Origin: Treponemataceae bacterium
GTDB taxonomy: Bacteria > Spirochaetota > Spirochaetia > Treponematales > Rectinemataceae
Assembly (NCBI GenBank): GCA_963677895.2
Contig: CAXXGJ010000012.1
Location: 32,001-96,000, forward strand
Direction: 5' to 3'
Length of the DNA: 64,000 nucleotides
A program made the translations under genes and the position numbers. This document shows positions 1 to 64,000 of the stretch, in pieces (the stretch's first letter is position 1; each line of letters opens with the position of its first letter). Below the pieces are notes generated by a model. The model had not been told where the DNA came from. It worked only from the letters and a program-made list of their open reading frames with translations, and made no database searches.

Positions 1-450
1 GCCGCCCTCGCAAATTCGCTGCCCGCCGGGGACGCGCCCGCTAGGTCCTCGGCCGCCGATTTGCCGCCCGCCGCAAACGGGATTCCCTCGCCCAAGTGGT
101 ACACCCCCTTGGCATGGCCGCTTCAGGTTCTCTTTCTGGATGGCTTTATCCGCTGGAAGGACAGAATGAAGGTGCTCGAGGAGCGTTGCTCAGGCTGCGA
201 CCTTTGCGTCCGCGAGTGCCATCGCGGCGCTTGGTGTCGTACAGGGACGGGATTGGAACACCGGGGAGAAACCTGCGATCTCTGCCTGCGCTGCGTCCAT
301 CATTGCCCCGGGCGGGCCATCGTCCTAAAGAAAGGGCTCAAGGACAACAGGCGCCTCGACGGGGCCCTGTACCGGGCTCTCTCGCGTGAAGCCGAGAAAG
401 CCTGCGAAGATGCCGCCAATGCGACAAAAAAAGTGAGGCAAGAACTATGA
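1..450 (+). CDS. C-terminal part of a 2x[4Fe-4S] ferredoxin-domain protein (probably EFR1-type flavodoxin-ferredoxin); runs off the left edge
   Basis: Two CxxCxxCxxxC motifs (CSGCDLCVREC, CDLCLRCVHHCP); frame is open from base 1 to the stop at 450. Confidence 0.7.
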   Translation, partial: AALANSLPAGDAPARSSAADLPPAANGIPSPKWYTPLAWPLQVLFLDGFIRWKDRMKVLEERCSGCDLCVRECHRGAWCRTGTGLEHRGETCDLCLRCVHHCPGRAIVLKKGLKDNRRLDGALYRALSREAEKACEDAANATKKVRQEL

Positions 451-1094
451 GCGACACAACGCTTCCAAAACGGATGGGAAGGCCGATCCGCAAATCAGGC
501 GAGCCCGCCACCAACGATAAAATCCTCGATGCCGCCATCCTTCTCTTTTCCGAGCGAGGCTACGAGGGCACGTCGATGAAGCAGATAGCCCAGGCTGTCA
601 GCCTGACGGAGAGCGCCATCTATCGCCATTTCAAGGGAAAAGAGGATCTCCTGTCGGAAATCATCGCCCTGACCGAGCGGGCGGTCACCCAGCCCATTTC
701 CGAAACGGGGGAGGGCGCCGTTGGCGCCTCGGTCTTCCGGAGGCTCTTCGAAGCGCCGGTGGAAGCCTTCGGCGCCGATCCCCGCGCCCTTCGAATGTGC
801 CGCATCTTCTTCACCGAGTGCCCGCGCAACGAAAGGATGCGGACATACCTCAAATATGCCATGGAGGAGATGGCGGACGTCGAAGTCCGTAAAATTCTCG
901 AAGAACAGATCAAGGAAGGCGCCGTCATTCCCTGCGACGCGGGGACCATAGCGCACCTGATCAACGTTATACGATACCAGTGGTGCTACCAGGTGGCGAT
1001 CCTGGACCGCGACGAGGCTTACGACATCGCGAAGAACAAGCAGGCCCTCGAACCCGTCGTCGAGTATTTCGAGCGGCTCTATTCACGCGGCTAG
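447..1094 (+). CDS. TetR/AcrR-family transcriptional regulator
   Basis: N-terminal HTH ILDAAILLFSERGYEGTSMKQIAQAVSLTESAIYRHFKGKEDL. Confidence 0.92.
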   Translation: MSDTTLPKRMGRPIRKSGEPATNDKILDAAILLFSERGYEGTSMKQIAQAVSLTESAIYRHFKGKEDLLSEIIALTERAVTQPISETGEGAVGASVFRRLFEAPVEAFGADPRALRMCRIFFTECPRNERMRTYLKYAMEEMADVEVRKILEEQIKEGAVIPCDAGTIAHLINVIRYQWCYQVAILDRDEAYDIAKNKQALEPVVEYFERLYSRG

Positions 1095-1109
1095 GACGAG
1101 GAGGAAACG

Positions 1110-1721
1110 ATGGATCACGCGTCTTTCGAGGAAAGGCTCGAACGGAATCCCCTTCGCGGCATGGTTCGCGAATATTTCGAGGTCAAACCGCTTCGGGAAA
1201 TCGCGGATCCCGGAAACATCGACCTGGCCTTGCATTATTGCTCGCGGAACGGCAAGGGAACGGAACTGATTCTCAAGTATTTCTCGCCAGGGAAAATAAA
1301 CGCCGTCGATCCCGACGAAGGTCTCGTCAGCATATCCCGGGAAACCTTGGCCGGCTTCCCCGTTGATATCGCCTCAGGTTCGCTGACCAAGCTCGGCTAC
1401 CGCGACGCTGGCTTCGACGCCGTCTTCGTCCTCGGGGAACTGCACAACTATCCCGAATGGAGGGACTGCGTGGGTGAAATAGCCCGGGTCACGAAGCCCG
1501 GTGGCTTCTTTTTCATAGAGGAGTTGTCCGCCGAGTCCTTCGAGTACGCCCTGGGCAGATACTTCAGGGCAAAAACCGATCACCAGTACGACGCGATGCT
1601 CCGTCTGGAAGAGTTCCGCGACGCCGTCGAGGCCGCGGGCTTCGAGATACTGCGGCTTCAAAAGCGGAAACCCTTCGGCCTCTTTTCCTATTTCGTCATG
1701 GCGGCGAGGAAGCGCCTTTGA
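1110..1721 (+). CDS. Class I SAM-dependent methyltransferase-like protein
   Basis: Motifs FDAVFVLGELH and IARVTKPGGFFFI; motif I is divergent (HYCSRNGKG); RBS GAGGAGG upstream. Confidence 0.75.
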   Translation: MDHASFEERLERNPLRGMVREYFEVKPLREIADPGNIDLALHYCSRNGKGTELILKYFSPGKINAVDPDEGLVSISRETLAGFPVDIASGSLTKLGYRDAGFDAVFVLGELHNYPEWRDCVGEIARVTKPGGFFFIEELSAESFEYALGRYFRAKTDHQYDAMLRLEEFRDAVEAAGFEILRLQKRKPFGLFSYFVMAARKRL

Positions 1722-2205
1722 CGATATCGACGATGCCCTGAACTATGAATTTCAGCGAATAGAGACCCATGACGGCCGATGAAATAGGCATGCAGGCGTA
1801 GATGATTTTTCTGGGGAATTCGAACACCGCCGTCACCTCGATGGACCGGTTGTACAGCTGCCTGGAATACCAGAAGAACACCGCGATGAAGGCGAAAGAG
1901 ATGAGGTCGACGACGAGGCGGTAGGCCGCGCGCGCCCTTGGGTTCTTGAGCAGCTTGCCGATCCAGTCGCCCGCGCTGAAATGCCCCTTCAGGATCCAGA
2001 CCGCGGCCGATCCGAAGAAAACCATCCACGCGAAGGACAGCTCAACGATCTCGTCCAGCCAGTGCAAGGATACGATGGGCACGTAGCGGACGAAGACGTT
2101 GGCCGTAATGATGAGGGTGAGAATGACGAAGAGCGTCACCGATATCCATTTGAAAACAAACAGGAATATCGCGTCGATCCTGTCGAATACTGCCTTGGCC
2201 TTCAT
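1696..2205 (-). CDS. TRAP transporter small permease (DctQ)
   Basis: Start reassigned to MKAKAVFDRID, overlapping the DctM stop; NVFVRYV...WLDEIVELSFAWMVFFGSA; four hydrophobic segments. Confidence 0.88.
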   Translation of the reverse strand: MKAKAVFDRIDAIFLFVFKWISVTLFVILTLIITANVFVRYVPIVSLHWLDEIVELSFAWMVFFGSAAVWILKGHFSAGDWIGKLLKNPRARAAYRLVVDLISFAFIAVFFWYSRQLYNRSIEVTAVFEFPRKIIYACMPISSAVMGLYSLKFIVQGIVDIVKGASSPP

Positions 2206-3491
2206 TTCACCACCCCCATGATAAGATTGGGCAGGCAGGTGGAGATCGCCGGCACATAGGCGATGATGACCGTGACGATGAATATGCCGAGGATGTAGGG
2301 CAGGCATTCCTTGGACAGTTCGCCGATGCCAATCTTCGTGAAACTGGACACCGCGTACAGGCACATGCCTACCGGTGGGGTCAGGTTCCCAATCATGATG
2401 AGAAGGGTCATCACCACGCCGAAATTGACTAGGTCGAAGCCGTACTGCATGGCGATCGGGATGAATATGGGGATCGTGATGAGGAAAATGGCGTTCCCTT
2501 CCATAAAGAGCCCCAGGATGATGATGACCACGATGAACATGGCCATGACGCCCGGGCCGGTGACGCTCAACCCGGTGAGCGTCGCGATGATGTTGTCGGG
2601 GATGCGCTGGTAGATGAGGAACCAGCCGAAGAAGTTGGCCGCCGCCATGATGAAGAGGAGGGCTACTGACTGCTTGATTGAAGCCCAGAAAAGCTCCGGA
2701 AGATCCTTGAACTTCAGTTCCTTGTAGAGGAAGCCCAGAAAGAGGGCGTAGAGGCAGGCGATGACGGCCGCTTCCGTCGGGGTGAAGATGCCGCTGAAGA
2801 TGCCGCCGAGTATGATGACTATGGATAAAAGCGAGAGGAAGGATTCCTTGGTGGCTGTCCAGATTTCCTTGCGGTTGGCCTTGGGATAGCGGGGAAAGCC
2901 GCGGGGCTTGGCCATCAGGCCGATGGCGAGCATTATGGCCCCGCCCATCAGGGCGCCGGGAAGGAAGCCGGCCAGGAAAAGTCGGGGCACCGACACCGAG
3001 GTGAGGGCGCCGTAGAGCACGAAGGAGATGGAAGGCGGAATGATGGGGCCGAGGGTGGATGAGGAAGCCACGATGGCGGCCGCCACAGGCTTGCTGTACC
3101 CGTTGTCCGTCATTGCTTTGTAGGATACCTGCCCCAGCCCCGCCGCGTCGGCCACTGCAGAGCCCGATATGCCCGAGAAGAGCATTTCGGCGACCACCGA
3201 AACATGGCCCAGGCCGCCTGGGATGTGACCTACGAAGGCCTTCGCGAACCTGAAAATCCGGTTCGTGACGCCGCCCGTGTTCATGAGATTTCCCGCCAGG
3301 ATGAAGAAGGGCACGGCGAGGAGGGTAAATCCCGTGGTGCCGGCATGCATCCTCTGGGGCAGGAGGGCGAGGAACTGACCTTGCCCCTGCCCAACGAAGA
3401 AAGCCACCGCTGTCAGGCCGATGGCCACCACGATGGGCAGGTCGATCAGGATGAAGATGAGAAGGACGAGGAATACCGATACGGTGGCCAT
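2202..3491 (-). CDS. TRAP transporter large permease (DctM)
   Basis: LLAVPFFILAGNLM, SGISGSAVADAA, GPIIPPSI, FTPTEAA, TPPVG motifs. Confidence 0.95.
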   Translation of the reverse strand: MATVSVFLVLLIFILIDLPIVVAIGLTAVAFFVGQGQGQFLALLPQRMHAGTTGFTLLAVPFFILAGNLMNTGGVTNRIFRFAKAFVGHIPGGLGHVSVVAEMLFSGISGSAVADAAGLGQVSYKAMTDNGYSKPVAAAIVASSSTLGPIIPPSISFVLYGALTSVSVPRLFLAGFLPGALMGGAIMLAIGLMAKPRGFPRYPKANRKEIWTATKESFLSLLSIVIILGGIFSGIFTPTEAAVIACLYALFLGFLYKELKFKDLPELFWASIKQSVALLFIMAAANFFGWFLIYQRIPDNIIATLTGLSVTGPGVMAMFIVVIIILGLFMEGNAIFLITIPIFIPIAMQYGFDLVNFGVVMTLLIMIGNLTPPVGMCLYAVSSFTKIGIGELSKECLPYILGIFIVTVIIAYVPAISTCLPNLIMGVVK

Positions 3492-4474
3492 TATTTTGAC
3501 TTAGCCAGCATCGACTGGAAGGCTTTCCAGTCCGCGTCGCTCACCTTGGACTTCAAGGTGTCCCACACGGAGGTCGTCGCCGCCTGGAAGGGCGTGGTGT
3601 CGGGCGAGTTGACTTCCATACCGTTTTTCACCATCTCCTCGATCTGCGCTTTTTCACCGTCCCTGATGGTCTTCTGCATGAACTGCCCGGCTTTCACGGC
3701 TTCCTCGAAGAGGATCTTCTGCTGATTAGCCGAGAGCTTGCTGAAGGATGCTTTGTTCATGATCAGGTGCGTGGCGACATAGGTGTAGTTGAGGATGGAG
3801 AGATACTTCTGCGTTTCCCACATCTTGCCGGCGTAGATGGTGGCGATGGGGTTTTCCTGCCCGTCCACGACGCCCTGTTTCAGCGCCATCGGCAACTCGG
3901 CGAAGGCTATCGTCTGCACGATTCCGCCCAAGGCTTTCACGGTTTCCTGGTTGACGAAATCGGGAGGCGTGCGGATCTTCAAGCCCCTGAAGTCTTCCGG
4001 CTTGGCGATCGGCCGCTTGGAGTTCGTGTAGGTACGGAATCCATATTCCCAGCGAGCGATGTACTGGAGGCCGGCCTTGTCCAGATCCGGCTTGATCCAG
4101 TTGACGAAGTCCTCTCCCGCGAAGAATTTATCCACCGAAGCGTAGTTCTTGAACGCGAAGGGCCCGGTGATGAGGTTGACCTTGGGCGACCACTTGGCTA
4201 GGGCAGGCTCCGTAGGCAGCACGAAGTCGATGGCGCCGAGGATGGTCTGCTCGACCATCTCCTGCGAACTTCCCAGCTTGCTGTTGGGGAAGATGTCGAT
4301 TTTTACGGTGCCGTTGCTGCGCTTGGCGACATTCTCCGCGAGCATGACGGACGCGAGATGCATGGCGTGCGTTTCCGCGGAGTAATGGCCGAGCTTGAGG
4401 ACGACCGTTTTATCCTGAGCGAAGGCCGAAGTCGATACGACGATCATGAGCATCACGAGAGCTAGCCTTTTCAT
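3491..4474 (-). CDS. TRAP transporter substrate-binding protein (DctP)
   Basis: Signal peptide MKRLALVML after a GGAGG RBS; FPNSKLG, GLKIRTP, ALKQGVVDGQENP. Confidence 0.95.
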   Translation of the reverse strand: MKRLALVMLMIVVSTSAFAQDKTVVLKLGHYSAETHAMHLASVMLAENVAKRSNGTVKIDIFPNSKLGSSQEMVEQTILGAIDFVLPTEPALAKWSPKVNLITGPFAFKNYASVDKFFAGEDFVNWIKPDLDKAGLQYIARWEYGFRTYTNSKRPIAKPEDFRGLKIRTPPDFVNQETVKALGGIVQTIAFAELPMALKQGVVDGQENPIATIYAGKMWETQKYLSILNYTYVATHLIMNKASFSKLSANQQKILFEEAVKAGQFMQKTIRDGEKAQIEEMVKNGMEVNSPDTTPFQAATTSVWDTLKSKVSDADWKAFQSMLAKSK

Positions 4475-4499
4475 ACTACCTCCTTTTTTACAGTCGTCG

Positions 4500-4565
4500 T
4501 GTTCCATAATGTGGAACACGATTCCAAATACGACTCAGTGTAAACCCGCTATTTTGGTATTGCAA
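4500..4565 (-). promoter_or_regulatory. Sigma70-type promoter and downstream palindromic operator for the first TRAP operon
   Basis: Minus strand TTGCAA(4565-4560)-N17-TACACT(4542-4537); palindrome TGTTCCA-N5-TGGAACA at 4500-4518. Confidence 0.55.
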
Positions 4566-4732
4566 GCATGATTAATTGAATAATGCAATTTTTATTGAAA
4601 ATGAGCGATTTCCCGGGAAGAACCTGACTGACCGCGGGTGGCTTGCCGTTTGGCCCGCAAAACTGCTACTATCATTGAAATATCCACGCTGTAGCGCGCG
4701 AAACCTTTTCCAGACAATCCGGAGCGAAGCAA

Positions 4733-7165
4733 ATGGCGAAGTATCCTTTTGACAGCATCGAAAAAAAATGGCAGAAGCGCTGGGAGGAAGATAAAACCTT
4801 CGCGGCGGCCGAAGATCCCTCGTTTCCCAAGGAAAAGCGCCGCTATGTTCTCGATATGTTCCCCTATCCCTCGGGCGCCGGCCTCCATGTAGGTCACCCC
4901 GAAGGCTATACCGCCACCGATATATACTGCCGTTTCCTGCGCATGAACGGCTTCAATGTCCTGCATCCGATGGGCTTCGACGCCTTCGGCCTGCCCGCCG
5001 AAAACTACGCCATCCAGACGGGCACCCATCCCGAAGTGACGACGATGGCCAACGTCGAGCGCTTCCGGACCCAGATCAAGTCCCTGGGCTTTTCCTACGA
5101 CTGGGACCGCGAAGTCTCGACCTGCCTGCCCGACTACTACAAGTGGACCCAGTGGATATTCCTGCAGCTCTTCAATAAAGGCCTCGCCTACGAGTCGGAA
5201 ATGCCCATCAACTGGTGCCCTTCCTGCAAGACCGGACTCGCCAACGAGGAAGTCAAGGACGGGGAGTGCGAGCGCTGCCACACCAAAGTGACGCGCAAGC
5301 GGATCCGCCAGTGGGTGCTCAAGATCACCGCCTACGCCGACCGCCTCCTCGAAGGCCTCGATACCCTCGACTGGCCCGAGCCGATAAAGATCCAGCAGCG
5401 GAACTGGATCGGCCGTTCCGAGGGCGCATCCGTCCTCTTCGACCTGGACGGCCACGACGAAAAACTGGAAATTTACACGACCCGGCCCGACACCCTCTTC
5501 GGCGCCACCTATATGGTCCTTTCGCCCGAGCATCCTTTCGTCGAGCGCATCACGACGCCCGGACAGAAGGCCGCCGTCGACGCCTATGTCGAGGCAGCCG
5601 CCCGCAAGAGCGACCTGGAGCGCACCGACCTGGCCAAGGAAAAGACCGGCGTCTTCACCGGCGCCTACGCCATCAACCCCGTGAACGGCGAGAAGATACC
5701 CGTCTGGATTTCGGACTACGTTCTCATCTCCTACGGAACCGGCGCCATCATGGCCGTCCCCGCCCACGACGAGCGCGACTGGGACTTCGCCAAGGTTTTC
5801 GGCCTGCCTATCATACAGGTGGTGGCCGCGGCCGGCGAAACCGGTCCCTTCGACCGCGAGCCCGCGGAATGCGCGGCCGCAGACGGTTTCGCCGTCAATT
5901 CGGGTGCTTTCACCGGCCTGCCCACGCCCGAGGCCATCAAGCAAATAACCGCCTGGCTCGAAGAACGCGGCATCGGCAAGAAGGCGATCAACTACAAACT
6001 TCGCGACTGGCTCTTCAGCCGCCAGCGCTACTGGGGCGAACCCATCCCCGTCGTGCACTGCAAGAAATGCGGCATCGTCCCCCTGGACGAAAAAGATTTG
6101 CCCCTCCTCCTGCCCGAAGTGAAGAGCTACACGCCCACCGGCACGGGTGAATCGCCCCTGGCGAATATTCCCGAATGGGTGAACACCACCTGCCCGCACT
6201 GCGGCGGTCCCGCCAAGCGCGAGACCAACACCATGCCCCAGTGGGCCGGCTCCTGCTGGTACTACCTGCGCTTCCTCGACCCAAAGAACGAAAAGGCCTT
6301 CGTCGATCCCAAGATCGAAAAATACTGGATGCCCGTCGACCTCTACGTGGGCGGCGCCGAGCACGCGGTGCTCCACCTCCTCTACAGCCGCTTCTGGCAC
6401 AAGGTCTTGTACGATATCGGCGTCGTCAGCACGGACGAACCCTTCCAGCGCCTCATCAACCAGGGCATGATCCTCGGCGAGGACAACCAGAAGATGTCCA
6501 AGAGCCGCGGCAACGTCGTCAATCCCGACGATATCGTCGCCGAGTTCGGCGCGGATACGATGCGCGTCTACGAGATGTTCATGGGCCCCCTGCAGGTCTC
6601 CAAACCCTGGTCGACCGCCGGTCTCGTGGGCGTCAGCCGCTTCCTCGAGCGCGCCTGGGCCACATCGGAGAAGCCGATGACCGACTCGGCGCCTTCGGAA
6701 GACCTTTTAAAGCTTCTCCACAAGACCATCAAGAAGGTGACGGTGGACACCGATACGCTCAACTTCAACACCGCCATTTCGCAGATGATGATCTTTCTCA
6801 ACGACGTATCGAAACTCGACACGGTGCCGCGTGCCCTGTGGGAACCCTTCGTCCTCATGGTCGCGCCCTACGCCCCCCACGTCGGCGAGGAGATGTGGGA
6901 GCGTCTGGGCAACAAGGACAGCGTTGCCCGCGCGACTTGGCCCCTCTTCGACGAAGCCCTGACCCTCGATGAGCAGAAAGAGGTCGTCGTCCAGGTGAAT
7001 GGAAAAATACGCGAGAGGATTACGGTGGCGGCGGGCACCGACGCGGCCGCCCTCGAGGCGAGCGCCAGGGCTCTGCCCAAGATCATCGAGTGGATCGGCG
7101 GCAGACAGATCGCCAAGGTCATCGTGGTCAAGGATAAGCTCGTGAATATCGTCGTGAAAGACTGA
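4733..7165 (+). CDS. leuS: Leucyl-tRNA synthetase
   Basis: [14 protein letters not shown] (HIGH motif), KMSKS, CP1 editing domain TTRPDT...[12 protein letters not shown]. Confidence 0.99.
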
Positions 7166-7189
7166 AAACGGCGAGAACCCTGGAAATTT

Positions 7190-7219
7190 AAAAAGCCGCC
7201 CTTTCCGGGGCGGCTTTTT
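7190..7219. terminator. Bidirectional intrinsic terminator between convergent leuS and the TetR gene
   Basis: AAAAAGCCGCCC-TTTCCG-GGGCGGCTTTTT: GC stem with A/T tracts on both sides. Confidence 0.9.
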
Positions 7220-7241
7220 CGTCATCGAGCGATAGAAAGCG

Positions 7242-7841
7242 CTAGCGGATGTACTGTTCGTCCCGCTGGAGGAGACCGTCGTACGCGCGCCCGATGAGGG
7301 CGGGATAACGCTCGGCCGTCATCCCTATCCTGCCGTCGAGGACATTTTTGACGAGAGCGTTCATCAGGACCAGGAACATGTAGATGTCGTTGAGGATATC
7401 CTGCTTCCTGGATTCGTCATGGATGCGCGGCATGAGCGATTGACTCAAGCCGCGATAACGCTCGGCGATATTGCCGCCGGCGATAAATGGGGCGACGGCC
7501 GATCCGAACAGGAAACGATAAAGATTGGGACGCGCCATGCCGAAGGCCAGCATGTGATCGGACAGGACCAGATATTGGCGCAGGGGATTGAGGACGCCTG
7601 CCTGGCCGCCGCCGTCCATTTTTTCCTGCAAGCCTGTCCAGAGTTCGTCGAGTCCCTGCTTTACGACATCCTTGAGGATGGCATCCCGGTTTTCGTAATA
7701 GTTATACAAGGTCATGGGCGATACCTGGAGCTTGGCGGAAATGCTTCGCGTCGAAAGTTTGTCATAGCCTAGCTCTTCGATTATCCGCATCGCGGCGTTT
7801 ACGACAATGGAAACATCATCGATTTTCTTTTCTCTGCTCAC
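7242..7841 (-). CDS. TetR/AcrR-family transcriptional regulator
   Basis: HTH GYDKLSTRSISAKLQVSPMTLYNYYENRDAIL. Confidence 0.9.
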   Translation of the reverse strand: MSREKKIDDVSIVVNAAMRIIEELGYDKLSTRSISAKLQVSPMTLYNYYENRDAILKDVVKQGLDELWTGLQEKMDGGGQAGVLNPLRQYLVLSDHMLAFGMARPNLYRFLFGSAVAPFIAGGNIAERYRGLSQSLMPRIHDESRKQDILNDIYMFLVLMNALVKNVLDGRIGMTAERYPALIGRAYDGLLQRDEQYIR

Positions 7842-7893
7842 GGCCCTACCTCATGGCATAATCATCTTGATTTTGCGGGATGAGGTCAACGGA

Positions 7894-9252
7894 TCAAGGC
7901 GTCAGGGCGAGATATATCGCTAGAGTCCAGGCAAGGATGGATACCGCGGCCAGAATGACGAGACCTTTTCGGCGCGTGGCGGGATCGCCCGGCGCCTCGG
8001 AATGGATTTCGGCCTGCGTTTCGGTGCTTTCCCATACTTTCGTCATCAGCGCGTCGGCGTCCTGGGCCAGGGCGGCGGGACGTATTTTCCCCTTGTACTC
8101 GATGATCCTGTCGTAATAGGTGAAGGCCGCCGCCACGATCCGTCCTATCCGTCCGGGAAGCTTGAGTCCCGACATGATAGCGGCCTTGGAAAGAAACATG
8201 AGCCCCTCGAAGGTGAGAGCTTTTTCGATGCCTTCGAGAAGGGCGCCTTGGGTGACGCGCCATCCGAAAATCGTCGCGAGGACGCGTCCCGACGGCACGA
8301 TGAGGTTCGCCGCGACGATTCCCAGCGACACCGAAAGGGTGACGAGGAGGGAAAAACGTTTTCCCATCGCCCAGGTGGCGAGGACGAAGAGGCAGAGCAT
8401 GATGACTTGGGGGATTATCCCTTTCATGCCGAGGAATGCCAGCATCACCGCGAGACCGGCCAGCGCGAGGGCGCCCGGCGAAAAAAGGGCTTCCGCCTTT
8501 TCCCTGCGGACTCTTCTCGCGGCGGCGGCTTTTTCCTTTCTTTTATTTTTTACCGCCGTCCCGGTTTTGAAGACCCGGAGGAATGCGGCTTTTGCGGACC
8601 GATTTTTCCCTTCGCCCGCGGCGGCCGCCGCGGTTTCGGGCAAGAAGCCTTCTGCCGGCGCGGGGAGGCCGGCGGCCTTGGCGTACCACGTGGATACGCG
8701 GGCGAAATGTTCGGCGAAGAGGCCGAGGGCGCCGCCGGTGATCAGTCCCATGGCGAGGAAAAGCGGGGCGATGAGCCAGGCCGTCTCCCTGAACACGAGG
8801 AAGCGCGCTATGAGAACCTGGGCAGCGTTCGAAACCATGGCGCCCACGACGGAAACGCCTATCTGGCTGACGAGGCGGCCGCCCGCGCGCCGCATGGTCC
8901 ACATGGCGAGGGCCGCGGCCAGCGTGCCGAAAAGGGAGAAAAGCGCGATGTAGGAAAAAAGCGTGCCCGATATCAGGCTCATTCCGATGACTTTGACCGC
9001 CGCCAGCACGAGGAACCAGCGGAAAGGCAGAATATCCACGGCGAGCAGGATGGGCAGGTTGGCGATGCCGAGCCTCATAAAAGGCAGAGGCTTGGGCAGC
9101 ATGTACTCTATGGCCGAGAGGAAAAAGCAGAAAGCGCCCAGGAGGGCGGTCACATCCGCCTTGTCGGAAAAGCGCTCCGTGGGCCGCTCGGTCGGCTGCG
9201 CCTCAAGGCTCTTGGTGGGCCTTTCGGCGGATCGATCAGTAGACCGCTGCAT
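7894..9252 (-). CDS. Gx transporter (heptaprenyl-PP synthase component I family) with an additional C-terminal membrane domain
   Basis: Start MQRSTD at 9252; LSAIEYMLPKPLPFMRLGIANL and SQIGVSVVGAMVSNAAQ; follows a NusG-II gene. Confidence 0.8.
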   Translation of the reverse strand: MQRSTDRSAERPTKSLEAQPTERPTERFSDKADVTALLGAFCFFLSAIEYMLPKPLPFMRLGIANLPILLAVDILPFRWFLVLAAVKVIGMSLISGTLFSYIALFSLFGTLAAALAMWTMRRAGGRLVSQIGVSVVGAMVSNAAQVLIARFLVFRETAWLIAPLFLAMGLITGGALGLFAEHFARVSTWYAKAAGLPAPAEGFLPETAAAAAGEGKNRSAKAAFLRVFKTGTAVKNKRKEKAAAARRVRREKAEALFSPGALALAGLAVMLAFLGMKGIIPQVIMLCLFVLATWAMGKRFSLLVTLSVSLGIVAANLIVPSGRVLATIFGWRVTQGALLEGIEKALTFEGLMFLSKAAIMSGLKLPGRIGRIVAAAFTYYDRIIEYKGKIRPAALAQDADALMTKVWESTETQAEIHSEAPGDPATRRKGLVILAAVSILAWTLAIYLALTP

Positions 9253-9619
9253 CGGGGAGCTCTCCTGAATTGTCGCTGCCCTCGATATGGACGAAGACAC
9301 TGTTGGGCAGGCAGGCGAGCCATTGATTGACGGCGCCAATGTCGCCCGCGGCCACGCATGTCTGGTTGGGGCAGGGGGAAGAAGCGATGTGTACGTGATT
9401 CCCTTCGATATGGATCCATGTCGAGCCGAGAGGGCCCGGCACCTCGATATCGCCGTTCTTGTCCAGAGGCTGAATCCATTCGCCCGATTCGCCGGAAACA
9501 TAGACCATGAGGCGTCCTTTGCTTTCGGTGTAAACGAGGGCGGACACGACGAAAACCGCCGCGAGCCCAAGCAGGACCGCGGCGATGTCGAGAATTTTTG
9601 GTTTGAACGCTGACTTCAC
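9236..9619 (-). CDS. NusG domain II-containing membrane-anchored protein
   Basis: Probable GTG start at 9619; N-terminal TM helix then GPLG...SSPCPNQTCV...ACLPNSV. Confidence 0.82.
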   Translation of the reverse strand: MKSAFKPKILDIAAVLLGLAAVFVVSALVYTESKGRLMVYVSGESGEWIQPLDKNGDIEVPGPLGSTWIHIEGNHVHIASSPCPNQTCVAAGDIGAVNQWLACLPNSVFVHIEGSDNSGELPDAAVY

Positions 9620-9629
9620 GGGAAAAGAA

Positions 9630-10202
9630 TCAGTCGCCGCAGCCACATCCGCAGCTGCCTTCGCAAGCCTCGTCGCTGCAGCCGTCTTCGCAACCGTCTT
9701 CGCAGTCGCAATCGCATTCGTCGTCGCAGCCGCAGCCTTCAACATGCACGTGACCGTGATGGAGCTCTTCTTCGGTGGCCTCGCGGATATTGAGCACCTT
9801 CACGTCGAAATGAAGGGTTTCTCCCGCGAGAGGATGATTGGCGTCGATGGTGACTTCATCGCCGGCTATATCGACGACGGTGACGATCTGGGAGCCGTCA
9901 TCGCCATGGGCCTCAAACTGCATTCCGGGGGACACTTCGACGTTCTCGCCGAAGTCTTTCTTCGCGACTTTGAAGACGAGGCTTTCGTCCCTTTCGCCAT
10001 AGGCTTCGACCGCCGGAACGACGCAGGCGACGCTGTCGCCGACAACCTTCCCTTCGAGATGCTTTTCCAGGCCCGGTATGATGTTATCGTTGCCGTGGAG
10101 ATAGATCAGGGGTTCGCTTCCGTTGGACGAATCCAAGAGCTTCCCAGCGGCGTCACGGAGACTATAGTCAATAGTGACGACCTTGTCTTTCTTAATATCC
10201 AT
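9630..10202 (-). CDS. slyD: FKBP-type peptidyl-prolyl isomerase SlyD
   Basis: YLHGNDNIIPGLEKHL, DANHPLAGETLHFDVKV, REATEEELHHGHVH plus Cys/acidic tail. Confidence 0.95.
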   Translation of the reverse strand: MDIKKDKVVTIDYSLRDAAGKLLDSSNGSEPLIYLHGNDNIIPGLEKHLEGKVVGDSVACVVPAVEAYGERDESLVFKVAKKDFGENVEVSPGMQFEAHGDDGSQIVTVVDIAGDEVTIDANHPLAGETLHFDVKVLNIREATEEELHHGHVHVEGCGCDDECDCDCEDGCEDGCSDEACEGSCGCGCGD

Positions 10203-10393
10203 ATTCTGTCCTTCCGGGCTGTATGTCCCGCGGTTGCCGCGGTCAGGGCGCGTCTGCAGCCTGCCGACCCGATTGCATTTATACTATAATCAAATAATGT
10301 GGTGAGTGGCAATCGCCCTTCCGTCCCGCTATCGATTGAATCCTTGGGCTTTCTTCGGTATCATGGGAAAATCATGGAAAAAATGGAGGGATC

Positions 10394-11248
10394 ATGACTG
10401 CTTTCAAGGCTTTGCTCCTCGGGCTCATCCAGGGTATAGCGGAATTTCTGCCCATTTCCTCGAGCGGTCATCTGGAATTGTTCAAGAACATTCTCGGACT
10501 GACCGAAGTCCCGATTCTCTTCGACGTGATCCTCCATATAGCGACGCTTTTCGCCGTCGTCGCCGTCATGTGGAAAAGAATTCTCGCCATTTTCGTCGCC
10601 CTGTGGGCATTCCTTTTCGGGAAGAAGGATGAAGCGAAGAAGGGGCTCTCGAAGACCCAGAAAAAGAAGGATGAAGAGCAGCGCGAAAACCTCGCTTTTG
10701 TCCTTCCAATCCTCATCGCCACCCTCATCACGGGCGTCCTGGGGATCCTGATCGAAAAAGTCCTCCTCGAGAAGGTCTCCTGGCTGAATGGCCCCCGGGC
10801 GGTCGCGGCGCGAATGCTCATCACCGCGCTCATCCTGGGACTTACCGCGCTGGTCAAGCCGGGCAATCGGGGTCCGGCGGCGATAGGGAAGGGCAGGGCC
10901 GCCTTCATCGGCCTGGCTCAGGGGATCGGCGTTTTTTCCGGCATCAGCCGATCGGGCATCACGATCTCCGCGGGGCTCTTCGCCGGTCTCGACCGGGGGA
11001 CAGCGGGCGAATTTTCCTTTCTCCTTTCGATTCCCGCCATCCTGGGAGCCTTTGTCCTCACCATCGGAGATATCGGCGGCATGCTTAATACGGTCTCCTA
11101 CGGCCAGCTGGCCTTGGCCTTCATGGCGGCCTTCCTCTCCGGAATGGCGGCTCTCAAGATTCTCATCAAAATCATCAAAGGCGGGAAAATTTACTGGTTC
11201 GCCCCCTATCTCGTCATCGTCGGCATCCTGGGGCTTATCCTGGGTTGA
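10394..11248 (+). CDS. uppP: Undecaprenyl-diphosphate phosphatase
   Basis: QGIAEFLPISSSGHL and GISRSGITI motifs. Confidence 0.95.
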   Translation: MTAFKALLLGLIQGIAEFLPISSSGHLELFKNILGLTEVPILFDVILHIATLFAVVAVMWKRILAIFVALWAFLFGKKDEAKKGLSKTQKKKDEEQRENLAFVLPILIATLITGVLGILIEKVLLEKVSWLNGPRAVAARMLITALILGLTALVKPGNRGPAAIGKGRAAFIGLAQGIGVFSGISRSGITISAGLFAGLDRGTAGEFSFLLSIPAILGAFVLTIGDIGGMLNTVSYGQLALAFMAAFLSGMAALKILIKIIKGGKIYWFAPYLVIVGILGLILG

Positions 11249-11308
11249 TGCTTCGGCATCCTGTCTTTGCCCGATTTTCTCTGAAATGAAAGCGCGAAAC
11301 TGCCGATA

Positions 11309-13951
11309 ATGAAAAATGGCCTCATGGCGCTTAATGGAGAATTCATGGCAAAGTCTCAGGATTCGGCAAATACCGATAAAAATATTCATGGCGAAGGGCA
11401 GAACCCCAAAGCTGCCGTCGTGATCGCGTCCAAACCCAATAAAGCCCCCGCGAAAAAGACCGAGAGCGGCAAGAATGGGGTTGGGCGCGGCGCGAAGTCC
11501 TCCCTTTTTGGGACTCCGGGAAGCAAGGTCGGCTTAGTTTTTTTCGCGATCGCCGGATACCTTCTTCTCACGATCAGCTTGTCTTATTATTGGCCCGCCG
11601 GATGGGACCCCCTCGTGGCTCCTGGACTTTTCCTTACGGACGCTTTTTCCTGGGCCGCTTTCTATCTGCCGGTCTGCTGCGTTTTCGCGGCCGCGCTCGC
11701 CCTGCTTCCCGCATTTCATCCTCGCCTTACTTACCTTCTCGCTTCATCGGTCCTTCCCTTCCTCGTCGCGGCGGGTTTTGCGCGCATTTCGACCGAGCCG
11801 GGAGCTTTTTTCGAAAATCACCCCATATTCGCCGCGGTCGGCATTTCCTCACTCTACGCGGGGCTTGGTTTTCTGTTCGCAGCCTCGCTGGCCGCCGTCA
11901 TATTCGGCTTCGTGAAGCTGAGCGCGTGGATGCGGGCGACCGGCATGATAGTCGAGGCCAAGGCTTCGCGGACCAAGGCTAAGAAAGAGCGCTCTTTATG
12001 GACCAACCTTCAAGCGCGTTTTCGACAGTGGCTGCAGGACAGGAAGGAAAAGCGTTCCCAGGCCGAGATACGTCTGCGTACGGCCCAGTCCATAGCCTCG
12101 GAGCCTTTCGACGTCGATCTGCCCGAGCTGCCGCCGCTGGCGGGCCTGAGGGCGGGCAGAAAGGCCGGGATGGAAGAAGAAAAAACGAGCATGGCGGACG
12201 AGAGGGCGGGAATGGCTATCTTCGCGATGGCGGCGCCCGTTCCGGCCGCTCAGGCTGTGTCGACGGTTCAGGCCGCTCCTTCCGTCCAGAGCGCGGCGGC
12301 CGCCATCCAGCCCCCCCAATCCACCCTGGACGCGAGCGGCAAGGTCATCGAGTTCACCTCGGTGCCGCCTCAAGCCGTTTCGGGAGGCGGCGTCGCCGAC
12401 GACGCGGAGAAAAAAGCGCTCGTGCAGCGCATACTCGAGCGGAAGAAAAAAACCTACGCGGTTCCCATAGACGGCATCCTCAACACCTATCCCGACGGGC
12501 AGTACTGGGTTATCGACGAAAAAACGAAGCGGAACGCCGAAGTGCTGCGGGAGACGCTCGCCGAGTTCAATATCGAAGCCGAGGTGACGGGGATAAGGAA
12601 AGGTCCCGTCATCACCATGTACGAGATACTTCCCGCGCACGGCGTGAAAATTTCCAAGATCACCAACCTCTCCGACAATATCGCCCTCAGGCTCGCGGCT
12701 TCCAGCGTGCGTATCGTCGCTCCCATACCGGGCAAGCATGCCGTCGGCATCGAGGTGCCGAACGAGAGGCGCGCCATCGTCTCCCTGCGCGAGATCATCG
12801 AGAACGAAACGTTCAGGACCTCGAAAATGGAGATACCCTATGCCCTCGGCAAGAATATCTCCGGCGAGGTGCAGTTCAGCGATCTCACCCAGATGCCCCA
12901 TCTTCTCATCGCGGGCGCCACGGGCTCGGGCAAATCGGTCTGCGTCAACGCCATAATCCTTTCCATTCTGTACAGGCGCACTCCCGAGGAAGTGAAGCTT
13001 ATCCTCATAGACCCCAAGATCGTCGAGCTCAAGCTTTACAACGGGATTCCCCACCTCCTCACTCCCGTGGTGACCGATCCGAAGCGCGCGTTCCAGGCGC
13101 TGCAGTATTGCATCTGCGAGATGGAACGACGTTATCTGATACTGGACAAGGCGGGAGTGCGCGACATCAAGTCATACAACAAGCGCGTCAAGGAAAGAGA
13201 CCTCGCGCAGGAAAAACTTCCGTATATCGTCGTCATCGTCGACGAGTTCGCCGATCTTATGGCCACGACCGGCAAGGAACTGGAAGCCACGCTCGCCAGA
13301 CTCGCCGCCATGTCGCGCGCCGTGGGCATCCATCTCGTGCTGGCGACCCAGCGCCCCAGCATCGACGTCATCACTGGACTTATAAAGGCCAACATTCCGT
13401 CGCGCATCGCCTTCATGGTCGCCAGCAAGTTCGACAGCCGCATCATCATAGACATGGTCGGAGCGGAGAAGCTTCTCGGACGCGGCGACATGCTCTATTC
13501 GGGAGCCCAGGATCCTTTCCCCGTGCGCATGCAGGGAGCCTTTGTCTCGGAGGAGGAAGTGGAGCGCGCGGTAGCCCATGTGAAGACGTTAGGCGAACCC
13601 GAATATATCGACGACGAGATTTTCTACGACGAGGAAGAGGAAAACGCCGAACCGGGACTTTTCGATGACGGGGAGGGGGATCCTCTTTTCGAGAAAGCTC
13701 TCGAGATCGTTCTGCAGCAAGGCAAGGCCAGCGCCTCGTTCATACAGCGCAGGCTGAAAATCGGCTACAACCGTTCGGCCCGCCTTGTGGAACTTATGGA
13801 AGAAAGGGGAATTGTCGGCCCATCCCAGGGCTCCAAGCCCAGGGACGTTCTGCGGAACCCTGAATTCTTCGGCGGTCACGCCGACGCGGGCAAGTCTCCC
13901 ATGGAAAGGAAACCGGAATCAGGCGAGGCCGATGAATCCGGCGCGACTTAG
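11309..13951 (+). CDS. ftsK: DNA translocase FtsK (start may be 11345)
   Basis: N-terminal TM region; PHLLIAGATGSGKS; VDEFADLM; ATQRPS; gamma domain SASFIQRRLKIGYNRSARL. Confidence 0.97.
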   Translation: MKNGLMALNGEFMAKSQDSANTDKNIHGEGQNPKAAVVIASKPNKAPAKKTESGKNGVGRGAKSSLFGTPGSKVGLVFFAIAGYLLLTISLSYYWPAGWDPLVAPGLFLTDAFSWAAFYLPVCCVFAAALALLPAFHPRLTYLLASSVLPFLVAAGFARISTEPGAFFENHPIFAAVGISSLYAGLGFLFAASLAAVIFGFVKLSAWMRATGMIVEAKASRTKAKKERSLWTNLQARFRQWLQDRKEKRSQAEIRLRTAQSIASEPFDVDLPELPPLAGLRAGRKAGMEEEKTSMADERAGMAIFAMAAPVPAAQAVSTVQAAPSVQSAAAAIQPPQSTLDASGKVIEFTSVPPQAVSGGGVADDAEKKALVQRILERKKKTYAVPIDGILNTYPDGQYWVIDEKTKRNAEVLRETLAEFNIEAEVTGIRKGPVITMYEILPAHGVKISKITNLSDNIALRLAASSVRIVAPIPGKHAVGIEVPNERRAIVSLREIIENETFRTSKMEIPYALGKNISGEVQFSDLTQMPHLLIAGATGSGKSVCVNAIILSILYRRTPEEVKLILIDPKIVELKLYNGIPHLLTPVVTDPKRAFQALQYCICEMERRYLILDKAGVRDIKSYNKRVKERDLAQEKLPYIVVIVDEFADLMATTGKELEATLARLAAMSRAVGIHLVLATQRPSIDVITGLIKANIPSRIAFMVASKFDSRIIIDMVGAEKLLGRGDMLYSGAQDPFPVRMQGAFVSEEEVERAVAHVKTLGEPEYIDDEIFYDEEEENAEPGLFDDGEGDPLFEKALEIVLQQGKASASFIQRRLKIGYNRSARLVELMEERGIVGPSQGSKPRDVLRNPEFFGGHADAGKSPMERKPESGEADESGAT

Positions 13952-14430
13952 GAATCGGCCAGACTCTGGGCCCATGCTTCGATCCTGTTCCAGTCGCGCA
14001 TGTCGAAGGGTTGATCGTCCGAGATTCCGAAAATGAAGCGGGCGAATCCGGGAAGCTTTCCCGGGAGACGTCCTCCGAAAATTTCTATCGATGAGGGATT
14101 CACCTTAGCCTGTAAACGGGCTTTCTCTTTCCGTATCGCGCGTTTCCAGATCTCCCTGCCTTTTTCGTACATATATGAAACGATGAAGATATCGACCGGA
14201 ATGCCCTTGCCCGCTATTGTTCCGTCGAGGAAGGCGGAAAACTCGGGAAGCACCTTCATGCCGTTGACCGGACTTCCCAGGATGATCCTGTCGTAGCCGC
14301 GAATGTCGGGCGCCGATCCGATCGCCGCGACATCCACCTCGATGCCGCGGCCTTCCAGAATTTTTCCTACGCGTTGCGCGATTTCTTCTGTCGTTCCCGT
14401 TTTCGAAACATAGCAGACCAGATACTTCAT
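13948..14430 (-). CDS. Flavodoxin-domain protein (HemG-like)
   Basis: YVSKTGTTEEIA FMN loop; C-terminal DMRDWNRIEAWA. Confidence 0.85.
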   Translation of the reverse strand: MKYLVCYVSKTGTTEEIAQRVGKILEGRGIEVDVAAIGSAPDIRGYDRIILGSPVNGMKVLPEFSAFLDGTIAGKGIPVDIFIVSYMYEKGREIWKRAIRKEKARLQAKVNPSSIEIFGGRLPGKLPGFARFIFGISDDQPFDMRDWNRIEAWAQSLADS

Positions 14431-14480
14431 CGTTCCCCCTTGGGCGGCGCCGCAGCTGCCGCCGTTAAGAAACTTGATTT

Positions 14481-15404
14481 TTAAACCTTGAGCCCTAATT
14501 TCGCGCGCATCGCGTTTTCCATCCGGATGATGCTTTCTACTTCATGGACTGCGTTTTCGTTAAAATCGGCGGCATTCTTGGATCTGGTAACTAAGGACAT
14601 GGGGATGCCCGTCGCGTTCATGTGATATTTCGCGCAGGTGGGGTATGTCCTCATCTCAACGATGGCCGACACCGTGAGGAAGTCGCTCACTTCCCTCGCC
14701 AGCTTCGGTTCCCGGGCGAAATGCGTGTACATCCATTTGTAGAGATCGATGTGGAAGTTAGCCATGACGCCGTTATAGCCGTCGTAGCCGGCGATGAGCG
14801 AATCGAGCAACGTCGAGGTGTTGGCGTTGAACAGGGAGAGTTTACTTCCCTTCACGATGTCTACGCGTCTGTTCAGGATTTCATTGGCGCAGGACACGTC
14901 CTTGAGGAAAACCATCCGTCCTTTCGCGGCGCAGTCGGCGAGGAAGTCATCAGAGCAGAGGCGCCGATAGGGGTAGGGGCATTCGTACATGCCGAAGGTC
15001 ACGTCCGGCAGCTGGGCGAAAATGCGATCCGCGCTCGCGCGGAAAACTTCCTCGCCCTCGTTTTCCTTGGCGAGACGGTTGCTCACGAGCACGACGGCGT
15101 CGACGCCGGTCTGCGCCATGCGTCCCAGTTCGTCGATCTGCTTCGCGGGATCGTCGGCGGTGTGGCCTGAGGCGATGACCTTGATCCTGCCCGCGGCCGC
15201 TTCGCGGACCGCGGTGGCGATGTCCAGTTTTTCCCTTTCGCTCAGGAAGAACATTTCGCTCGATTGGCAGACGGCGAAGATGCCATCGCTGCCTCGTTCG
15301 ACGTACCATTCGACCATCGCGTCGATGGCCTTGAAGTCCACGCGGTTGTCCGCGGTGAAGGGCGTGATCATTGTCGGCCAACAGCCGTGATATTCCTTAT
15401 GCAT
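14481..15404 (-). CDS. DHDPS/N-acetylneuraminate lyase-family aldolase or dehydratase
   Basis: PTMITPF, GIFAVCQSSE, MYECPYP, Schiff-base Lys in FLKDVS. Confidence 0.88.
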   Translation of the reverse strand: MHKEYHGCWPTMITPFTADNRVDFKAIDAMVEWYVERGSDGIFAVCQSSEMFFLSEREKLDIATAVREAAAGRIKVIASGHTADDPAKQIDELGRMAQTGVDAVVLVSNRLAKENEGEEVFRASADRIFAQLPDVTFGMYECPYPYRRLCSDDFLADCAAKGRMVFLKDVSCANEILNRRVDIVKGSKLSLFNANTSTLLDSLIAGYDGYNGVMANFHIDLYKWMYTHFAREPKLAREVSDFLTVSAIVEMRTYPTCAKYHMNATGIPMSLVTRSKNAADFNENAVHEVESIIRMENAMRAKLGLKV

Positions 15405-15413
15405 TGATATCTC

Positions 15414-16706
15414 CTATTTGAGCAAACCCGCGGCCCTGGGCAGGAAGAGCACCGTGTCCGGGATGTAGGTTATGATGAAGAGCACGATGATCATCGCGAT
15501 GAGCGGCCACATTATCTCTTTGACGATATCCTTCAGCGGCGTGCCGGAAATCGATGAGGTTATGAAAAGCAGCATGCCGAAAGGCGGCGTGGAGAGACCT
15601 ATCATCATGTTGAAGGTGACGACGAGGCCGAAGTGGACCATGTCAATGCCCAGAGCCCTCGCCACCGGGAAGAGGATGGGGACGAAGATGAGCTGGATCG
15701 TGGAGGTGTCGATAAACATGCCGAGCAGCAGGATTACTATGTTCACGAGAAAAAGGAAGAAATACTTGTTGTCCGAAATGCCCATTATCCACGTGGCGAG
15801 GCCGGTGGAAATATCTTCCCTGGCGACGACGTAGGAGATTATCGCGGCGGCACCTATGATGATGCTGGTCGAGCCCACGTCCTGGATGGTGGTTTTCACC
15901 ACGCCCCAGAATTCCTTCAGGCTCAGCGACTTATAGGCGAAAATGGAGATCAGGATGGCGTAGGTGCCCGCTACGGCGCCCGCTTCCGTCGGCGTCATGA
16001 TGCCGGTGTATATTCCGGTGAGCAGGAGCACGGGCGTGAGCAGGGAGGGAATGGCTTGAATGGTCAGCGCAATGAAGGCTCTCAGCTTGAACTGCGGGCC
16101 GCGGGGATAATTCCTCACCTTGGAGATGATGGCGACGTAAATCATGAGGGCGACGGTCAGAAGGATAGCGGGGACCATGCCTCCCATGAAGAGGGCGCCC
16201 ACCGAAGTGCCTGAAAGCATCGCGTAGATGACGAGGGGAATGCTCGGGGGGAAAATCGGGCCTAGCGTGGCCGACGCGGAGGTGATGGCGCAGGAGAAGG
16301 CGTCGTCGAAGCCGTTCGATTTCATCGCGGCGAGCTCGATCTTGCCCAAGCCCGCGGCGTCGGCGATGGCCGATCCCGTCATGCCGGAGAAAATCAGCGA
16401 ACCGAGAATGTTCACTTGCCCGAGCGCTCCGCGCATTCTGCCGCACAACGCGTTGGCGAAGTTGAAAATCATGTCGGTCACCTTTCCCGAGTTCATAACG
16501 TTCGCGGTGAACATGAACAGGGGAACGGCGATGATGACGTAGTTCGTATAGTAGGTGTTGACGATCTGATTGGCGACGAGGCCCAGGTCCTGCCCCTTGA
16601 TGAGCAGATAGGCCACGGCCGAGGAAATCATGCCCAGCGCGATAGGCATCCTGAGCAGGAAAATGAGGACGAATATTATCAAAGCCACGAGAAGTGCTAT
16701 GCTCAT
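15414..16706 (-). CDS. TRAP transporter large permease (DctM)
   Basis: IAVPLFMFTANVM, SGMTGSAIADAA, PIFPPSIP, TPTEAG, TPPFG. Confidence 0.95.
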   Translation of the reverse strand: MSIALLVALIIFVLIFLLRMPIALGMISSAVAYLLIKGQDLGLVANQIVNTYYTNYVIIAVPLFMFTANVMNSGKVTDMIFNFANALCGRMRGALGQVNILGSLIFSGMTGSAIADAAGLGKIELAAMKSNGFDDAFSCAITSASATLGPIFPPSIPLVIYAMLSGTSVGALFMGGMVPAILLTVALMIYVAIISKVRNYPRGPQFKLRAFIALTIQAIPSLLTPVLLLTGIYTGIMTPTEAGAVAGTYAILISIFAYKSLSLKEFWGVVKTTIQDVGSTSIIIGAAAIISYVVAREDISTGLATWIMGISDNKYFFLFLVNIVILLLGMFIDTSTIQLIFVPILFPVARALGIDMVHFGLVVTFNMMIGLSTPPFGMLLFITSSISGTPLKDIVKEIMWPLIAMIIVLFIITYIPDTVLFLPRAAGLLK

Positions 16707-17221
16707 TTGGTCGGGTCCTCCTGGGCGTGATCCCTGCTATCCGCTAATTTCCCGCGCAGAATGTTGACGTCCTCGATTATCTCCGCGATCGTATAGCCGA
16801 TGACGGTCAGCAGAAAATAGACGAAAGGGATGAAAAAGTAGGTATAGTTGACTCGCAGCACCGCGGTTTTCTGAAAATAGAGAAAGAACGCGTACTTCCA
16901 CGAGGGCACGACGAGAATGGCGAAGGTGACGACAATGATGAGGTCGCCGACAAGTCTGGTCAGCGCCGCGGCGCGGGGCTTGAGCAGATCGTACAACATC
17001 GTGAACTTGACGTGCCTGCCTGCCCGCATCGTGTAGCAGGCGCCGAAAAGCACTGTCCATACGAATCCGATGACGATGATGTCCTGCGTCCAGGTAAGGG
17101 GAAGATTCAATACATAGCGGGAAAAGACCTGGACGACGAAAGAGAAAAACATCGCGAGAAAGGCGACGGCCGGTATATATATCTCGAAAATGTTTCTCGC
17201 GAGATGCAATAATTTTTTCAC
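16703..17221 (-). CDS. TRAP transporter small permease (DctQ)
   Basis: QVFSRYVLNLPLTWTQD motif; four TM segments; lies between DctP and DctM genes. Confidence 0.9.
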   Translation of the reverse strand: MKKLLHLARNIFEIYIPAVAFLAMFFSFVVQVFSRYVLNLPLTWTQDIIVIGFVWTVLFGACYTMRAGRHVKFTMLYDLLKPRAAALTRLVGDLIIVVTFAILVVPSWKYAFFLYFQKTAVLRVNYTYFFIPFVYFLLTVIGYTIAEIIEDVNILRGKLADSRDHAQEDPTK

Positions 17222-17239
17222 GTATTTCCTCCGGGAACC

Positions 17240-17281
17240 GGTGAAAGGGAAAATCGCGATTTCGCGATTTTCCCTTTCACC
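17240..17281. other. Perfect 20-bp inverted repeat (intercistronic stem-loop) after dctP
   Basis: GGTGAAAGGGAAAATCGCGA-TT-TCGCGATTTTCCCTTTCACC. Confidence 0.85.
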
Positions 17282-17305
17282 TCAAGGTTCGCGAAAATCA
17301 GGATG

Positions 17306-18301
17306 TTATTTCGCGGCGTCCTGGATTCTCTTGAAGAGATCCATGTCCCATTTCTTGGCGTATGGGGAATTGAGATACTGGTCGAGTACATGCGTGCTGA
17401 ATGCGTCGATGTCTGCCTTGTAGACCTTGAGACCGGCCTTCTCGAAGAACGCGACGAGTTCGGCTTCCGCTTTCAGGTTCGTTTCGTCGCAGTACTTGAT
17501 GCCCGCTTTTACGCCTTCCATGACCCAGCCCTTCTGCTGGTCGGTCAGGGATTGCCACTTGGCCTCGTTGATGGCCGGCCACACGGAGTCGACGATATGG
17601 TTCGTAATGGTGATGGACTTCGTCACTTCGTAGAATTTCGCGTTCTTGGTGCTGGGCAGGGGATTGTCCTGTCCGTCGACGGTCTTGGTCTGAAGCGCCA
17701 TGTACAGTTCCGAGAAGGAAATGGGCGTGGGATTGGCGCCGAGGGCCTTTCCGAGGAAGATCCAGGAGTCGGAATTGGGCATTCTGAGCTTTACGCCCTT
17801 GAGATCGTCCGGGGTCTTGATCCATACGTCCTTGACCATGTTGAGCTGGCGGGTGCCGAGATACTGGGCGCCGAGGGGACGGATGCCCTGTTCCTTGGCC
17901 ACGCGTTCGAATGCCTGCTTGCCGATCTCGCCGTTGAGCACTTTGGTCATGTGGTCATAGCTCTTGAACATGTAGCCGGCCGTGAACATCGAAAGCCAGG
18001 GCGAACCATCGGTGAGCCAGGGGGCGGCGGTCGCGGTGATGTCCGCCTGTCCGGACTTGACGGCCGAGACTTCCTGTTCCTGCTTGAAGAGCGAGGCGGA
18101 ATCGTAGGTCTTGACCTTGATGTTTCCGGCGGAAACTCTCTCGACTACTTCCTTGAAAACCTTCATCGCCCCGGCGTGGGCATCCGTGGGCACAGCGGTC
18201 ATGGTATAGACGAGTTCCACCGGCTTGTTTTTGGCGGCTTGGGCAAAAACCGCATTGCCCGCCAACGCGAGGACCAAGAGCGCGATCATCAGCTTTTTCA
18301 T
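17306..18301 (-). CDS. TRAP substrate-binding protein (DctP/SiaP-like)
   Basis: Signal peptide MKKLMIALL after AGGAGG; DLKGVKLRMP; ALQTKTVDGQDNP. Confidence 0.95.
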   Translation of the reverse strand: MKKLMIALLVLALAGNAVFAQAAKNKPVELVYTMTAVPTDAHAGAMKVFKEVVERVSAGNIKVKTYDSASLFKQEQEVSAVKSGQADITATAAPWLTDGSPWLSMFTAGYMFKSYDHMTKVLNGEIGKQAFERVAKEQGIRPLGAQYLGTRQLNMVKDVWIKTPDDLKGVKLRMPNSDSWIFLGKALGANPTPISFSELYMALQTKTVDGQDNPLPSTKNAKFYEVTKSITITNHIVDSVWPAINEAKWQSLTDQQKGWVMEGVKAGIKYCDETNLKAEAELVAFFEKAGLKVYKADIDAFSTHVLDQYLNSPYAKKWDMDLFKRIQDAAK

Positions 18302-18340
18302 CGTGACTCCTCCTAAAAACATATTGCTTGGGGCGGCGCC

Positions 18341-19093
18341 TTAGGCGTCCGCCCTCTCGGAACCATAGTGAAGTGTAAACCATTCGACATTCTGGCGCGA
18401 GACTTTAAGATGATTTCGCATCGCCGCCTCGGCCACATCCGGATCGCGGCTCTTGATGGCATCCATTATCAGCGCGTGTCGCATCATGCCGTCGGCTTTG
18501 GCTCCCGGCGTATGAATGGTCTTCCTGATGAATTTGCGGATGAGCACGGTCATGGCTTCGACCAGCATTCCGAGGAGTTTATTCTTGCTGGCCTTGGCCA
18601 TGGCTATATGGAAGTCGGTATCCATGCGAATTATCGCGTCGTCGTCCTGCAGGTTTACCTTCATGGCGTCGAGGATGGACTGCATTCGTTCCATGTCCGA
18701 AGCATCGGCATATTCCGCGGCAAGACGGCAGGCGGCGATTTCGAGGATTCCTCGCACGCTGAAGATTTCATCGTCGCTGATATTGTCCATGAGGATCATG
18801 CGGCTCACCACGCTCGATATCGCGTCGGGACGCGGCTTCGTCAAATATGAACCTTCGCCCGTGCGCTGTTCGATGAGGCCCCGTTCCTTCACCAGTTTGA
18901 GCGCCTCGCGGATGACCGTTCGGCTGACGCCGAACTTTACCGCGAGAGCCTGTTCGGAAGGAAGTTTGTCCTCGCCGCGCGAATCCCCCACCGCAAGCGC
19001 GCTGACGCCCGTTTGAAGAATCGCGTTCTCCAGCGCGTCGGCGATTTGCTCATAAAGATTTGTGCGCTTGATCTCCCAATTCGGACTTTCCAC
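18341..19093 (-). CDS. GntR/FadR-family transcriptional regulator
   Basis: KLPSEQALAVKFGVSRTVIREALKL; FCD domain DTDFHIAMAKASKN. Confidence 0.95.
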   Translation of the reverse strand: MESPNWEIKRTNLYEQIADALENAILQTGVSALAVGDSRGEDKLPSEQALAVKFGVSRTVIREALKLVKERGLIEQRTGEGSYLTKPRPDAISSVVSRMILMDNISDDEIFSVRGILEIAACRLAAEYADASDMERMQSILDAMKVNLQDDDAIIRMDTDFHIAMAKASKNKLLGMLVEAMTVLIRKFIRKTIHTPGAKADGMMRHALIMDAIKSRDPDVAEAAMRNHLKVSRQNVEWFTLHYGSERADA

Positions 19094-19128
19094 GCCAGCC
19101 TTTCCTTTGATCGCTTCGATTGCATCTA

Positions 19129-19917
19129 TCAGTTCGACTGCCTACGGCAATCGCGGATGTAGTTCATCGTCTGCGCGGCACCCATCGCCATGAAGCTGAT
19201 GTCGTCGCCGCAGGATATGAAATCCACGCCCCGCTCCATCCACTCCCTGATGAACTTTCTGTCGCCCGGACCGATCGAGACGCCGCAGGGCTTGCCTTCC
19301 TGCTTGCAGATGCGGACGATCCTTTCATAGAGCGCGATGACCTCGGGATCCCCAAGGCGACCCAGTTTGCCTATGGAAGCGGAGAGATCGTTGGGGCCGA
19401 TGATGACGGCGTCGAGACCTTCGACGGCGAGAATTTCGCGCAGATTGTTCACCGCGTCGACATGCTCGATCTGGACGATCCTGAGAAAGGACTCGTCGGC
19501 CTTGGCCAGATATTCGTCCATGGGAATCATGCCGTAGCGTATCGCCCTTCTGGGGCCGAATCCGCGGACGCCCCTGGGAGGGTAGAGGCAGGCTTCGACC
19601 GCCTTCTTCGCTTCGCCAGCCGTGCAGACCATCGGGATTATGATGCCGTCTATGCCCATTTCGAGGACTGGCTTGATCAGGATCGGATCGTTGCCGGCCA
19701 CCCTGACGAAGGCTGCGGCGCCGGCGCCGTTCGCGGCCACTATATGGGCGAGCAGTTTTTCCTTGTCGAAAGGACCGTGCTCGGCGTCTATCCAGAGAAA
19801 GTCGTAGCCGAAACCGGCCATGGCTTCCGAGATGGAAGGATCGGTGAGGAAGACATGACCGCCGATGACGAGCTTTCCGCCGGCGAAGGCTTCCGAAATA
19901 GTTCTCGCTTTATCCAT
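19129..19917 (-). CDS. HpcH/HpaI-family class II aldolase
   Basis: GYDFLWIDAEHG, YPPRGVRG, VQIEH, IGPNDLS. Confidence 0.93.
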   Translation of the reverse strand: MDKARTISEAFAGGKLVIGGHVFLTDPSISEAMAGFGYDFLWIDAEHGPFDKEKLLAHIVAANGAGAAAFVRVAGNDPILIKPVLEMGIDGIIIPMVCTAGEAKKAVEACLYPPRGVRGFGPRRAIRYGMIPMDEYLAKADESFLRIVQIEHVDAVNNLREILAVEGLDAVIIGPNDLSASIGKLGRLGDPEVIALYERIVRICKQEGKPCGVSIGPGDRKFIREWMERGVDFISCGDDISFMAMGAAQTMNYIRDCRRQSN

Positions 19918-19952
19918 TTTTCGTTCTTTTCCTTGAGCGAACCATCTTGTAT

Positions 19953-19998
19953 ACCTGTACTACAGGTTGATGCTATCACCGCTTCGCGATTGTGTCAA
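19953..19998 (-). promoter_or_regulatory. Sigma70 promoter with FadR-type operator for the aldolase-GntR-TRAP operon
   Basis: Minus strand TTGACA(19998-19993)-N17-TAGCAT(19975-19970) with extended TGn; palindrome ACCTGTA-C-TACAGGT at 19953-19967. Confidence 0.7.
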
Positions 19999-20071
19999 AT
20001 TTTTTTTTGTTGGCGGAGCCCGGCAAACATCCGTCTTTACATTCTCTCGAATCGCCCTTTATTATGGATCC

Positions 20072-20866
20072 ATGTCCATAAAACCCGAGCACGCGGCTCC
20101 TCGACCATCGGGATTCATCCAGTCGGTCGACCGCGCCCTGACAATACTCGAATATTTCTCGAAAGACCGGCCCGAAGCCGGCGTCTCTGATATCGCCCGC
20201 GGACTCCATCTCAACAAAAGCACGGCTTTCGGGCTTCTATGCACCTTGGAACGCCGAGGCTACGTCGAACAGAACCCCGACAACGGCAGATACAGGCTGG
20301 GGCTGAGGACGCTGGAGCTGGGCAACGCCAAACTCGCCGGCTTCGATGTCGCGGGCGTCGCCCATCCGATCCTCAGTGGCCTGGTGGACCAGCTTGGGGA
20401 AACGGCCCATCTCGCCGTGTACGACAGGGGCGAAGTCGTCTATATCGACAAGGTGGAGGCTGACAATACCCTCAAGATTTCATCCTTCGTCGGAAAGAGA
20501 AATCCCTCTTACTGCACCGGGGTAGGGAAGTGCCTCCTCGCCTTCCAGCCGGCGGCCGAGATTGAGCGCGTCATAGGCCACGGCCTTTTGGCGCGGACCA
20601 GCAAGACAATCGTCGATCCGGAAGCGTTCAAAGCGGAACTCGCCAGAGTCCGCAGGGAGGACCGAGCCCGCGACGACGAGGAATTCGCCGAAGGGCTTAT
20701 CTGCTCCGCCTCGCCCCTGCGGGACAGCAACGGGCTCGTATGCGCGGCCATCAGCGTTTCCGCCCCCACGATCCGATCGGATCCGGAAAGGGTGGCCTTT
20801 GTCGATCGCGCGGTCAGCGAGGCCGCGAAAGCCATCTCGAAAGCCCTCGGCTATAAATCCAATTGA
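20072..20866 (+). CDS. IclR-family transcriptional regulator
   Basis: IQSVDRALTILE...LNKSTAFGLL; ETAHLAV; YCTGVGKCLLA. Confidence 0.95.
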   Translation: MSIKPEHAAPRPSGFIQSVDRALTILEYFSKDRPEAGVSDIARGLHLNKSTAFGLLCTLERRGYVEQNPDNGRYRLGLRTLELGNAKLAGFDVAGVAHPILSGLVDQLGETAHLAVYDRGEVVYIDKVEADNTLKISSFVGKRNPSYCTGVGKCLLAFQPAAEIERVIGHGLLARTSKTIVDPEAFKAELARVRREDRARDDEEFAEGLICSASPLRDSNGLVCAAISVSAPTIRSDPERVAFVDRAVSEAAKAISKALGYKSN

Positions 20867-20883
20867 GATTTTAAAGTTTCCGC

Positions 20884-20950
20884 TTGACAGGTTTGAGAAA
20901 GGGCTATTATCATGTTTATATATAAGAACGATGTGCTACAATGTAGCACA
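20884..20950 (+). promoter_or_regulatory. Promoter and palindromic operator upstream of the meta-cleavage operon
   Basis: TTGACA at 20884-20889, TATCAT at 20908-20913; perfect inverted repeat TGTGCTACA-A-TGTAGCACA at 20932-20950. Confidence 0.7.
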
Positions 20951-21013
20951 ATATGAATACCGTGATGTAAATAGCATATCAATACGGGGAAATCCCGTTG
21001 GGAGGATGTTGTT

Positions 21014-21853
21014 ATGGCAGAACAGAAACAGGGCAATCCTGAGATCGGAAAGACAATCCAGGCGGGCGGCATCGCCGTCAACTATCACGACATGGGCTCG
21101 GGCGATCCCGTCGTCTTCGTCCACGGTTCCGGACCCGGCGTTACCGCCTGGGCCAACTGGCGCCTCGTCCTTCCCAAGCTCGCGGCCACCCGCAGGGTCA
21201 TCGCCCTGGACATGATCGGCTTCGGCTACACCGAGCGACCCGCCGGCATACAGTTCAACATGGACGTATGGGGCAAGCAGCTCAAGGATTTTCTCGACGC
21301 CATGAAGCTGGACAAGGTGGACTTGGTGGGCAATTCCTTCGGGGGAGGCCTCGCTCTCTACATGGCCATCCACTATCCCGAGCGCATCCGCAAGGTCGTC
21401 CTCATGGGAGCCATGGGCGTCCAGTTCCCCATCACCGAATGGCTCGACAAGGTCTGGGGCTATGAGCCTTCCTACGAGGCCATGTCCGAGGCCCTCAATC
21501 ACTTCGTCTCGAACAAGGCCATCATCACGCCGGATCTGGTGAAGATGCGCTACGAAGCCTCGATCCGTCCCGGCTACCAGGAAAGTTTCGGCGCCATGTT
21601 CCCGGCGCCGCGCCAGCGCAGCGTGGACGCCATGGCCTGTGCCTCGGCCGACATAGCTTCCATCAAGCACGACACCCTCATCATCCACGGCCGCGAGGAC
21701 CAGGTCATTCCTGTCGAGACCTCCCAGCTGCTCTTCAGGCTTATCCCCAACGCCCAGCTCCACATGTTCGGCAACTGCGGCCACTGGACACAGATCGAGC
21801 AGAACGCGCGCTTCTGCGCAGTGGTCGAGTCCTTCCTCGCGGGAGTCTTCTGA
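21014..21853 (+). CDS. Meta-cleavage product hydrolase (XylF/DmpD/MhpC-like alpha/beta hydrolase)
   Basis: HGSGPGVTAWANW, nucleophile GNSFGG, CGHWTQIE. Confidence 0.93.
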   Translation: MAEQKQGNPEIGKTIQAGGIAVNYHDMGSGDPVVFVHGSGPGVTAWANWRLVLPKLAATRRVIALDMIGFGYTERPAGIQFNMDVWGKQLKDFLDAMKLDKVDLVGNSFGGGLALYMAIHYPERIRKVVLMGAMGVQFPITEWLDKVWGYEPSYEAMSEALNHFVSNKAIITPDLVKMRYEASIRPGYQESFGAMFPAPRQRSVDAMACASADIASIKHDTLIIHGREDQVIPVETSQLLFRLIPNAQLHMFGNCGHWTQIEQNARFCAVVESFLAGVF

Positions 21854-22641
21854 TGGCCCTCTCACCTGCTGAAATCGTCGCGGCCGCCGACGCCCTCGAC
21901 GCCGCCGCAAGAACCTGCGTTCCCATCGAGAAACTCACCGTTACCTACCCGGCCATCGACGTCGACGGCGCCTATGCCGTGCAGATGCGCAATGTCGAAC
22001 GCGCGCTGGCCGCGGGCAGAAAAATATCCGGCAAGAAGATCGGCCTCACCTCCAAGCCCATGCAGGACATGTTCGGTGTCACGACTCCCGACTTCGGCCA
22101 CCTCTTCTCCGATATGGAAGCGGCCGGCCGGCGCATCGAGCGCGCCACGATGGTCCAGCCCAAGGTGGAGGCGGAGATAGCCTTCGTCCTCGCCCGCGAC
22201 CTCGACATGGCCGGCGAAATCACCGCGGCGGACGTGCTCGCCGCGACCGACTATGTTGTCGCGGCCCTCGAAATCGTGGACAGCCGCATCGGCAACTGGA
22301 AAATCGGTTACTGCGACACTGTTTCCGACAACGCCTCCTCCGGCAGGTACGTGCTGGGATCAGTGCGGAAAAAGATCGCCGAAATCGACCTCAAGGCCGA
22401 AGTCATGAATTTTTCCCTGAACGGCGAGCCCAAAAACTCGGGCAAGGGCACCGACGTCCTCGGCGATCCCGCCTACTGCGTGGCCTGGCTGGCCAACTCC
22501 ATGCGGAAGTACGGCACCATGCTCAAGAAGGGCGAGGTCATCCTTTCGGGCGCGCTCTCCGCGGCCATCGGCGCCGGCAAGGGCGACAGCTTCAGGGCCG
22601 ATTACTCCACGCTCGGCTCCGTCGAAGTCGCTTTTTATTAA
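21853..22641 (+). CDS. mhpD: 2-keto-4-pentenoate hydratase (FAH superfamily)
   Basis: GKKIGLTS, PDFGHL, QPKVEAEIAF, ALEIVDSRI, DNASSG. Confidence 0.88.
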   Translation: MALSPAEIVAAADALDAAARTCVPIEKLTVTYPAIDVDGAYAVQMRNVERALAAGRKISGKKIGLTSKPMQDMFGVTTPDFGHLFSDMEAAGRRIERATMVQPKVEAEIAFVLARDLDMAGEITAADVLAATDYVVAALEIVDSRIGNWKIGYCDTVSDNASSGRYVLGSVRKKIAEIDLKAEVMNFSLNGEPKNSGKGTDVLGDPAYCVAWLANSMRKYGTMLKKGEVILSGALSAAIGAGKGDSFRADYSTLGSVEVAFY

Positions 22642-22654
22642 GAGGAACGGAATA

Positions 22655-23532
22655 ATGGCACAGAAGATCAAGGCGGCCATCATTGGCCCAGGCAATATCG
22701 GCACCGACCTCCTCATCAAGTTGAGGAGGAGCCCCTTCCTCGAGGTAGCCTACGTGGTGGGCGTCAAGGAATCCCCCGGCATAGAGATCGCCAAGGGTTT
22801 CGGCATCCCCACCACCATCAGGGGCATCGATGAGATTGCTCGAGGTCGAGGACATTAGGATAGTGTTCGACGCCACAGGCGCCGGACCGCACATGATCCA
22901 CGCCCCCGGGCTCAAGGCCGCCGGCAAGATCGCCATCGACCTGACGCCTGCCGCCGTCGGCCCCTATGTCGTGCCCTCGGTCAACTTCAACGAGGAAATC
23001 TTCAAGCTCGACAACGTCAACATGGTCACCTGCGCAGGGCAGGCCACCCTCGCCCATCGTCTACGCGGTCAACCGCGCCGCCGACGTCTACTACGCCGAG
23101 GTCGTCTCCTCGATCTCCTCCAGGAGCGCGGGGCCGGGCACGCGGCAGAACCTTAACGAATTCATCGAGACGACGACGAAGGCTCTGAGAACTGTCGGCG
23201 GCGCCGACCAGGCCAAGGCCATCATCGTCCTCAATCCCGCCGAGCCTCCCATATTGATGCGCAACACCATCCTCTGCAGGGTGCGCAGGCCCGATCTGGC
23301 GGTCATCCGCGAATCGATCGACAGGATTCTCGCCGACGTGAAAATCTACGTTCCCGGCTATCGCTTCCTCGTCGAACCGATTCTCCAGGGCGACACCGTC
23401 ACGACCGTCATCGAAGTGGAAGGCCTGGGCGACTTTCTGCCCAAACACACGGGCAACCTGGATATCATAAACGCCGCCGCCGTGGCGGTGGCGGAGAAAT
23501 TCGCCCGGCGCATTCAGGAAGGCAAACGATGA
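22655..23532 (+). pseudogene. mhpF: Acylating acetaldehyde dehydrogenase (MhpF/DmpF), frameshifted twice (real lesion or assembly error)
   Basis: Three consecutive frames give IIGPGNIGTDL / [28 protein letters not shown] / [25 protein letters not shown]; shifts near 22835 and 23048. Confidence 0.88.
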
Positions 23533-24556
23533 GCAAGGTCTACATAACCGACACGAGCCTGAGGGACGGCAGCCACTCCGTCTCGCATCAATACACGAGC
23601 GCCGATGTAGCCGCGGTCGCGGGGCGGCGCTCGACGATGCCGGCATCGACATCATCGAGGTGAACCATGGCGACGGCCTCGGCGGTTCCTCGCTGACCTA
23701 TGGCTATTCGCTGGAAAACGAGCTCGACCTCGTCTCAGCGGCGGCCAGGGTAGTCAAGAGAGCGCGCATCGCCGTCCTCCTCGTGCCCGGCATCGCCACC
23801 CTGGATCTCCTCGAGGAAGCCCAACGCCGAGGCGCCAGCGTCGTGCGCGTGGCCACCCACGTCACGGAGGCCGACGTTTCCGAGGAATACATCAAAGCGG
23901 CCAAGAAGATGGGCATGTTCGTCGTGGGCTTCCTCATGATGGCCCATATGGCCGACACGGCCAAGCTCGTGGAGCAGGCCCTCATCATGGAATCCTATGG
24001 CGCCGACGTGGTCTATGCCACCGATTCGGCCGGAGCCCTTCTGCCCGACCAGGTAGGCGAACGCGTCGCGGCCCTGAAAGCCGCACTCCAGATTCCCGTC
24101 GGCCACCATGCCCACGACAACCTGGGCTGCGCTGTCGCCAATTCGCTCGCTGCCGTGAAAGCGGGCGCCACCTATGTGGACGGCTCCCTCGGCGGAATGG
24201 GCGCCGGCGCTGGCAATTCAGCCACCGAGATGCTCGTAGGCGCCTTGAAGAAATCCGGCGCCGATGTCGCCGCCGACCTCTTCAGAACCATGGACGCGGC
24301 GGAGAAAGTCCTTCTTCCCATCGTGGCACAGAAGGGCAAACCCCTCCCGCGCCACGACTCCAACTCGCTCATCATGGGCTACGCTGGCGTCTATTCCAGC
24401 TTCATGCTCCACGCGAAGAAGGGCGCCGAGCGCTTCGGCGTCGACGTTCGCGACGTCCTTATCGAACTGGGGAAGCGCAAGGCTGTGGGCGGTCAGGAAG
24501 ACTGGATTATCCAGGTGGCCTACGACTTGGCCAAAGCTGCGGGAAAGCCCGTTTGA
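23529..24556 (+). pseudogene. mhpE: 4-hydroxy-2-oxovalerate aldolase (MhpE/DmpG), one frameshift near 23620
   Basis: ATG at 23529 reads [17 protein letters not shown]; continues in another frame as ALDDAGIDIIEVNHGDGLGGSS...HAHDNLG...GYAGVYSSF. Confidence 0.88.
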
Positions 24557-24597
24557 ATTGAGAGAGGCGGCGCGGGGGAACCCGTTTGTACGCGATT

Positions 24598-24629
24598 ATA
24601 TATGTGAACAATGTGCTACATAGCGGCAC
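24598..24629 (+). promoter_or_regulatory. Second copy of the operator-like motif, upstream of the third TRAP operon
   Basis: ATATATGTGAACAATGTGCTACATAGCGGCAC aligns without gaps to ATATATAAGAACGATGTGCTACAATGTAGCAC at 20918-20949. Confidence 0.65.
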
Positions 24630-24656
24630 TTGTAGGGTATTCAAGGAGGAATCATC

Positions 24657-25629
24657 ATGAAGAAAGGGATTATCGCTCTTCTCGTCCTGGCGATGCTGTT
24701 CGGCGCGACCGCCGGCGCTTTCGCCCAGAAGGAACTCAAGCTCGGCCACATCGCCGCGCCCAACACCGCCTACGACAACTGGGCCAAGGAATTCAAGGCG
24801 CAGGTCGAAGCCGGCACCAACAACAGGTATAAGATCGTCATCTATGGCGGCGGCCAGCTCGGCGACTCGGGCCCCCCTCATGGAAGCCATGCAGGCCGGG
24901 AACCTTCAGTTCGCCGTCATCACCTCGGGCGACGCCAGCCAGTTCATCAACGCCATCAACGTCCTCGACATGCCCTTCCTGTTCAGGAGCTGGGATCACG
25001 TTGAAAAGTTCATCGCCTCGAAGACGGCCAGGGACCTCCTCGACCTCTCCGATCAGTATGGTCTCAAGTCGCTCTCCTTGATGCCCCGCGGCTACCGCCA
25101 CGTGACGAACGCGAAATTCCCCATCAACAAGCCCGAAGATCTCAAGGGACTCAAGATGCGCATCAGCGAAAGCCCCGTCCTCGTCGAGGCCTTCAAGGCG
25201 ATGGGCGCCAACGCGCAGGCCATGGCTTGGTCAGAAGTGTACACCGCTCTCCAGCAGGGCACGGTCAACGCTCATGAGAACACCATCATCACCACCCGCG
25301 ACTACAAGATCAACGAAGTGCAGAAATACGTCTCCGAGACTGGACACGTCTTCGCCATGGCTACGCTCATGGCTTCGGGCGACTGGTTCAAGAAGCTTCC
25401 GAAGGCGGATCAGGACATAATCCAGAAAGCCGCCACGGACGCGGCCTACAAGCTCGGACTGGAGCAGGAAGCCAACGAGGCTAAGGCCAAGGCCGAACTC
25501 ATTTCCAAGGGCATGGTCTTCAACAGCCTCGATACCGAACCCTTCGTCAAGGCTGTCCAGCCCGTCATCAACAAGTACGCCAAGGGCGACGTCAAGAAAT
25601 TCTACGATGCCATCCTGGCGATAAAGTAA
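24657..25629 (+). pseudogene. TRAP substrate-binding protein DctP, frameshifted in a C-run near 24872-24877
   Basis: Signal peptide and YGGGQLGD in one frame; LMEAMQAG...DLKGLKMR...ALQQGTVNAHEN in the next. Confidence 0.88.
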
Positions 25630-25657
25630 TCCAGACCGACAAATATTTTTCTTGGGT

Positions 25658-25692
25658 GGCTGTCCTGGTTGCGACCAACTTCCAGGACAGCC
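25658..25692 (+). other. Intercistronic stem-loop after dctP
   Basis: GGCTGTCCTGG-N13-CCAGGACAGCC followed by TTT. Confidence 0.75.
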
Positions 25693-25725
25693 TTTACTCG
25701 CCTGCCTGACGCAAGGAGTATTTAT

Positions 25726-26223
25726 ATGAAAGCGTTGCTGAAAACCAGCGACATTCTTGACAAGATCTGCGGCTGGGTCATCGTAGCGCTGTTCATGTTG
25801 ATGACGATTACCTACGCCACGCAGATTTTATTGAGATATGTTTTCGGAACCGGCCTGATGTGGACGGAAGAACTAACCCGCTACGCCGATATATGGGCCG
25901 TGATGATCGGCGCGGCGATGATCGCCAAGCGCAGGAGCCATATCAACGTGAGCGTGCTTGAGGAATACCTGCCCAAAGCGTCCAGGGCTTGGCTCCTCGT
26001 CTTCCAGCAGCTTCTCTCCCTCGTATTTTTCGTCGCGATGTTCTTCATCGCCTTTAAATTCATAAAGCTCGCCGGCACCCAGGTGAGCACCAACATGCGC
26101 ATACCCAAGCGCTGGGTATATTGGATATTCCCGCCCGCCTTCGGAGTGTTCATATTCCAGACCCTTGTCGGAACCCTCAAGGGAGCGCAAGAAGCGAAGA
26201 CCGCCCAGGAGGCCAAATCATGA
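25726..26223 (+). CDS. TRAP small permease (DctQ)
   Basis: Start MKALLK after AAGGAG; QILLRYVFG...WTEELTRY. Confidence 0.9.
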   Translation: MKALLKTSDILDKICGWVIVALFMLMTITYATQILLRYVFGTGLMWTEELTRYADIWAVMIGAAMIAKRRSHINVSVLEEYLPKASRAWLLVFQQLLSLVFFVAMFFIAFKFIKLAGTQVSTNMRIPKRWVYWIFPPAFGVFIFQTLVGTLKGAQEAKTAQEAKS

Positions 26224-27484
26224 CCCTGCTGCTTTTCGGATCCGTCCTTGTCCTCCTGGCGGTAGGCGCTCCCATCGTCACGGCGATGGGCGGCTCAGCC
26301 CTTCTCACCATATTCGCGTCGGGCATCAATCCCACCACGGCTGTCCAGCGCTTTTTCGCGAGCATCGATTCGGCGGCCCTCTTGGCCATCCCCTTCTTCA
26401 TCCTCGCCGGCGACCTCATGAACAAGGGCGGACTCGCGAAGCGCCTCATCGGTTTCGCGGGCCTCTTCGTGTCGAAGATTACGGGCGGCATGGGCATGAC
26501 GGCCATCCTCGCCTGCATGCTCTTCGCCGCCATCTCTGGCTCGGGCATAGCCACCGCCGCGGCTATCGGCGGTGTCATGATCTCGGGCTTCAAGGACCAC
26601 GGCTATAAGCCAGCCTACGCGGCGGCCATCGTGGGATCGGCGAGCCCTATCGGCATAATCATCCCGCCGAGCATCGCTTTCATCATCTATGGAACGCTGT
26701 CCAAGGCATCGGTAGGCCAGCTCTACAAAGTCGGCTTCCCCGCAGGAATCATGGTAGGCGTCGCCTTGATGGTCGTCACCTTCTTCACCGCGAAAAAGCA
26801 TAAGATTCCCCGCGAGTCCAAGGGCCTCGGCAGCAAATCCGTCAAGGAAGTGGTGATCGACACAGCTTGTCGCCCTCGGCACGCCCGTGATCATCAGTGG
26901 GCGGCGTCTTTCTCGGCGTCTTCACCCCCACCGAATCGGCGGTCGCGGCTGTCATTTATTCCATTATTATCGGCGTTTTCGTGTTCAAGGAAATAAAGCT
27001 CAAGGAGCTGCCCGGCATATTCCTCCAGTCGGCCATCAGCTCGGCGGGCATCATGATCATCATCGCGGCCGCTTCCCTCTTCGCCTGGACCATGGTCTAC
27101 ATGCAGATTCCCCAGAAAGCCTTCGAGGCCGTGCTTTCCGTCGGCATGAGCAAATACACCCTCCTTTTCGTCGTCAATATCATTGTCCTGATAGCGGGCA
27201 TGTTCATGGAGTCGGGCTCGATACAGATCATCCTCGTGCCCCTCCTGCTGCCTATCCTCGAAGTGCTGCAGATCGACCTCGTGCACTTCGGCATCATTCT
27301 GACGACCAACCTCGCGATCGGCATGCTCACCCCTCCCTTCGGACTGACTCTCTTTACCGCGTCGCGCGTGCTGAAGGCTGATTTAAAGGATACTATCAAG
27401 GAAGCTTGGCCCTTCCTGGGCGCGATGGTCATAGTCCTGATGATCATCACCTATGTGCCGGCCTCGGTGATGTGGATTTTGTGA
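26220..27484 (+). pseudogene. TRAP large permease DctM with two frameshifts at ~26860-26900
   Basis: LLAIPFFILAG, AISGSGIA, IIPPSI in one frame; LVALGTPVII in a second; GGVFLGVFTPTES...TPPFG in a third. Confidence 0.88.
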
Positions 27485-27506
27485 GAAGGCGCCTATTCCC
27501 CGTCAT

Positions 27507-28313
27507 TCATCGCTTGAGGCGCTTTTCCAGCGTCCTGACGAGGAGGGATAGGCTGAGCGTGAGGCAGAGGTAGAAGAAGGCGACGGCGTTGTAAGTCTCG
27601 AAAAACTTGAAGGTGGAGGCCGCGTAGACCTTGCCAAGCTGGGTGATATCCTGGACGCCGAGGGCGGAAACGAGCGATGAATCCTTGATGATGGCGACGA
27701 ATTCGTTGCCGAGGGCGGGCAGGACATTCCTGATAGCCTGGGGCAGAACGATGCGCCACATCACCTGAAGGTGCGACATCCCGAGGGCTTCGGCGGCTTC
27801 GACCTGGCCTTTGTCCACGCTCTCTATGCCCGCGCGGAAGATTTCAGCGATGAAAGCCGAGTAGCCGAGGGTGAGGGCCAGGACGGCGCGCGTGGCGAAA
27901 TCGAAGCTGCGCGCCTCGACACGGCCGATGAGCCCCGACGCGATGAGCGGTGTCAGGATGACGTTGAGCGCTTGAGCGAGAGCGGGAGCGCCGACGAAGG
28001 CTATGTAGTACAGTATGACGAGCATGGGAAGGCCGCGCACCAGCTCGATGTAGAAGGTCGCCACTTCGCGAGCGGTGCGGAGCCGCGACGAACGCAGGAG
28101 CCCCAGCCCGAGGCCGAATAGTATCGACGCGGCATACGCGATGAGCGATACCATCAGCGTGACGCCGAGACCGCGCGACACGGCGCCGAATATGACGCGA
28201 TAATCGGCCGCGGCCATGGCGGACGCGAGGAGCCAGCCCCCGAGGCCTACGATGGCGACGAGCCACCAGGGGATGCGATCCAGTGCCGTCTGCTTAATTC
28301 GGGGTCTGCGCAT
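27507..28313 (-). CDS. Polar amino-acid ABC transporter permease (HisM/GlnP family)
   Basis: YIELVRGLPMLV, AEIFRAGIESVDKGQVEAAEALG (EAA loop), LPQAIRNVLPALGNEF..KDSSL. Confidence 0.93.
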   Translation of the reverse strand: MRRPRIKQTALDRIPWWLVAIVGLGGWLLASAMAAADYRVIFGAVSRGLGVTLMVSLIAYAASILFGLGLGLLRSSRLRTAREVATFYIELVRGLPMLVILYYIAFVGAPALAQALNVILTPLIASGLIGRVEARSFDFATRAVLALTLGYSAFIAEIFRAGIESVDKGQVEAAEALGMSHLQVMWRIVLPQAIRNVLPALGNEFVAIIKDSSLVSALGVQDITQLGKVYAASTFKFFETYNAVAFFYLCLTLSLSLLVRTLEKRLKR

Positions 28314-30173
28314 AAGATGGTCCTTTTACCTGCATTGGTCCCTCGCAGGGCAATTCGATGAAAAAGACGGTATTGCCCGGTTCGCTTTCGCACCATATCC
28401 TGCCGCCATGAACTTCCGTTATATGTTTGCAGATCGACAGGCCAAGGCCGGCATGTCCGTTTCCGCTTTTTTCGCTCAGGAAGGGCGTGAAAAGACTGGC
28501 GATCTTGGCAGGCGGGATGCCGGGGCCGCTGTCCCGTACCTGCAGGAGGGCGCTATTGTCGGCCTGCTTCCGAAGTCGGACTACGATGGAACCACAGCGT
28601 CCCGCTACATCGAGCGCATTCATGAGGAGATTGATCAGAACTTGTTTGATTCTGGCGGGATCTATACGCAGCATCACCGGTTCGCTGGGTATATCGGCTT
28701 CCAGGCTGATGCCGAGACGTTCCGCTTCGTATTCAAGCAGGACAAGCGAATCCTTGATGACCGCGTTGATGTCATGCGGGCTCAATGCCGACGAATCGAC
28801 GCTCGAAAAGGACAGGAGATTAAGCATGCTTCCATGAATTCGCTTTATCTCATTTCGGATGATTTCGAGCCTTTCACGCGCATACTCGTCGTTCGTCTTC
28901 ATGAGCAGGAGTTCCACATAGTTGGAGATGATGCCGAGAGGATTGTTCACTTCGTGAACTATGCCCGTCGCCAACTGGGCGATGGACGAAGTTCGGTCTA
29001 GGCTTGCTAGATAGTCCCGTGTCGCCCGTTCTTCCGTTACGTCCTGAAGTACGAGGATGGTTCCAAATAGCTGTTTTAGACTGTCGTGGAAGGGTAGGTC
29101 ATCACATTGACGAATCTGCCGTTCGCCGTCGGCCACTGTTTCCATTTCGCCGGCACTCCCGATCTTATGGAATCCATGATCAGCGCCAGTCGTTTATCGC
29201 CGAAACCATTCCGCAGCGCCAAGGCGGTCAGGGGAATAGCCGCCGCAGGTTCTCCCGCCTGTGACGCGGGAATCAGCGTTTTTGGGTCCGTGCAGATAAT
29301 GTCGCAGGCCGATTGATTCGAGAGGTATATTTCGCCTTCCCCGTCGAAAAAGACCGTTCCCAAGGGGAGATTGGAGACAATTTCCTCATTGTACTTTTTG
29401 TATTTCAGCAGGCGGATATTCTTGCTGAACAGTTCTTCCCTCGACTCGTTGAAAGAATAGGCGAGATCGACAATGTCCTCTCGGTCAAGGCTTCTGGCCG
29501 GTTGGGTTTCGACGATTCTTCCCGCTTTTATAATCGATATGATATCAGCGATCCTCAGCACCTCGTCGACGTTGGAAGCCGCATAAAGAACTGCCTCATT
29601 ACCGCTCCGTCTTTCCGCTAAAACGGAATAGAGCACCTGCATTTCGTCGGCGGTAAAGCGACCCGAAGGCTCATCCAGAATAAGAATTCTCGGATTAAAG
29701 GCCAAAGCTCGCCCTAGCTCGATGACGGTGGATTCTATTCTCGCCAGCCGATGCATGGGTAGACGCAGATCCGGATGAAGGCTCCACTTTTCGCAGAGCG
29801 CGAGAATGAAGGCCTCTATTTCATCGCGCATATTGCCCGACGAAAAACCGATGGACATCCTCCCGGCCATGATGTTTTCCCAGGGCAGAAGAGTCGGAAT
29901 GATGTTCTGCGTTTGATGGAAAACGCCAATACCAGCCTGGGCCATAATCTTTGGATTGCGTTTCACCAGGGGGATGCCATCGATGAGAATCTTGCCTCTA
30001 TTGAGGATCATCTTTCCTTCGAGGAGGGAGACGATGCACGATTTACCCGCCCTGCGTTCCCCGATGATGGCGTGCACTTCACCGCTCGCCGCCATCAGGC
30101 TGAACTCGTCGAGCGCTATCGTCTCCCTGTAGGAAGCCGTGACGCCACGGAGCTCAAGTCCTTGCATCGTCAT
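28294..30173 (-). CDS. Hybrid sensor kinase: ABC-ATPase-like domain + PAS + HisKA + HATPase, split by a 1-nt frameshift near 29090
   Basis: ORF 29076-30173: GEVHAIIGERRAGKS, ILILDEP, then PAS start IVSNLPLGTVFFD...N; ORF ending 28294: PAS end GTILVLQDVTE, HEVNNPL, QVLINLLMNA, DSGPGI, LFTPF, GLGL. Confidence 0.85.
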
Positions 30174-31533
30174 CCATGCCAAGCTTTTCGAGCTTGTTGT
30201 AGAGGGTTCGTCGCGGTATTCCCAACAGCCGAGCGGCCTCCGTCCTGTTTCCCTTTGCCTTGTCGAGCGCTTCAAGAATCATGTTACGCTCCAATACCTG
30301 CCGTGCCTCACTCATCGAATTCCGGGATGCATCCGATTCCTTTGATTCATCGAGGCAGGAAGCGACTACGTTTCTGCCTATTCCCATCTTGTACTGTTGC
30401 GGAAGATGCCTGGGGCCAAGGTGGCGGCCGTCACAGAAGATGATGGCGCGCTCGATGCAGTTTTTCAGTTCACGGACATTTCCGGGCCAGGGCTGCGCCT
30501 CGAGGATGGCTAGGAACTCATCGTCGATGAGGGGTTCTTCCTTCCCGTAGGAACGCGAGAAATCGGCGACGAAACGTTTCGCGAGAACGGGAATGTCCTC
30601 GATATGCTCGCGAAGAGGGGGAGTCTGGATGCAGATCACCGAGAGCCGGTAATAAAGGTCTTCCCTGAACATGCCTTTTTCGATGAGCGTGTGCAGGTTC
30701 TGGTTGGTCGCCGATATGATCCGGGTATTGGCATTAAGGTCCTTGGTGCCGCCCAACCTGCGGAATTCCCCTCCCTGAAGTATATGAAGGAGTTTCGACT
30801 GGAGACGGATGTCCATATCCCCGATTTCATCGAGGAAGACGCTGCCCTGACTGGCGCTTTCGAAAAGCCCCGCTTTTCGTGCAAGAGCGCCCGTGAAGGC
30901 TCCTTTTTCGTAGCCGAACAGCTCGCTTTCGAGAAGTGTGTCGGGTATCGCGGCGCAGTTGATTTTCATGAAAGGATGGGCGGAGCGCAGGGACTGGTTA
31001 TGTATAGCTTCGGCTACCAGTTCCTTTCCCGTGCCGCTTTCGCCCGTGATGATGACGGAGGCTTCCGTGGGGGCGATGCGCTCGATCGATTCCCGCAGTT
31101 CGCGAATGACCAGGCTTTCTCCGTAGAGGGCGCCGACAGCATGATTGGGAGTTTCCGGCAGCTGATTGGCGCCTGCCAGTTTGCATTGATTCAGCTGGTC
31201 ACGCAGCTTCCTGAAATCCAGCGGCTTGGTGAAAAAGTCCATGGCGCCGTATTTCATGGCCAGCACCGCGGTTTCCACGGACGGGTAACCTGTCATCATG
31301 AAAATCCTGAGGTTGGGCGATATGTCGCGGAGCTCCTGGATGAGATCTAGGCCGCCGCGACCCGGCATGCGCACGTCCACGATGGCTATGTCGGGATGGC
31401 CACCGCTAGTCTGTTCGAGCGCGGAGACGGCGCCGTCCGCCAACATCGTCTGGTAGCCTTCGCTCTGCAGGAGTTCGCCGAGCGAAGCCCTCATGGGCTG
31501 CTCGTCGTCGACGATAAGTACCTTCGTTTTCAT
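30154..31533 (-). CDS. NtrC/AtoC-family sigma54-dependent response regulator
   Basis: Receiver (VDDE, IVDVRMP, KP); AAA+ GESGTGKE, GAFTGA, FLDEIG; C-terminal Fis-type HTH. Confidence 0.97.
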   Translation of the reverse strand: MKTKVLIVDDEQPMRASLGELLQSEGYQTMLADGAVSALEQTSGGHPDIAIVDVRMPGRGGLDLIQELRDISPNLRIFMMTGYPSVETAVLAMKYGAMDFFTKPLDFRKLRDQLNQCKLAGANQLPETPNHAVGALYGESLVIRELRESIERIAPTEASVIITGESGTGKELVAEAIHNQSLRSAHPFMKINCAAIPDTLLESELFGYEKGAFTGALARKAGLFESASQGSVFLDEIGDMDIRLQSKLLHILQGGEFRRLGGTKDLNANTRIISATNQNLHTLIEKGMFREDLYYRLSVICIQTPPLREHIEDIPVLAKRFVADFSRSYGKEEPLIDDEFLAILEAQPWPGNVRELKNCIERAIIFCDGRHLGPRHLPQQYKMGIGRNVVASCLDESKESDASRNSMSEARQVLERNMILEALDKAKGNRTEAARLLGIPRRTLYNKLEKLGMDDDART

Positions 31534-31584
31534 ACCGTGCCGCCAGTGTATACCATTTGGCTCGAAAGGACAAAGGCGAATCGC

Positions 31585-32595
31585 TCAGCGGGGCTTCTTC
31601 TTGGAGTAGGAGTCGATGCCCACGACTACCAGGATGATCAGGCCTTTTATGACATACTGGATGAAGACCGGCACGCCGAGGAGATTGAACGCGTTGGTGA
31701 CGACGGTAAGGAGAAGGACACCTATCATGGCGCCGAGAACCGTGCCTTCGCCGCCGGAAACCGAGGTGCCGCCGATGACCACCGCCGCGATGGCGTCCAT
31801 GTCATAATTCTGCCCCGCGAGAGGCGTGGCCGACGAAAGTCGGGATGCGTAGACGACGCCTGAGATGCCCGCCATAAGGCCGCCGATGAGGAAAGTCATG
31901 ACGTGGTAGAAGTCCACGGAGACTCCGGCAAGCCGCGTCGCTTCTTTGTTGCCGCCGACGGCGCAGCAGTAGCGGCCGAGCTGGGTCTTGGAGAGAATGA
32001 ATTGAAAAATGACGACAAGCGCGATCATTATGATGACGGGTACGGGAATGCCCCATAGATAACCGGAGCCGATTACCTCGAATGCTGGCTGCTGGCCGTT
32101 AATAGGGTAGCCGCCGGTATAGAGATAGACGAGGCCGCGTACGATGGTTGAGGTGCCCAACGTCGCTATCATAGGAACAATGTGAATCTTCGCGGCGAGA
32201 ATACCATTGAAGAGACCTATCAGCGCGCCGGCGAGGATAGCGATCATGGCGGCCAAGGCCCAGTGCATCGAGCCTTGCAGCCCGAGCGCCAACGCCGCCG
32301 ACAAAGCAAGCACCGATCCGACGGAGATATCGAATCCTCCACCGATGATGACGAAGGTAGTGCCTATGGCCATGATACCGACGATCGTGCTCTGCCTGAG
32401 GATGTTGAGCAGGTTCCTGGAGGAGAGAAAGTTGGGTGTAAGCAGGGAAATCCCCAGCGAGAGCACGAAGAAGCTGATGAGCAGGCCGTAGCGTTTTAAG
32501 ATTTCTTTGTAGTACTGCCTCTTTTTTTTAGTAGCCTCCATACCGCCCGCTTGGATGGAAGTCGCCGCTTTAGCATCGATATCGTTACCGCTCAT
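31585..32595 (-). CDS. Monosaccharide ABC transporter permease (RbsC family)
   Basis: GMT-like GTTFVIIGGGFDISVGS, AVGGNKEATRLAG, DAIAAVVIGGTS. Confidence 0.95.
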   Translation of the reverse strand: MSGNDIDAKAATSIQAGGMEATKKKRQYYKEILKRYGLLISFFVLSLGISLLTPNFLSSRNLLNILRQSTIVGIMAIGTTFVIIGGGFDISVGSVLALSAALALGLQGSMHWALAAMIAILAGALIGLFNGILAAKIHIVPMIATLGTSTIVRGLVYLYTGGYPINGQQPAFEVIGSGYLWGIPVPVIIMIALVVIFQFILSKTQLGRYCCAVGGNKEATRLAGVSVDFYHVMTFLIGGLMAGISGVVYASRLSSATPLAGQNYDMDAIAAVVIGGTSVSGGEGTVLGAMIGVLLLTVVTNAFNLLGVPVFIQYVIKGLIILVVVGIDSYSKKKPR

Positions 32596-34129
32596 TGTTC
32601 ACCTCGATCATATCTTTTAGTAGTATATCTTCCGATGGTGGAATCGCATAAGAACGCTTGATCTTCCCTTTTTGCATGACCAACACTCTGTCGGAGACCA
32701 CAAGGAGTTCGGCGGGATCGCCGGAAAGATAGATAATGGATTTCCCTTTCGACGCAAGATCGCGCACCGTCGCGTAGATCTGTTCCTTCGTGGCGACATC
32801 GATGCCGCGCGTGGGCTCATCCAGAATAAGAACCTTCGGGGAGGCTAGCAGCCATCGAGCCAAGACACATTTCTGCTGATTGCCGCCGCTCAGGAATTTT
32901 ACCCGCTGATCCAGGCTGGCGAACTTGATTGAAAGTTGGGCGGCCACGGCTGTCGTGCGGTTTTTTTCTTTTTTTGCGTTGATGCATCCGTACTTGACGA
33001 TGCTGGGCAGGGACGAAAGGGAAATATTGCTTTGAATGTCCTGTTCGAGGATCAGCCCCTGCGTTTTGCGGTCTTCCGGCGCCATGCCGATCCCATGGTT
33101 GACCCCATCGTAAGGGGAACGAAGCTGTATCGGTCTGTTCTCCAGGGTTATGGAACCGCTGTGGCTGACCGACGCGCCGGAGAGCGTTCGCGCCAGTTCC
33201 GTCTTGCCCGAACCCACGACGCCGGCGATTCCGAGCACTTCGCCCGCGCGAAGTTCGAATGAAATATCCGAAAATTCGGCGCGTCGACCGAGGTTCTTTA
33301 CCACCAGTTCTTCTTTTTCGCCATGAGCCCTTACGAAGGGCTTTCGTTCCGCCACTTCCTTGCCGAGCATTAGGGTGACTATTTCCTTGATCGGCAGAAG
33401 GGGCGAGATGCGCTCGGCGACTATTTTCCCGTCGCGGATCACCGTCGCGCTGTCGGCGATGCTTTTCACTTCATCCAGGAAATGCGTTATGAAAACGATG
33501 CTCATGCCCTCGCGCCTAAGGTCGCCGACAGTCTTGAAAAGGAGCGCGGTTTCCTGCGAGCTGAGCGCGTCGGTGGGCTCATCCATTATGATGATGCTGC
33601 AGTTGCGCGATACCGCCTTCATTATTTCGGCCATCTTTTTCTGCGCGGGGCTGAGATCGCGGACCTTCGTCGCGGAGGGAATGTCCAGGTCGAATCGCTC
33701 GCAGAGCTTTTCGTACTCCGCCTGCATGAGTTTGTCGTTCAATATTCCCGAACCCTTTGTGGATTCGCGGCCGAGAAATAGGTTTTCGATGATGGTAAGG
33801 CTGGGGATGAGGCTCGATTCTTGGTGCACGACGCTGATTCCCGCCCTGTAGGCATGGATGGGTTTGCTGAATTGGACCGGTTTGTCATGAAGGAATATCT
33901 GGCCGCTGTCCGCGTGATAGACACCGGAAAGAATCTTCATGAGCGTCGATTTTCCCGCCCCGTTGGCGCCGAGAAAAGCGACGACTTCGCCTTTTCGGAG
34001 ATTGAAATCGACGTTATCCAGTACCTGGACGCCCAGAAAGCTTTTTGAAATGTTCTTCATGGCGAGAATGACGGGAGGGGCAGCCGCATTTCCGCCCTCT
34101 GACCTTCGCGAATTTTCTTGAATATTCAT
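32585..34129 (-). CDS. Monosaccharide ABC transporter ATP-binding protein with two NBDs (RbsA/MglA family)
   Basis: GANGAGKST, IIMDEPT, FITH, LSGGNQQK, ILDEPTRGID. Confidence 0.96.
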   Translation of the reverse strand: MNIQENSRRSEGGNAAAPPVILAMKNISKSFLGVQVLDNVDFNLRKGEVVAFLGANGAGKSTLMKILSGVYHADSGQIFLHDKPVQFSKPIHAYRAGISVVHQESSLIPSLTIIENLFLGRESTKGSGILNDKLMQAEYEKLCERFDLDIPSATKVRDLSPAQKKMAEIMKAVSRNCSIIIMDEPTDALSSQETALLFKTVGDLRREGMSIVFITHFLDEVKSIADSATVIRDGKIVAERISPLLPIKEIVTLMLGKEVAERKPFVRAHGEKEELVVKNLGRRAEFSDISFELRAGEVLGIAGVVGSGKTELARTLSGASVSHSGSITLENRPIQLRSPYDGVNHGIGMAPEDRKTQGLILEQDIQSNISLSSLPSIVKYGCINAKKEKNRTTAVAAQLSIKFASLDQRVKFLSGGNQQKCVLARWLLASPKVLILDEPTRGIDVATKEQIYATVRDLASKGKSIIYLSGDPAELLVVSDRVLVMQKGKIKRSYAIPPSEDILLKDMIEVNNER

Positions 34130-35373
34130 TTAGAGTCCTCGTGATGCGGTGACATCGTATCCATCGAGGCTATAGCCTCGATATGCCGCTTGGGCACGTA
34201 CAGTATATTCCAGCATACGGCAATGTTTTGGCCCGAGAGGCTTTTAAGGTACGAATCGCGTACGCCATCGTCGATCTGAGTATCGTAGGCTTCGTGCTGG
34301 ACTAGCTCGATGCCCGCGTAGATTTCTGGTTTGGGGGCCGCGGCGGGATCGATTTCCCGCTTACAGCGGAGCAGTTCCGACGCGGCGATCGAAGCCGGGA
34401 AATTTCCTTTTCGGCGCACCACCTCCAGGTATTCACGGCCCATTCCGGAGAGCTTGGAGACGAAGTCCACGGCTTTTGCCGCGTCGATACCCGATTCTTC
34501 AAGCCCCTTCATCAAAAGGAAAAATTCCAGTGGCATCCCTGCCGGAGCCCAAGCTTTACAGTAGAGCATCGGCTTCATGAAATCCGCGTGGCGCGACAGC
34601 GAACGATAATCCTGGCCGACGAAACCGGCCAGCGCGGGCGCGAAGAGATCCAGGCCGACGCTGAGGCCTTCCGCGTGAGCGGCATCGGCATAACGCGTCA
34701 CCGCGTTATTGACCATCCATGAGCGGAACTGAAATGCTTTTCTGGCATTCTCGATGAAGTCTTGGGCGCTACCGACGCTCTGAGCCGCGTGCCGGACGAA
34801 GAGCGAAGCAAGGTCGGACCATGCTTCGCCGCTCCAGGCGCGATAGGCTTCCTTGCATAGGGGACAGGAACAAGCGCTCATGAATTCGAGGCCGTTGGCG
34901 GGGGAGGGGTACCGTATCCGGTCGAGGAAGATGCCCCGCGCGCCGATGGATTTCGCCGCCCGAAGCGCGGAATCTATGCCCTTTTCGTCCTTTCCCAGGG
35001 CGCTGGGACAATAGAAGAGGAACTTTTCGTCGCCTTTCCCGATATTCTCCCAGGCGCCGGTGGCGCCGTATCCCGTCCTACCTTGAGCGTCCTGGACATT
35101 GGGAAAAGAAGACAGGGCGGCGGGGCGGTCGGCGAAAACCATCACCCATAAAGAGACCCTTGTACCCACTCTGTCACAACGCTCCGTGATCTTCCGAGCC
35201 AGATAGCTCGATGACTTGGTTATGGATAGAATCAGTTCCCGGGGAGCGAGGGCATCGAGCACATAGTTTAGACATGCCAGTATGCCGGCTTCGCCGAAAT
35301 GGGCCAGCTGTTCGGGGCCGACCATCAGCTGCGCTGCGATTTTGCCGCCGTTTCTTGTCAATTTAGGTTCCAT
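34126..35373 (-). CDS. Uncharacterised protein, probably a glycoside-hydrolase-like TIM barrel
   Basis: Start MEPKLT; GIFLDRIRYP followed by CSCPLC, then VGQDY...DFMKPMLY; lies inside a sugar ABC operon. Confidence 0.6.
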   Translation of the reverse strand: MEPKLTRNGGKIAAQLMVGPEQLAHFGEAGILACLNYVLDALAPRELILSITKSSSYLARKITERCDRVGTRVSLWVMVFADRPAALSSFPNVQDAQGRTGYGATGAWENIGKGDEKFLFYCPSALGKDEKGIDSALRAAKSIGARGIFLDRIRYPSPANGLEFMSACSCPLCKEAYRAWSGEAWSDLASLFVRHAAQSVGSAQDFIENARKAFQFRSWMVNNAVTRYADAAHAEGLSVGLDLFAPALAGFVGQDYRSLSRHADFMKPMLYCKAWAPAGMPLEFFLLMKGLEESGIDAAKAVDFVSKLSGMGREYLEVVRRKGNFPASIAASELLRCKREIDPAAAPKPEIYAGIELVQHEAYDTQIDDGVRDSYLKSLSGQNIAVCWNILYVPKRHIEAIASMDTMSPHHEDSK

Positions 35374-35387
35374 TGTTTTCTCTTGAG

Positions 35388-35421
35388 CGGCGGGAAATCC
35401 ACCGAAGAGGACTCCCCGCCG
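35388..35421 (-). other. Intercistronic stem-loop with cUUCGg tetraloop after the sugar-binding protein gene
   Basis: Minus-strand RNA CGGCGGGGAGUCC-UCUUCGGU-GGAUUUCCCGCCG pairs fully only on the coding strand (G-U pairs). Confidence 0.75.
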
Positions 35422-35438
35422 GTTGTTGGAGGATGGGA

Positions 35439-36371
35439 TCACATCTCGGGAACGTGTTTGCTCACATTGTTCTTGTCGACGATGACGGGAATGACTTCGA
35501 TGTAGGAATCGATCTTCTTTCCGGAAAGATATTCGGCGGTTTTCTGGACGGCCAGATAACCCATGTCTATGATGGAAGCATAGGCCGTCATATTGACGCT
35601 TCCGGCCTTGATCTCGGCCTGGAGCGCCTTAGAATACTCGAGGGCGGTGATGTATTTCCCCTTGAGTCCGGCTTCCCTGATGGCTTTGGCCGCGGCAACC
35701 GCGCCGTCCGTCCATTCGGCGGAGACGAGGTCGAAATCCTGTCCTTTCTGGAGAAAGGCTTCCATAGCCGCGAGCGATCCTTCCTTGGTCCAGCCGGGAA
35801 TCGCCTGGCTGTAGATGATCTTGTACTTGCTGTTCGCGAGTTCGGCCCTGAAACCGTCGTTTCTCATGCGCTGGGCGCTGGTTCCCGGCTCTCCTTCGAT
35901 GAGGACGATGTTCGCGGCTCTGTCGCCCAGAAGCTGTTTGGCCATCTTGCCCATCATGGTGCCATAGGAGAGGTCGTTGATGCCGATGAAGGTGACGACG
36001 CCGGGATACTGCCCGTTCTTGTCGGAGCCGAGCGTGTTGGTGAACGTAATGAGGGGGATCTTGGCTTCGTTGCACATTTTTACCGCCGGAAGCAGGGCGA
36101 GAGGATCGCGGGAGCAGAGCATGATGGCGTCTACGCCCTTGGCCACGAAGTTCTCCACCTGGTTAAGTTGTTTTCCCGCGTCCCATTCGGCGTCGGAATA
36201 GGTGAGCTGAAGATTGAACTCGGCGGCTGCCTTGTCCATGCCTTTGCGTTCCACGGCGAAGAACTCGACGGATCCGGGAAGACAGACGGCGACCTGCTTC
36301 TTCTTGGCTTGGGCGGAAACACCGGTTATCAGCACCAACGCGCACAGAAGAACGCCAACGATTCGTTTCAT
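35439..36371 (-). CDS. Sugar ABC transporter substrate-binding protein (RbsB family)
   Basis: Signal peptide; DAEWDAGKQLNQVENFVAKGVDAI; GEPGTSAQRMRNDGF; RBS AAGGAGG. Confidence 0.95.
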   Translation of the reverse strand: MKRIVGVLLCALVLITGVSAQAKKKQVAVCLPGSVEFFAVERKGMDKAAAEFNLQLTYSDAEWDAGKQLNQVENFVAKGVDAIMLCSRDPLALLPAVKMCNEAKIPLITFTNTLGSDKNGQYPGVVTFIGINDLSYGTMMGKMAKQLLGDRAANIVLIEGEPGTSAQRMRNDGFRAELANSKYKIIYSQAIPGWTKEGSLAAMEAFLQKGQDFDLVSAEWTDGAVAAAKAIREAGLKGKYITALEYSKALQAEIKAGSVNMTAYASIIDMGYLAVQKTAEYLSGKKIDSYIEVIPVIVDKNNVSKHVPEM

Positions 36372-36413
36372 GTAGAAACCTCCTTAAGATAATCTGGAAA
36401 CTCAAGGTAGTAA

Positions 36414-36431
36414 TAGCATATCCCATGCCAA
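36414..36431 (-). promoter_or_regulatory. Sigma54 (-24/-12) promoter
   Basis: Minus strand TTGGCATGGGATATGCTA has exact GG-N10-GC spacing, ~45 nt upstream of the first gene of an operon that encodes a sigma54 activator. Confidence 0.8.
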
Positions 36432-36551
36432 AAATGCGGTATGTACAATAAATCTGGCCATATGCTATTTCCATTCCATGAAATAAATTGTCGATACGGA
36501 GTTCTGTAAAAAAGCCTATGCGCGGGATGCTCCGCTAATTTTTACATTCTT

Positions 36552-36601
36552 TGTTCATTATTTAGCACAGAAAACGTCCTGTCTGTGCCATTACTGGCAC
36601 A
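36552..36601. promoter_or_regulatory. Two tandem enhancer-like (UAS) sites, TGT-N12-ACA
   Basis: TGTTCATTATTTAGCACA (36552-36569) and TGTGCCATTACTGGCACA (36584-36601), 32 bp apart. Confidence 0.6.
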
Positions 36602-36628
36602 GACGGGATTCTTGGATAGCCGCTGTCT

Positions 36629-37426
36629 TTAAGGCTTGTACTCGAAGAACCACTTGGTGTTCAGCCTGTCGAGGAAGCCTTCGGTTTTGAGGGCGGCGAT
36701 GGCCGCGTTGAAAGGGCCGACCAGGTCGGAACCTTTCTTGAAGATGAAGCCGAACTCTTCGGTGCCGAGGGCGCCGCCGACCGATTTCAGCTTGTTGGGA
36801 TAGGCGCCGATGTAGCCTTTGCTGGAGGCGGCGTCCATGAGCACCATATCGATGTCCCCGGCGATCAGGGCTTGGACCGTGGCGCCGAAGGTTTCGAAAA
36901 GCTTGATGCGGGGATTGGCTTCGTCGCCGTCGAGGACGTTGTAGACGGCCACATAGAAGTTCGTGGTGCCCGCCTGGGCTCCGATGAGGAGCTTGGGATT
37001 GGCCGCGAAAGCCTTTTCATCCTGGAAGCGGTTTTCGCTGGCGCGCACGAGCATGAACTGCTGGCTCACCATGTAGGGGCTGGAGAAGTCGACCTGGCCC
37101 TTTCTTTCGTCCGTTATGGTGATGCCGTCCATGCCCACGTCGAACTGTCCGTCGCGCACGGCCTGGATCATGGTGTCCCAGGAGGTGATCTTCCATTCGA
37201 TCTTGGCGTTGAGACGCTTGCCGATCTCGTTCACCGCGTCGTATTCCCATCCCATGGCTTTGCCGGTTTTGGCGTCGACGAAATTGAGGGGCAGATAGGC
37301 GTTTTCGGTCACGGCGATGATTTTTCTTCCCTTGAGGTCGGGAAGCTTGGCGGTTTGGGCGCCGGCGGCTAAGACCGTTGCGAAGACCATGGCGAATACC
37401 ATAAGCATGAATGTCATCTTTCGCAC
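36629..37426 (-). CDS. Polar amino-acid ABC transporter substrate-binding protein (family 3)
   Basis: Signal peptide; ENAYLPLNF, GITITDERKGQVDFSSPY, GAQAGTT. Confidence 0.95.
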   Translation of the reverse strand: MRKMTFMLMVFAMVFATVLAAGAQTAKLPDLKGRKIIAVTENAYLPLNFVDAKTGKAMGWEYDAVNEIGKRLNAKIEWKITSWDTMIQAVRDGQFDVGMDGITITDERKGQVDFSSPYMVSQQFMLVRASENRFQDEKAFAANPKLLIGAQAGTTNFYVAVYNVLDGDEANPRIKLFETFGATVQALIAGDIDMVLMDAASSKGYIGAYPNKLKSVGGALGTEEFGFIFKKGSDLVGPFNAAIAALKTEGFLDRLNTKWFFEYKP

Positions 37427-37571
37427 GAAGAACCTCCTTGTGTGGTTGAGCGGAACCCTCTGAGCCGCGGGAAAGGCCTCAGGATAGGGCTTTCGATCAT
37501 TTTTTTATCGATAGGGCATTGTGTCGCCTCACTTCATGTCCTGTCAAGAATCCGGAACGGCGGAATCCGTA

Positions 37572-37635
37572 TTGACAGGGATGGGACCTGGTGATATCTT
37601 ACGATTAAACGATTGCTTAATTGAGCAATCGTTTA
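37572..37635 (+). promoter_or_regulatory. Sigma70 promoter and ArsR/SmtB operator
   Basis: TTGACA(37572-37577)-N17-TATCTT(37595-37600); inverted repeat TAAACGATTGCT-N6-AGCAATCGTTTA at 37606-37635. Confidence 0.8.
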
Positions 37636-37659
37636 TGTGAATAGATCTATGGAGTCCGT

Positions 37660-38010
37660 ATGAATGAAGATATTTGCAGTCAGTTCGGCATTTCCTGTCA
37701 GGACAAGGCGCCAGGGCTGAGGGATTCCCTCCTCGACGTGGCGGGGCTTTCCGAGCTTTTCAAGTCCATGGCTGACGAGTCGAGGATAAAGATTCTCTAC
37801 CTGCTGTCGCAGCAGGAACTTTGCGTCTGCGATCTGGCCTTCCTTCTAGAGACCAATCTGCCGGCCATTTCCCATCATCTGAGGTTTCTGAGAAGTCTTA
37901 ACCTCGTGCGTTCGCGCCGGGACGGAAAGCAGGTGTTCTACACCCTCTCCGACAGCCATGTTCTGGAGCTGCTGCAGATCGCCAGAAACCACTACATCGA
38001 GAAGCTTTAA
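37660..38010 (+). CDS. ArsR/SmtB-family metalloregulator (CadC/ZiaR-like)
   Basis: N-terminal Cys residues, ELCVCDLA, AISHHLRFL, DSHV...H alpha5 site. Confidence 0.93.
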   Translation: MNEDICSQFGISCQDKAPGLRDSLLDVAGLSELFKSMADESRIKILYLLSQQELCVCDLAFLLETNLPAISHHLRFLRSLNLVRSRRDGKQVFYTLSDSHVLELLQIARNHYIEKL

Positions 38011-38021
38011 CGAGGCGGAAA

Positions 38022-40127
38022 ATGACGAAGTACTACATGAAAGGTCTCGATTGCGCCAACTGCGCGAATAAAATCGAGAATGAGCTGAGGAAGAACAAGG
38101 GTTTCGAATTCGCCACCGTCAATTTCGCCACCAAGACCTTGGCCCTCGACGCCGATTCGGAGGAGCTGGCCAAGAATATAATCGGGAATATCGAGCCATC
38201 CGTCGAGCTTCTGCGCGCCGATTCGGGCGCCCCGAAGGAAGAGGAATCCCTCGGAACCTGGTCCATCGTGCGGATCATCGCGTCGGCCGTCCTTCTTCTA
38301 GTGGGCATTCTCTTCGGAAGGCAGCTGCGCGCGACGGCGGGCGATTTCGCCGAATATATCGTTCTCGTTCCGGCATATATCCTCGTGGGTTATCCGGTGC
38401 TGAAAAGCGCCTGGATGGACCTGCTGCGCGGCAGGATTTTCAACGAGATGTTTCTCATGGCCATAGCCACCGTGGGAGCCTTCGCCATCGGGCAGCTGCC
38501 CGAAGCGGTGGGGGTCATGCTTTTTTATTCCGTCGGCGAGTACCTGCAGGAAAGGGCCGTGGCGAGGTCGCGAAGTTCCATTTCGCGCCTCATGAATCTC
38601 CGCCCCGAGTTCGCCCGCATCGTCACCGCCGGACAGGGAAGGATCGTCGATCCCGAACAGGTGATCGTGGGCGATGTCGTCGAGGTGAGGCCCGGCGAGA
38701 GGGTTCCGCTGGACGGAACCATCGTCGAGGGCGAATCCTTCGTGGACACTTCGTCGCTCACCGGCGAAGCCGTGCCCCGGTCCGTGGGCATCGGGGAAGC
38801 GGTCAAGGCGGGGTATGTCAACGATACGGGGCGGATTCTCGTGGAGGTGACCGCTCCCTTCGGCCAATCCTCGGCGGCGCGCATACTCGATCTCGTGGAA
38901 AACGCGGCGACGCACAAGGCGCCGACCGAAAAGTTCATCACGAAGGTAGCGGCCTACTATACGCCCTTCGTCGTCATTTCGGCCGCCCTCATCGCCTTCA
39001 TCCCTCCCCTCCTTATCCCCGGCGCCACGCTCTCCGACTGGCTCTATCGCGCCCTCGTCCTCCTCGTCATTTCCTGCCCCTGCGCCCTCGTCATATCCAT
39101 TCCCTTGGGCTATTTCGGCGGCGTGGGCAGCGCCTCCCGCCATAAGATCCTCGTCAAGGGCGCGAATAGCCTCGACGCTCTCCTCAAGGTGGACACGGTC
39201 GTCTTCGACAAGACGGGCACGCTCACGAAGGGCGTCTTCGAGGTGGTGAAGGTGGACGCGGCCCACGAATTCAGCGCCGAGCAGGTGCTGCGCTACGCGG
39301 CGGCGGCCGAGCGTTATTCGCCGCACCCCATAGCCAGGGCGATTCGGAAGGCGAGTCTGGACTGCGAAGCCGATGAAGTTGGCGAGGTGAGGGAAGTGAA
39401 GGGCCGCGGAGTGTCGGCCATCGTCGCCGGCAGGAGCGTGCTCGCGGGCAATGAAAGCTTCCTGAAAAACGAGGGCATCGCGATCGAGGCAGGAATGGCA
39501 AGGGCGGGAACCTTGGTTCATGTGGCCGTCGACGGAACCTACGCCGGCCAGATTCTCGTCGCCGACGTACTCAAGGATGAAGCGGCCTCCATCGTGGGCC
39601 AACTCAAATCCCTCGGAGTCCGCCGCGTCGTCATGCTCACCGGAGACAGGGAATCGGCGGCGGAGGAGACCGCGGCCGCGGTAGGCGTCGACGAATACTT
39701 CGCCGGACTTCTGCCTGAAGACAAGGTCGCGCGGCTGGAAGCCTTGAAGGCATCGGCCCCCGCCGGGAAAAAAGTCGTCTTTGTCGGGGATGGCATGAAC
39801 GACGCACCTGTCCTCATGAGGGCGGACCTCGGGATAGCGATGGGCGGCCTCGGCTCCGACGCGGCCATCGAGGCTTCCGATATCGTGATCATGGACGATG
39901 AGATCGGGCGGATTCCCCTCGCCATGAGGATCGCCGTCTTCACGAGGCGCATTGTCATGCAGAACGTGGTCTTCTCCCTCGGCGTGAAGGCGGCCTTCCT
40001 CCTCCTCGGCGCGGCGGGGGAGGCGAACATGTGGGAAGCGGTGATCGCCGATGTCGGCGTGGCCCTTCTGGCCACCCTCAATTCGATTCGGGCGGCGAAG
40101 TTCGATAGTCCCCGATCGCCTCGATGA
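38022..40127 (+). CDS. cadA: P1B-type heavy-metal (Cd/Zn/Pb) translocating ATPase
   Basis: GLDCANC, TGE, SCPCAL, DKTGT, HP, GDGMNDAP. Confidence 0.93.
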   Translation: MTKYYMKGLDCANCANKIENELRKNKGFEFATVNFATKTLALDADSEELAKNIIGNIEPSVELLRADSGAPKEEESLGTWSIVRIIASAVLLLVGILFGRQLRATAGDFAEYIVLVPAYILVGYPVLKSAWMDLLRGRIFNEMFLMAIATVGAFAIGQLPEAVGVMLFYSVGEYLQERAVARSRSSISRLMNLRPEFARIVTAGQGRIVDPEQVIVGDVVEVRPGERVPLDGTIVEGESFVDTSSLTGEAVPRSVGIGEAVKAGYVNDTGRILVEVTAPFGQSSAARILDLVENAATHKAPTEKFITKVAAYYTPFVVISAALIAFIPPLLIPGATLSDWLYRALVLLVISCPCALVISIPLGYFGGVGSASRHKILVKGANSLDALLKVDTVVFDKTGTLTKGVFEVVKVDAAHEFSAEQVLRYAAAAERYSPHPIARAIRKASLDCEADEVGEVREVKGRGVSAIVAGRSVLAGNESFLKNEGIAIEAGMARAGTLVHVAVDGTYAGQILVADVLKDEAASIVGQLKSLGVRRVVMLTGDRESAAEETAAAVGVDEYFAGLLPEDKVARLEALKASAPAGKKVVFVGDGMNDAPVLMRADLGIAMGGLGSDAAIEASDIVIMDDEIGRIPLAMRIAVFTRRIVMQNVVFSLGVKAAFLLLGAAGEANMWEAVIADVGVALLATLNSIRAAKFDSPRSPR

Positions 40128-41922
40128 AGGCGTCGGCGTATTCCTTAAGCTTGGCCTCGCCGACGCCGTAGATGCCGGCGAAGGCTTCCCTGTCCCGGGG
40201 CTTTTTCGACGCCATGTCCTTGAGCGCCTTGTCGCTGAAAACGAGGTAGGCGGGCACCGACTTCTCCCGGGCGATTTTCGCCCGGAGCAGCCGCAGCGCG
40301 TCGAAAAGTCCCTCGTCGACGTTTTCCCAGTCCTCGGCCCTCCGGGAACGCCGCTTTTTCTCTATCTCCTTTTTCTTTTCCCTCGTGACCGGTTTCGCGA
40401 GGCGGGGCGTCGCCAGCCCTTTGAGAAGCGACATTCCTTCCCCGGTGATCGCGAGGGTGCCATAGTCGCCCTCCCTTCTCAGGAAGCCCTGGCCCACGAG
40501 CTGTTCGATCATGAAGCGTATGAAAACTTTCGTCTCGGATTCCATCAAGCCGAAGGTGGAGAGTTTTTCGTGCCGCCACTTCAGCACCGCTTCCGTCGCG
40601 TTGCCCTTGAGGATGTCGGCGACATGGTCGGCGCCGAAACTCTGCCGCACCCTCGCTACGCAGGAAAGCACTTTCTGGCCAATAAGCAGGGGTTCTTCCG
40701 CCATATCCACTTCGCCGAGGCAGAAATCACAGGCGCCGCAATTCTCGGGAGCGTAGGTCTGGCCGAAGTACTGGGCGAGGGATCTGTGCCGGCACTGCGG
40801 CCGCGTGCAGAAATCGTAGAGTTCGCCCAACTTCCTCAGCATGACCTCGCTCTCGGAAGAATCGGAGAGAAGGCTCTTCCATATCCCGTAGTCGGAGCCC
40901 GAGTAGAAGAAGTAGCAGTCGGAAGGAAGGCCGTCCCTGCCGGCGCGGCCGGTCTCCTGCTGGAAATGCTCGATGGATTTGGGCATGGCGCAGTGGATGA
41001 CATAGCGTATGTTGGAGCGGTCGACGCCCATGCCGAAGGCTATCGTCGCCACGATGATATCGACCTCTTCGCGGAGAAATTCCTCCTGATTCTTTTTCCG
41101 CGTCGCGTCGTCGAGGCCAGCGTGATAGGGCAGGTTTTTGCATCCAAGAGCGTTGAGCGATTTTGAAATCTCGTCGACGTCCTTTCTTTTGAGACAGTAG
41201 ATGATGCCCGGCTGTCCTTTGTGCTTTTCGATGACCTCGCTTATCTGCTTGATAAGGCTGCTCTGCCTCTGGATCACCCTATAGGTGAGATTGGGCCGAT
41301 CGATGTCGCCGACGACGATGCGCGGCGCGCGAAGGCCTAATTCCTTTACGATGTCGTCCCGCACGGTTTCGGTGGCTGTGGCCGTGAAGGCGTGTATGGG
41401 TATGTTTTCGAATTCCTTTTTGAGAAGGCCGAGCTGCCTGTATTCCTGTCTGAAGTCGTGACCCCAGTGGCTTATGCAGTGCGCCTCGTCCACCACGAAA
41501 TAGGCGATCCTGGCGGATTTGAGCGCACAGAGCATATGCTCCATCAAAAGACGTTCCGGCGAAAGGTAGAGAAGCTTGAGGGCGCCGGCGGCGAGGCGCT
41601 CCATGATCGACCGCTGCTCCCGCGACGGAAGGCTTGAATTGAGACACTCCGCCGCGATCCCCAGGTCCTTGAGATCGTCCACCTGGTCTTTCATGAGCGA
41701 GATGAGGGGCGAGATCACGATGGCTATCCCGTCGGAGAGCAGGGCGGGTAGCTGGAAACAGAGCGACTTGCCCCCGCCTGTGGGCAGGATCGTGAGCGTG
41801 TCGGCGCCTTCCAGTATCGAGAGAATATTCTCTTCCTGATACGGCCTGAACTCCGTGTAGCCCCAGTATTTCTTGAGCGTCCGTAAAATCTCGGTCTTAT
41901 TTATGTTCTCGGAAACCGGCAA
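40078..41922 (-). CDS. recQ: ATP-dependent DNA helicase RecQ
   Basis: PTGGGKSLCFQ, DEAHCISHWGHDFR, QETGRAGRDG, Zn-binding RQC and HRDC domains. Confidence 0.97.
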   Translation of the reverse strand: MPVSENINKTEILRTLKKYWGYTEFRPYQEENILSILEGADTLTILPTGGGKSLCFQLPALLSDGIAIVISPLISLMKDQVDDLKDLGIAAECLNSSLPSREQRSIMERLAAGALKLLYLSPERLLMEHMLCALKSARIAYFVVDEAHCISHWGHDFRQEYRQLGLLKKEFENIPIHAFTATATETVRDDIVKELGLRAPRIVVGDIDRPNLTYRVIQRQSSLIKQISEVIEKHKGQPGIIYCLKRKDVDEISKSLNALGCKNLPYHAGLDDATRKKNQEEFLREEVDIIVATIAFGMGVDRSNIRYVIHCAMPKSIEHFQQETGRAGRDGLPSDCYFFYSGSDYGIWKSLLSDSSESEVMLRKLGELYDFCTRPQCRHRSLAQYFGQTYAPENCGACDFCLGEVDMAEEPLLIGQKVLSCVARVRQSFGADHVADILKGNATEAVLKWRHEKLSTFGLMESETKVFIRFMIEQLVGQGFLRREGDYGTLAITGEGMSLLKGLATPRLAKPVTREKKKEIEKKRRSRRAEDWENVDEGLFDALRLLRAKIAREKSVPAYLVFSDKALKDMASKKPRDREAFAGIYGVGEAKLKEYADAFIEAIGDYRTSPPESN

Positions 41923-41928
41923 TCCTTG

Positions 41929-43221
41929 TTACTCCATGGCTCGCGTCGCGAGCTTCTCCCTGAGATCCTCGATATCCTTGGGTATGAAACGCCCGGCGAA
42001 TATGAAGAAGGCGAAGCATATCACCCATGACACCGTGCAGATAAGGAGTATGGCGTTGCCGAGGCTGCTCTTGTCCGCGATGATGCCCGCCATGAGGGGG
42101 GCCATGGCCGAACCTCCGAACTCCACGAAATTCTGCGCCGCGTTAGTCGTAGCCCTGATCTCCGGCTCCGTGACATCGTAGAAGGAGGAAAGGACGTTGG
42201 GCGATGCCCATGGCATGAAGAAAGCCGTGGCGGCGAGGAGGATGCCGAAGGCGAGTTTGTCGGCCACGGGCGTCTTCATCGCCAGCCACAGGAGCACGCA
42301 GCCGATGGCCACCCCCGCTGCGCCCACGATGACACGGCCTTTCAGCGTCTTCTTGAAAAGCTGGTCGCCCAGCATTCCCCCGATAGGATAGCCGGCGGCC
42401 ATGATGAGAACGGCGGGCACCATGGTGAGCAGGGTCTGTGTCTCGTTGTAGCCTCGTTCGGCGCCGAGATAGTCGAATATCCAGTAGGTGATGACGTTCC
42501 AGGGAAAAACGCCGATAAAGCCCTGGAGGAAGAGTATGACGAGGCTCTTCTTCCTGAAGAGTCCGCCCACCGTCTTCCAGCTGAACTTGAAGCGCTCAAG
42601 GTGTTCGGCCCCGGCGAGTTCGGGCTCGGCGGCGCCGCGTGGTCTGTCCTTGACGAAGAGGAATATTATGACGGAAAGGATGATGCCGAGGCCGCCGGTG
42701 AGGAAGAACACGTTCCTCCAGCCGAAGGCGGCGCCGAAGGCGAGGGCGAGGATCATTCCGAGCAAGTAGCCCAGGGGCTGGGCCACCTGGAGAAAACCGT
42801 AGATCCTGCCGCGTTTCTTGGGCGGATAGTAATCGGAGATGAGACTGTAGAGGCCGGGATAGCTTGAATCGTCGATGCCCGTGCCCGCCCTCGTAATGAG
42901 AAAGAGGGGATAGGTGGGCACGACGGCATTGAGCCAGGTGGTCGCTCCCCAGAGGAGGGAGGCGAGGGCGAGGAGCTTCGGCCTGGAAAACCGGTCGTAG
43001 AGCCAGCCCCAGAGCGGATAGCAGATGGCCCCGACGATGAGAGCTCCGGTGCTGACCGCCCCCATCTGGGTGCGGGTGATCCGGAAGGTTTCCATGATCT
43101 GCGTCGTCAAGGGACCGATGAGCAGCTTGTCGGCCTGGTGGAGCAGCATGAATCCGAACATGATCCAGAACGCCGATTTCGCCCCGCTCGCGGTTTTCCG
43201 CTTTTCGATTGTTCCGCTCAT
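41929..43221 (-). CDS. MFS transporter
   Basis: About 12 hydrophobic segments; GWLYDRFSRPKL motif A; ISDYYPPKKRGR. Confidence 0.9.
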   Translation of the reverse strand: MSGTIEKRKTASGAKSAFWIMFGFMLLHQADKLLIGPLTTQIMETFRITRTQMGAVSTGALIVGAICYPLWGWLYDRFSRPKLLALASLLWGATTWLNAVVPTYPLFLITRAGTGIDDSSYPGLYSLISDYYPPKKRGRIYGFLQVAQPLGYLLGMILALAFGAAFGWRNVFFLTGGLGIILSVIIFLFVKDRPRGAAEPELAGAEHLERFKFSWKTVGGLFRKKSLVILFLQGFIGVFPWNVITYWIFDYLGAERGYNETQTLLTMVPAVLIMAAGYPIGGMLGDQLFKKTLKGRVIVGAAGVAIGCVLLWLAMKTPVADKLAFGILLAATAFFMPWASPNVLSSFYDVTEPEIRATTNAAQNFVEFGGSAMAPLMAGIIADKSSLGNAILLICTVSWVICFAFFIFAGRFIPKDIEDLREKLATRAME

Positions 43222-43233
43222 CGCGCTTTCTCC

Positions 43234-45099
43234 TTATAGCCTTTTCAGCGTTATTTCACATTCGACGACCCCGGGTTCCGGCATGATATCCAGCCAGGAG
43301 GGACCGCCCGAATCCTGCGGCAGCCGCCTGGCGACGACGCAGCCCGACGATTCCAGGGAAAAACCCGCGGGATACTGAACATCAGGCACGAAAATCTCGG
43401 TGGGCGCAAGGATCGCCTGGTCCGGTTCGTAGCGCAGATGGAAGGTTCCGGAGCGCATCTCGAAGGACATCTCCGCGATTCTACCCGCGGTCGCGTAGGC
43501 GTAGGGTCTGACGAAACCGCGAAGTCCCCTGCCGCCCGAATCCTCGGCGCAGAATACCGACAGATCCTCGCCGTTCCAGCCGTCGCCCCATTCGTGCGTG
43601 TTGTTGGCCGTGTAGTTCCAGAGCGTCGCGTTGAGAAGATTGGCGTCGAGGGCGTCGTAATAGGCCGAGAGGGCCTTTTCCTGAAGACGGAAATCGCCCG
43701 TGCGGTAAGCCTTCCGCCCGTTCATATCGAAGGGAAGACCGAATTCCCCGACAAGGCTCGGCGCCCCTCCCATCCGCTCGCGGGAATGCGCCGCTATCCT
43801 GGCGAGGGCTTGCCTGAAATAATCGCGCACGGCTCTTGGCCCTATGACAGCCCTGGCCTGTTCGGCATCGAAGGCGAGGAAGCCGGTCCACAGCTTGAAG
43901 GTCAGGGTGAAGGCGTCATACCAGTGCGTCGAGTTGACGATATCCTTGGGATCGGCTTCGCTCCAGGAGGGCGCGGCTTCATGGGCGTCTCCCTCGACGA
44001 AGATGGCGAAACGGGAGCAGGCTCGCGAAGCGCCGCGGATTTCGGCCGCTAACTTGGCCACGAATGGCTTGAGGTAGCGCTCGTTGAAGCTTCCTTTTGT
44101 CGCCGTGAAGCGCGCGGGATCCTTGAGGACCGGAGTTCCTCCCTCGATGTCCCAGAGGCCGGTCCGCCGCCACAGGCAGATTTCGTTTTTCTTCCAGGCG
44201 CGCAGGCCGGGGCTGCCCAGTTGTTCCCGCCCGATGACCTTCAGCCCGAGCCCCCGTACGCCGATCCGGTCCACGTCGACGGGAAGGCCTTCGCCCGCGA
44301 GCATGGTTTCCCAGGGCGTCGGGGAGAGGCCGGGCATCATGAAGCCCGGTCGCCTGACGCGCGCGTCGTCGATGCCGATGAATCCGGCGCCCGGTTCGTT
44401 CAGGCTGTCGATGCCGACCACATTGGGATATTTCGCGAGCCTGAGCGCGATCTCGCGCATGGCGCCGATATAGTGTTCCTGGAGGAATCGCTGGGCGGGC
44501 CTTCCTTCGATCTCGATGCCCGGGGCGAAATCGTCGCCGCCGAAAAAGAGGGTGAACATCGTGGCGCATGCCAGGCGCAGATGGTTGGAGTACCACTGCA
44601 TGCGAGGGTAATCCTTCCCCATTTCCTGGTGGAGGAGGGCGGCTCCCGAAACCTGGAAATTGCGTGTCTCGAAGCCGCAGGCTTCGAGAGTCCAAAGAGG
44701 CGCCCCGTCGCCTCCCGACCACCTGCTCCAGACATCCTGATGGGGGTCGATGAAGAGGGAGACGTCATGCCTGGCGGCGCTTTCGACGATCGTTTCCAGG
44801 TAATCGAGATAGGCGGTATCGTAGATTCCGGGTCCGGCGTGCTCCACCGCCTCCCAGGTCACCAGAAAACGTTCGAAACGCTGTCCCCAGGCCGCGAGGC
44901 GGGCAAAGTGCTCGTCGCTCTCGGCGGCGGGGAAAGGCCTGCCGACGAAGGAAACCGCCGCGCCGTCGTAGAAACCTTCGATGAGGTGGGTCCTCCCGTC
45001 GGGCGAAAATGGCAGCTTGCTGCTGCCCCCGAGGTTGACGCCGCGCAGTATCAGGCCGCGTCCCGAATCGTCGACGAAACGGTTTCCGCTGATTTTCAT
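43234..45099 (-). CDS. GH5 glycosidase of the endoglycoceramidase-related / steryl-glucosidase type
   Basis: Start MKISGN; LRGVNLGG, TWEAVEH, DPHQDVWSR..GGDGAP, catalytic NEP and GEFG, WNY...GDGWNGEDLS. Confidence 0.88.
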   Translation of the reverse strand: MKISGNRFVDDSGRGLILRGVNLGGSSKLPFSPDGRTHLIEGFYDGAAVSFVGRPFPAAESDEHFARLAAWGQRFERFLVTWEAVEHAGPGIYDTAYLDYLETIVESAARHDVSLFIDPHQDVWSRWSGGDGAPLWTLEACGFETRNFQVSGAALLHQEMGKDYPRMQWYSNHLRLACATMFTLFFGGDDFAPGIEIEGRPAQRFLQEHYIGAMREIALRLAKYPNVVGIDSLNEPGAGFIGIDDARVRRPGFMMPGLSPTPWETMLAGEGLPVDVDRIGVRGLGLKVIGREQLGSPGLRAWKKNEICLWRRTGLWDIEGGTPVLKDPARFTATKGSFNERYLKPFVAKLAAEIRGASRACSRFAIFVEGDAHEAAPSWSEADPKDIVNSTHWYDAFTLTFKLWTGFLAFDAEQARAVIGPRAVRDYFRQALARIAAHSRERMGGAPSLVGEFGLPFDMNGRKAYRTGDFRLQEKALSAYYDALDANLLNATLWNYTANNTHEWGDGWNGEDLSVFCAEDSGGRGLRGFVRPYAYATAGRIAEMSFEMRSGTFHLRYEPDQAILAPTEIFVPDVQYPAGFSLESSGCVVARRLPQDSGGPSWLDIMPEPGVVECEITLKRL

Positions 45100-45260
45100 G
45101 ATCGCTCCCGCCCTATTGTTGCGCGTTCTTGTCCGTTTTGCAATTGAAAATCTCCCGACTCGAGCCGTCGCGTGAACGATGTCCATCGGTAAAATCGCTT
45201 TGATTCGGGGCGGAATAATCGTATTTTATGATATCGGCCATGGCCGGCCTAAGGACGCAT

Positions 45261-46949
45261 ATGATCAAACACAAGGACCTTTCCATCGTAATCTCGGGCG
45301 AGGCGGGACAAGGAATTCAGTCCATCGAATCCATGATCACCACATTCGCCAAAAAAGCTTTCTTCCATGTATTCGCAACGAAGGAATACATGTCCAGGGT
45401 GCGGGGAGGGTGCAACAGCACCAGCATACGCATATCGCCGACGAGCGTCATGGCGGGCATCGACCGGATCGACATTCTCGTGCCGCTGACGCCGGAAGCC
45501 ATTCCCCACCTGAAGGACAGGATCGGCGATTCCACCATCATTCTCGGAGAGAAAAGCCTGATAGGCGACGAGCGCATGATCGACCTTCCCTTTTCCGCCA
45601 TCGCCGTGGAGGCGGGCGGCGCTATCTATTCGAATACCGTCGCGGTCGGCGCCCTCTGCGCGCTGCTGAAGATAGACCGCTCGGCATGCGAGCCGGGCAT
45701 AAGGGAGTTTTTCGCGCAGAAAAGCGGCGATATACAGGCGGCGAACGTCGACGCGTTCAACCGCGGCTATGAGCGCGGCGTTTCCCTGCGGCAGGACATC
45801 GCCATCGATATAGCCGCCGACCCTGACGTGGCCGGAAAAATAATGCTGACCGGCGCGGACGCGGTAGCTCTGGGCGCGATTGCCGGCGGCTGCAACTACG
45901 TCTGCGCCTATCCTATGTCCCCCGGCACGACGGTGTTCACGGCCATGGCCGAATATTCGAAGCGCTTCGACATCATCGTCGAGCAAGTCGAGGACGAGAT
46001 CGGCGTCGCGAACATGGCTCTGGGGGCCTGGTACGCCGGCGCCCGCGCCCTGGTTTCCACGTCGGGCGGCGGCTTCGCCCTCATGAGCGAGGCGGTGAGC
46101 CTGTCGGGCGGCATAGAGACGCCCCTTGTCGTCCATATCGGCCAGAGACCGGGACCCGCGACGGGACTCCCCACCCGCACCGAGCAGGGCGATCTCAATC
46201 TCGCTATCCACGCGGGACACGGGGATTTCCTGAAAGTCCTGCTCGCCCCCGGGGATCTCGAGGAAGGCTTCGAACTGAGCCGCGCGGCATTCGATATCGC
46301 CGACCGCTACCAATCGCCCGTTTTCATAGTGACCGATCAGTATTTCGTCGACTCGTACTACGCGACGCGGGCATTCGAAGTTCCCGAGGCGCCGCTCGAG
46401 AATAAGGTGGTGGCGACTGCCGCCGATTATCGGCGCTACGCGCTCGGTTCCCCGGACGGCATTTCCCCCCGCGGAATTCCCGGCATGGGCGAGGGAATCG
46501 TCTGCGTCGACAGTGACGAGCACGACGAAGGCGGCTACATCACGGAGAACAGGGAAATGCGCGTAGCCATGGTCGCCAAGCGCCTCGCCAAGATCAAGGC
46601 CGTCAAAAAGGACGCCATCCAGCCGATACTTTACGGCGATGCCCGCTACAGCACGCTTCTCGTGGGCTGGGGCTCGGTGAAAATGCCGGTAATAGAGGCG
46701 TTGGCCGCGATCGATCGGCCTGGAATCGCCTATCTTCATTTCCCTTGGGTGTACCCATTGCCCGAAAGCGCGGCCGGCTATATGGCGGCAGCCTCCACCC
46801 GCGTCGCGGTGGAAGGCAACGCCACGGGACAGTTCGCCGACCTCGTGGAATTCGAGACGGGCTTGCGCTTTGACCACAGAATCCTGAAGAGCGACGGTTA
46901 CCAATACACCGTCGAAGAACTAGCGGACAAGATCTCCGCGCTGCTGTAA
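45261..46949 (+). CDS. 2-oxoacid:ferredoxin oxidoreductase alpha subunit (gamma-alpha fusion)
   Basis: GEAGQG, SRVRGG, AYPMSP, QVEDE, STSGGGF, QRPGPATGLPT. Confidence 0.95.
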   Translation: MIKHKDLSIVISGEAGQGIQSIESMITTFAKKAFFHVFATKEYMSRVRGGCNSTSIRISPTSVMAGIDRIDILVPLTPEAIPHLKDRIGDSTIILGEKSLIGDERMIDLPFSAIAVEAGGAIYSNTVAVGALCALLKIDRSACEPGIREFFAQKSGDIQAANVDAFNRGYERGVSLRQDIAIDIAADPDVAGKIMLTGADAVALGAIAGGCNYVCAYPMSPGTTVFTAMAEYSKRFDIIVEQVEDEIGVANMALGAWYAGARALVSTSGGGFALMSEAVSLSGGIETPLVVHIGQRPGPATGLPTRTEQGDLNLAIHAGHGDFLKVLLAPGDLEEGFELSRAAFDIADRYQSPVFIVTDQYFVDSYYATRAFEVPEAPLENKVVATAADYRRYALGSPDGISPRGIPGMGEGIVCVDSDEHDEGGYITENREMRVAMVAKRLAKIKAVKKDAIQPILYGDARYSTLLVGWGSVKMPVIEALAAIDRPGIAYLHFPWVYPLPESAAGYMAAASTRVAVEGNATGQFADLVEFETGLRFDHRILKSDGYQYTVEELADKISALL

Positions 46950-46964
46950 GACCGGAGGATCGGA

Positions 46965-47828
46965 ATGACCGAAAATGTTTTTGACTTCAACAGGAAGATC
47001 GATATCGCCTGGTGCCCCGGCTGCGGGGATTTCGCTATCAGGAAGGCTCTCCTCTCGGCGCTCCAGGAGCTCGGGCTGGAGAGGAAAAATCTTGTGATGG
47101 TGTCGGGCATCGGCCAGGCGGCCAAAATGCCCCAGTACGTAAATTCCAGCTTTTTCAACGGGCTCCATGGCCGCGCCCTTCCGGTGGCCACGGCGATAAA
47201 GGCTGTGGCGCCCAACCTCACCGTGATAGCCGAAGGCGGCGACGGGGACATGTACGGGGAGGGCGGCAACCATTTCCTGCACGCGGCCAGGCGCAATCCC
47301 GACCTGACGCTTTTCGTCCACGAAAATATGGTGTATGGCCTCACCAAGGGCCAGGCGGCGCCTACGAGCCGCCTGGGCATGCGTACGCCCGTCCAGGTAT
47401 CGGGCGTCATCAGCGAACCGCTCAATCCGGTCGCCCTCGCGATCGCCATGAATGTGGGCTTCGTGGCGAGAACCCTCAGCGGGGATATAGAAGGCACCAA
47501 GGAGATAATGAAAAGAGCCATCCTCCACAAGGGTTTCGCCCTGGTGGATATTTTCCAGCCCTGCGTTTCATTCAACAAGGGGAATGGTTTCCAATGGTTC
47601 AAGGACAATACCTACAAGCTCGAATCCGAGTATAAAGCCGACGATCGCGCCCTCGCTTTCGCCCGCGCCCTCGAGGAAACGCCTTTTCCGCTCGGCGTGC
47701 TATATGAGAGCGACCAACGTCGACCATTCGAAGAGCTCTTGTTCCCCTATCGGGAGGACAAGAGCCCGCTGCGGGAAAGGAAACCGGATATGGAGCTTCT
47801 GCGGACCGTGATTCGGGAAAAAGCATGA
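46965..47828 (+). CDS. 2-oxoacid:ferredoxin oxidoreductase beta subunit
   Basis: WCPGCGD, SGIG, HGR, GGDGD TPP motif, YGLTKGQ, QPC. Confidence 0.95.
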   Translation: MTENVFDFNRKIDIAWCPGCGDFAIRKALLSALQELGLERKNLVMVSGIGQAAKMPQYVNSSFFNGLHGRALPVATAIKAVAPNLTVIAEGGDGDMYGEGGNHFLHAARRNPDLTLFVHENMVYGLTKGQAAPTSRLGMRTPVQVSGVISEPLNPVALAIAMNVGFVARTLSGDIEGTKEIMKRAILHKGFALVDIFQPCVSFNKGNGFQWFKDNTYKLESEYKADDRALAFARALEETPFPLGVLYESDQRRPFEELLFPYREDKSPLRERKPDMELLRTVIREKA

Positions 47829-47889
47829 GTCGTTTCTTGATGGCTTGACCGGGCGGCGGCCGCGGCCGCCAGACCCAAAGGAGGAAAGA

Positions 47890-48813
47890 ATGAATCAGGA
47901 CTTTAAAGCGATTCGTTTCCATGAATATGGCGGATCGGAAAATCTCGTTCTCGACACGGTAACCCCGGCGCCGCTCGGGGCGGACGAGGTGCTGGTGGAA
48001 GTCTATTTCGCAGGCGTCAATCCCATCGACTGCAAAATTCGCGCCGGCTACCTGAAGGAATTCATGCCGGTGCCGCTTCCTTTCACTCCAGGCGTCGATT
48101 TTTCCGGCGTCGTCGCCGATGTCGGTTCGGCGGTGAAGGACGTAAGGATAGGTCAGGCAGTGTTCGGCATCGGAAAGGGAACTTATGCCCAGTACGCCGT
48201 GGCGAAAGCGGCGGACATCGTTCCGAAGCCGGACAACGTAAGTTTCGAGATGGCTGCTGCCGTGCCGTTGGGCGCTCTAACCGGCTGGCAGGCGGTGGCC
48301 GATTCGGGAGCCGCCAAGGGTCAGTCGATCGTGGTTCAGGGGGCGGCCGGCGGCGTCGGACTTTTTGCCGTGCAGTTCGCCGCGCTGAAGGGCGCCAAGG
48401 TGACTGGCATCGCTTCGGAGAAAAACCTGACCTTTGTGAAGACCCTCGGGGCCCAAAAGGCCGTGGCCTACGACGAAGGCGCGACGGAAGCGGAAATCCA
48501 TGACGCCGATGTGGTCATCGATCTGGCTGGCGGGAAAGCCCTCGAAAAGGCATATGGGTTTTTGAGGAAGGGCGGAACGCTCGTGACCGTCGCCGGTCAG
48601 GTCTCGGAGGAAAAGGCGAAAGCGTTGGGTATCAAGGCCTTGAATTCCGGAAGAGGGCCGACCTCCCATCTGAAAGAGATCGCCGAGCTGCTGGCCAAAG
48701 GCAAGATCCGCGCCGAGTCGGGGAGCATCTTCGAACTGGCGAAGGCGAAGGAAGCGCAGGATATGTGCCAGACGAGCCACGCCAGAGGTCGCATTCTTCT
48801 TAAAGTTAAGTGA
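47890..48813 (+). CDS. NADP-dependent oxidoreductase (MDR/quinone oxidoreductase family)
   Basis: GVNPID, GVDFSG, GAAGGVGLFAVQ; RBS GAGG before MNQDFK. Confidence 0.92.
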   Translation: MNQDFKAIRFHEYGGSENLVLDTVTPAPLGADEVLVEVYFAGVNPIDCKIRAGYLKEFMPVPLPFTPGVDFSGVVADVGSAVKDVRIGQAVFGIGKGTYAQYAVAKAADIVPKPDNVSFEMAAAVPLGALTGWQAVADSGAAKGQSIVVQGAAGGVGLFAVQFAALKGAKVTGIASEKNLTFVKTLGAQKAVAYDEGATEAEIHDADVVIDLAGGKALEKAYGFLRKGGTLVTVAGQVSEEKAKALGIKALNSGRGPTSHLKEIAELLAKGKIRAESGSIFELAKAKEAQDMCQTSHARGRILLKVK

Positions 48814-48840
48814 GGGAGGCTGGGATCTGATGGCCGCTCC

Positions 48841-49638
48841 CTATTGGTTTTTGCGCGCGTCGATCAGGCGGAGGAAATCGTCGGGAGCCGGGCTTTCGAA
48901 CGAGATCACTTCCCTCGTGAATGGCTGTTCCAGAACGAGCAGGTGGGCGTGAAGACATAGCCTTCCCAGGGGATCGCTCCGGGCGCCATATCTAGGGTCG
49001 CCGGCGACGGGATGGCCGGCCTCGGAAAGCTGGGCGCGGATCTGGTGTTTCCTGCCTGTTTCCAGGCTCAGCGACACGAGCGAATAGCGCTGGCCCGCGG
49101 CCAGTACCTTCCAGTTCGTGATAGATCTCAGGGCGCCTGGGCTGCCAGGCTGCGCCCCATAGACCTGGCCGGCGCGGTTTTCCACGAGCCAGGTATCGAA
49201 AACGCCGCTCTCGTCTTCCATTCTGCCCTCGATGACGGCCGTGTAGCCGCGCTCTTTCACGAGCTCATTCCAGTTGTCCATGAGTTTTTTCTTGGCCATG
49301 GCGTGCTTGGCGAACACCATCACGCCCGAGGTGTCCCTGTCCAGCCTATGGACGACGGCTGCCCGACCGCGCGGATTCCTGCGCTGGATATGGTCGGTGA
49401 CGATATCGTAGAGGGTCTTGGTCCTCGATCCTTCGGGCGCGATGACGGAAAGCCCTTCCGGCTTTTCGACGACGATGATGTCCTTGTCTTCGAATATAAA
49501 CTCGATCCTATGTCCGGATCTGCCGGGACCGCGCGGTTTTGCGGCGTCGTGGGGCCTGCCGGCTTCGTTTTGCCTGCCGGCTTCGTTGTACCTGCCCTGA
49601 ACGCGCGGCTTGCCGGAATCATGTCGTCTCTGCTGCAT
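48841..49638 (-). CDS. RluA-family pseudouridine synthase
   Basis: VHRLDRDTSG, ETGRKHQIR, GDPRYG, LHA. Confidence 0.95.
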   Translation of the reverse strand: MQQRRHDSGKPRVQGRYNEAGRQNEAGRPHDAAKPRGPGRSGHRIEFIFEDKDIIVVEKPEGLSVIAPEGSRTKTLYDIVTDHIQRRNPRGRAAVVHRLDRDTSGVMVFAKHAMAKKKLMDNWNELVKERGYTAVIEGRMEDESGVFDTWLVENRAGQVYGAQPGSPGALRSITNWKVLAAGQRYSLVSLSLETGRKHQIRAQLSEAGHPVAGDPRYGARSDPLGRLCLHAHLLVLEQPFTREVISFESPAPDDFLRLIDARKNQ

Positions 49639-49679
49639 GGAAGCATTTTACATCGGAAGAGGCCGATGGACTATAGCGC

Positions 49680-49750
49680 GGGGCCGCGAAGGGCTCCGGT
49701 GGTCGCTAAATATGAGGGGCCGCGAAGGGCTCCGGTGGCCGCTTAAAATG
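49680..49750. repeat. Two-copy tandem repeat, 36-bp period
   Basis: GGGGCCGCGAAGGGCTCCGGTGGTCGCTAAATATG and GGGGCCGCGAAGGGCTCCGGTGGCCGCTTAAAATG. Confidence 0.85.
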
Positions 49751-49827
49751 CGCGCGCGGGGGGGCGCGGCGGGCCCCCGTTGCCGCGGGGCGGTTTCCCC
49801 GCTACCATGGGGCCAAGGAGTCAGACA

Positions 49828-50175
49828 ATGTTGATCCAACGTTCTGAGATGATACAAGAGACGAGAACACATATGCGCGAGGGCAAGGGTTCCTGCACCG
49901 TAACCCCGCTGGGCGGAGCCCAGCTCCAGAAACATTGCAGAGTCCTGTCGGAAATCGTCATTCCGGTAGGGGCGAGCATTGGACCTCATCCCCATGTCGC
50001 CGAAACCGAGTACTACATAATTCTCGAGGGCAGCGCCCTGGTGGACGACGACGGAAAGCCGATCAACGTGAAGCCTGGCGACGTCGTGATAACGAACGGC
50101 GGAGCCACGCATAGCATCGAAGCCACCGGCGACGTCCCGCTCAGGATGATCGCCGTCATCGTCACGGACGCCTGA
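49828..50175 (+). CDS. Cupin-domain protein
   Basis: GASIGPHPHVAETEYYIILEG and PGDVV...HSI; RBS AAGGAG. Confidence 0.9.
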   Translation: MLIQRSEMIQETRTHMREGKGSCTVTPLGGAQLQKHCRVLSEIVIPVGASIGPHPHVAETEYYIILEGSALVDDDGKPINVKPGDVVITNGGATHSIEATGDVPLRMIAVIVTDA

Positions 50176-50953
50176 AACCCTCCGCCCTGTTCCCGAACAG
50201 TTCGTACATGCAGATTCCTCCGGCGACGACGACGTTAAGCGAGTCGATGCCGGGGGTCATGGGTATGTAGACTTCGCCGCGGCAGAGATCGATGATGTCG
50301 GCGGGGAGGCCGTACCCTTCGTTGCCGACGACGAGGATGAAGGGGCGTTTCGGGGCATATTCGCTCAAGGGAAGGGCGGTCGGCGAGAGCGTGGCGGCGG
50401 CCAGATCGAAGCCGCCGCGGGCCAGGGAGGACAATCCGGCCGCGTCGCTGGCGTGGAGCGGGAGGGAAAGGGCGTTGCCCATCGAGGCGCGAAGGGCCTT
50501 GCGGTAATAGGGGTCGGCGCAGCCCGGACCCAGGAGCACGCCTGCCGCTCCCAGTCCCGCTGCCGAGCGGATCAGGGCCCCCACGTTCGAGGGATCGGTC
50601 ACGTTCCAGAGGCAGAGGTATGAGTCCTCAGGCGCCCCTTGACGTCGGGGTTCGCCCTCGTTTCCCGCGAAAGGCTTCAATTCTGGCCTTTTCGCTATGG
50701 CGATCGATCCATGGTGGAAATGGAAACCGGCGATTCTGCAGATTTCCTCGTGATCGACCCGCTTTACGGGAAATTTCACTTCATGCGTCGCGAGCCAGTC
50801 CTCGTCGCTCCCCTCCGAACGGACGAGGCCAAGAATCTCAATGTCTCCGGCGATCGCCTTCTCGATGACGATGCGTCCCTCGAGGACCATCAGACCCATC
50901 CGCGAAACATCCTTGTCCTTGAGGTCCGAAAACAGGCCGAGATCGAATTCCAT
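50162..50953 (-). CDS. TrmH/SpoU-family RNA methyltransferase
   Basis: Start MEFDLG; DPSNVGALIRSA, VGNEGYGL, IPM...DSLNV. Confidence 0.92.
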   Translation of the reverse strand: MEFDLGLFSDLKDKDVSRMGLMVLEGRIVIEKAIAGDIEILGLVRSEGSDEDWLATHEVKFPVKRVDHEEICRIAGFHFHHGSIAIAKRPELKPFAGNEGEPRRQGAPEDSYLCLWNVTDPSNVGALIRSAAGLGAAGVLLGPGCADPYYRKALRASMGNALSLPLHASDAAGLSSLARGGFDLAAATLSPTALPLSEYAPKRPFILVVGNEGYGLPADIIDLCRGEVYIPMTPGIDSLNVVVAGGICMYELFGNRAEGFRRP

Positions 50954-51048
50954 ATCGGCAGTATACAGCAGCCCGGCTAAGTTCCGCGATAGCGAAAAGC
51001 CGGGACTATCCGTCGCCTGGGCCCAATTCGCCATGAAAAGCAGTCGCG

Positions 51049-51906
51049 TCAGCCGAAAAGCGTCTCCATTTCCGCGTGGGCAGCGAAAGCGGCCATCGCG
51101 GCGTCGGAAGGTTTGGGCGGATTTTTCGAAGCTTCCTCGACAATAGTCCTGAATACGTGGATATCGCCCGCGCTGTTGACGAAGGATCCATCCAGGCCCC
51201 AGGCGAAGCCCAGGGCGGCCGCGATGTCGGCGGGCTCTTTCAGCGGCTCGTACCAAGTGGCGTTTGTATGGGGCCTCTCGCCCCAGGGCTTTCGCAGGAA
51301 AGCCTTTATGAGCTGGTAGGCTACCTTTCGCCCGCGGCACTCGCCTACGAGTTCGCCAACGGCCGACGCGTAGTCCGGATTCCGCGACAAAGGCCAATTC
51401 CAAGGGAAAAGCACGGAATCGAAATCGAAACGACGGAGGCTGCGCAAATGCATGGCCGGGGCGTTCAGGCCATGGCCCGTCACGCCGAGGAAGCGGACCT
51501 TGCCGCTTTCCCTGGCTTCCACGAAAGCCTCGAGGGCACCGCCCTCTCCCATGGCTATCTCCCACTCATCCTCTTCGACGAGGACATGCATCTGCCAGAG
51601 ATCCACATGGTCGGTGCCCAACCTTGCGAGCGAAGTCTCCAGCTCGGCGAGGGCTTCCTTTTTCGTGCGCATCTGCGTCTTCGTCGCCAGGAAAACCTCG
51701 TCGCGGTGAGATTTGAGCCAGGGTCCCATTCTCTCCTCGGCGTCGCCGTAGCTCGCCGCCACATCGAAATGGTTGAGGCCAGCCTCAAGCGCCAGGCCGA
51801 GCGTCCTGTCGGCTTCGCCCTGTGTGACGGTGCCCAGCGCCGCCGCGCCGAATATCAGACGGGAGGATTGGTGGCCTGTGCGGCCGAACGCTTGTCGTGG
51901 TATCAT
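51049..51906 (-). CDS. Aldo/keto reductase
   Basis: FDVAASYG, FLATK, SLARLGTDHVDLWQMH, GKVRFLGVTGH. Confidence 0.92.
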   Translation of the reverse strand: MIPRQAFGRTGHQSSRLIFGAAALGTVTQGEADRTLGLALEAGLNHFDVAASYGDAEERMGPWLKSHRDEVFLATKTQMRTKKEALAELETSLARLGTDHVDLWQMHVLVEEDEWEIAMGEGGALEAFVEARESGKVRFLGVTGHGLNAPAMHLRSLRRFDFDSVLFPWNWPLSRNPDYASAVGELVGECRGRKVAYQLIKAFLRKPWGERPHTNATWYEPLKEPADIAAALGFAWGLDGSFVNSAGDIHVFRTIVEEASKNPPKPSDAAMAAFAAHAEMETLFG

Positions 51907-51949
51907 GGAAGCCTCCTATATCAATCATGGCAGCATGCCGGAGGGAAAT

Positions 51950-52822
51950 GTGCGCGTTCTCGATTTCGGTTCCCTGAATATAGACTATGTTTATAAGGTA
52001 GACAATTTTCTCAAGCCCGGCGAGACAAAACCGGCTCAGTCGCTCACGGTTTTCGCGGGAGGCAAGGGACTCAACCAGGCTTTGGCGCTCGCGAGGGCGG
52101 GGGTCGATGTGGCCCAGGCGGGCAAAGTGGGCGGCGAGGGCGCCTTCCTCGTCGAAAAACTGAAAGCCGCGGGCGTCGATACGAGCCGCGTCGAGACATC
52201 GAACCTCGCGACGGGCCACACGATCATCCAGGTGGACGACGCGGGAAGAAACTGCATCCTTCTGTTCGGCGGCGCCAACCGCGATATAGATGCCGCCTGC
52301 ATCGAAAGAGCCCTCGTCGGCTTCGGCAAGGGCGACCTTCTTCTTCTCCAGAACGAAATAACGTCCATCGCCTCGATTATGAGGGCGGCGAAGGCCCGCG
52401 GCATGACCATCGTCATGAATCCTTCGCCCTACGACAGCAACATAGCGACCTATCCCCTGGAACTGATCGACATTTTCATGCTGAACGAGATCGAGGTGGT
52501 GGACCTGGCGGGCGGTGGCGAACCGGAAGCGGCGGCTTGGGCGCTCGGCAAGCGCTTCCCCGGGGCCAGGATCGTCGTGACGCTGGGAGCGGAAGGTTCG
52601 CTCTGCATAGAAAAGGGCAATCTCATAAGGCAGAAAGCGTATAAGGTAAAAGCCGTGGACACGACGGCCGCCGGCGACACCTTTACAGGCTATTTCCTCG
52701 CCGGCCTCCTCGAGGGCATGGATACGGGCAAGGCCCTCGACCTGGGCGCCAGGGCGGCGTCTATCTGCGTCACACGGATGGGCGCCGCCGACTCCGTGCC
52801 ACTACGCGCCGAGGTGAAGTGA
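51950..52822 (+). CDS. rbsK: Ribokinase (PfkB family)
   Basis: GTG start after GGAGG; GSLNID, GGKGLNQA, LQNE, DTTAAGDTF. Confidence 0.85.
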   Translation: MRVLDFGSLNIDYVYKVDNFLKPGETKPAQSLTVFAGGKGLNQALALARAGVDVAQAGKVGGEGAFLVEKLKAAGVDTSRVETSNLATGHTIIQVDDAGRNCILLFGGANRDIDAACIERALVGFGKGDLLLLQNEITSIASIMRAAKARGMTIVMNPSPYDSNIATYPLELIDIFMLNEIEVVDLAGGGEPEAAAWALGKRFPGARIVVTLGAEGSLCIEKGNLIRQKAYKVKAVDTTAAGDTFTGYFLAGLLEGMDTGKALDLGARAASICVTRMGAADSVPLRAEVK

Positions 52823-52866
52823 AGTGAGGCGAGGGCGCCGAACCGAAACCTAGGCGCGGTGTCTTC

Positions 52867-53322
52867 TCACTTCTTGCTGTCGAACTTGTCGGATTTTTTA
52901 TCCACCCACTCGCCGGCCGCCACCGCCGCGTCCTCGATCGTCTGTATGATGGCTTTCAGGAGCTTCTCGCCGGCTTTTCCCATGCGGTAAAAGCCCTTGG
53001 CGGCGTCGTTCTTGCAGATCTTCGCCGCCTGGGCAATGGCGTTCTTGTACTGCTCGTCGGTCATCTTTTTCACGGCGTCCTTGAGAGGAGCGCCATCCTT
53101 CGTGTAACCGAACTTGACCGCATAGTAGGACATGACCATGTCGGCGATGGCCTCTTCCTCGAAATTCAGCTTGTCTCCCACAATTTTCGCGATATCATGG
53201 GCTGGATTCCTCGTCTTGAACCAGAGGAAGTCGCTGAAAGCGCCGCTCACCGCCAAGGCGAGCAGAAGGATGAGCGAAACCCTCCGCTTGAACCCCGCGG
53301 AAAAGAAAATACGCGCCTTCAT
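52867..53322 (-). CDS. Hypothetical exported protein
   Basis: N-terminal signal-like segment; overlaps the upstream gene by 4 nt; typical codon usage. Confidence 0.6.
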   Translation of the reverse strand: MKARIFFSAGFKRRVSLILLLALAVSGAFSDFLWFKTRNPAHDIAKIVGDKLNFEEEAIADMVMSYYAVKFGYTKDGAPLKDAVKKMTDEQYKNAIAQAAKICKNDAAKGFYRMGKAGEKLLKAIIQTIEDAAVAAGEWVDKKSDKFDSKK

Positions 53323-53795
53323 TCGGATGCCGCCATCTTCTTCAGCAGCTCGGGCTCGAGCCTGAAGGACGAGCCTCTTCCCTGGCAGAAGTGGTGGACG
53401 CGGAGAAGATGAATGGACAGATCGGAAAAGACGAGCATGTCCTCGCCTTCGACACAGGATTCGGGGGACTGATCGGCCGCCCTGACGCTCACGGCATTCT
53501 TGTGATAGAGCCCGTCATTATAGGGGCAGGGCAGCATGCCGCGGGCGTCGCCCGTCTGGACGAGGAATTTTCCCAGGGTGATAGGTTCGCCGAGCCCGCG
53601 CTCGCCCGCCGCCCTCAGTTTTTCCAGGCCCGACGCCACCATATCGAAATCCAGGCCCAGCCTCGCGAATTCCGCTTCATCCTCGGCGATTATCTCCTCG
53701 GGCGGCCTTATGTCGTTTCCGAGAAAACCCTGGATCGTAATGACGCCCGGACGCATCCTTTCAAACGCCTTTATTTCGGCAGGTCTCAATTTCAT
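53319..53795 (-). CDS. Hypothetical protein directly downstream of nqrF
   Basis: RBS GGAG; operon position; CP...H and HLLRVHHF motifs. Confidence 0.7.
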   Translation of the reverse strand: MKLRPAEIKAFERMRPGVITIQGFLGNDIRPPEEIIAEDEAEFARLGLDFDMVASGLEKLRAAGERGLGEPITLGKFLVQTGDARGMLPCPYNDGLYHKNAVSVRAADQSPESCVEGEDMLVFSDLSIHLLRVHHFCQGRGSSFRLEPELLKKMAASE

Positions 53796-53807
53796 GGTAC
53801 ATCTCCC

Positions 53808-54926
53808 TCACGCGAACTTATCAAAGTATATCTTGTCTTCCGTGAGTCCGTTGCGCTTCATCACGTTTATGCACGCGTTTATCATCCCCGGCGAACCGCA
53901 GAGATACCCTTCCAGGCCCTTCGCCCTGTCGACGCTCCCCTGGAGATAGCGATCCAGCACGTCGGTGATGAGGCCTACCTCGCCTTTCCAGTTTTCCTCG
54001 GGTTTAGGTTCGGACAGGGCGGGAACGAAGTGGAAGCGCGGCCAGCTCGCCGAAAGCGCGGCCATCTCGTCCAGATAGAACATGTCCTTCGTTGTCCTCG
54101 CGCCGAAGAAATACCAAATCTCCTTCTCGGGGAAGGCGCCCGTTTCATGCATGTGGTTGAGCATGCTCTTGAAAGGCGCCATGCCCGAACCGCCGGCCAC
54201 GCAGATCATGGAAGCGGGCGTGTCGTGGATGCGGAATTCGCCGAAAGGTCCGACGACTTCCACCGTGTCGCCTTCCTTGAGGAACTTGTGCACCCAGGTT
54301 GTGGCTATGCCGCCGGGCACGAGACGTACGAGGAGTTCCACATGCTTCGTGTCGCTGGGGCGCGATGACATGGAATAGGCGCGTTGGGCGCTCTCCGGCA
54401 TTTCGCCGTAGGGCGGAACCACAAGCTGAACGTACTGGCCGGCCTGGAATTCGATCGGCTGCCCATCGATGTCGAGAAAAACCTCTTTTATGTCGTAGGT
54501 GAGGTCCGCGATGCGCGCTACCCGCGTCCTGAATTTCTTGATGCTGAAAAGTTCCTCGGGCAACTCGATGGCGAGATCCTTGCGGACCTTCACCTGGCAG
54601 GCGAGGCGGATATTGTCCTCCATCTCCTTGGGGGACATGTAGGGCATCTCCGTGGGCAGGTGAGGGCCCACGTCGGTGATGATCTTGCATTTGCAGGCGC
54701 CGCAGGAACCTCGGCCGCCGCAGGCCGAAGGAATGAAGATGCCTTCGGCGCCGAGGGTCCCGAGGAGGGCGGATCCACCTTTTACCGTCAGCTCTTTTTT
54801 CCCGCCATTGATGGAAATCTTTAGCTGGCCGTAATTATTGAGGAATTTGTCCAGGATCGCGATGATCAGCGCCAGGAACGTCGATATTCCGGCGACCGTG
54901 AGCGGACCTACGAGAATCGGGCTCAT
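53808..54926 (-). CDS. nqrF: NqrF-like subunit (TM anchor, 2Fe-2S, FAD and NAD domains)
   Basis: SACGGRGSCGAC...RLACQ, RAYSM, GPFG, AGGSGMAP, FFGAR, YLCG, FDKFA. Confidence 0.85.
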   Translation of the reverse strand: MSPILVGPLTVAGISTFLALIIAILDKFLNNYGQLKISINGGKKELTVKGGSALLGTLGAEGIFIPSACGGRGSCGACKCKIITDVGPHLPTEMPYMSPKEMEDNIRLACQVKVRKDLAIELPEELFSIKKFRTRVARIADLTYDIKEVFLDIDGQPIEFQAGQYVQLVVPPYGEMPESAQRAYSMSSRPSDTKHVELLVRLVPGGIATTWVHKFLKEGDTVEVVGPFGEFRIHDTPASMICVAGGSGMAPFKSMLNHMHETGAFPEKEIWYFFGARTTKDMFYLDEMAALSASWPRFHFVPALSEPKPEENWKGEVGLITDVLDRYLQGSVDRAKGLEGYLCGSPGMINACINVMKRNGLTEDKIYFDKFA

Positions 54927-54936
54927 GCTTCGCTCC

Positions 54937-55536
54937 TCACTGTACGGCTATCATGCCGGAAAAGCCGATGAACGCCATGGCCATGAAGCCGATGGTGATG
55001 AGGGTGATGCCCGTGCCCTTCAGGCCCGCGGGGATGGCGTTGTTCTTGTCCAGCTTCATGCGGATGGAGGCGAGGAGCATGATCGACAGCCACCAGCCGG
55101 CGCCCGATCCGAAGCCGAAAACGACGGCCTGGACGAAATTGTAATTGCGGATCTGCATGAAGAGGATGACGCCCAGGACGGCGCAGTTGACCGTGATCAG
55201 CGGGAGGAAAATGCCGAGGGCCAGGTACAGCGAAGGCGAATACCGGTCGATGAGCATCTCCAGCATCTGCACGACGCCTGCTATCACGATGATGAAAATG
55301 ATGAAGGAGAGATACTCGATCCCGAGGGGCTTGATGACGAAATACAGCACCGCCCAGCAGATCGCCGAGCATAGTCCAATGACCATGGTGACGGCTATGC
55401 CCAGGCCCATCGAACTCTTGAAGTCCTTGGAAATCGAAATGAAGGAGCAGGTCCCCAGAAAGTTGGCGAGGAGGATATTGCTCGTGAGAATGCTCGCGAG
55501 GAAAAGCGAAAGTAAACCTACATTGGGTGCGTTCAT
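54937..55536 (-). CDS. nqrE: NqrE/RnfA-family membrane subunit
   Basis: NILLANFLGTC, LGIFLPLITVNCAVLG. Confidence 0.8.
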   Translation of the reverse strand: MNAPNVGLLSLFLASILTSNILLANFLGTCSFISISKDFKSSMGLGIAVTMVIGLCSAICWAVLYFVIKPLGIEYLSFIIFIIVIAGVVQMLEMLIDRYSPSLYLALGIFLPLITVNCAVLGVILFMQIRNYNFVQAVVFGFGSGAGWWLSIMLLASIRMKLDKNNAIPAGLKGTGITLITIGFMAMAFIGFSGMIAVQ

Positions 55537-55537
55537 G

Positions 55538-56158
55538 TCACTTCGCTCCTTTCTTTTTCGCTTCGGCCTTGGCTTTGTAGGTGTTGGCGGCCCAGAGCGC
55601 CATGGCCACGAGGAAGAACGCGGATGGCGCCATCACCATGATGGTCCAGGGCGTAAAGCCTTCGCCCATGAGCTTGATCCCGAAGAAAGAGCCGAAACCG
55701 AAGAATTCCCTGATGACGGCGATGCAGACGAGAACCCAGCCATAGCCCAGGCCGTTCGCGATGCCGTCGAGGAAGGAGAGGCCGGGCTTGTTGGCCATCG
55801 CGAAGGCTTCCGCGCGGCCCATGAGAATGCAGTTCGTGATGATGAGTCCGACATAGGGACCCAGCTGCTTCGAGATGGCGGGGGCGAATGCCCTGAGGAG
55901 AATATCGATGATGATGACGTAGAAGGAATGTATGAGGACCGTGATGATCATCCTCACCTTGCGGGGCATCCAGTCCTTGATGGCGGCGAGCGTGAGGCTG
56001 CCCATCGCCGTGGCGAAGGTGACGCCGAACACCATGATGAGCGTGTTGCGCAGATTGTTGGTGACGGCGAGGGTGGAGCAGATGCCCAGAACCTGGACGA
56101 AGATGGGAGTGTTCGTCCAGAGGCCGTCCTTCATCACTTTTTTTTGCGCTGTCGTCAT
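55538..56158 (-). CDS. nqrD: NqrD/RnfE-family membrane subunit
   Basis: QVLGICSTLAVT, YVGLIITNCILMGRAE, APSAFF. Confidence 0.82.
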   Translation of the reverse strand: MTTAQKKVMKDGLWTNTPIFVQVLGICSTLAVTNNLRNTLIMVFGVTFATAMGSLTLAAIKDWMPRKVRMIITVLIHSFYVIIIDILLRAFAPAISKQLGPYVGLIITNCILMGRAEAFAMANKPGLSFLDGIANGLGYGWVLVCIAVIREFFGFGSFFGIKLMGEGFTPWTIMVMAPSAFFLVAMALWAANTYKAKAEAKKKGAK

Positions 56159-56784
56159 AGGCTGCCTCCGATCCGCTTGATCGCGGCGAGAGCCTTCGCC
56201 ACGAGGATCTGGACGAAGTCCGAGGTCCGGCTCGCTCCCGTTATCGCGTCGGCCTTCGAGTTTTCCTTGTCGGGATCGCCCTTTCCCGAGCCTTGAACGA
56301 CGGTCACCTTCCCGTCGCTCCCGACTTTTTCGCCCTTGAACTGGTCCGTGAACCAGGCTTCCCCGATGCGGCCGCCCAGTCCGGGCGTTTCCTGCTGGTC
56401 GAGCATTTCCAGCCCTCGTATGCGCTCCGCCTTGGGATCGGCGGCCAGAATGGCGGTGATCGGCCCCCAGAGGCCGGGATTCGTGATTTTTACGGCCACG
56501 TAGGCGGCGCCGTCGATAGTGGAACTGTAGGCGGCCATGCCCGGCGCGGGTTCGGGGAGTTCCTTCACCTGGCTCGCGTAGGTGCTTTCCACCTCCGCTT
56601 TCGAGGTTGCCGGACCGGCCAGGTCAAAAGCCTTGAGGACGGCGTAATGGGACGCGTAGCTCTGGTTGGCCTTCACCTGCGGGAGGGTGATCTGGTTCGC
56701 CGCGGCGAGGAGGACGACGAAGGCCGAACAGACGACGAAGGTGAATACGATGACATAGCCGATGGATTCTTTCTTGAACTTCAT
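56155..56784 (-). CDS. nqrC: NqrC/RnfG-family FMN-binding subunit
   Basis: Start MKFKKE; GLWGPI, ETPGLGG, DAITGASRTS. Confidence 0.82.
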   Translation of the reverse strand: MKFKKESIGYVIVFTFVVCSAFVVLLAAANQITLPQVKANQSYASHYAVLKAFDLAGPATSKAEVESTYASQVKELPEPAPGMAAYSSTIDGAAYVAVKITNPGLWGPITAILAADPKAERIRGLEMLDQQETPGLGGRIGEAWFTDQFKGEKVGSDGKVTVVQGSGKGDPDKENSKADAITGASRTSDFVQILVAKALAAIKRIGGSL

Positions 56785-57707
56785 GCGGCGCTCCCCTTTT
56801 TCTCCGCGACGGCCGGCTTTTTCATCGAATCGACGGCGATGTCGATGAGGCTCGCGAAGGTATTGCCGAAGAGGATGGCAAAACTCGTGCCTTCCGGGAA
56901 GGCGGAGAAGGTGCGGACGACAACGACGGTGATGCCGATCAGTGCGCCGTAGACGTAATGGGAAGGCTGGCGCTTGGGCGCAGAGATGGGATCGGTGGCC
57001 ATGAAAACGGTGACGAAGAGGAAGGAGCCGGCGAGAAGGCTCTCCATGGGGAGGGCCTGATGGACGCCGCCGTAATAGAGAGCCGCGTTGAGGGCGGCGG
57101 CGGCGGCGATCGAAGATAGGATGATGCGCCAGCTGGCCGTCTTGGTGGCGATGAGGTAGATCGCCGCCGCGCCCACGAGGAGCGCCATTCCCTCGCCCAT
57201 GGCCCCCGGGCGTTGGCCGAGCAGGAGGTTCAGGATGTCGACGCTTTGGCCTGAGCGCATGAGGCCGAGAGGAGTAGCCGAAGCCACGACATCGGCCGCG
57301 CCGAAGCCGAATTCCCCAAACGTGGAATAGGAAGCCGAGAGCACGACGGCGAAGGATATATACACGAAGGTTCGTCCCGCTATCGCCGGATTGAAGATAT
57401 TCTTGCCGAAGCCGCCGTAGACGCTCTTGGCGAGGGCTGTGGCAAAGACGATGCCTACGCCTAGAATCCAGAGCGGCGTCCTGGGCGGAAAGGCTAGGGC
57501 ATAGAGGGCGCAGGTGATCAGGATGGCTTCGCTTACTTTTCCCGATTTTTTCCGCTCGAAGACCCACTCGGTGCCGATGCCCAGGATAAAGACCACGGCC
57601 GCCGAAAGAAGGACTTTATAGCCATACATCCAAATAGAGTAGAGGTAGATCGGCACGAGAGCGTACAGGACTCTGCGCATCATCGGCTGTTTCAGGAACT
57701 TCACCAT
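56781..57707 (-). CDS. nqrB: NqrB/RnfD-family membrane subunit (short form)
   Basis: KSVYGGFGKNIFNPA, SATPL FMN site, PGAMGE, FMATDPIS, PEG..FAIL. Confidence 0.8.
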   Translation of the reverse strand: MVKFLKQPMMRRVLYALVPIYLYSIWMYGYKVLLSAAVVFILGIGTEWVFERKKSGKVSEAILITCALYALAFPPRTPLWILGVGIVFATALAKSVYGGFGKNIFNPAIAGRTFVYISFAVVLSASYSTFGEFGFGAADVVASATPLGLMRSGQSVDILNLLLGQRPGAMGEGMALLVGAAAIYLIATKTASWRIILSSIAAAAALNAALYYGGVHQALPMESLLAGSFLFVTVFMATDPISAPKRQPSHYVYGALIGITVVVVRTFSAFPEGTSFAILFGNTFASLIDIAVDSMKKPAVAEKKGSAA

Positions 57708-57864
57708 GGCTGAGCTCCTCCTTTACGTAGAGTAGTATAGGCAATCGCCATTTGCAATTTGTAAATCGACCGTAATTTCGATTAATCGACGCGGATTTTC
57801 ATCTCCGAGCCTAGGGCGGAAGGTTTTTCCGCTTGACCCCCAAACCGTTAGCGGCAAGAATCCC

Positions 57865-58554
57865 ATGGGGAGAGAAAGCATGGAAACCATTCTGTCATTC
57901 GATGAGGACGCAAGTCTGGACGGGCTGCGAATAGGACTCGTGGAAGCGAGAGGCATTCGCTGGGCCGCGACGCCGGCCGGCGGGCAATTCCTTGCCGCCA
58001 TCGCGGAAGCGAAAACGAGAGGGGAGGCCCTCATTACCCCCACCCGCAAATCCGCCGTGCGCGCCATGCTTCGTTACGGCGCCTACAAACCCGCCGGCCG
58101 CGGCAAGCCATCGAGCGAGTATCTCCTCCAGGCAGCCCTCGACGACGACTTCCCCGCGGTCAACCCCTTCGTCGACGCGGCCAACATCGTCAGCCTTCTT
58201 TCGGGCTATCCCATCAGCATCCTGGACCTGGACAAGTCCGGTTTCCGCCTCCTCCTGCGAAGGGGAAGGACAGGCGAGAACTACGTCTTCAATGCCGGCG
58301 GCCAGACCATCGAACTCGCCGACCTCCTCTGCGTCTGCAGGCAGGAGGGCGAAGGCTTCTTCCCTACCGCCAACCCGGTCAGGGATTCCATGGCCACGAA
58401 AATCTTCCCCGGCGCCCAAGCCGTCGCCGCCGTACTATACGCGCCCGCCGGAGCCGAAGGCCGGGACCTCGAATCGGCCTGCGCGAAACTCGCGGCCTAT
58501 CTCGGGGAATCGGCCGAAAGCGCGGAATGGAGCGTAGTGGAAGCCGAACGCTAG
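57865..58554 (+). CDS. Stand-alone B3/B4 (PheRS-beta editing-like) domain protein
   Basis: YKPAGRGKPSSEYL, VNPFVDAANIVSL...PISILD. Confidence 0.8.
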   Translation: MGRESMETILSFDEDASLDGLRIGLVEARGIRWAATPAGGQFLAAIAEAKTRGEALITPTRKSAVRAMLRYGAYKPAGRGKPSSEYLLQAALDDDFPAVNPFVDAANIVSLLSGYPISILDLDKSGFRLLLRRGRTGENYVFNAGGQTIELADLLCVCRQEGEGFFPTANPVRDSMATKIFPGAQAVAAVLYAPAGAEGRDLESACAKLAAYLGESAESAEWSVVEAER

Positions 58555-58588
58555 ACCTTCGGGGCTTTCCTCGATACCATTCGCCCCA

Positions 58589-59629
58589 ATGGAAATGATG
58601 GATTCGAGCGACGAAAACCTCAGGAGGGCGGGAGCGGCCATAGCGGCGGGCAAGCTTGTCGTTATCCCCACCGAGACCGTCTACGGCCTTGGCGCCGACG
58701 CCTTCAACCCGGACGCCGTCGCGCGGGTTTTCGAAGCCAAGAGACGCCCCGCCTTCGATCCGCTCATCATCCATATATCCAAACTCGACGATATCGAACG
58801 CATCGCGACCTCCTTTCCGCCCAAGGCCCGGCTTCTGGCCGAAGCGCTCTGGCCCGGCCCCCTCACCATGATTTTACCCAAACGCCCCGAGGTACCCGAT
58901 ATCGTCACTTCCGGCCTGGACACGGCGGCCGTGCGCTTCCCGGTCCATCCCGTCGCGCGGAAAATCATCGAATATTCCGGCACCGTGGTGGCGGCGCCCA
59001 GCGCCAATCCCTTCGGTTACATATCGCCCACGACCGCGCAGCACGTGGCCAAAACCCTCGGCGATCGCGTGGATTTCATTGTTGATGGAGGACCTTGCGC
59101 CGTGGGCGTCGAATCGACCGTCATCGACATGACCCGCGATATCCCGGCCGTACTGCGGCCCGGCGGCATGCCTCTGGAGCGAATCCGCGACATCATCGGC
59201 GAAGTGCTGATTCCCGGAAAGAAAGGCGGACCCATAGCCAGTCCTGGCCAGCTAAAGAGCCATTACGCGCCTCACGCGACCCTCTACCTGCACCCGTGGA
59301 ATTCCCTGCCCTACGCGCTTCGACAGACCTCGCCCGACGCCGTCGCGGCCGATCCGTCCGCCGCACCTGAGGTGGCCCTCAGCGCCGCTCCCATGGCCGC
59401 CATCGTCTTCGACGCGTCCCGCGCCTCCATCCTGGCGGAATCGGGACTTTTCAGGCGAATCGGCGTGCTTTCCGAGCGCGGTGACATGAGAGAAGCCGCT
59501 TCGCGGCTTTTCGCCCTTCTTCACGAACTCGACGCCGCAGGCTTCGAGATTATCCACGCGGAACGCGTTCCCGAGGAAGGTTTAGGGCGAGCTATCAATG
59601 ATCGGCTATATCGCGCATCGAAAAAGTAG
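58589..59629 (+). CDS. sua5: L-threonylcarbamoyl-AMP synthase (Sua5/TsaC2)
   Basis: PTETVYGLGA, KRRP..DPLIIH, WPGPLT, APSAN, GVESTV, SPGQLKSHYAP. Confidence 0.93.
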   Translation: MEMMDSSDENLRRAGAAIAAGKLVVIPTETVYGLGADAFNPDAVARVFEAKRRPAFDPLIIHISKLDDIERIATSFPPKARLLAEALWPGPLTMILPKRPEVPDIVTSGLDTAAVRFPVHPVARKIIEYSGTVVAAPSANPFGYISPTTAQHVAKTLGDRVDFIVDGGPCAVGVESTVIDMTRDIPAVLRPGGMPLERIRDIIGEVLIPGKKGGPIASPGQLKSHYAPHATLYLHPWNSLPYALRQTSPDAVAADPSAAPEVALSAAPMAAIVFDASRASILAESGLFRRIGVLSERGDMREAASRLFALLHELDAAGFEIIHAERVPEEGLGRAINDRLYRASKK

Positions 59630-59713
59630 AGTATTCTTCTCACGATGGACGATTTATATTTAAAATCCTTGTGATCAGGTAAAGCACTTTTCGGGACTGA
59701 CATAGGAAATTAC

Positions 59714-61258
59714 ATGGATGGAATAAGAATTGTCGTCACATCATTGCTTCTCAGCTCATGCATGGCCATCGCCGCCATCTGCGTACTCGCGCTCCGGAAA
59801 CGATCGACATCGGGCTTGGCCGCGATTTTCCTGGCCCTTTGCGGGCTGAGCGCGGCGGTATACGACTTCGGCTACGCGATGGAAATTCGCGCGACGACGC
59901 TGCCCAGCGTCCTTTTCTGGGTTCGTTTCCAGCATTGGGGCATCCAGTCGATCCCCATGCTCTGGCTCCTGTTCACGCTTTGCATCATAGGGAAAAATAA
60001 ACTCGTCACCCCGCTTTTCTGCGTTTTGATATCCATTTTGCCGCTTGCCGCCCTCGCCGCTTCCCAGACCCTAGGCGGGCTCAACCTGCTTCATCCGAAC
60101 CCTCATCTGGGGAGCGGAGACATGATCTCCCTCTTCCAGTACGACAGGGGATGGGCCATATATCTTGTGACGGCAGTCCAGAGCATGTACCTCCTGACAA
60201 GCGCCATCCTCTTGGTCGGCGTGCTGATCCTTGGCGTTCCGGTGCCTCGCCCGCAGACACTCATCTACCTGGCGGGCTTCCTTCTGCCATGGTTTAACGG
60301 CCTCGCCTACAATATGGGGCTGATTCCCTATAATCTGGATTCCACGCCCCTGGTCTTGAGCATAAGCATGGTGCTTTTCATGATCGGTTTCCTCAAGGTC
60401 GGAATGCTCGACATAGCGCCGCTGGCTCGGGACGTGATCTTCGAGGGTACGAATGACGGAATCCTGGTAATAGACCGTCATAGCCGGATCACCGATTTCA
60501 ACACCTGCATGAAGTCCATAATGCCCTTCCTCGACAGGTCCAAGACGGGCGTTCCGGCCCGGACCGTTTTGGCGAATTACGGCACCTTGTGGGAGTTGCT
60601 GGACCATGAACTGCCGGCCGTGATCGAGTTCCAGCCGGATTTTGAATCCGATAAACGCATCTTCCGCGTATCCTCCGCCATTCTTCGAGGCAAATCGAAC
60701 AAAGATCTCGGCAAGCTCCTGACCTTTCACGATGTGACGGAGATGAAAGAGCTCCAGCGGCGCCTCGAATTCCTTGCGATCCACGACGAGCTCACCGGGC
60801 TGTACAATCGCCGATATCTCAATGAATTCGCGTCCCGTGAAATAGAAAAGGCAAAGCGTACCGGCGGAGAATTTTCGATGTTCATGCTGGATCTGGATCA
60901 TTTCAAGCTTGTCAACGACACCTTCGGTCACGCCGGCGGCGATCAGGCCCTTATCGCCATCGCCAAGGTCTGCAGGAGAGTGGTAAGGGAAACCGATGTC
61001 GTGGGGCGTTTCGGCGGCGAGGAAATCCTGGTCCTGCTTCCGGATACCGCGGCTTCCACGGCTCGCGATATCGCCGAAAAAATGTGCGGCGCGATAGAAG
61101 CCAGCCCGATTTCCTTCGAGGGAGAAAAAATATTCCTTACGGCGAGTTTTGGCGTTACATCGATGAGCCCGTCCTGCGATACGCTGAAGGCTATTCTCAT
61201 ATCCGTCGACAGGGCGCTCTATAAGGCTAAGACTTCAGGCAGAAACCGCGTCTGTTAG
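59714..61258 (+). CDS. Diguanylate cyclase with N-terminal 7TM sensor and PAS domain
   Basis: About 7 TM segments; HDELTGLYNRR, DLDHFKLVNDTFGH, RETD I-site, RFGGEEI. Confidence 0.92.
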   Translation: MDGIRIVVTSLLLSSCMAIAAICVLALRKRSTSGLAAIFLALCGLSAAVYDFGYAMEIRATTLPSVLFWVRFQHWGIQSIPMLWLLFTLCIIGKNKLVTPLFCVLISILPLAALAASQTLGGLNLLHPNPHLGSGDMISLFQYDRGWAIYLVTAVQSMYLLTSAILLVGVLILGVPVPRPQTLIYLAGFLLPWFNGLAYNMGLIPYNLDSTPLVLSISMVLFMIGFLKVGMLDIAPLARDVIFEGTNDGILVIDRHSRITDFNTCMKSIMPFLDRSKTGVPARTVLANYGTLWELLDHELPAVIEFQPDFESDKRIFRVSSAILRGKSNKDLGKLLTFHDVTEMKELQRRLEFLAIHDELTGLYNRRYLNEFASREIEKAKRTGGEFSMFMLDLDHFKLVNDTFGHAGGDQALIAIAKVCRRVVRETDVVGRFGGEEILVLLPDTAASTARDIAEKMCGAIEASPISFEGEKIFLTASFGVTSMSPSCDTLKAILISVDRALYKAKTSGRNRVC

Positions 61259-61288
61259 GCCGAATCCCACTTTCGAATCATGATTCCC

Positions 61289-63877
61289 TCACATCGCGTC
61301 GCCGCGGCCAGCCCGGGGCGGCATCAGGTTGTCCAAGTCCTCCGGTTCCGCCGGGGGATTCTCCAGCGGTTTGGCCTCGACGAGATAGTCGAGAAGAGGC
61401 AGCGCCGCGATTCCGTATTGGATTTTCCCGAAGGCGAGGGTGGCCTGGATGATGTTTTTCGCGTACTGCCGAGGCTGGGCGAGATGGAGCGTTTCCAGGA
61501 GGATGTCGTCGGGAAGTTCGCCCGATTCCTTGGTCCAGGCTATCATGCGGCTGGGGCCGGCGTTGTAGGCGAACATCGCGCGCATGGGCTTGCGGCCGAA
61601 ACGGGCCAGCATATACGAGTAATAGGTGAATCCAATCCTGACATTGTCAGCCGGATCGGTAAGGGAATAGTTCTGCAGCTTGAGGCCGGAAGCCGTTTCG
61701 GCCGCCGTCGAGGGCATGAGCTGCGAGAGCCCGACGGCTCCCGCGTAGGAGACCGCTTTGGGATCGAAAACGCTTTCCGACCTGATGATGCCGTAGGCGA
61801 GGGCTTCGGGTATTCCCGATATGGCGGCGCCCTTGGCGACGATGTCATTCCAGGCTTTTGGATAGACAAGTCCGTACAGTTCGGGATATTGGCTGCCGGC
61901 GCCGCGGTTCACCGCGTCGCGCGCCAGCCTCAGCGCCGCGTAATGCTGGCCTTCCTTGGAAAGGTCAAAGGCCAGCCCCGCGATCACGGCCTTGTCGAGG
62001 CTGCCGAGATAGTTCATCGCGAGGGAGGAAGCCATTTCGTCCAGATTGTAGTTGAGGTAATTCCTGATCAGGGAAAGGGCCGACTGAATGCCATTGCCGT
62101 TTATCCCCGCGTTTCCGTTCCCGGTCGTCGCCGTCGCCGCCGCGTAGGCCGCCTCGGGCGAGGCCGGCCTGGCGCCGGCGACACCTTCTCCGGGATTTTT
62201 CGCCGACAGATCCGGCATTTGTTTCAGGTAAGGCGGGTCGATGCCCAGGCGCCACGCCGACATGGTCCTGTAATATTCCTCAGCGTCGGGATTATCCAGA
62301 ATCTGGCGGAAATACCCGGCGGCGAGATCTTTTTCCGGCGAATCGGCAGTGCGGTTGAGAGCGAGCCTCTCCTCGATGAGCCTCCCCGCCTGGTATAAAA
62401 GCCTCGTCTTCATGTCGGGCGATATCTTGTCGCCTATGAGGATGAGGAGCGAAAGCACGTCGTTCCAGGATTTTCCCTTCAGCAGAAGCCTGTCGTAGGA
62501 TTCGACGATATCGTCGAAGTACGCGGGATTCTTCCATCGCGCCGACGCCTCGAGCAGGGCGCCCAACTCGAGCGAGCGCCTCGCGCTGGGGCCAGGCTCC
62601 AGGGACGCGGCCGCGCTCCCCGCGCCGTTCGTATCCGCGGCGCCGTTCACGCCCGCGGCCGCGGCGCTCCCCGCGTCGAAGGTGGCGATGTCGTCGGCGG
62701 CTATGCGCTTCATCGTGATGTCGAGCCAGTACCAGAGTGCGCCGTCGGCGTCGGCCGCCGATGGAGCGCTGTCGGTGAGCGCCAGAAAGAGAATGGCCGC
62801 GTTCTGCGGGCGATCGGCGGAAAGCCAGAGCCTGGCGAGATAATAGGCGGCTACCCAGAGCCTTTCCTCGGATTTTTTCGCCGCGAGCGCGGATACGATA
62901 GCCTCGGGGCTGTCCGGCGCCTGTACGTCAGGGAAGAACGACAGGAAGAAAGCGATGCCTTCTTCCTTGGCGCCGGCGTTGACGTAAGCCTTGCCCGCCT
63001 CCGAGATGAGGAAACGCGCCGTTCCCGGCTCATGCAGAAGCCTGCCCGCGCCCGTGGCGTGCGCGGCGGCTTGGATATATTCCTTTTCCCTGAAATCCGC
63101 GCGCATGAGGACGAGTTCTATAGTCTCGAGGTCCAGATCGGGCGCCGACGCGGCGAGGCGCAGTATTTTCGCGCCCCAGGAATCGAGCGAAGCGGTTTTA
63201 AGATAGGCTAAGGCCGCCTTGCTCCAGGAAAAATCGCCGAGCGCGGCGCGAGCCGAATATTCGTAGAAAGCGAGTTCGCCGATTTTGGTTTTCGCGATCG
63301 AAGGGGAGACCGCGCGCAGCGTCTCTATCGTTTCAATCGCGCATGCGTAATCACCGGATTCCATGCAGGTGGTGATGAGGGTTCTGAAGATTTCCCAATC
63401 CGGCCCGAAGTAATTCAGCCAAAAGGAGGCGATGGCCTTTATCGGTGCGGGCGCCGTGGCCTTCACCGCGCGCTGGAGCAGCGCCTTGCCCGCTTCCCTC
63501 GCCGCCACCTTCTCGCCGAAATGGAAGGCGAGGGTATACATCGCCTCTATCGAGGCCTGCTGTTCCGGATCGGCCGCTCCGTCCTGCTCAAGCTTCTTGG
63601 CCTCGTAATACCAGGCTTCCGCTCCCATGCCTTCCTGGGTCAGGGGTAATGCGTCGAAAATCGGGACCTGCCCTTCCTCGACGCCAGTCGCCGGGATCGC
63701 GACGATATCCTGGACCGGAGCGACATCCTGGGCTGCGGAAGTTTCCTGGGCCGGAACGCTATCCTGGGCCGACAGCCTGAGGATGCCCATCCCCGACGCC
63801 AGAAAGATGACGAGGAAGGTCGAGGAGAAAAGCCGTTTCAAGACGGCTGCCTTTGCGTAAGCTGTCTGGATCATCAT
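61289..63877 (-). CDS. Large soluble lytic transglycosylase (SLT domain at C-terminus)
   Basis: IIRSES.F, AVSYAGAVGLSQLMPSTA, AYNAGP; long helical N-terminal region with signal/TM segment. Confidence 0.9.
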   Translation of the reverse strand: MMIQTAYAKAAVLKRLFSSTFLVIFLASGMGILRLSAQDSVPAQETSAAQDVAPVQDIVAIPATGVEEGQVPIFDALPLTQEGMGAEAWYYEAKKLEQDGAADPEQQASIEAMYTLAFHFGEKVAAREAGKALLQRAVKATAPAPIKAIASFWLNYFGPDWEIFRTLITTCMESGDYACAIETIETLRAVSPSIAKTKIGELAFYEYSARAALGDFSWSKAALAYLKTASLDSWGAKILRLAASAPDLDLETIELVLMRADFREKEYIQAAAHATGAGRLLHEPGTARFLISEAGKAYVNAGAKEEGIAFFLSFFPDVQAPDSPEAIVSALAAKKSEERLWVAAYYLARLWLSADRPQNAAILFLALTDSAPSAADADGALWYWLDITMKRIAADDIATFDAGSAAAAGVNGAADTNGAGSAAASLEPGPSARRSLELGALLEASARWKNPAYFDDIVESYDRLLLKGKSWNDVLSLLILIGDKISPDMKTRLLYQAGRLIEERLALNRTADSPEKDLAAGYFRQILDNPDAEEYYRTMSAWRLGIDPPYLKQMPDLSAKNPGEGVAGARPASPEAAYAAATATTGNGNAGINGNGIQSALSLIRNYLNYNLDEMASSLAMNYLGSLDKAVIAGLAFDLSKEGQHYAALRLARDAVNRGAGSQYPELYGLVYPKAWNDIVAKGAAISGIPEALAYGIIRSESVFDPKAVSYAGAVGLSQLMPSTAAETASGLKLQNYSLTDPADNVRIGFTYYSYMLARFGRKPMRAMFAYNAGPSRMIAWTKESGELPDDILLETLHLAQPRQYAKNIIQATLAFGKIQYGIAALPLLDYLVEAKPLENPPAEPEDLDNLMPPRAGRGDAM

Positions 63878-63879
63878 AC

Positions 63880-64000
63880 TCAGCGGCGCGCTACCGCTAC
63901 CAGGCTTTCGGCCTTTTCATCGTAGGGCCTTCCATCCAGGCCGCCGAAAATCTCCACGGAGGAAAAGCCCGCTTCCTTCATGGCCTTTTTCATCTCATAC
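63880..64000 (-). CDS. C-terminal end of a probable class I SAM-dependent methyltransferase; runs off the right edge
   Basis: Minus strand reads YEMKKAMKEAGFSSVEIFGGLDGRPYDEKAESLVAVARR-stop. Confidence 0.55.
   Translation of the reverse strand, partial: YEMKKAMKEAGFSSVEIFGGLDGRPYDEKAESLVAVARR

Follow-up and report, generated by a model that had tools for sequence, protein, structure and literature searches.

The window analysed here, a stretch of 64,000 nucleotides from a Treponemataceae bacterium, carries on its minus strand the genes of a CUT2-type sugar importer followed by those of a two-component system. Read along that strand, the features of the locus are as follows (NBD, nucleotide-binding domain).

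36552..36601, no strand assigned: two tandem palindromic sites (36584-36601 and 36552-36569), a candidate enhancer for the regulator
36416..36430, minus strand: predicted sigma54 -24/-12 promoter, 59 nt ahead of the binding-protein gene and kept in loci L130 and L126
35439..36371, minus strand: periplasmic sugar-binding protein, RbsB-like (Peripla_BP_4)
34126..35442, minus strand: protein of no assigned function, perhaps a glycoside hydrolase with a TIM barrel (weak; DUF4015 at E 0.006, below the cut-off)
32585..34129, minus strand: tandem-NBD ATPase, RbsA-like
31585..32595, minus strand: CUT2 permease, RbsC-like (BPD_transp_2)
30154..31533, minus strand: NtrC/AtoC-type sigma54 response regulator (REC, AAA+ with GAFTGA, HTH_8), overlapping the kinase start
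28294..30173, minus strand: NBD-PAS-HisKA-HATPase kinase gene with a one-base deletion inside; 626 aa if intact

The binding protein is nearest to RbsB in NCBIfam but scores far under the cut-off. The 438-aa product of 34126..35442 gave a model with a pLDDT of 48 and GH35-type matches at a TM of about 0.25. As the search pattern for the palindromic sites was built from these very sites, the count of its matches is circular.

The kinase gene is split into two minus-strand ORFs, 29076-30173 (365 aa counted from the ATG at 30173) and 28294-29145, which an earlier note on this DNA had joined into one gene for a 626-aa protein by adding a single base. Indeed, both ORFs align at 96% identity to a single intact relative of 624 aa, P0003, which holds the NBD, helix, PAS, HisKA and HATPase in one chain, and the start at ATG 30173 adds two residues, which bears out the length of 626 aa. 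Comparison with an intact, 93%-identical locus showed that a 4-base run at 29092-29094 is one base short; the extra base is present in a contig of run X3 and absent, as in the window, from one of run X1. Beside 75 full-length loci the window's copy is the only one split internally, the four other partial copies stopping at contig edges. The system would be functional in the window only if the one-base break is a sequencing error. A plus-strand ORF of 261 aa (28216-29001) had no NCBIfam match and was set aside as a shadow frame. Within the kinase gene, the following features were assigned.

30039..30062, minus strand: Walker A, GERRAGKS (GENGAGKS in RbsA NBD1)
29718..29747, minus strand: signature region LARIESTVIE, degenerate as in all RbsA NBD1 examined
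29667..29687, minus strand: Walker B, ILILDEP; the D-loop after it is remodelled and has a basic residue
29574..29576, minus strand: H-switch position, Ser here; 86 of the 145 family representatives have His
29448..30173, minus strand: ABC nucleotide-binding domain, closest to NBD1 of tandem CUT2 ATPases (AraG, YtfR, XylG, RbsA; from Pfam ABC_tran, NCBIfam, tree and model)
29373..29441, minus strand: long helix joining NBD to PAS, with a conserved D-x3-L-x4-Y junction just before it (family conservation, model)
29041..29372, minus strand: PAS-fold domain, broken by the frameshift (AlphaFold model, Foldseek, PAS_9 in a paralogue)
29092..29094, plus strand: site of the one-base deletion, a 3-base run where intact relatives have 4 bases
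28813..29037, minus strand: signalling helix and HisKA, phospho-His at 28954-28956 (Pfam, motif HEVNNPL, model)
28345..28662, minus strand: HATPase_c catalytic domain with N, G1, F and G2 boxes (Pfam, motifs)

Judged by sequence, a single chain holds all the kinase's domains in the order NBD-helix-PAS-HisKA-HATPase and lacks any membrane segment. ABC_tran, PAS, HisKA and HATPase_c had all been expected in Pfam, and all but the PAS domain were found there: ABC_tran matches residues 21-170 (E 2e-15), in agreement with an ABC NBD profile for the N-terminal region, and the second ORF matches HisKA, above the cut-off, and HATPase_c, whereas the PAS region of P0003 had no Pfam match. The PAS fold is, however, seen in the AlphaFold model (residues 266-376); Foldseek finds that this region resembles LOV/PAS kinases, the paralogous kinase of the same genome matches PAS_9 and many relatives have PAS matches, so the architecture first proposed is upheld. 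So is the absence of a transmembrane segment, since the highest 19-residue hydropathy of the kinase is 1.28 (2.84 in the neighbouring permease) and just 2 of 145 family members exceed 2.0. Among 145 representatives the H-box His is invariant (145/145), the N, G1, F and G2 boxes are 96-99% conserved, and the NBD-helix junction keeps Asp228 in 125 and Tyr237 in 128.

The motif strings given in the earlier note (GERRAGKS, GVFHQ, LARIE, ILILDEP, YAASNVDE and HEVNNPL) all read as stated, and an RbsA-type origin of the NBD was supported, its closest relatives being the first NBDs of RbsA-type ATPases. The best NCBIfam matches of residues 4-237 are to NBD1 families of CUT2 ATPases (E 1e-36 to 5e-27), with scores all far under the family cut-offs, and in a tree of the NBDs sampled those of the kinases group as a single clade (100% support). 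Fusion took place at the position at which tandem ATPases begin their NBD1-NBD2 linker, and the window kinase has a single NBD followed by PAS and kinase domains, not two NBDs as those ATPases have. Two features that had been taken as signs of a pseudo-NBD lost that meaning. The degenerate signature is normal for RbsA first NBDs, none of which carries LSGGQ among those neighbouring the kinases (0/28), while the second NBDs carry LSGGNQQ in 28/28; LSGGQ is likewise absent from the kinase NBDs (82/82 and 145/145). The H-switch His is missing from the window kinase's own clade but is kept in 55% of 82 kinases, in 86/145 representatives and in the paralogue of the window's genome. The family-wide changes are instead at Walker A position 3, which is Asn in 28/28 RbsA NBD1 versus 0/82 and 5/145 kinases, and in the D-loop. 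An exchange of Gly to Arg at Walker A position 4 was considered as a family mark and dropped, as Gly is the commonest residue there (91/145 kinases) and Arg also occurs in ATPases, GENRAGK being found in four ordinary ATPase genes (L136, L144, L190 and L145). Overall, the NBD-NBD face is remodelled, and new conserved His and basic residues lie near the P-loop and D-loop, whereas the residues that bind nucleotide in cis are conserved: 95-100% of the 82 kinases have the Lys of Walker A, the Gln of the Q-loop and the Asp-Glu of Walker B, and among the 145 representatives Lys is found in 140, the Gln in 112, the Asp in 140 and the Glu in 129. The NBD probably binds Mg-nucleotide and, because two NBD1-type domains contribute no LSGGQ signature, is probably a poor ATPase as a homodimer.

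At 50% identity, 145 of the best 150 clusters combine the kinase with a whole, in-frame NBD. Named members belong to Spirochaetota and KSB3, with taxonomy taken from source names and the ESM Atlas. The fusion is present in two single-contig genomes, G030 and G094, and a genome may hold up to three paralogues, each adjoining its own importer (G120). The metagenome loci came from a DNA-pattern scan for a Walker A with Arg at position 4, with 80 loci listed among 99 matches, and the largest kinase clade is therefore under-sampled. No full-length kinase is present in 28 of these 80, most of them cut at contig ends, and most of the 11 inspected were ordinary or broken ATPases or off-target. A search of genome contigs for related loci, dominated by matches to the kinase pattern, gave 80 loci, four of which are fusions; the other 76 were left out of all counts. 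The search for longer fusions of the NBD with other outputs, itself weak evidence, yielded one family member of 645 aa, fusions to a permease or binding protein, a tandem ATPase that carries IclR_C, and nothing else. No study on the NBD-PAS-HisKA-HATPase architecture was found in a literature search that covered main texts and few subscription papers, and the family is large and apparently unstudied.

Gene order identifies the adjacent NtrC-type regulator as the partner of the kinase. Of the 65 loci with at least 500 nt of upstream sequence, 63 have the regulator gene immediately upstream of the kinase (45/46 after 90% dereplication), and a CUT2 permease and ATPase lie no more than 8 kb from the kinase in 21/22 well-flanked loci; in the exception, G143, a permease orthologue 74% identical to the one beside a sister kinase is found on another contig. 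Kinase and regulator genes are thus linked to a transporter, as in transporter-coupled sensing of the Bce/Pst type. Nearly all importers adjoining a kinase have their own ATPase, and therefore a dedicated sensor permease is neither needed nor usual. In the paralogous locus of the window's genome the kinase is followed by an additional binding-protein and permease pair that has no ATPase, and L187 has the same extra pair; both loci also hold a normal ATPase, and such pairs are rare. Several kinase loci contain sugar kinases (ribokinase, FGGY, Dak1), and no PhoU-like gene was among the recurring neighbours. The promoter pattern indicates that the adjoining importer operon is preceded by a sigma54 promoter: the motif stands ahead of the first importer gene in 26/36 cases, versus 0.45 expected from shuffles, but ahead of 1/73 internal genes and 0/38 regulator genes, and was predicted in 6/6 further kinase loci (L227 being near-identical to L130). 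Two RpoN boxes were found in the window's genome. A scan for sigma70 promoters and terminators gave no excess over shuffles. Importer linkage and sigma54 promoters point to regulation of the importer, not to contact with it.

Evidence on contact comes from co-divergence and complex prediction. Across 20 loci (L001 and one L146 kinase left out), with kinase core and regulator controlled for, divergence of the NBD correlated with that of the permease (r=0.28, p 0.013), RbsA NBD1 (r=0.37, p 0.0005) and RbsA NBD2 (r=0.46, p 0.0005), whereas the PAS domain and kinase core had no partial co-divergence with the importer; the 20 loci are related and not independent, and Mantel-type tests overstate. 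The NBD-permease correlation disappears with the ATPase controlled for (r=-0.08), that with the ATPase may reflect shared rates in homologous domains, and an earlier run with mis-assigned partners had given r=0.18 (p 0.06) for NBD and permease. Modelling of the permease dimer with NBD residues 1-262 scored 0.60, which is weak support, against 0.00 for the best of three controls, with contacts agreeing at 94% or more between runs and a partner pLDDT of at least 76. The mark used was reached by 116/157 solved complexes and 2/215 mismatched pairs; at 0.60 or below it came from 18 of the 157 and from both mismatches, and passes there are wrong more often than right. Any CUT2-type NBD might score through family likeness, and a PDB sequence search returned no permease of this CUT2 family. 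Eleven NBD positions, which we presume from MalK structures to form the permease groove, are kept at 73-100% in the 82 kinases versus 61-100% in RbsA NBD1; the putative groove is weaker in the 145 representatives (Pro91 in 59, Gly102 in 46, Gln85 in 112). Neighbourhood, co-divergence and a weak complex prediction thus support the lead of a coupling between the kinase and the co-encoded importer through the NBD, whereas docking and the nature of the sensed signal are what we infer from these.

On balance, we lean towards a kinase whose NBD would dock onto the importer and pass on the state of that importer. The soluble two-component kinase would use a copy of a CUT2 ATPase NBD1 as its input domain, which would bind the cognate importer at the inner face of the membrane and shift position whenever a binding protein loaded with substrate docks or the importer goes through its cycle. 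Via the helix and PAS domain this movement would reach the kinase core, which would phosphorylate the adjacent NtrC-type regulator, and the phosphorylated regulator would in turn activate the importer operon; in the window, that operon would include the regulator and kinase genes, creating a positive loop. Importer specificity is called for because paralogues each adjoin their own importer, yet the kinases have no outside sensor. In one mode of docking, rather doubtful when taken alone and holding about half of the weight we give to docking, a kinase dimer would sit on the permease dimer in place of the transport ATPase. Joined to RbsA, the binding protein and permease would then make up a pump, and joined to the kinase a transmembrane receptor, in which docking of the loaded binding protein would move two non-hydrolysing NBDs and switch the kinase. 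In a second mode, with about a third of that weight, the kinase NBD would pair with the second NBD of the ATPase, whose signature is intact.

The NBD might instead be a stand-alone cytoplasmic sensor, reading the ATP/ADP ratio or an imported sugar phosphate at the remodelled P-loop and never contacting the importer. The kept Walker A Lys and Walker B Asp (140/145 each), the sugar kinases in several loci and the new His and basic residues, which could make an anion site, all suit such a sensor. However, ATP sensing alone would give no specificity to paralogues beside different importers, the NBD and not the rest of the chain co-diverges with the importer proteins, and the 82 kinases conserve the presumed permease groove; we regard this sensor as unlikely, although worth serious consideration. 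PAS domains are established small-molecule sensors, and the PAS domain could itself sense the imported sugar or a catabolite while the NBD would serve just to dimerise the kinase or to hold it beside the importer. It varies more than any other domain (mean distance 2.06 versus 1.39 for the NBD), as a ligand-specific domain would. Yet its divergence has no partial correlation with that of the binding protein, the component that sets the substrate (r=0.04, p 0.32), its conserved residues are those of a generic scaffold only, and the conserved NBD-helix junction (Asp228, Tyr237) fits the passage of a signal. We consider a sensing PAS domain likewise unlikely, slightly more so.

It is very improbable that the NBD is a working transport ATPase, with a kinase dimer powering the second, ATPase-less pair and signalling while pumping. 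Such pairs do exist in the paralogous locus and in L187, and Lys, Gln, Asp-Glu and His are kept in many members, but LSGGQ occurs in no family member listed, the rare extra pair is accompanied both times by a normal ATPase and the window's clade lacks the H-switch His. Least credible of all is an NBD that is the passenger of an old ATPase-kinase deletion fusion, or a fusion that is an assembly artefact, for although the window copy is frameshifted and some distant members have a decayed Walker A, conservation already largely refutes both: the whole NBD is in frame in 145/150 of the best clusters, the single-contig genomes hold the fusion, the kinase NBDs form one fully supported clade and no other internally split copy stands beside the 75 full-length loci.

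If the docking reading is right, this architecture, which hundreds of spirochaete and KSB3 proteins share, would report the conformation of an ABC transporter directly and provide a tool for studying CUT2 importers, and would predict which uptake operon each paralogue controls; in the receptor mode, an ABC importer would become a receptor by exchange of its motor subunit. The intact copies in G030 and G094 make the idea testable; a further intact member is the paralogue at G000:C6:93700-95490.

Among known systems, the kinase NBD shares its fold and degenerate signature with NBD1 of the tandem CUT2 ATPases (AraG, YtfR, XylG, AlsA, RbsA, MglA), and the available text on RbsA and NupO describes one degenerate site (PMC11466899); unlike these ATPases, the kinase has helix, PAS and kinase domains in place of the second NBD and an altered Walker A position 3 and D-loop. 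The PAS domain and kinase core align with AtoS over residues 252-609 (E 2e-57) and the regulator is AtoC/NtrC-like, but the NCBIfam score for PRK11360 is 195 bits against a cut-off of 646, and the NBD replaces the AtoS input region. Actinomycetota proteins of the form ABC_tran-GAF-HisKA-HATPase also join ABC_tran and kinase in one chain, but are longer (about 830-850 aa, in ESM Atlas clusters of 166 and 64 members whose similarity score of 0.85 is a lead only), have GAF instead of PAS and belong to another phylum; our literature search found no publication on them.

Of the transporter-coupled kinases, that of Bce is membrane-anchored and acts with an OmpR-type regulator, PhoR also has a PAS domain, and CbrA and CrbS are further kinases with transporter domains. 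The window kinase differs from Bce in being soluble and in adjoining a sigma54 activator and a CUT2 importer. In BceAB-BceS/BceR, as the available text describes it, the genes of an ABC transporter are under the control of a sensory complex between that transporter and a kinase, BceS being a separate protein without an NBD and BceAB a resistance pump (PMC4513084, PMC6978683), whereas the window kinase carries an NBD and adjoins a sugar importer. Contact between kinase and transporter is demonstrated in that account of Bce; here it would follow from docking. In PstSCAB-PhoU-PhoR, the importer signals to the kinase from the cytoplasmic side via its ATPase subunit, with PhoU needed as an adaptor and PhoR described there without an NBD (available text of PMC6978683); PhoU has no counterpart among the recurring neighbours of the family. 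In Ks-Amt5, according to the accessible part of the source, a transporter piece that no longer transports was recruited as the input of a histidine kinase (PMC5764959). Ks-Amt5 and CbrA/CrbS, however, recruited a solute-binding membrane domain and the window kinase a soluble motor domain, which must therefore act via a partner or nucleotide. Known transporter-coupled kinases are separate chains or contain a fused membrane domain; a soluble kinase with its own copy of an importer motor would, if our reading holds, constitute a third wiring of transport to gene control.

The kinase gene of the window is split into two minus-strand open reading frames (29076-30173 and 28294-29145), which the earlier note had read as one protein with an ABC nucleotide-binding domain (NBD) at its N-terminus and no membrane segment. 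Indeed, both frames align as halves of P0003, an intact 624-aa relative and the top match to the first frame (96% identity), the expected Pfam domains were recovered (ABC_tran on the first frame, HisKA and HATPase_c on the second), and no membrane segment was found in the kinase. Among the 120 matches listed for the first frame, 35 were single chains of 592-626 aa carrying all three domains. An AlphaFold model (147-sequence alignment; mean pLDDT 90.7, pTM 0.57) gave the following layout.

Domains of the kinase in the AlphaFold model
Residues 1-240: NBD
Residues 243-265: linker helix
Residues 266-376: PAS
Residues 378-452: signalling helix and HisKA
Up to residue 608: catalytic domain

Foldseek matches to this model were PAS/LOV kinases on the one hand and ABC NBDs on the other, and no solved chain combining the two was among the matches listed.

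A kinase with an ABC NBD as its input domain is a real, conserved family. When 1.84 billion cluster representatives were searched with a profile, 145 of the 150 matches listed had a complete NBD and the kinase in one chain; the total of matches is at least 150. With a distant member as query, 684 proteins reached E 1e-60 or better, with all three Pfam domains in 119 of the 120 listed and source names from Spirochaetota and KSB3 (Vecturithrix, Moduliflexus). At a strict threshold, at least 14 of 401 genomes of the phylum, two of them single-contig, held a match, and an intact paralogue lies on contig C6 of the window's own genome. A matching Spirochaetota cluster is also present in the ESM Atlas. 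In a quick, midpoint-rooted tree of 144 NBDs, drawn solely from kinases and neighbouring importers, the 82 kinase NBDs formed one group (100% support) apart from the first and second NBDs (NBD1, NBD2) of tandem RbsA-type ATPases and from single-domain ATPases, with a long stem under the window kinase's clade. The family is apparently uncharacterised, no study of this architecture having been found in mostly non-subscription literature, supplements excluded. One member, P0128 (851 aa), has two HisKA stretches. Separate Actinomycetota clusters in the ESM Atlas (ABC_tran-GAF-HisKA-HATPase, about 830-850 aa) are possibly an independent fusion, and P0388 (692 aa), a tandem CUT2 ATPase with an IclR C-terminal effector-binding domain, is another transporter-regulator fusion.

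The split itself reflects one base absent from a four-base run at 29092-29094, relative to an intact locus that is 93% identical at the DNA level. A 1185-nt contig of sequencing run X3 carries the extra base and is otherwise identical; a 1494-nt contig of run X1 (depth 2.9), which may be the source sample, matches the window, and contigs of run X2 do not bridge the break. The gene is intact, in the same operon, in both same-genus genomes, and among the loci compared, 75 of them full-length, no other copy had an internal split. The assembly is error-prone nearby, as six indels of one or two bases (22834, 23047, 23621, 24872, 26864, 26896) occur in none of the near-identical X2 and X3 contigs and are mostly missing from X1 as well; they split acetaldehyde-dehydrogenase-like, aldolase-like, TRAP binding-protein and DctM genes and are probably assembly errors. 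For the kinase frameshift, sequence comparison leaves error and real allele about evenly balanced. Because of its break the window copy is a poor experimental subject, and the C6 paralogue a better one. The error-prone stretch overlaps plus-strand genes (21853-26223) for an FAA hydrolase, a dehydrogenase that we take to be acetaldehyde-dehydrogenase-like and a DmpG-like aldolase, then a TRAP transporter, together apparently a gene cluster for a lower meta-cleavage pathway.

The predicted circuit of the family is clear. An NtrC-type regulator lies directly upstream of the kinase in 63 of 65 loci. Of 22 well-flanked loci, 21 have a CUT2 permease and ATPase no more than 8 kb away; the binding protein was scored by script in 17 of these and seen on inspection in the other four importer loci. 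In the one remaining locus, the orthologous importer is encoded in another part of the genome. Among the first genes of importer operons, 26 of 36 have a sigma54 motif in front of them (0.45 expected); the motif stands before 1 of 73 internal genes and before none of 38 regulator genes. In the window a motif scan placed it as follows.

36416-36430: predicted sigma54 motif of the importer operon

Two palindromic sites, kept in a locus at about 70% identity, lie 120-170 nt further upstream. Given this motif excess and the kinase neighbourhood, kinase and regulator very likely act on the importer operon. Sugar enzymes recur beside the loci (FGGY kinase, short-chain and zinc dehydrogenases, class II aldolase). 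Two RpoN-box proteins occur in the genome (contigs C2 and C18), one of which may be foreign, since contamination is 5.5%. The C6 paralogue (locus L001, 5667-16769), intact and with an H-switch His, sits in an operon with nucleoside hydrolase and ribokinase genes; downstream of it comes a second binding-protein/permease pair that lacks an ATPase of its own, and locus L187 has a similar extra pair. Within the window's importer operon, 34126-35442 (minus strand) encodes a 438-aa protein of no confident family with a conserved Cys cluster and weak hints of a TIM-barrel glycoside hydrolase. Genes for a family-3 binding protein and for a BPD_transp_1 permease (27507-28313 and 36629-37426, minus strand), which look like one amino-acid ABC operon, flank the whole importer and kinase module, with the same layout in locus L130; the module's GC is lower in parts (0.54-0.58 versus about 0.59-0.62), and it is possibly an old insertion.

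The kinase NBD is nearest to NBD1 of AraG/YtfR/XylG/RbsA. Set against the NBD1 of 28 neighbouring RbsA proteins, the kinase NBDs (82 sequences) retain, at 95-100%, the Walker A Gly and Gly-Lys-Ser, the Q-loop Gln and the Walker B Asp-Glu; Walker A position 3 is His or Arg, never Asn, position 4 is changed in some clades, and the D-loop has gained Lys/Arg and mostly lost Pro. In the established ABC anatomy these changes lie on the NBD-NBD face. A new conserved junction (Asp228, Leu232, Tyr237) links NBD and linker helix. Two signs of degeneracy in the earlier note are weaker than stated: the signature region is also degenerate in every neighbouring RbsA NBD1, LSGGNQQ occurring only in NBD2, and the H-switch His, said to be lost, is kept in 86 of 145 representatives. 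RbsA itself has one degenerate site, according to PMC11466899. As a kinase homodimer would pair two domains lacking a consensus signature, it should bind nucleotide and hydrolyse it poorly; that the NBD is a working transport ATPase, with the kinase pumping, is very improbable, and that this well-kept domain is a passenger slightly more so.

The kinase paralogues lack an outside sensor, although each adjoins an importer of its own. Across 20 loci, with kinase core and regulator controlled for, NBD divergence tracks the permease (partial r 0.28), RbsA NBD1 (0.37) and RbsA NBD2 (0.46), and that of the PAS and core does not track the importer. Set against this, with the ATPase controlled for the permease signal is gone and that of NBD2 survives (0.30, p 0.0015); the loci are also related to each other, and homology of the domains may mean shared rates. 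Single-domain ATPases of about 260-280 aa with an intact LSGGQ-type signature replace the tandem one at five loci (L102, L116, L127, L143, L191), which argues that NBD2 as such is not needed in every kinase locus. Complex prediction for a permease dimer with the kinase NBD scored 0.60, rated weak by the tool, with the best of three controls at 0.00 (contact agreement at least 94%, partner pLDDT at least 76). Of 157 solved complexes, 116 reach the score mark, but only 18 at 0.60 or under; of 215 mismatches, two reach it, both at 0.60 or under. No PDB permease of this CUT2 family was found by sequence.

Paralogue specificity, co-divergence and complex prediction, all indirect, together moderately favour physical coupling of the NBD to the importer, its mode not fixed. 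One form, a receptor with a kinase dimer in the ATPase's place on the permease dimer, is tentative; if true, it would make the system one of a new kind. The kept nucleotide motifs fit a stand-alone nucleotide or metabolite sensor, which we consider unlikely beside the NBD-importer co-divergence; a sensing PAS with the NBD as scaffold, set beside the same data, is a little less likely again. If coupling is real, the family would work like BceAB-BceS (PMC4513084) and Pst-PhoU-PhoR (PMC6978683), without belonging to either. Ks-Amt5 (PMC5764959) also recruits a transporter part, but it takes the membrane domain, whereas the kinase family takes the soluble motor.

Follow-up and report, generated by a model that had tools for sequence, protein, structure and literature searches.

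The locus raises the question of how a histidine kinase without any extracytoplasmic domain could answer to the sugar ABC importer with which it is encoded. ORF and Pfam/NCBIfam annotation of the window, i.e., the whole 64-kb stretch of DNA analysed, gave six co-oriented genes on the minus strand (28294-36371), with overlaps of 4, 4, 11 and 14 nt between neighbours and one 51-nt gap. The first-pass annotation had described six such closely packed genes, and both the coordinates and the domain matches confirm it. The cassette and its flanks contain the following features:

37547-37518, minus strand: sigma70-like site ahead of the amino-acid binding protein (promoter scan)
36629..37426, minus strand: flanking amino-acid binding protein of the host operon (Pfam SBP_bac_3)
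36584..36601, minus strand: enhancer-like dyad 1, a putative NtrC-type binding site, at the centre of a palindrome (36581-36604) whose 10-bp arms match perfectly
36552..36569, minus strand: enhancer-like dyad 2, 32 bp from dyad 1
36415..36430, minus strand: candidate sigma54 -24/-12 promoter site, score 7/8, 59 nt ahead of the binding-protein start
35439..36371, minus strand: CUT2 sugar-binding protein with signal peptide (Pfam Peripla_BP_4, E 4e-49)
34126..35442, minus strand: predicted (beta/alpha)8 barrel, glycoside-hydrolase-like and cytoplasmic, outside the named families (shorter start at 35373; model pLDDT 93.7)
32585..34129, minus strand: two-domain CUT2 ABC ATPase of the RbsA/XylG type (Pfam/NCBIfam)
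31585..32595, minus strand: CUT2 permease of the RbsC type (PF02653, BPD_transp_2), 8 hydrophobic segments
30154..31533, minus strand: sigma54 activator, receiver-AAA+-HTH, of the NtrC/AtoC type (Pfam/NCBIfam), motifs intact
28294..30167, minus strand: kinase, ABC-NBD/linker/PAS/HisKA/HATPase, no membrane helix, frameshifted at 29091-29094
27507..28313, minus strand: flanking amino-acid permease of the host operon (Pfam BPD_transp_1), overlapping the kinase end by 20 nt

The cassette, its promoter and its host operon

The importer has the composition of the CUT2 class: a Peripla_BP_4 binding protein, a two-domain ATPase with one complete site, and a PF02653 permease. The same pattern of one degenerate site is described for RbsA in PMC11466899. 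The best NCBIfam match of the binding protein was RbsB, far under the cut-off, and a sequence search of the PDB with the permease gave no structure. The regulators are of the NtrB/NtrC type. The activator carries the phospho-Asp of the receiver (Asp53), Walker A at residue 164, Walker B at 234, and a Fis HTH, and its GAFTGA motif, first reported as intact, is indeed so (residue 211). It adjoins a HisKA/HATPase kinase with H, N, and G boxes. By sequence, a -24/-12 promoter, upstream dyads, and rpoN, of which the genome has two genes, complete the set.

Taken alone, the -24/-12 site is a weak candidate; the window has three matches to the pattern at one mismatch against 2.2 expected, for a pattern composed after the site was seen. 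The site scores 8/8 in genomes G001, G002, and G036 (genome background 0.003 per 400 nt). The proposed promoter and two enhancer-like dyads are not only present but kept in relatives: within the window's clade, to which the results on the dyads apply, they form conserved islands in all four aligned genomes, separated by diverged DNA. Dyad 1 retains its symmetry in the four genomes and is likely an NtrC-type binding site, and dyad 2 may act as an enhancer. We also considered the palindrome at 36581-36604 as a terminator, but it has no T-run and is absent from the terminator scan.

The cassette had been called self-contained. It is instead an insertion in an amino-acid ABC operon; in 18 of 25 loci, nothing lies between the binding-protein gene of that operon and the permease gene behind it. 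Read-through from the promoter of the upstream amino-acid binding protein would give a basal level of expression.

The kinase family and its genomic linkage

The domain order of the kinase is NBD-PAS-HisKA-HATPase. With neither a membrane helix nor a signal peptide, and with no segment of the window copy above a hydrophobicity of 1.6, the kinase indeed lacks an extracytoplasmic domain, as the first-pass annotation stated; only seven of 140 family members exceed a hydrophobicity of 1.8. The H-box His is present in 67 of the 70 alignment rows, the other three being truncated. A fold search with the kinase model gave separate matches to the NBD (LptB-like) and to PAS-kinases, with none covering both among the matches listed. 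Matches of the AtoS/ZraS/NtrB type were the best in NCBIfam, all under cut-off, and the one to AtoS begins only at residue 252. 'AtoS' is also the JGI label for family members.

The kinase is not one intact gene in the window, a point absent from the first-pass annotation. It is split into an NBD-PAS part (to 29076) and a HisKA-HATPase part (29145-28294), the homopolymer run at 29091-29094 being one base short relative to G001. The kinase is a single ORF of 620-625 aa in G001, G002, G036, and G087. The break is also found in sequencing run X1, in a bridging contig (28370-29863, depth 2.9) with no differences from the window, whereas the kinase is intact in the corresponding contig of run X3. 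A plain assembly error is weakened as an explanation by the X1 contig that shares the break. Runs X2 and X3 lack seven other indels of one or two bases at 20000-26896, five of which are missing in X1 as well.

Clustered at 50% identity, the family comprises at least 139 clusters of full-length proteins, and its named members are mostly Spirochaetota. Loci were scanned with a full-length alignment; patterns from the kinase core returned 77 ordinary kinases among 80 hits, which were excluded, and three that were kept (L024-L026). The homologue search for longer members, with a lower limit of 638 aa that most members do not reach, gave one.

We analysed 43 copies, many of them close kin, so that the counts overstate independence. 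The NtrC gene lies directly ahead of the kinase in all 43. An importer with a PF02653-type permease adjoins 41 of them, 40 of the CUT2 class and one branched-chain (HAAT). Sigma54 sites facing the target operon score 7-8/8 in 38 copies and at least 6 in 42, whereas the 900 nt on the regulators' own strand hold no site scoring at least 7 in any copy (background 0.007 per 900 nt). As a control, none of the nine other NtrC-type genes of genome G000 is within 10 kb of a CUT2 permease, a distance within which 8.2% of that genome lies. The claimed link between kinase, activator and sugar importer stands for most copies. For two of them (L146 and L149), the 20 kb retrieved contain no importer, and the genes to which their sigma54 sites point encode a CoA-disulfide-reductase/rhodanese and an ice-binding-like protein. 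Because linkage to NtrC, PF02653 importers and sigma54 sites is this tight, the finding that was to count against the proposal, a kinase family unlinked to sugar ABC operons, was not made.

The kinase was re-paired with different importers, always with PF02653-type permeases. In most operons, the binding protein and the permease each occur once. Catabolic enzymes of the operons include nucleoside hydrolase, PfkB and FGGY kinases, and dehydrogenases. In L019 and L127 there is an extra pair of binding protein and permease, mutually best-matching (48% and 44%) and without an ATPase of its own; in L019 the pair overlaps the kinase end. We considered such an extra sensory pair as a general feature, but it was seen only in these two loci and perhaps in L137.

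The idea that sensor, activator and transporter share one transcript does not generalise. By gene order, the regulators would share the sigma54 transcript in nine of the 43 copies (about four lineages), and they are divergent in 30. Hence, the system does not hinge on regulators that control their own genes.

How the signal may reach the kinase

In a quick tree, a single branch (SH-aLRT 96) sets the 43 kinase NBDs apart, and they are nearer to the N-halves of CUT2 ATPases than to the C-halves. On this tree, the kinase NBD is one clade with its origin in the N-half of CUT2 sugar ATPases. A local duplication of the operon's own ATPase was rejected on the basis of the tree and of the 27% identity to the cognate ATPase.

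The Walker A, Q-loop and Walker B elements of an ABC ATPase are present in the kinase NBD: among the 139 full-length representatives, Walker A Lys is kept in 97%, Walker B Asp in 96%, the Glu in 88%, and Q-loop Gln in 76%. The elements of a hydrolysing homodimer are not, since the signature is absent and the D-loop Pro mostly lost. The H-switch His is found in 63% and is absent in the clade of the window, and the Walker A Asn is replaced by His in 70%. An absent signature, a variable H-switch, and a window copy broken between PAS and HisKA would suit an NBD that is the leftover of an old gene fusion without a signalling role, next to an ordinary PAS kinase regulating the importer. We regard this as very improbable: the Walker residues are conserved over 139 clusters with mutual identity under 50%, the NBD co-diverges with its own kinase core (rho 0.82), and 139 of 150 best matches are full length.

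Our preferred reading, to which we give a probability of about 0.5, is that the kinase input domain docks on the permease in the place of the ATPase, and that the sugar-loaded binding protein switches the kinase from outside. The two NBDs of a kinase dimer would sit on the two coupling helices of the permease dimer, and a signalling complex of binding protein, permease dimer and kinase dimer would exist beside the normal transport complex. Because the signature motif is missing and the H-switch often lost, the NBDs are expected to bind ATP with little or no hydrolysis and to serve as a conformational clamp. Docking of the binding protein would move the permease, the NBDs would close or open, and the conserved linker and PAS would relay the change to HisKA. 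The phosphorylated activator would then bind the two dyads and open the sigma54 promoter, and the induced importer and hydrolase would take up and cleave a glycoside. More permease would give more sensing platform, a feedback through the transporter that is possible in every arrangement, whereas feedback through the regulators would be limited to the co-transcribed minority, as in the window. In the window's strain, the frameshift would separate the sensor from the kinase core. More broadly, the locus may exemplify a novel type of receptor that arises by subunit exchange: the kinase dimer with its own ABC motor domains may turn an ordinary importer into a transmembrane receptor by taking the ATPase's seat, as a module re-paired with many monosaccharide importers and one amino-acid importer; we put this wider picture at slightly under even odds.

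In favour of docking are the linkage to importers with PF02653-type permeases, kept through re-pairing, the sigma54 sites that face the target operon, the origin of the NBD, its conserved nucleotide-binding residues, the lack of a membrane anchor, and the extra pairs in L019 and L127. The segment after the Q-loop touches the permease in ABC importers. In the kinase NBDs, this segment keeps Glu97 (70%) and Asn98 (81%), whereas Pro91 and Gly102 are less frequent than in true ATPases (38% vs 71% and 32% vs 83%). Across 17 loci with less than 60% NBD identity, the NBD distances do not follow those of the permease (rho -0.02), the ATPase (-0.01) or the binding protein (-0.03), whereas ATPase and permease distances do track each other in the same loci (rho 0.40). 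Hence, there is no sign of a long-lived co-evolved interface between NBD and permease. Further points count against docking: two copies lack a nearby importer, most operons offer only one binding protein and one permease, the kinase would have to choose its own permease among the 21 of the window's genome, and the fused two-domain ATPase is expected to be a strong competitor for the permease sites.

A signal need not come through binding protein and permease, which had been called its only visible route: the PAS domain or a nucleotide-binding NBD could sense a cytoplasmic ligand. Sensing could take place inside the cell without permease contact, with PAS binding the imported sugar or a product of the enzymes encoded in the operon, and the NBD acting as an ATP/ADP allosteric or dimerising module. 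This would agree with the lack of co-divergence between NBD and permease, with the two copies that lack a nearby importer, with catabolic enzymes in the operons that could make an inducer, and with nucleotide-binding residues as the best conserved part. It leaves unaccounted for, however, the CUT2-type origin of the NBD next to PF02653 permeases in nearly every copy, and the extra pairs of binding protein and permease. Moreover, the PAS region is the most variable and gap-rich part of the kinase alignment. We consider this alternative unlikely, yet worth keeping in view.

Rather improbable, in our view, is that the kinase senses flux through the ATPase. Its NBD would bind the working transporter, either at the two-domain ATPase or, in a mixed complex, at one of the permease sites, and be switched or released during transport cycles, as in MalK-MalT or BceAB-BceS. 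With Walker A, Walker B and, in many members, the H-switch, the kinase NBD retains a half-site that the ATPase C-half could complete, its signature being intact in 100% of 41 C-halves; nearly all loci also have a complete importer. Yet both NBD-NBD contact elements (the Walker A Asn and the D-loop Pro) have diverged, the ATPase already has an N-half covalently attached, and the NBD distances are independent of those of the ATPase.

Related systems, implications and the enzyme

The transporters known to act also as sensors do so via membrane contacts, via adaptors, or via a fused membrane domain. In the BceAB-BceRS flux sensors of Firmicutes such as Bacillus subtilis, the kinase has no extracytoplasmic domain; its partner in sensing is an ABC transporter, the operon of which it induces (PMC8534201). 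In contrast, the cassette kinase is soluble, has its own NBD, goes with monosaccharide-type importers, and lacks the two membrane helices of a Bce-like intramembrane-sensing kinase. BceS is a membrane protein that contacts its transporter, one for peptide resistance, via membrane helices, and its regulator is not known to be a sigma54 activator. XylFII-LytS induces a xylose ABC operon (PMC8050422). There, as in LuxP-LuxQ, TorT-TorS, ChvE-VirA and HptA-HptS, and as proposed for the cassette, a Peripla_BP_4-type binding protein supplies the signal; kinases of the XylFII-LytS type bind it by an extracytoplasmic domain of their own, which the cassette kinase does not have.

CbrA has a transporter part fused to the kinase and used for sensing. 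The same is described for KsAmt5 in PMC8534201. The fused part is a membrane domain in these two proteins and a cytoplasmic motor domain here; with no membrane transporter domain in its chain, the cassette kinase would borrow one in trans. In PstSCAB-PhoU-PhoR and MalK-MalT, the state of an ABC importer ATPase controls transcription of its own regulon, either through the adaptor PhoU or by sequestering the activator, and no NBD is known to form part of the kinase. AtoS-AtoC, ZraS-ZraR and NtrB-NtrC share with the cassette the PAS-HisKA-HATPase core and the receiver-AAA+-HTH activator, but none has an ABC NBD. In the ESM Atlas, we found clusters of ABC_tran-GAF-HisKA (Actinomycetota) and of a 515-aa ABC_tran-HisKA (Spirochaetota), with scores of 0.83-0.85; these are NBD-kinase fusions with other middle domains, and serve as leads only. 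In the literature searched, we found no description of sensing by a kinase with an ABC ATPase input domain.

If the preferred reading is correct, an ABC ATPase domain as kinase input would be a further way to signal across the membrane without a receptor of one's own, and the kinase would report the conformational cycle of CUT2 importers. The kinase-activator pair is apparently a portable module, and therefore swapping binding protein and permease could give new sugar biosensors with a sigma54 output. The results also suggest that free-living spirochaetes take up monosaccharides under sigma54 control.

The second gene of the cassette, first listed as an unknown enzyme, still belongs to no named family, but its model and a fold search suggest a glycoside-hydrolase-like (beta/alpha)8 barrel. 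The closest folds were the hydrolase domain of PgaB/BpsB (Z 22.8, rmsd 3.8, 312 aligned; 12% identity to PgaB) and Cwp19 (Z 21.9, rmsd 3.7, 285 aligned), and sequence searches of the PDB gave no match. Family matches were weak: DUF4015 in 69 of 82 members (16 bits for this enzyme against a cut-off of 27), GHL10 in two and GHL13 in one. Asp151, Asp242 and four Cys are invariant in the family. A hydrolase-like fold can now be assigned, on the basis of the model, to this unnamed family of at least 140 proteins.

A family of NBD-headed histidine kinases

Histidine kinases headed by an ABC nucleotide-binding domain (NBD) are a real family, apparently undescribed so far. Intact copies, to which the family analyses were restricted, consist of an ABC NBD (about residues 1-237), a conserved linker, a PAS-like domain, HisKA and HATPase. 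Parts of the kinase model separately matched the folds of LptB-type NBDs and LOV/PAS kinases. When representatives clustered at 50% identity were searched with a profile, at least 150 rows came back. Among the best 150, 139 were 570-660 aa long and served for the residue statistics, the other 11 being excluded by length. With the linker profile, the kinase was found in 13 of 69 genomes of the window organism's family and in 14 of 401 of a phylum sample, with as many as four copies in one genome. Among the named records are one MAG labelled Treponema, one from Spirochaetota and one from KSB3, the last with three copies. The ESM Atlas gave a matching cluster of unnamed function and, as leads, other ABC-kinase fusions: ABC_tran-GAF-HisKA in Actinomycetota (about 830-850 aa, 166 and 64 members) and ABC_tran-HisKA in Spirochaetota (515 aa, 136 members); the same design may have been invented more than once.

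The open literature yielded no description of a histidine kinase with a fused ABC NBD; subscription journals and supplementary domain-architecture tables may list the fusion. Passages of published work cover Bce and KsAmt5 (PMC8534201), transceptors (PMC11109136) and binding-protein kinases (PMC8050422), and a paper on sigma54 regulons yielded no monosaccharide ABC passage (PMC12316311). The NBD-kinase system is a variant of transporter-coupled signalling, and subunit exchange, if shown, would make it categorically new.

Kinase NBDs formed one group in a quick tree (SH-aLRT 96), and they are nearer to the N-halves than to the C-halves of CUT2 ATPases. Among the 139 representatives, most NBDs retain the Walker A lysine (97%), the Walker B aspartate (96%) and glutamate (88%), the Q-loop glutamine (76%) and the H-switch (63%); the ABC signature motif is absent. 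The Walker A asparagine of ATPase N-halves (98% of 41) is a histidine in 70% of kinase NBDs, and the D-loop proline (98% in N-halves) is mostly gone. In CUT2 ATPases the signature is supplied by the C-half (100% of 41), as PMC11466899 describes for RbsA. A kinase NBD homodimer, lacking the signature, would thus bind ATP and hydrolyse it poorly. The expectation comes from the established mechanism of ABC proteins. The NBD also keeps, more loosely than the ATPases, a segment that we take to be the permease contact. That the NBD is a mere vestige is very improbable.

Gene context of the kinases

We analysed 43 copies: all 20 + 18 linker-profile matches, plus one and four from two further searches; two more KSB3 copies lie outside this set. 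Kinship among the 43 is considerable, and the 17 under 60% identity are the fairer count. An NtrC gene directly precedes the kinase in 43/43. The first-pass annotation had staked its reading in part on linkage to sugar ABC operons, and a CUT2 permease indeed occurs in the fetched stretch of 40/43. As a control in the window's genome, which has 11 NtrC-type activators, 0 of 9 other NtrC-type genes had a CUT2 permease within 10 kb; 8.2% of the genome is that close to one. At locus L152 the importer is of branched-chain type, its permeases belonging to PF02653, and L146 and L149 have no importer in the fetched stretch.

The regulators are divergent from the target operon in 30 copies, downstream within the importer operon in nine, upstream with a promoter after the kinase in three, and convergent in one. 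All 30 divergent loci have a sigma54 site pointing away from the regulators (score 7-8 in 26), and such a site precedes the first operon gene in 8/9 downstream, 3/3 upstream and 1/1 convergent loci. No site scoring at least 7 was found on the regulators' strand in the 43 copies. Of 72 ORFs in the window's genome that carry an importer or activator label, a single one, in the window operon, has such a sigma54 site within 400 nt, an imperfect control since the site of a paralogous operon precedes an unlabelled first gene and goes uncounted. NBD-kinases and their NtrC partners likely control PF02653-type importers via sigma54. Neighbouring enzymes vary (nucleoside hydrolase with PfkB, FGGY kinases, dehydrogenases, GatZ, DhaK), and therefore ligands differ among loci.

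Some loci are unusual. The gene that the kinase pair's sigma54 promoter points to encodes an Ig-domain ice-binding-like protein in L149 (5107-6864) and a CoA-disulfide-reductase/rhodanese/DsrE fusion in L146 (4499-6970). The NBDs of L146, L149 and L147 miss the Walker B glutamate. The importer of L152 (210-8275), of branched-chain amino-acid type, is the only non-CUT2 partner seen; its kinase is cut by the contig end. In L025 (1127-15940) two NtrC and NBD-kinase pairs lie back to back, flanked by two CUT2 operons, each with its own score-8 sigma54 site.

Co-divergence and modes of sensing

Across 17 loci, NBD distances track those of the kinase core (0.82) and NtrC (0.79), and not those of the permease (-0.02), ATPase or binding protein; the permease is tracked by ATPase (0.40) and binding protein (0.46). 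The regulator pair has been re-paired among different importers. This fits a plug-in module whose docking face for PF02653 is generic, but partner specificity is left unexplained. We propose that the kinase NBD docks on the permease in place of the ATPase, with a probability of about one half. Re-pairing also fits sensing of a cytoplasmic ligand by the kinase, which we consider doubtful; flux sensing via the ATPase seems less likely still. Two observations count for docking: importer partners, where present, are never outside the PF02653 type, and loci L019 and L127 have an additional binding protein and permease without an ATPase. L019 (G000:C6:91666-102800) is a paralogous system in the window's genome, ordered nucleoside hydrolase, binding protein, ATPase, permease, PfkB kinase, NtrC and intact NBD-kinase, with the ATPase-less pair after the kinase. 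Of all these loci it lends itself best to testing for a complex dedicated to sensing.

The window cassette

The features concerned are:
28294..36608, minus strand, six-gene cassette
28294..30167, minus strand, kinase gene
29091-29094, one base short relative to relative G001, breaking the kinase gene
36430-36415, minus strand, -24/-12 site
20000, 22834, 23047, 23621, 24872, 26864 and 26896, assembly-error insertions of one or two bases, absent from short contigs of sequencing runs X2 and X3

The cassette had been described as six co-oriented, tightly packed genes with an intact GAFTGA activator behind a sigma54 promoter and two enhancer-like dyads, and these elements stand. Genes overlap by 4-14 nt or leave a 51-nt gap, and the activator also has Asp53, Walker A, Walker B and HTH. 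The same order recurs in four relatives (G001, G002, G036 and G087). By count the -24/-12 site is unremarkable (three matches in the window with one mismatch, 2.2 expected); in 4/4 genomes, however, the site and the two dyads, centred ~130 and ~165 bp upstream, form conserved stretches amid diverging spacer DNA. rpoN occurs twice in the genome (C2:196638 and C18:581595). The closest named homologues carry the label Rectinemataceae or Spirochaetota in their sources.

The seven insertions near the kinase are assembly errors, five being absent from run X1 too. They split genes at 21853-27484, presumably aldolase/dehydrogenase and TRAP-type. At the kinase break the runs conflict: an X1 contig (depth 2.9; X1 may be the source sample) spans it and is identical to the window, an X3 contig differs only in having the intact form, and X2 contigs end there. 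So either the strain has lost the intact gene or low depth produced an error, with nearly even odds.

The cassette is an insertion in an amino-acid ABC operon. Among 25 loci with the upstream amino-acid binding protein, 18 continue directly with the amino-acid permease, four with the cassette and three with neither; the permease after the window kinase is the one directly 3' of the binding protein elsewhere. X1 also has a contig joining 28271 to 36633. Read-through from the binding-protein promoter into the cassette is likely, because the promoter scan places a sigma70-like site before that gene and lists no terminator from the gene to the cassette. G002 shows a second insertion at the cassette end, an asparagine synthase gene (L017:1204-2895) that separates the kinase from the amino-acid permease.

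The cassette's unknown enzyme is confidently modelled as a (beta/alpha)8 barrel (pLDDT 93.7), closest to the hydrolase domains of PgaB/BpsB (Z 22.8) and Cwp19 (Z 21.9), then to many chitinase-type barrels (Z 19-21). Asp151 and Asp242 are invariant in 82 aligned of at least 140 homologues, and a sequence check found no signal peptide. It is likely a cytoplasmic glycosidase; amino-sugar glycosides are our guess for its substrate, going by the fold. Further along the window (37660-41922) lie what we take, from their translations, to be a heavy-metal P-type ATPase, an ArsR-type repressor and, on the other strand, a RecQ-like helicase.
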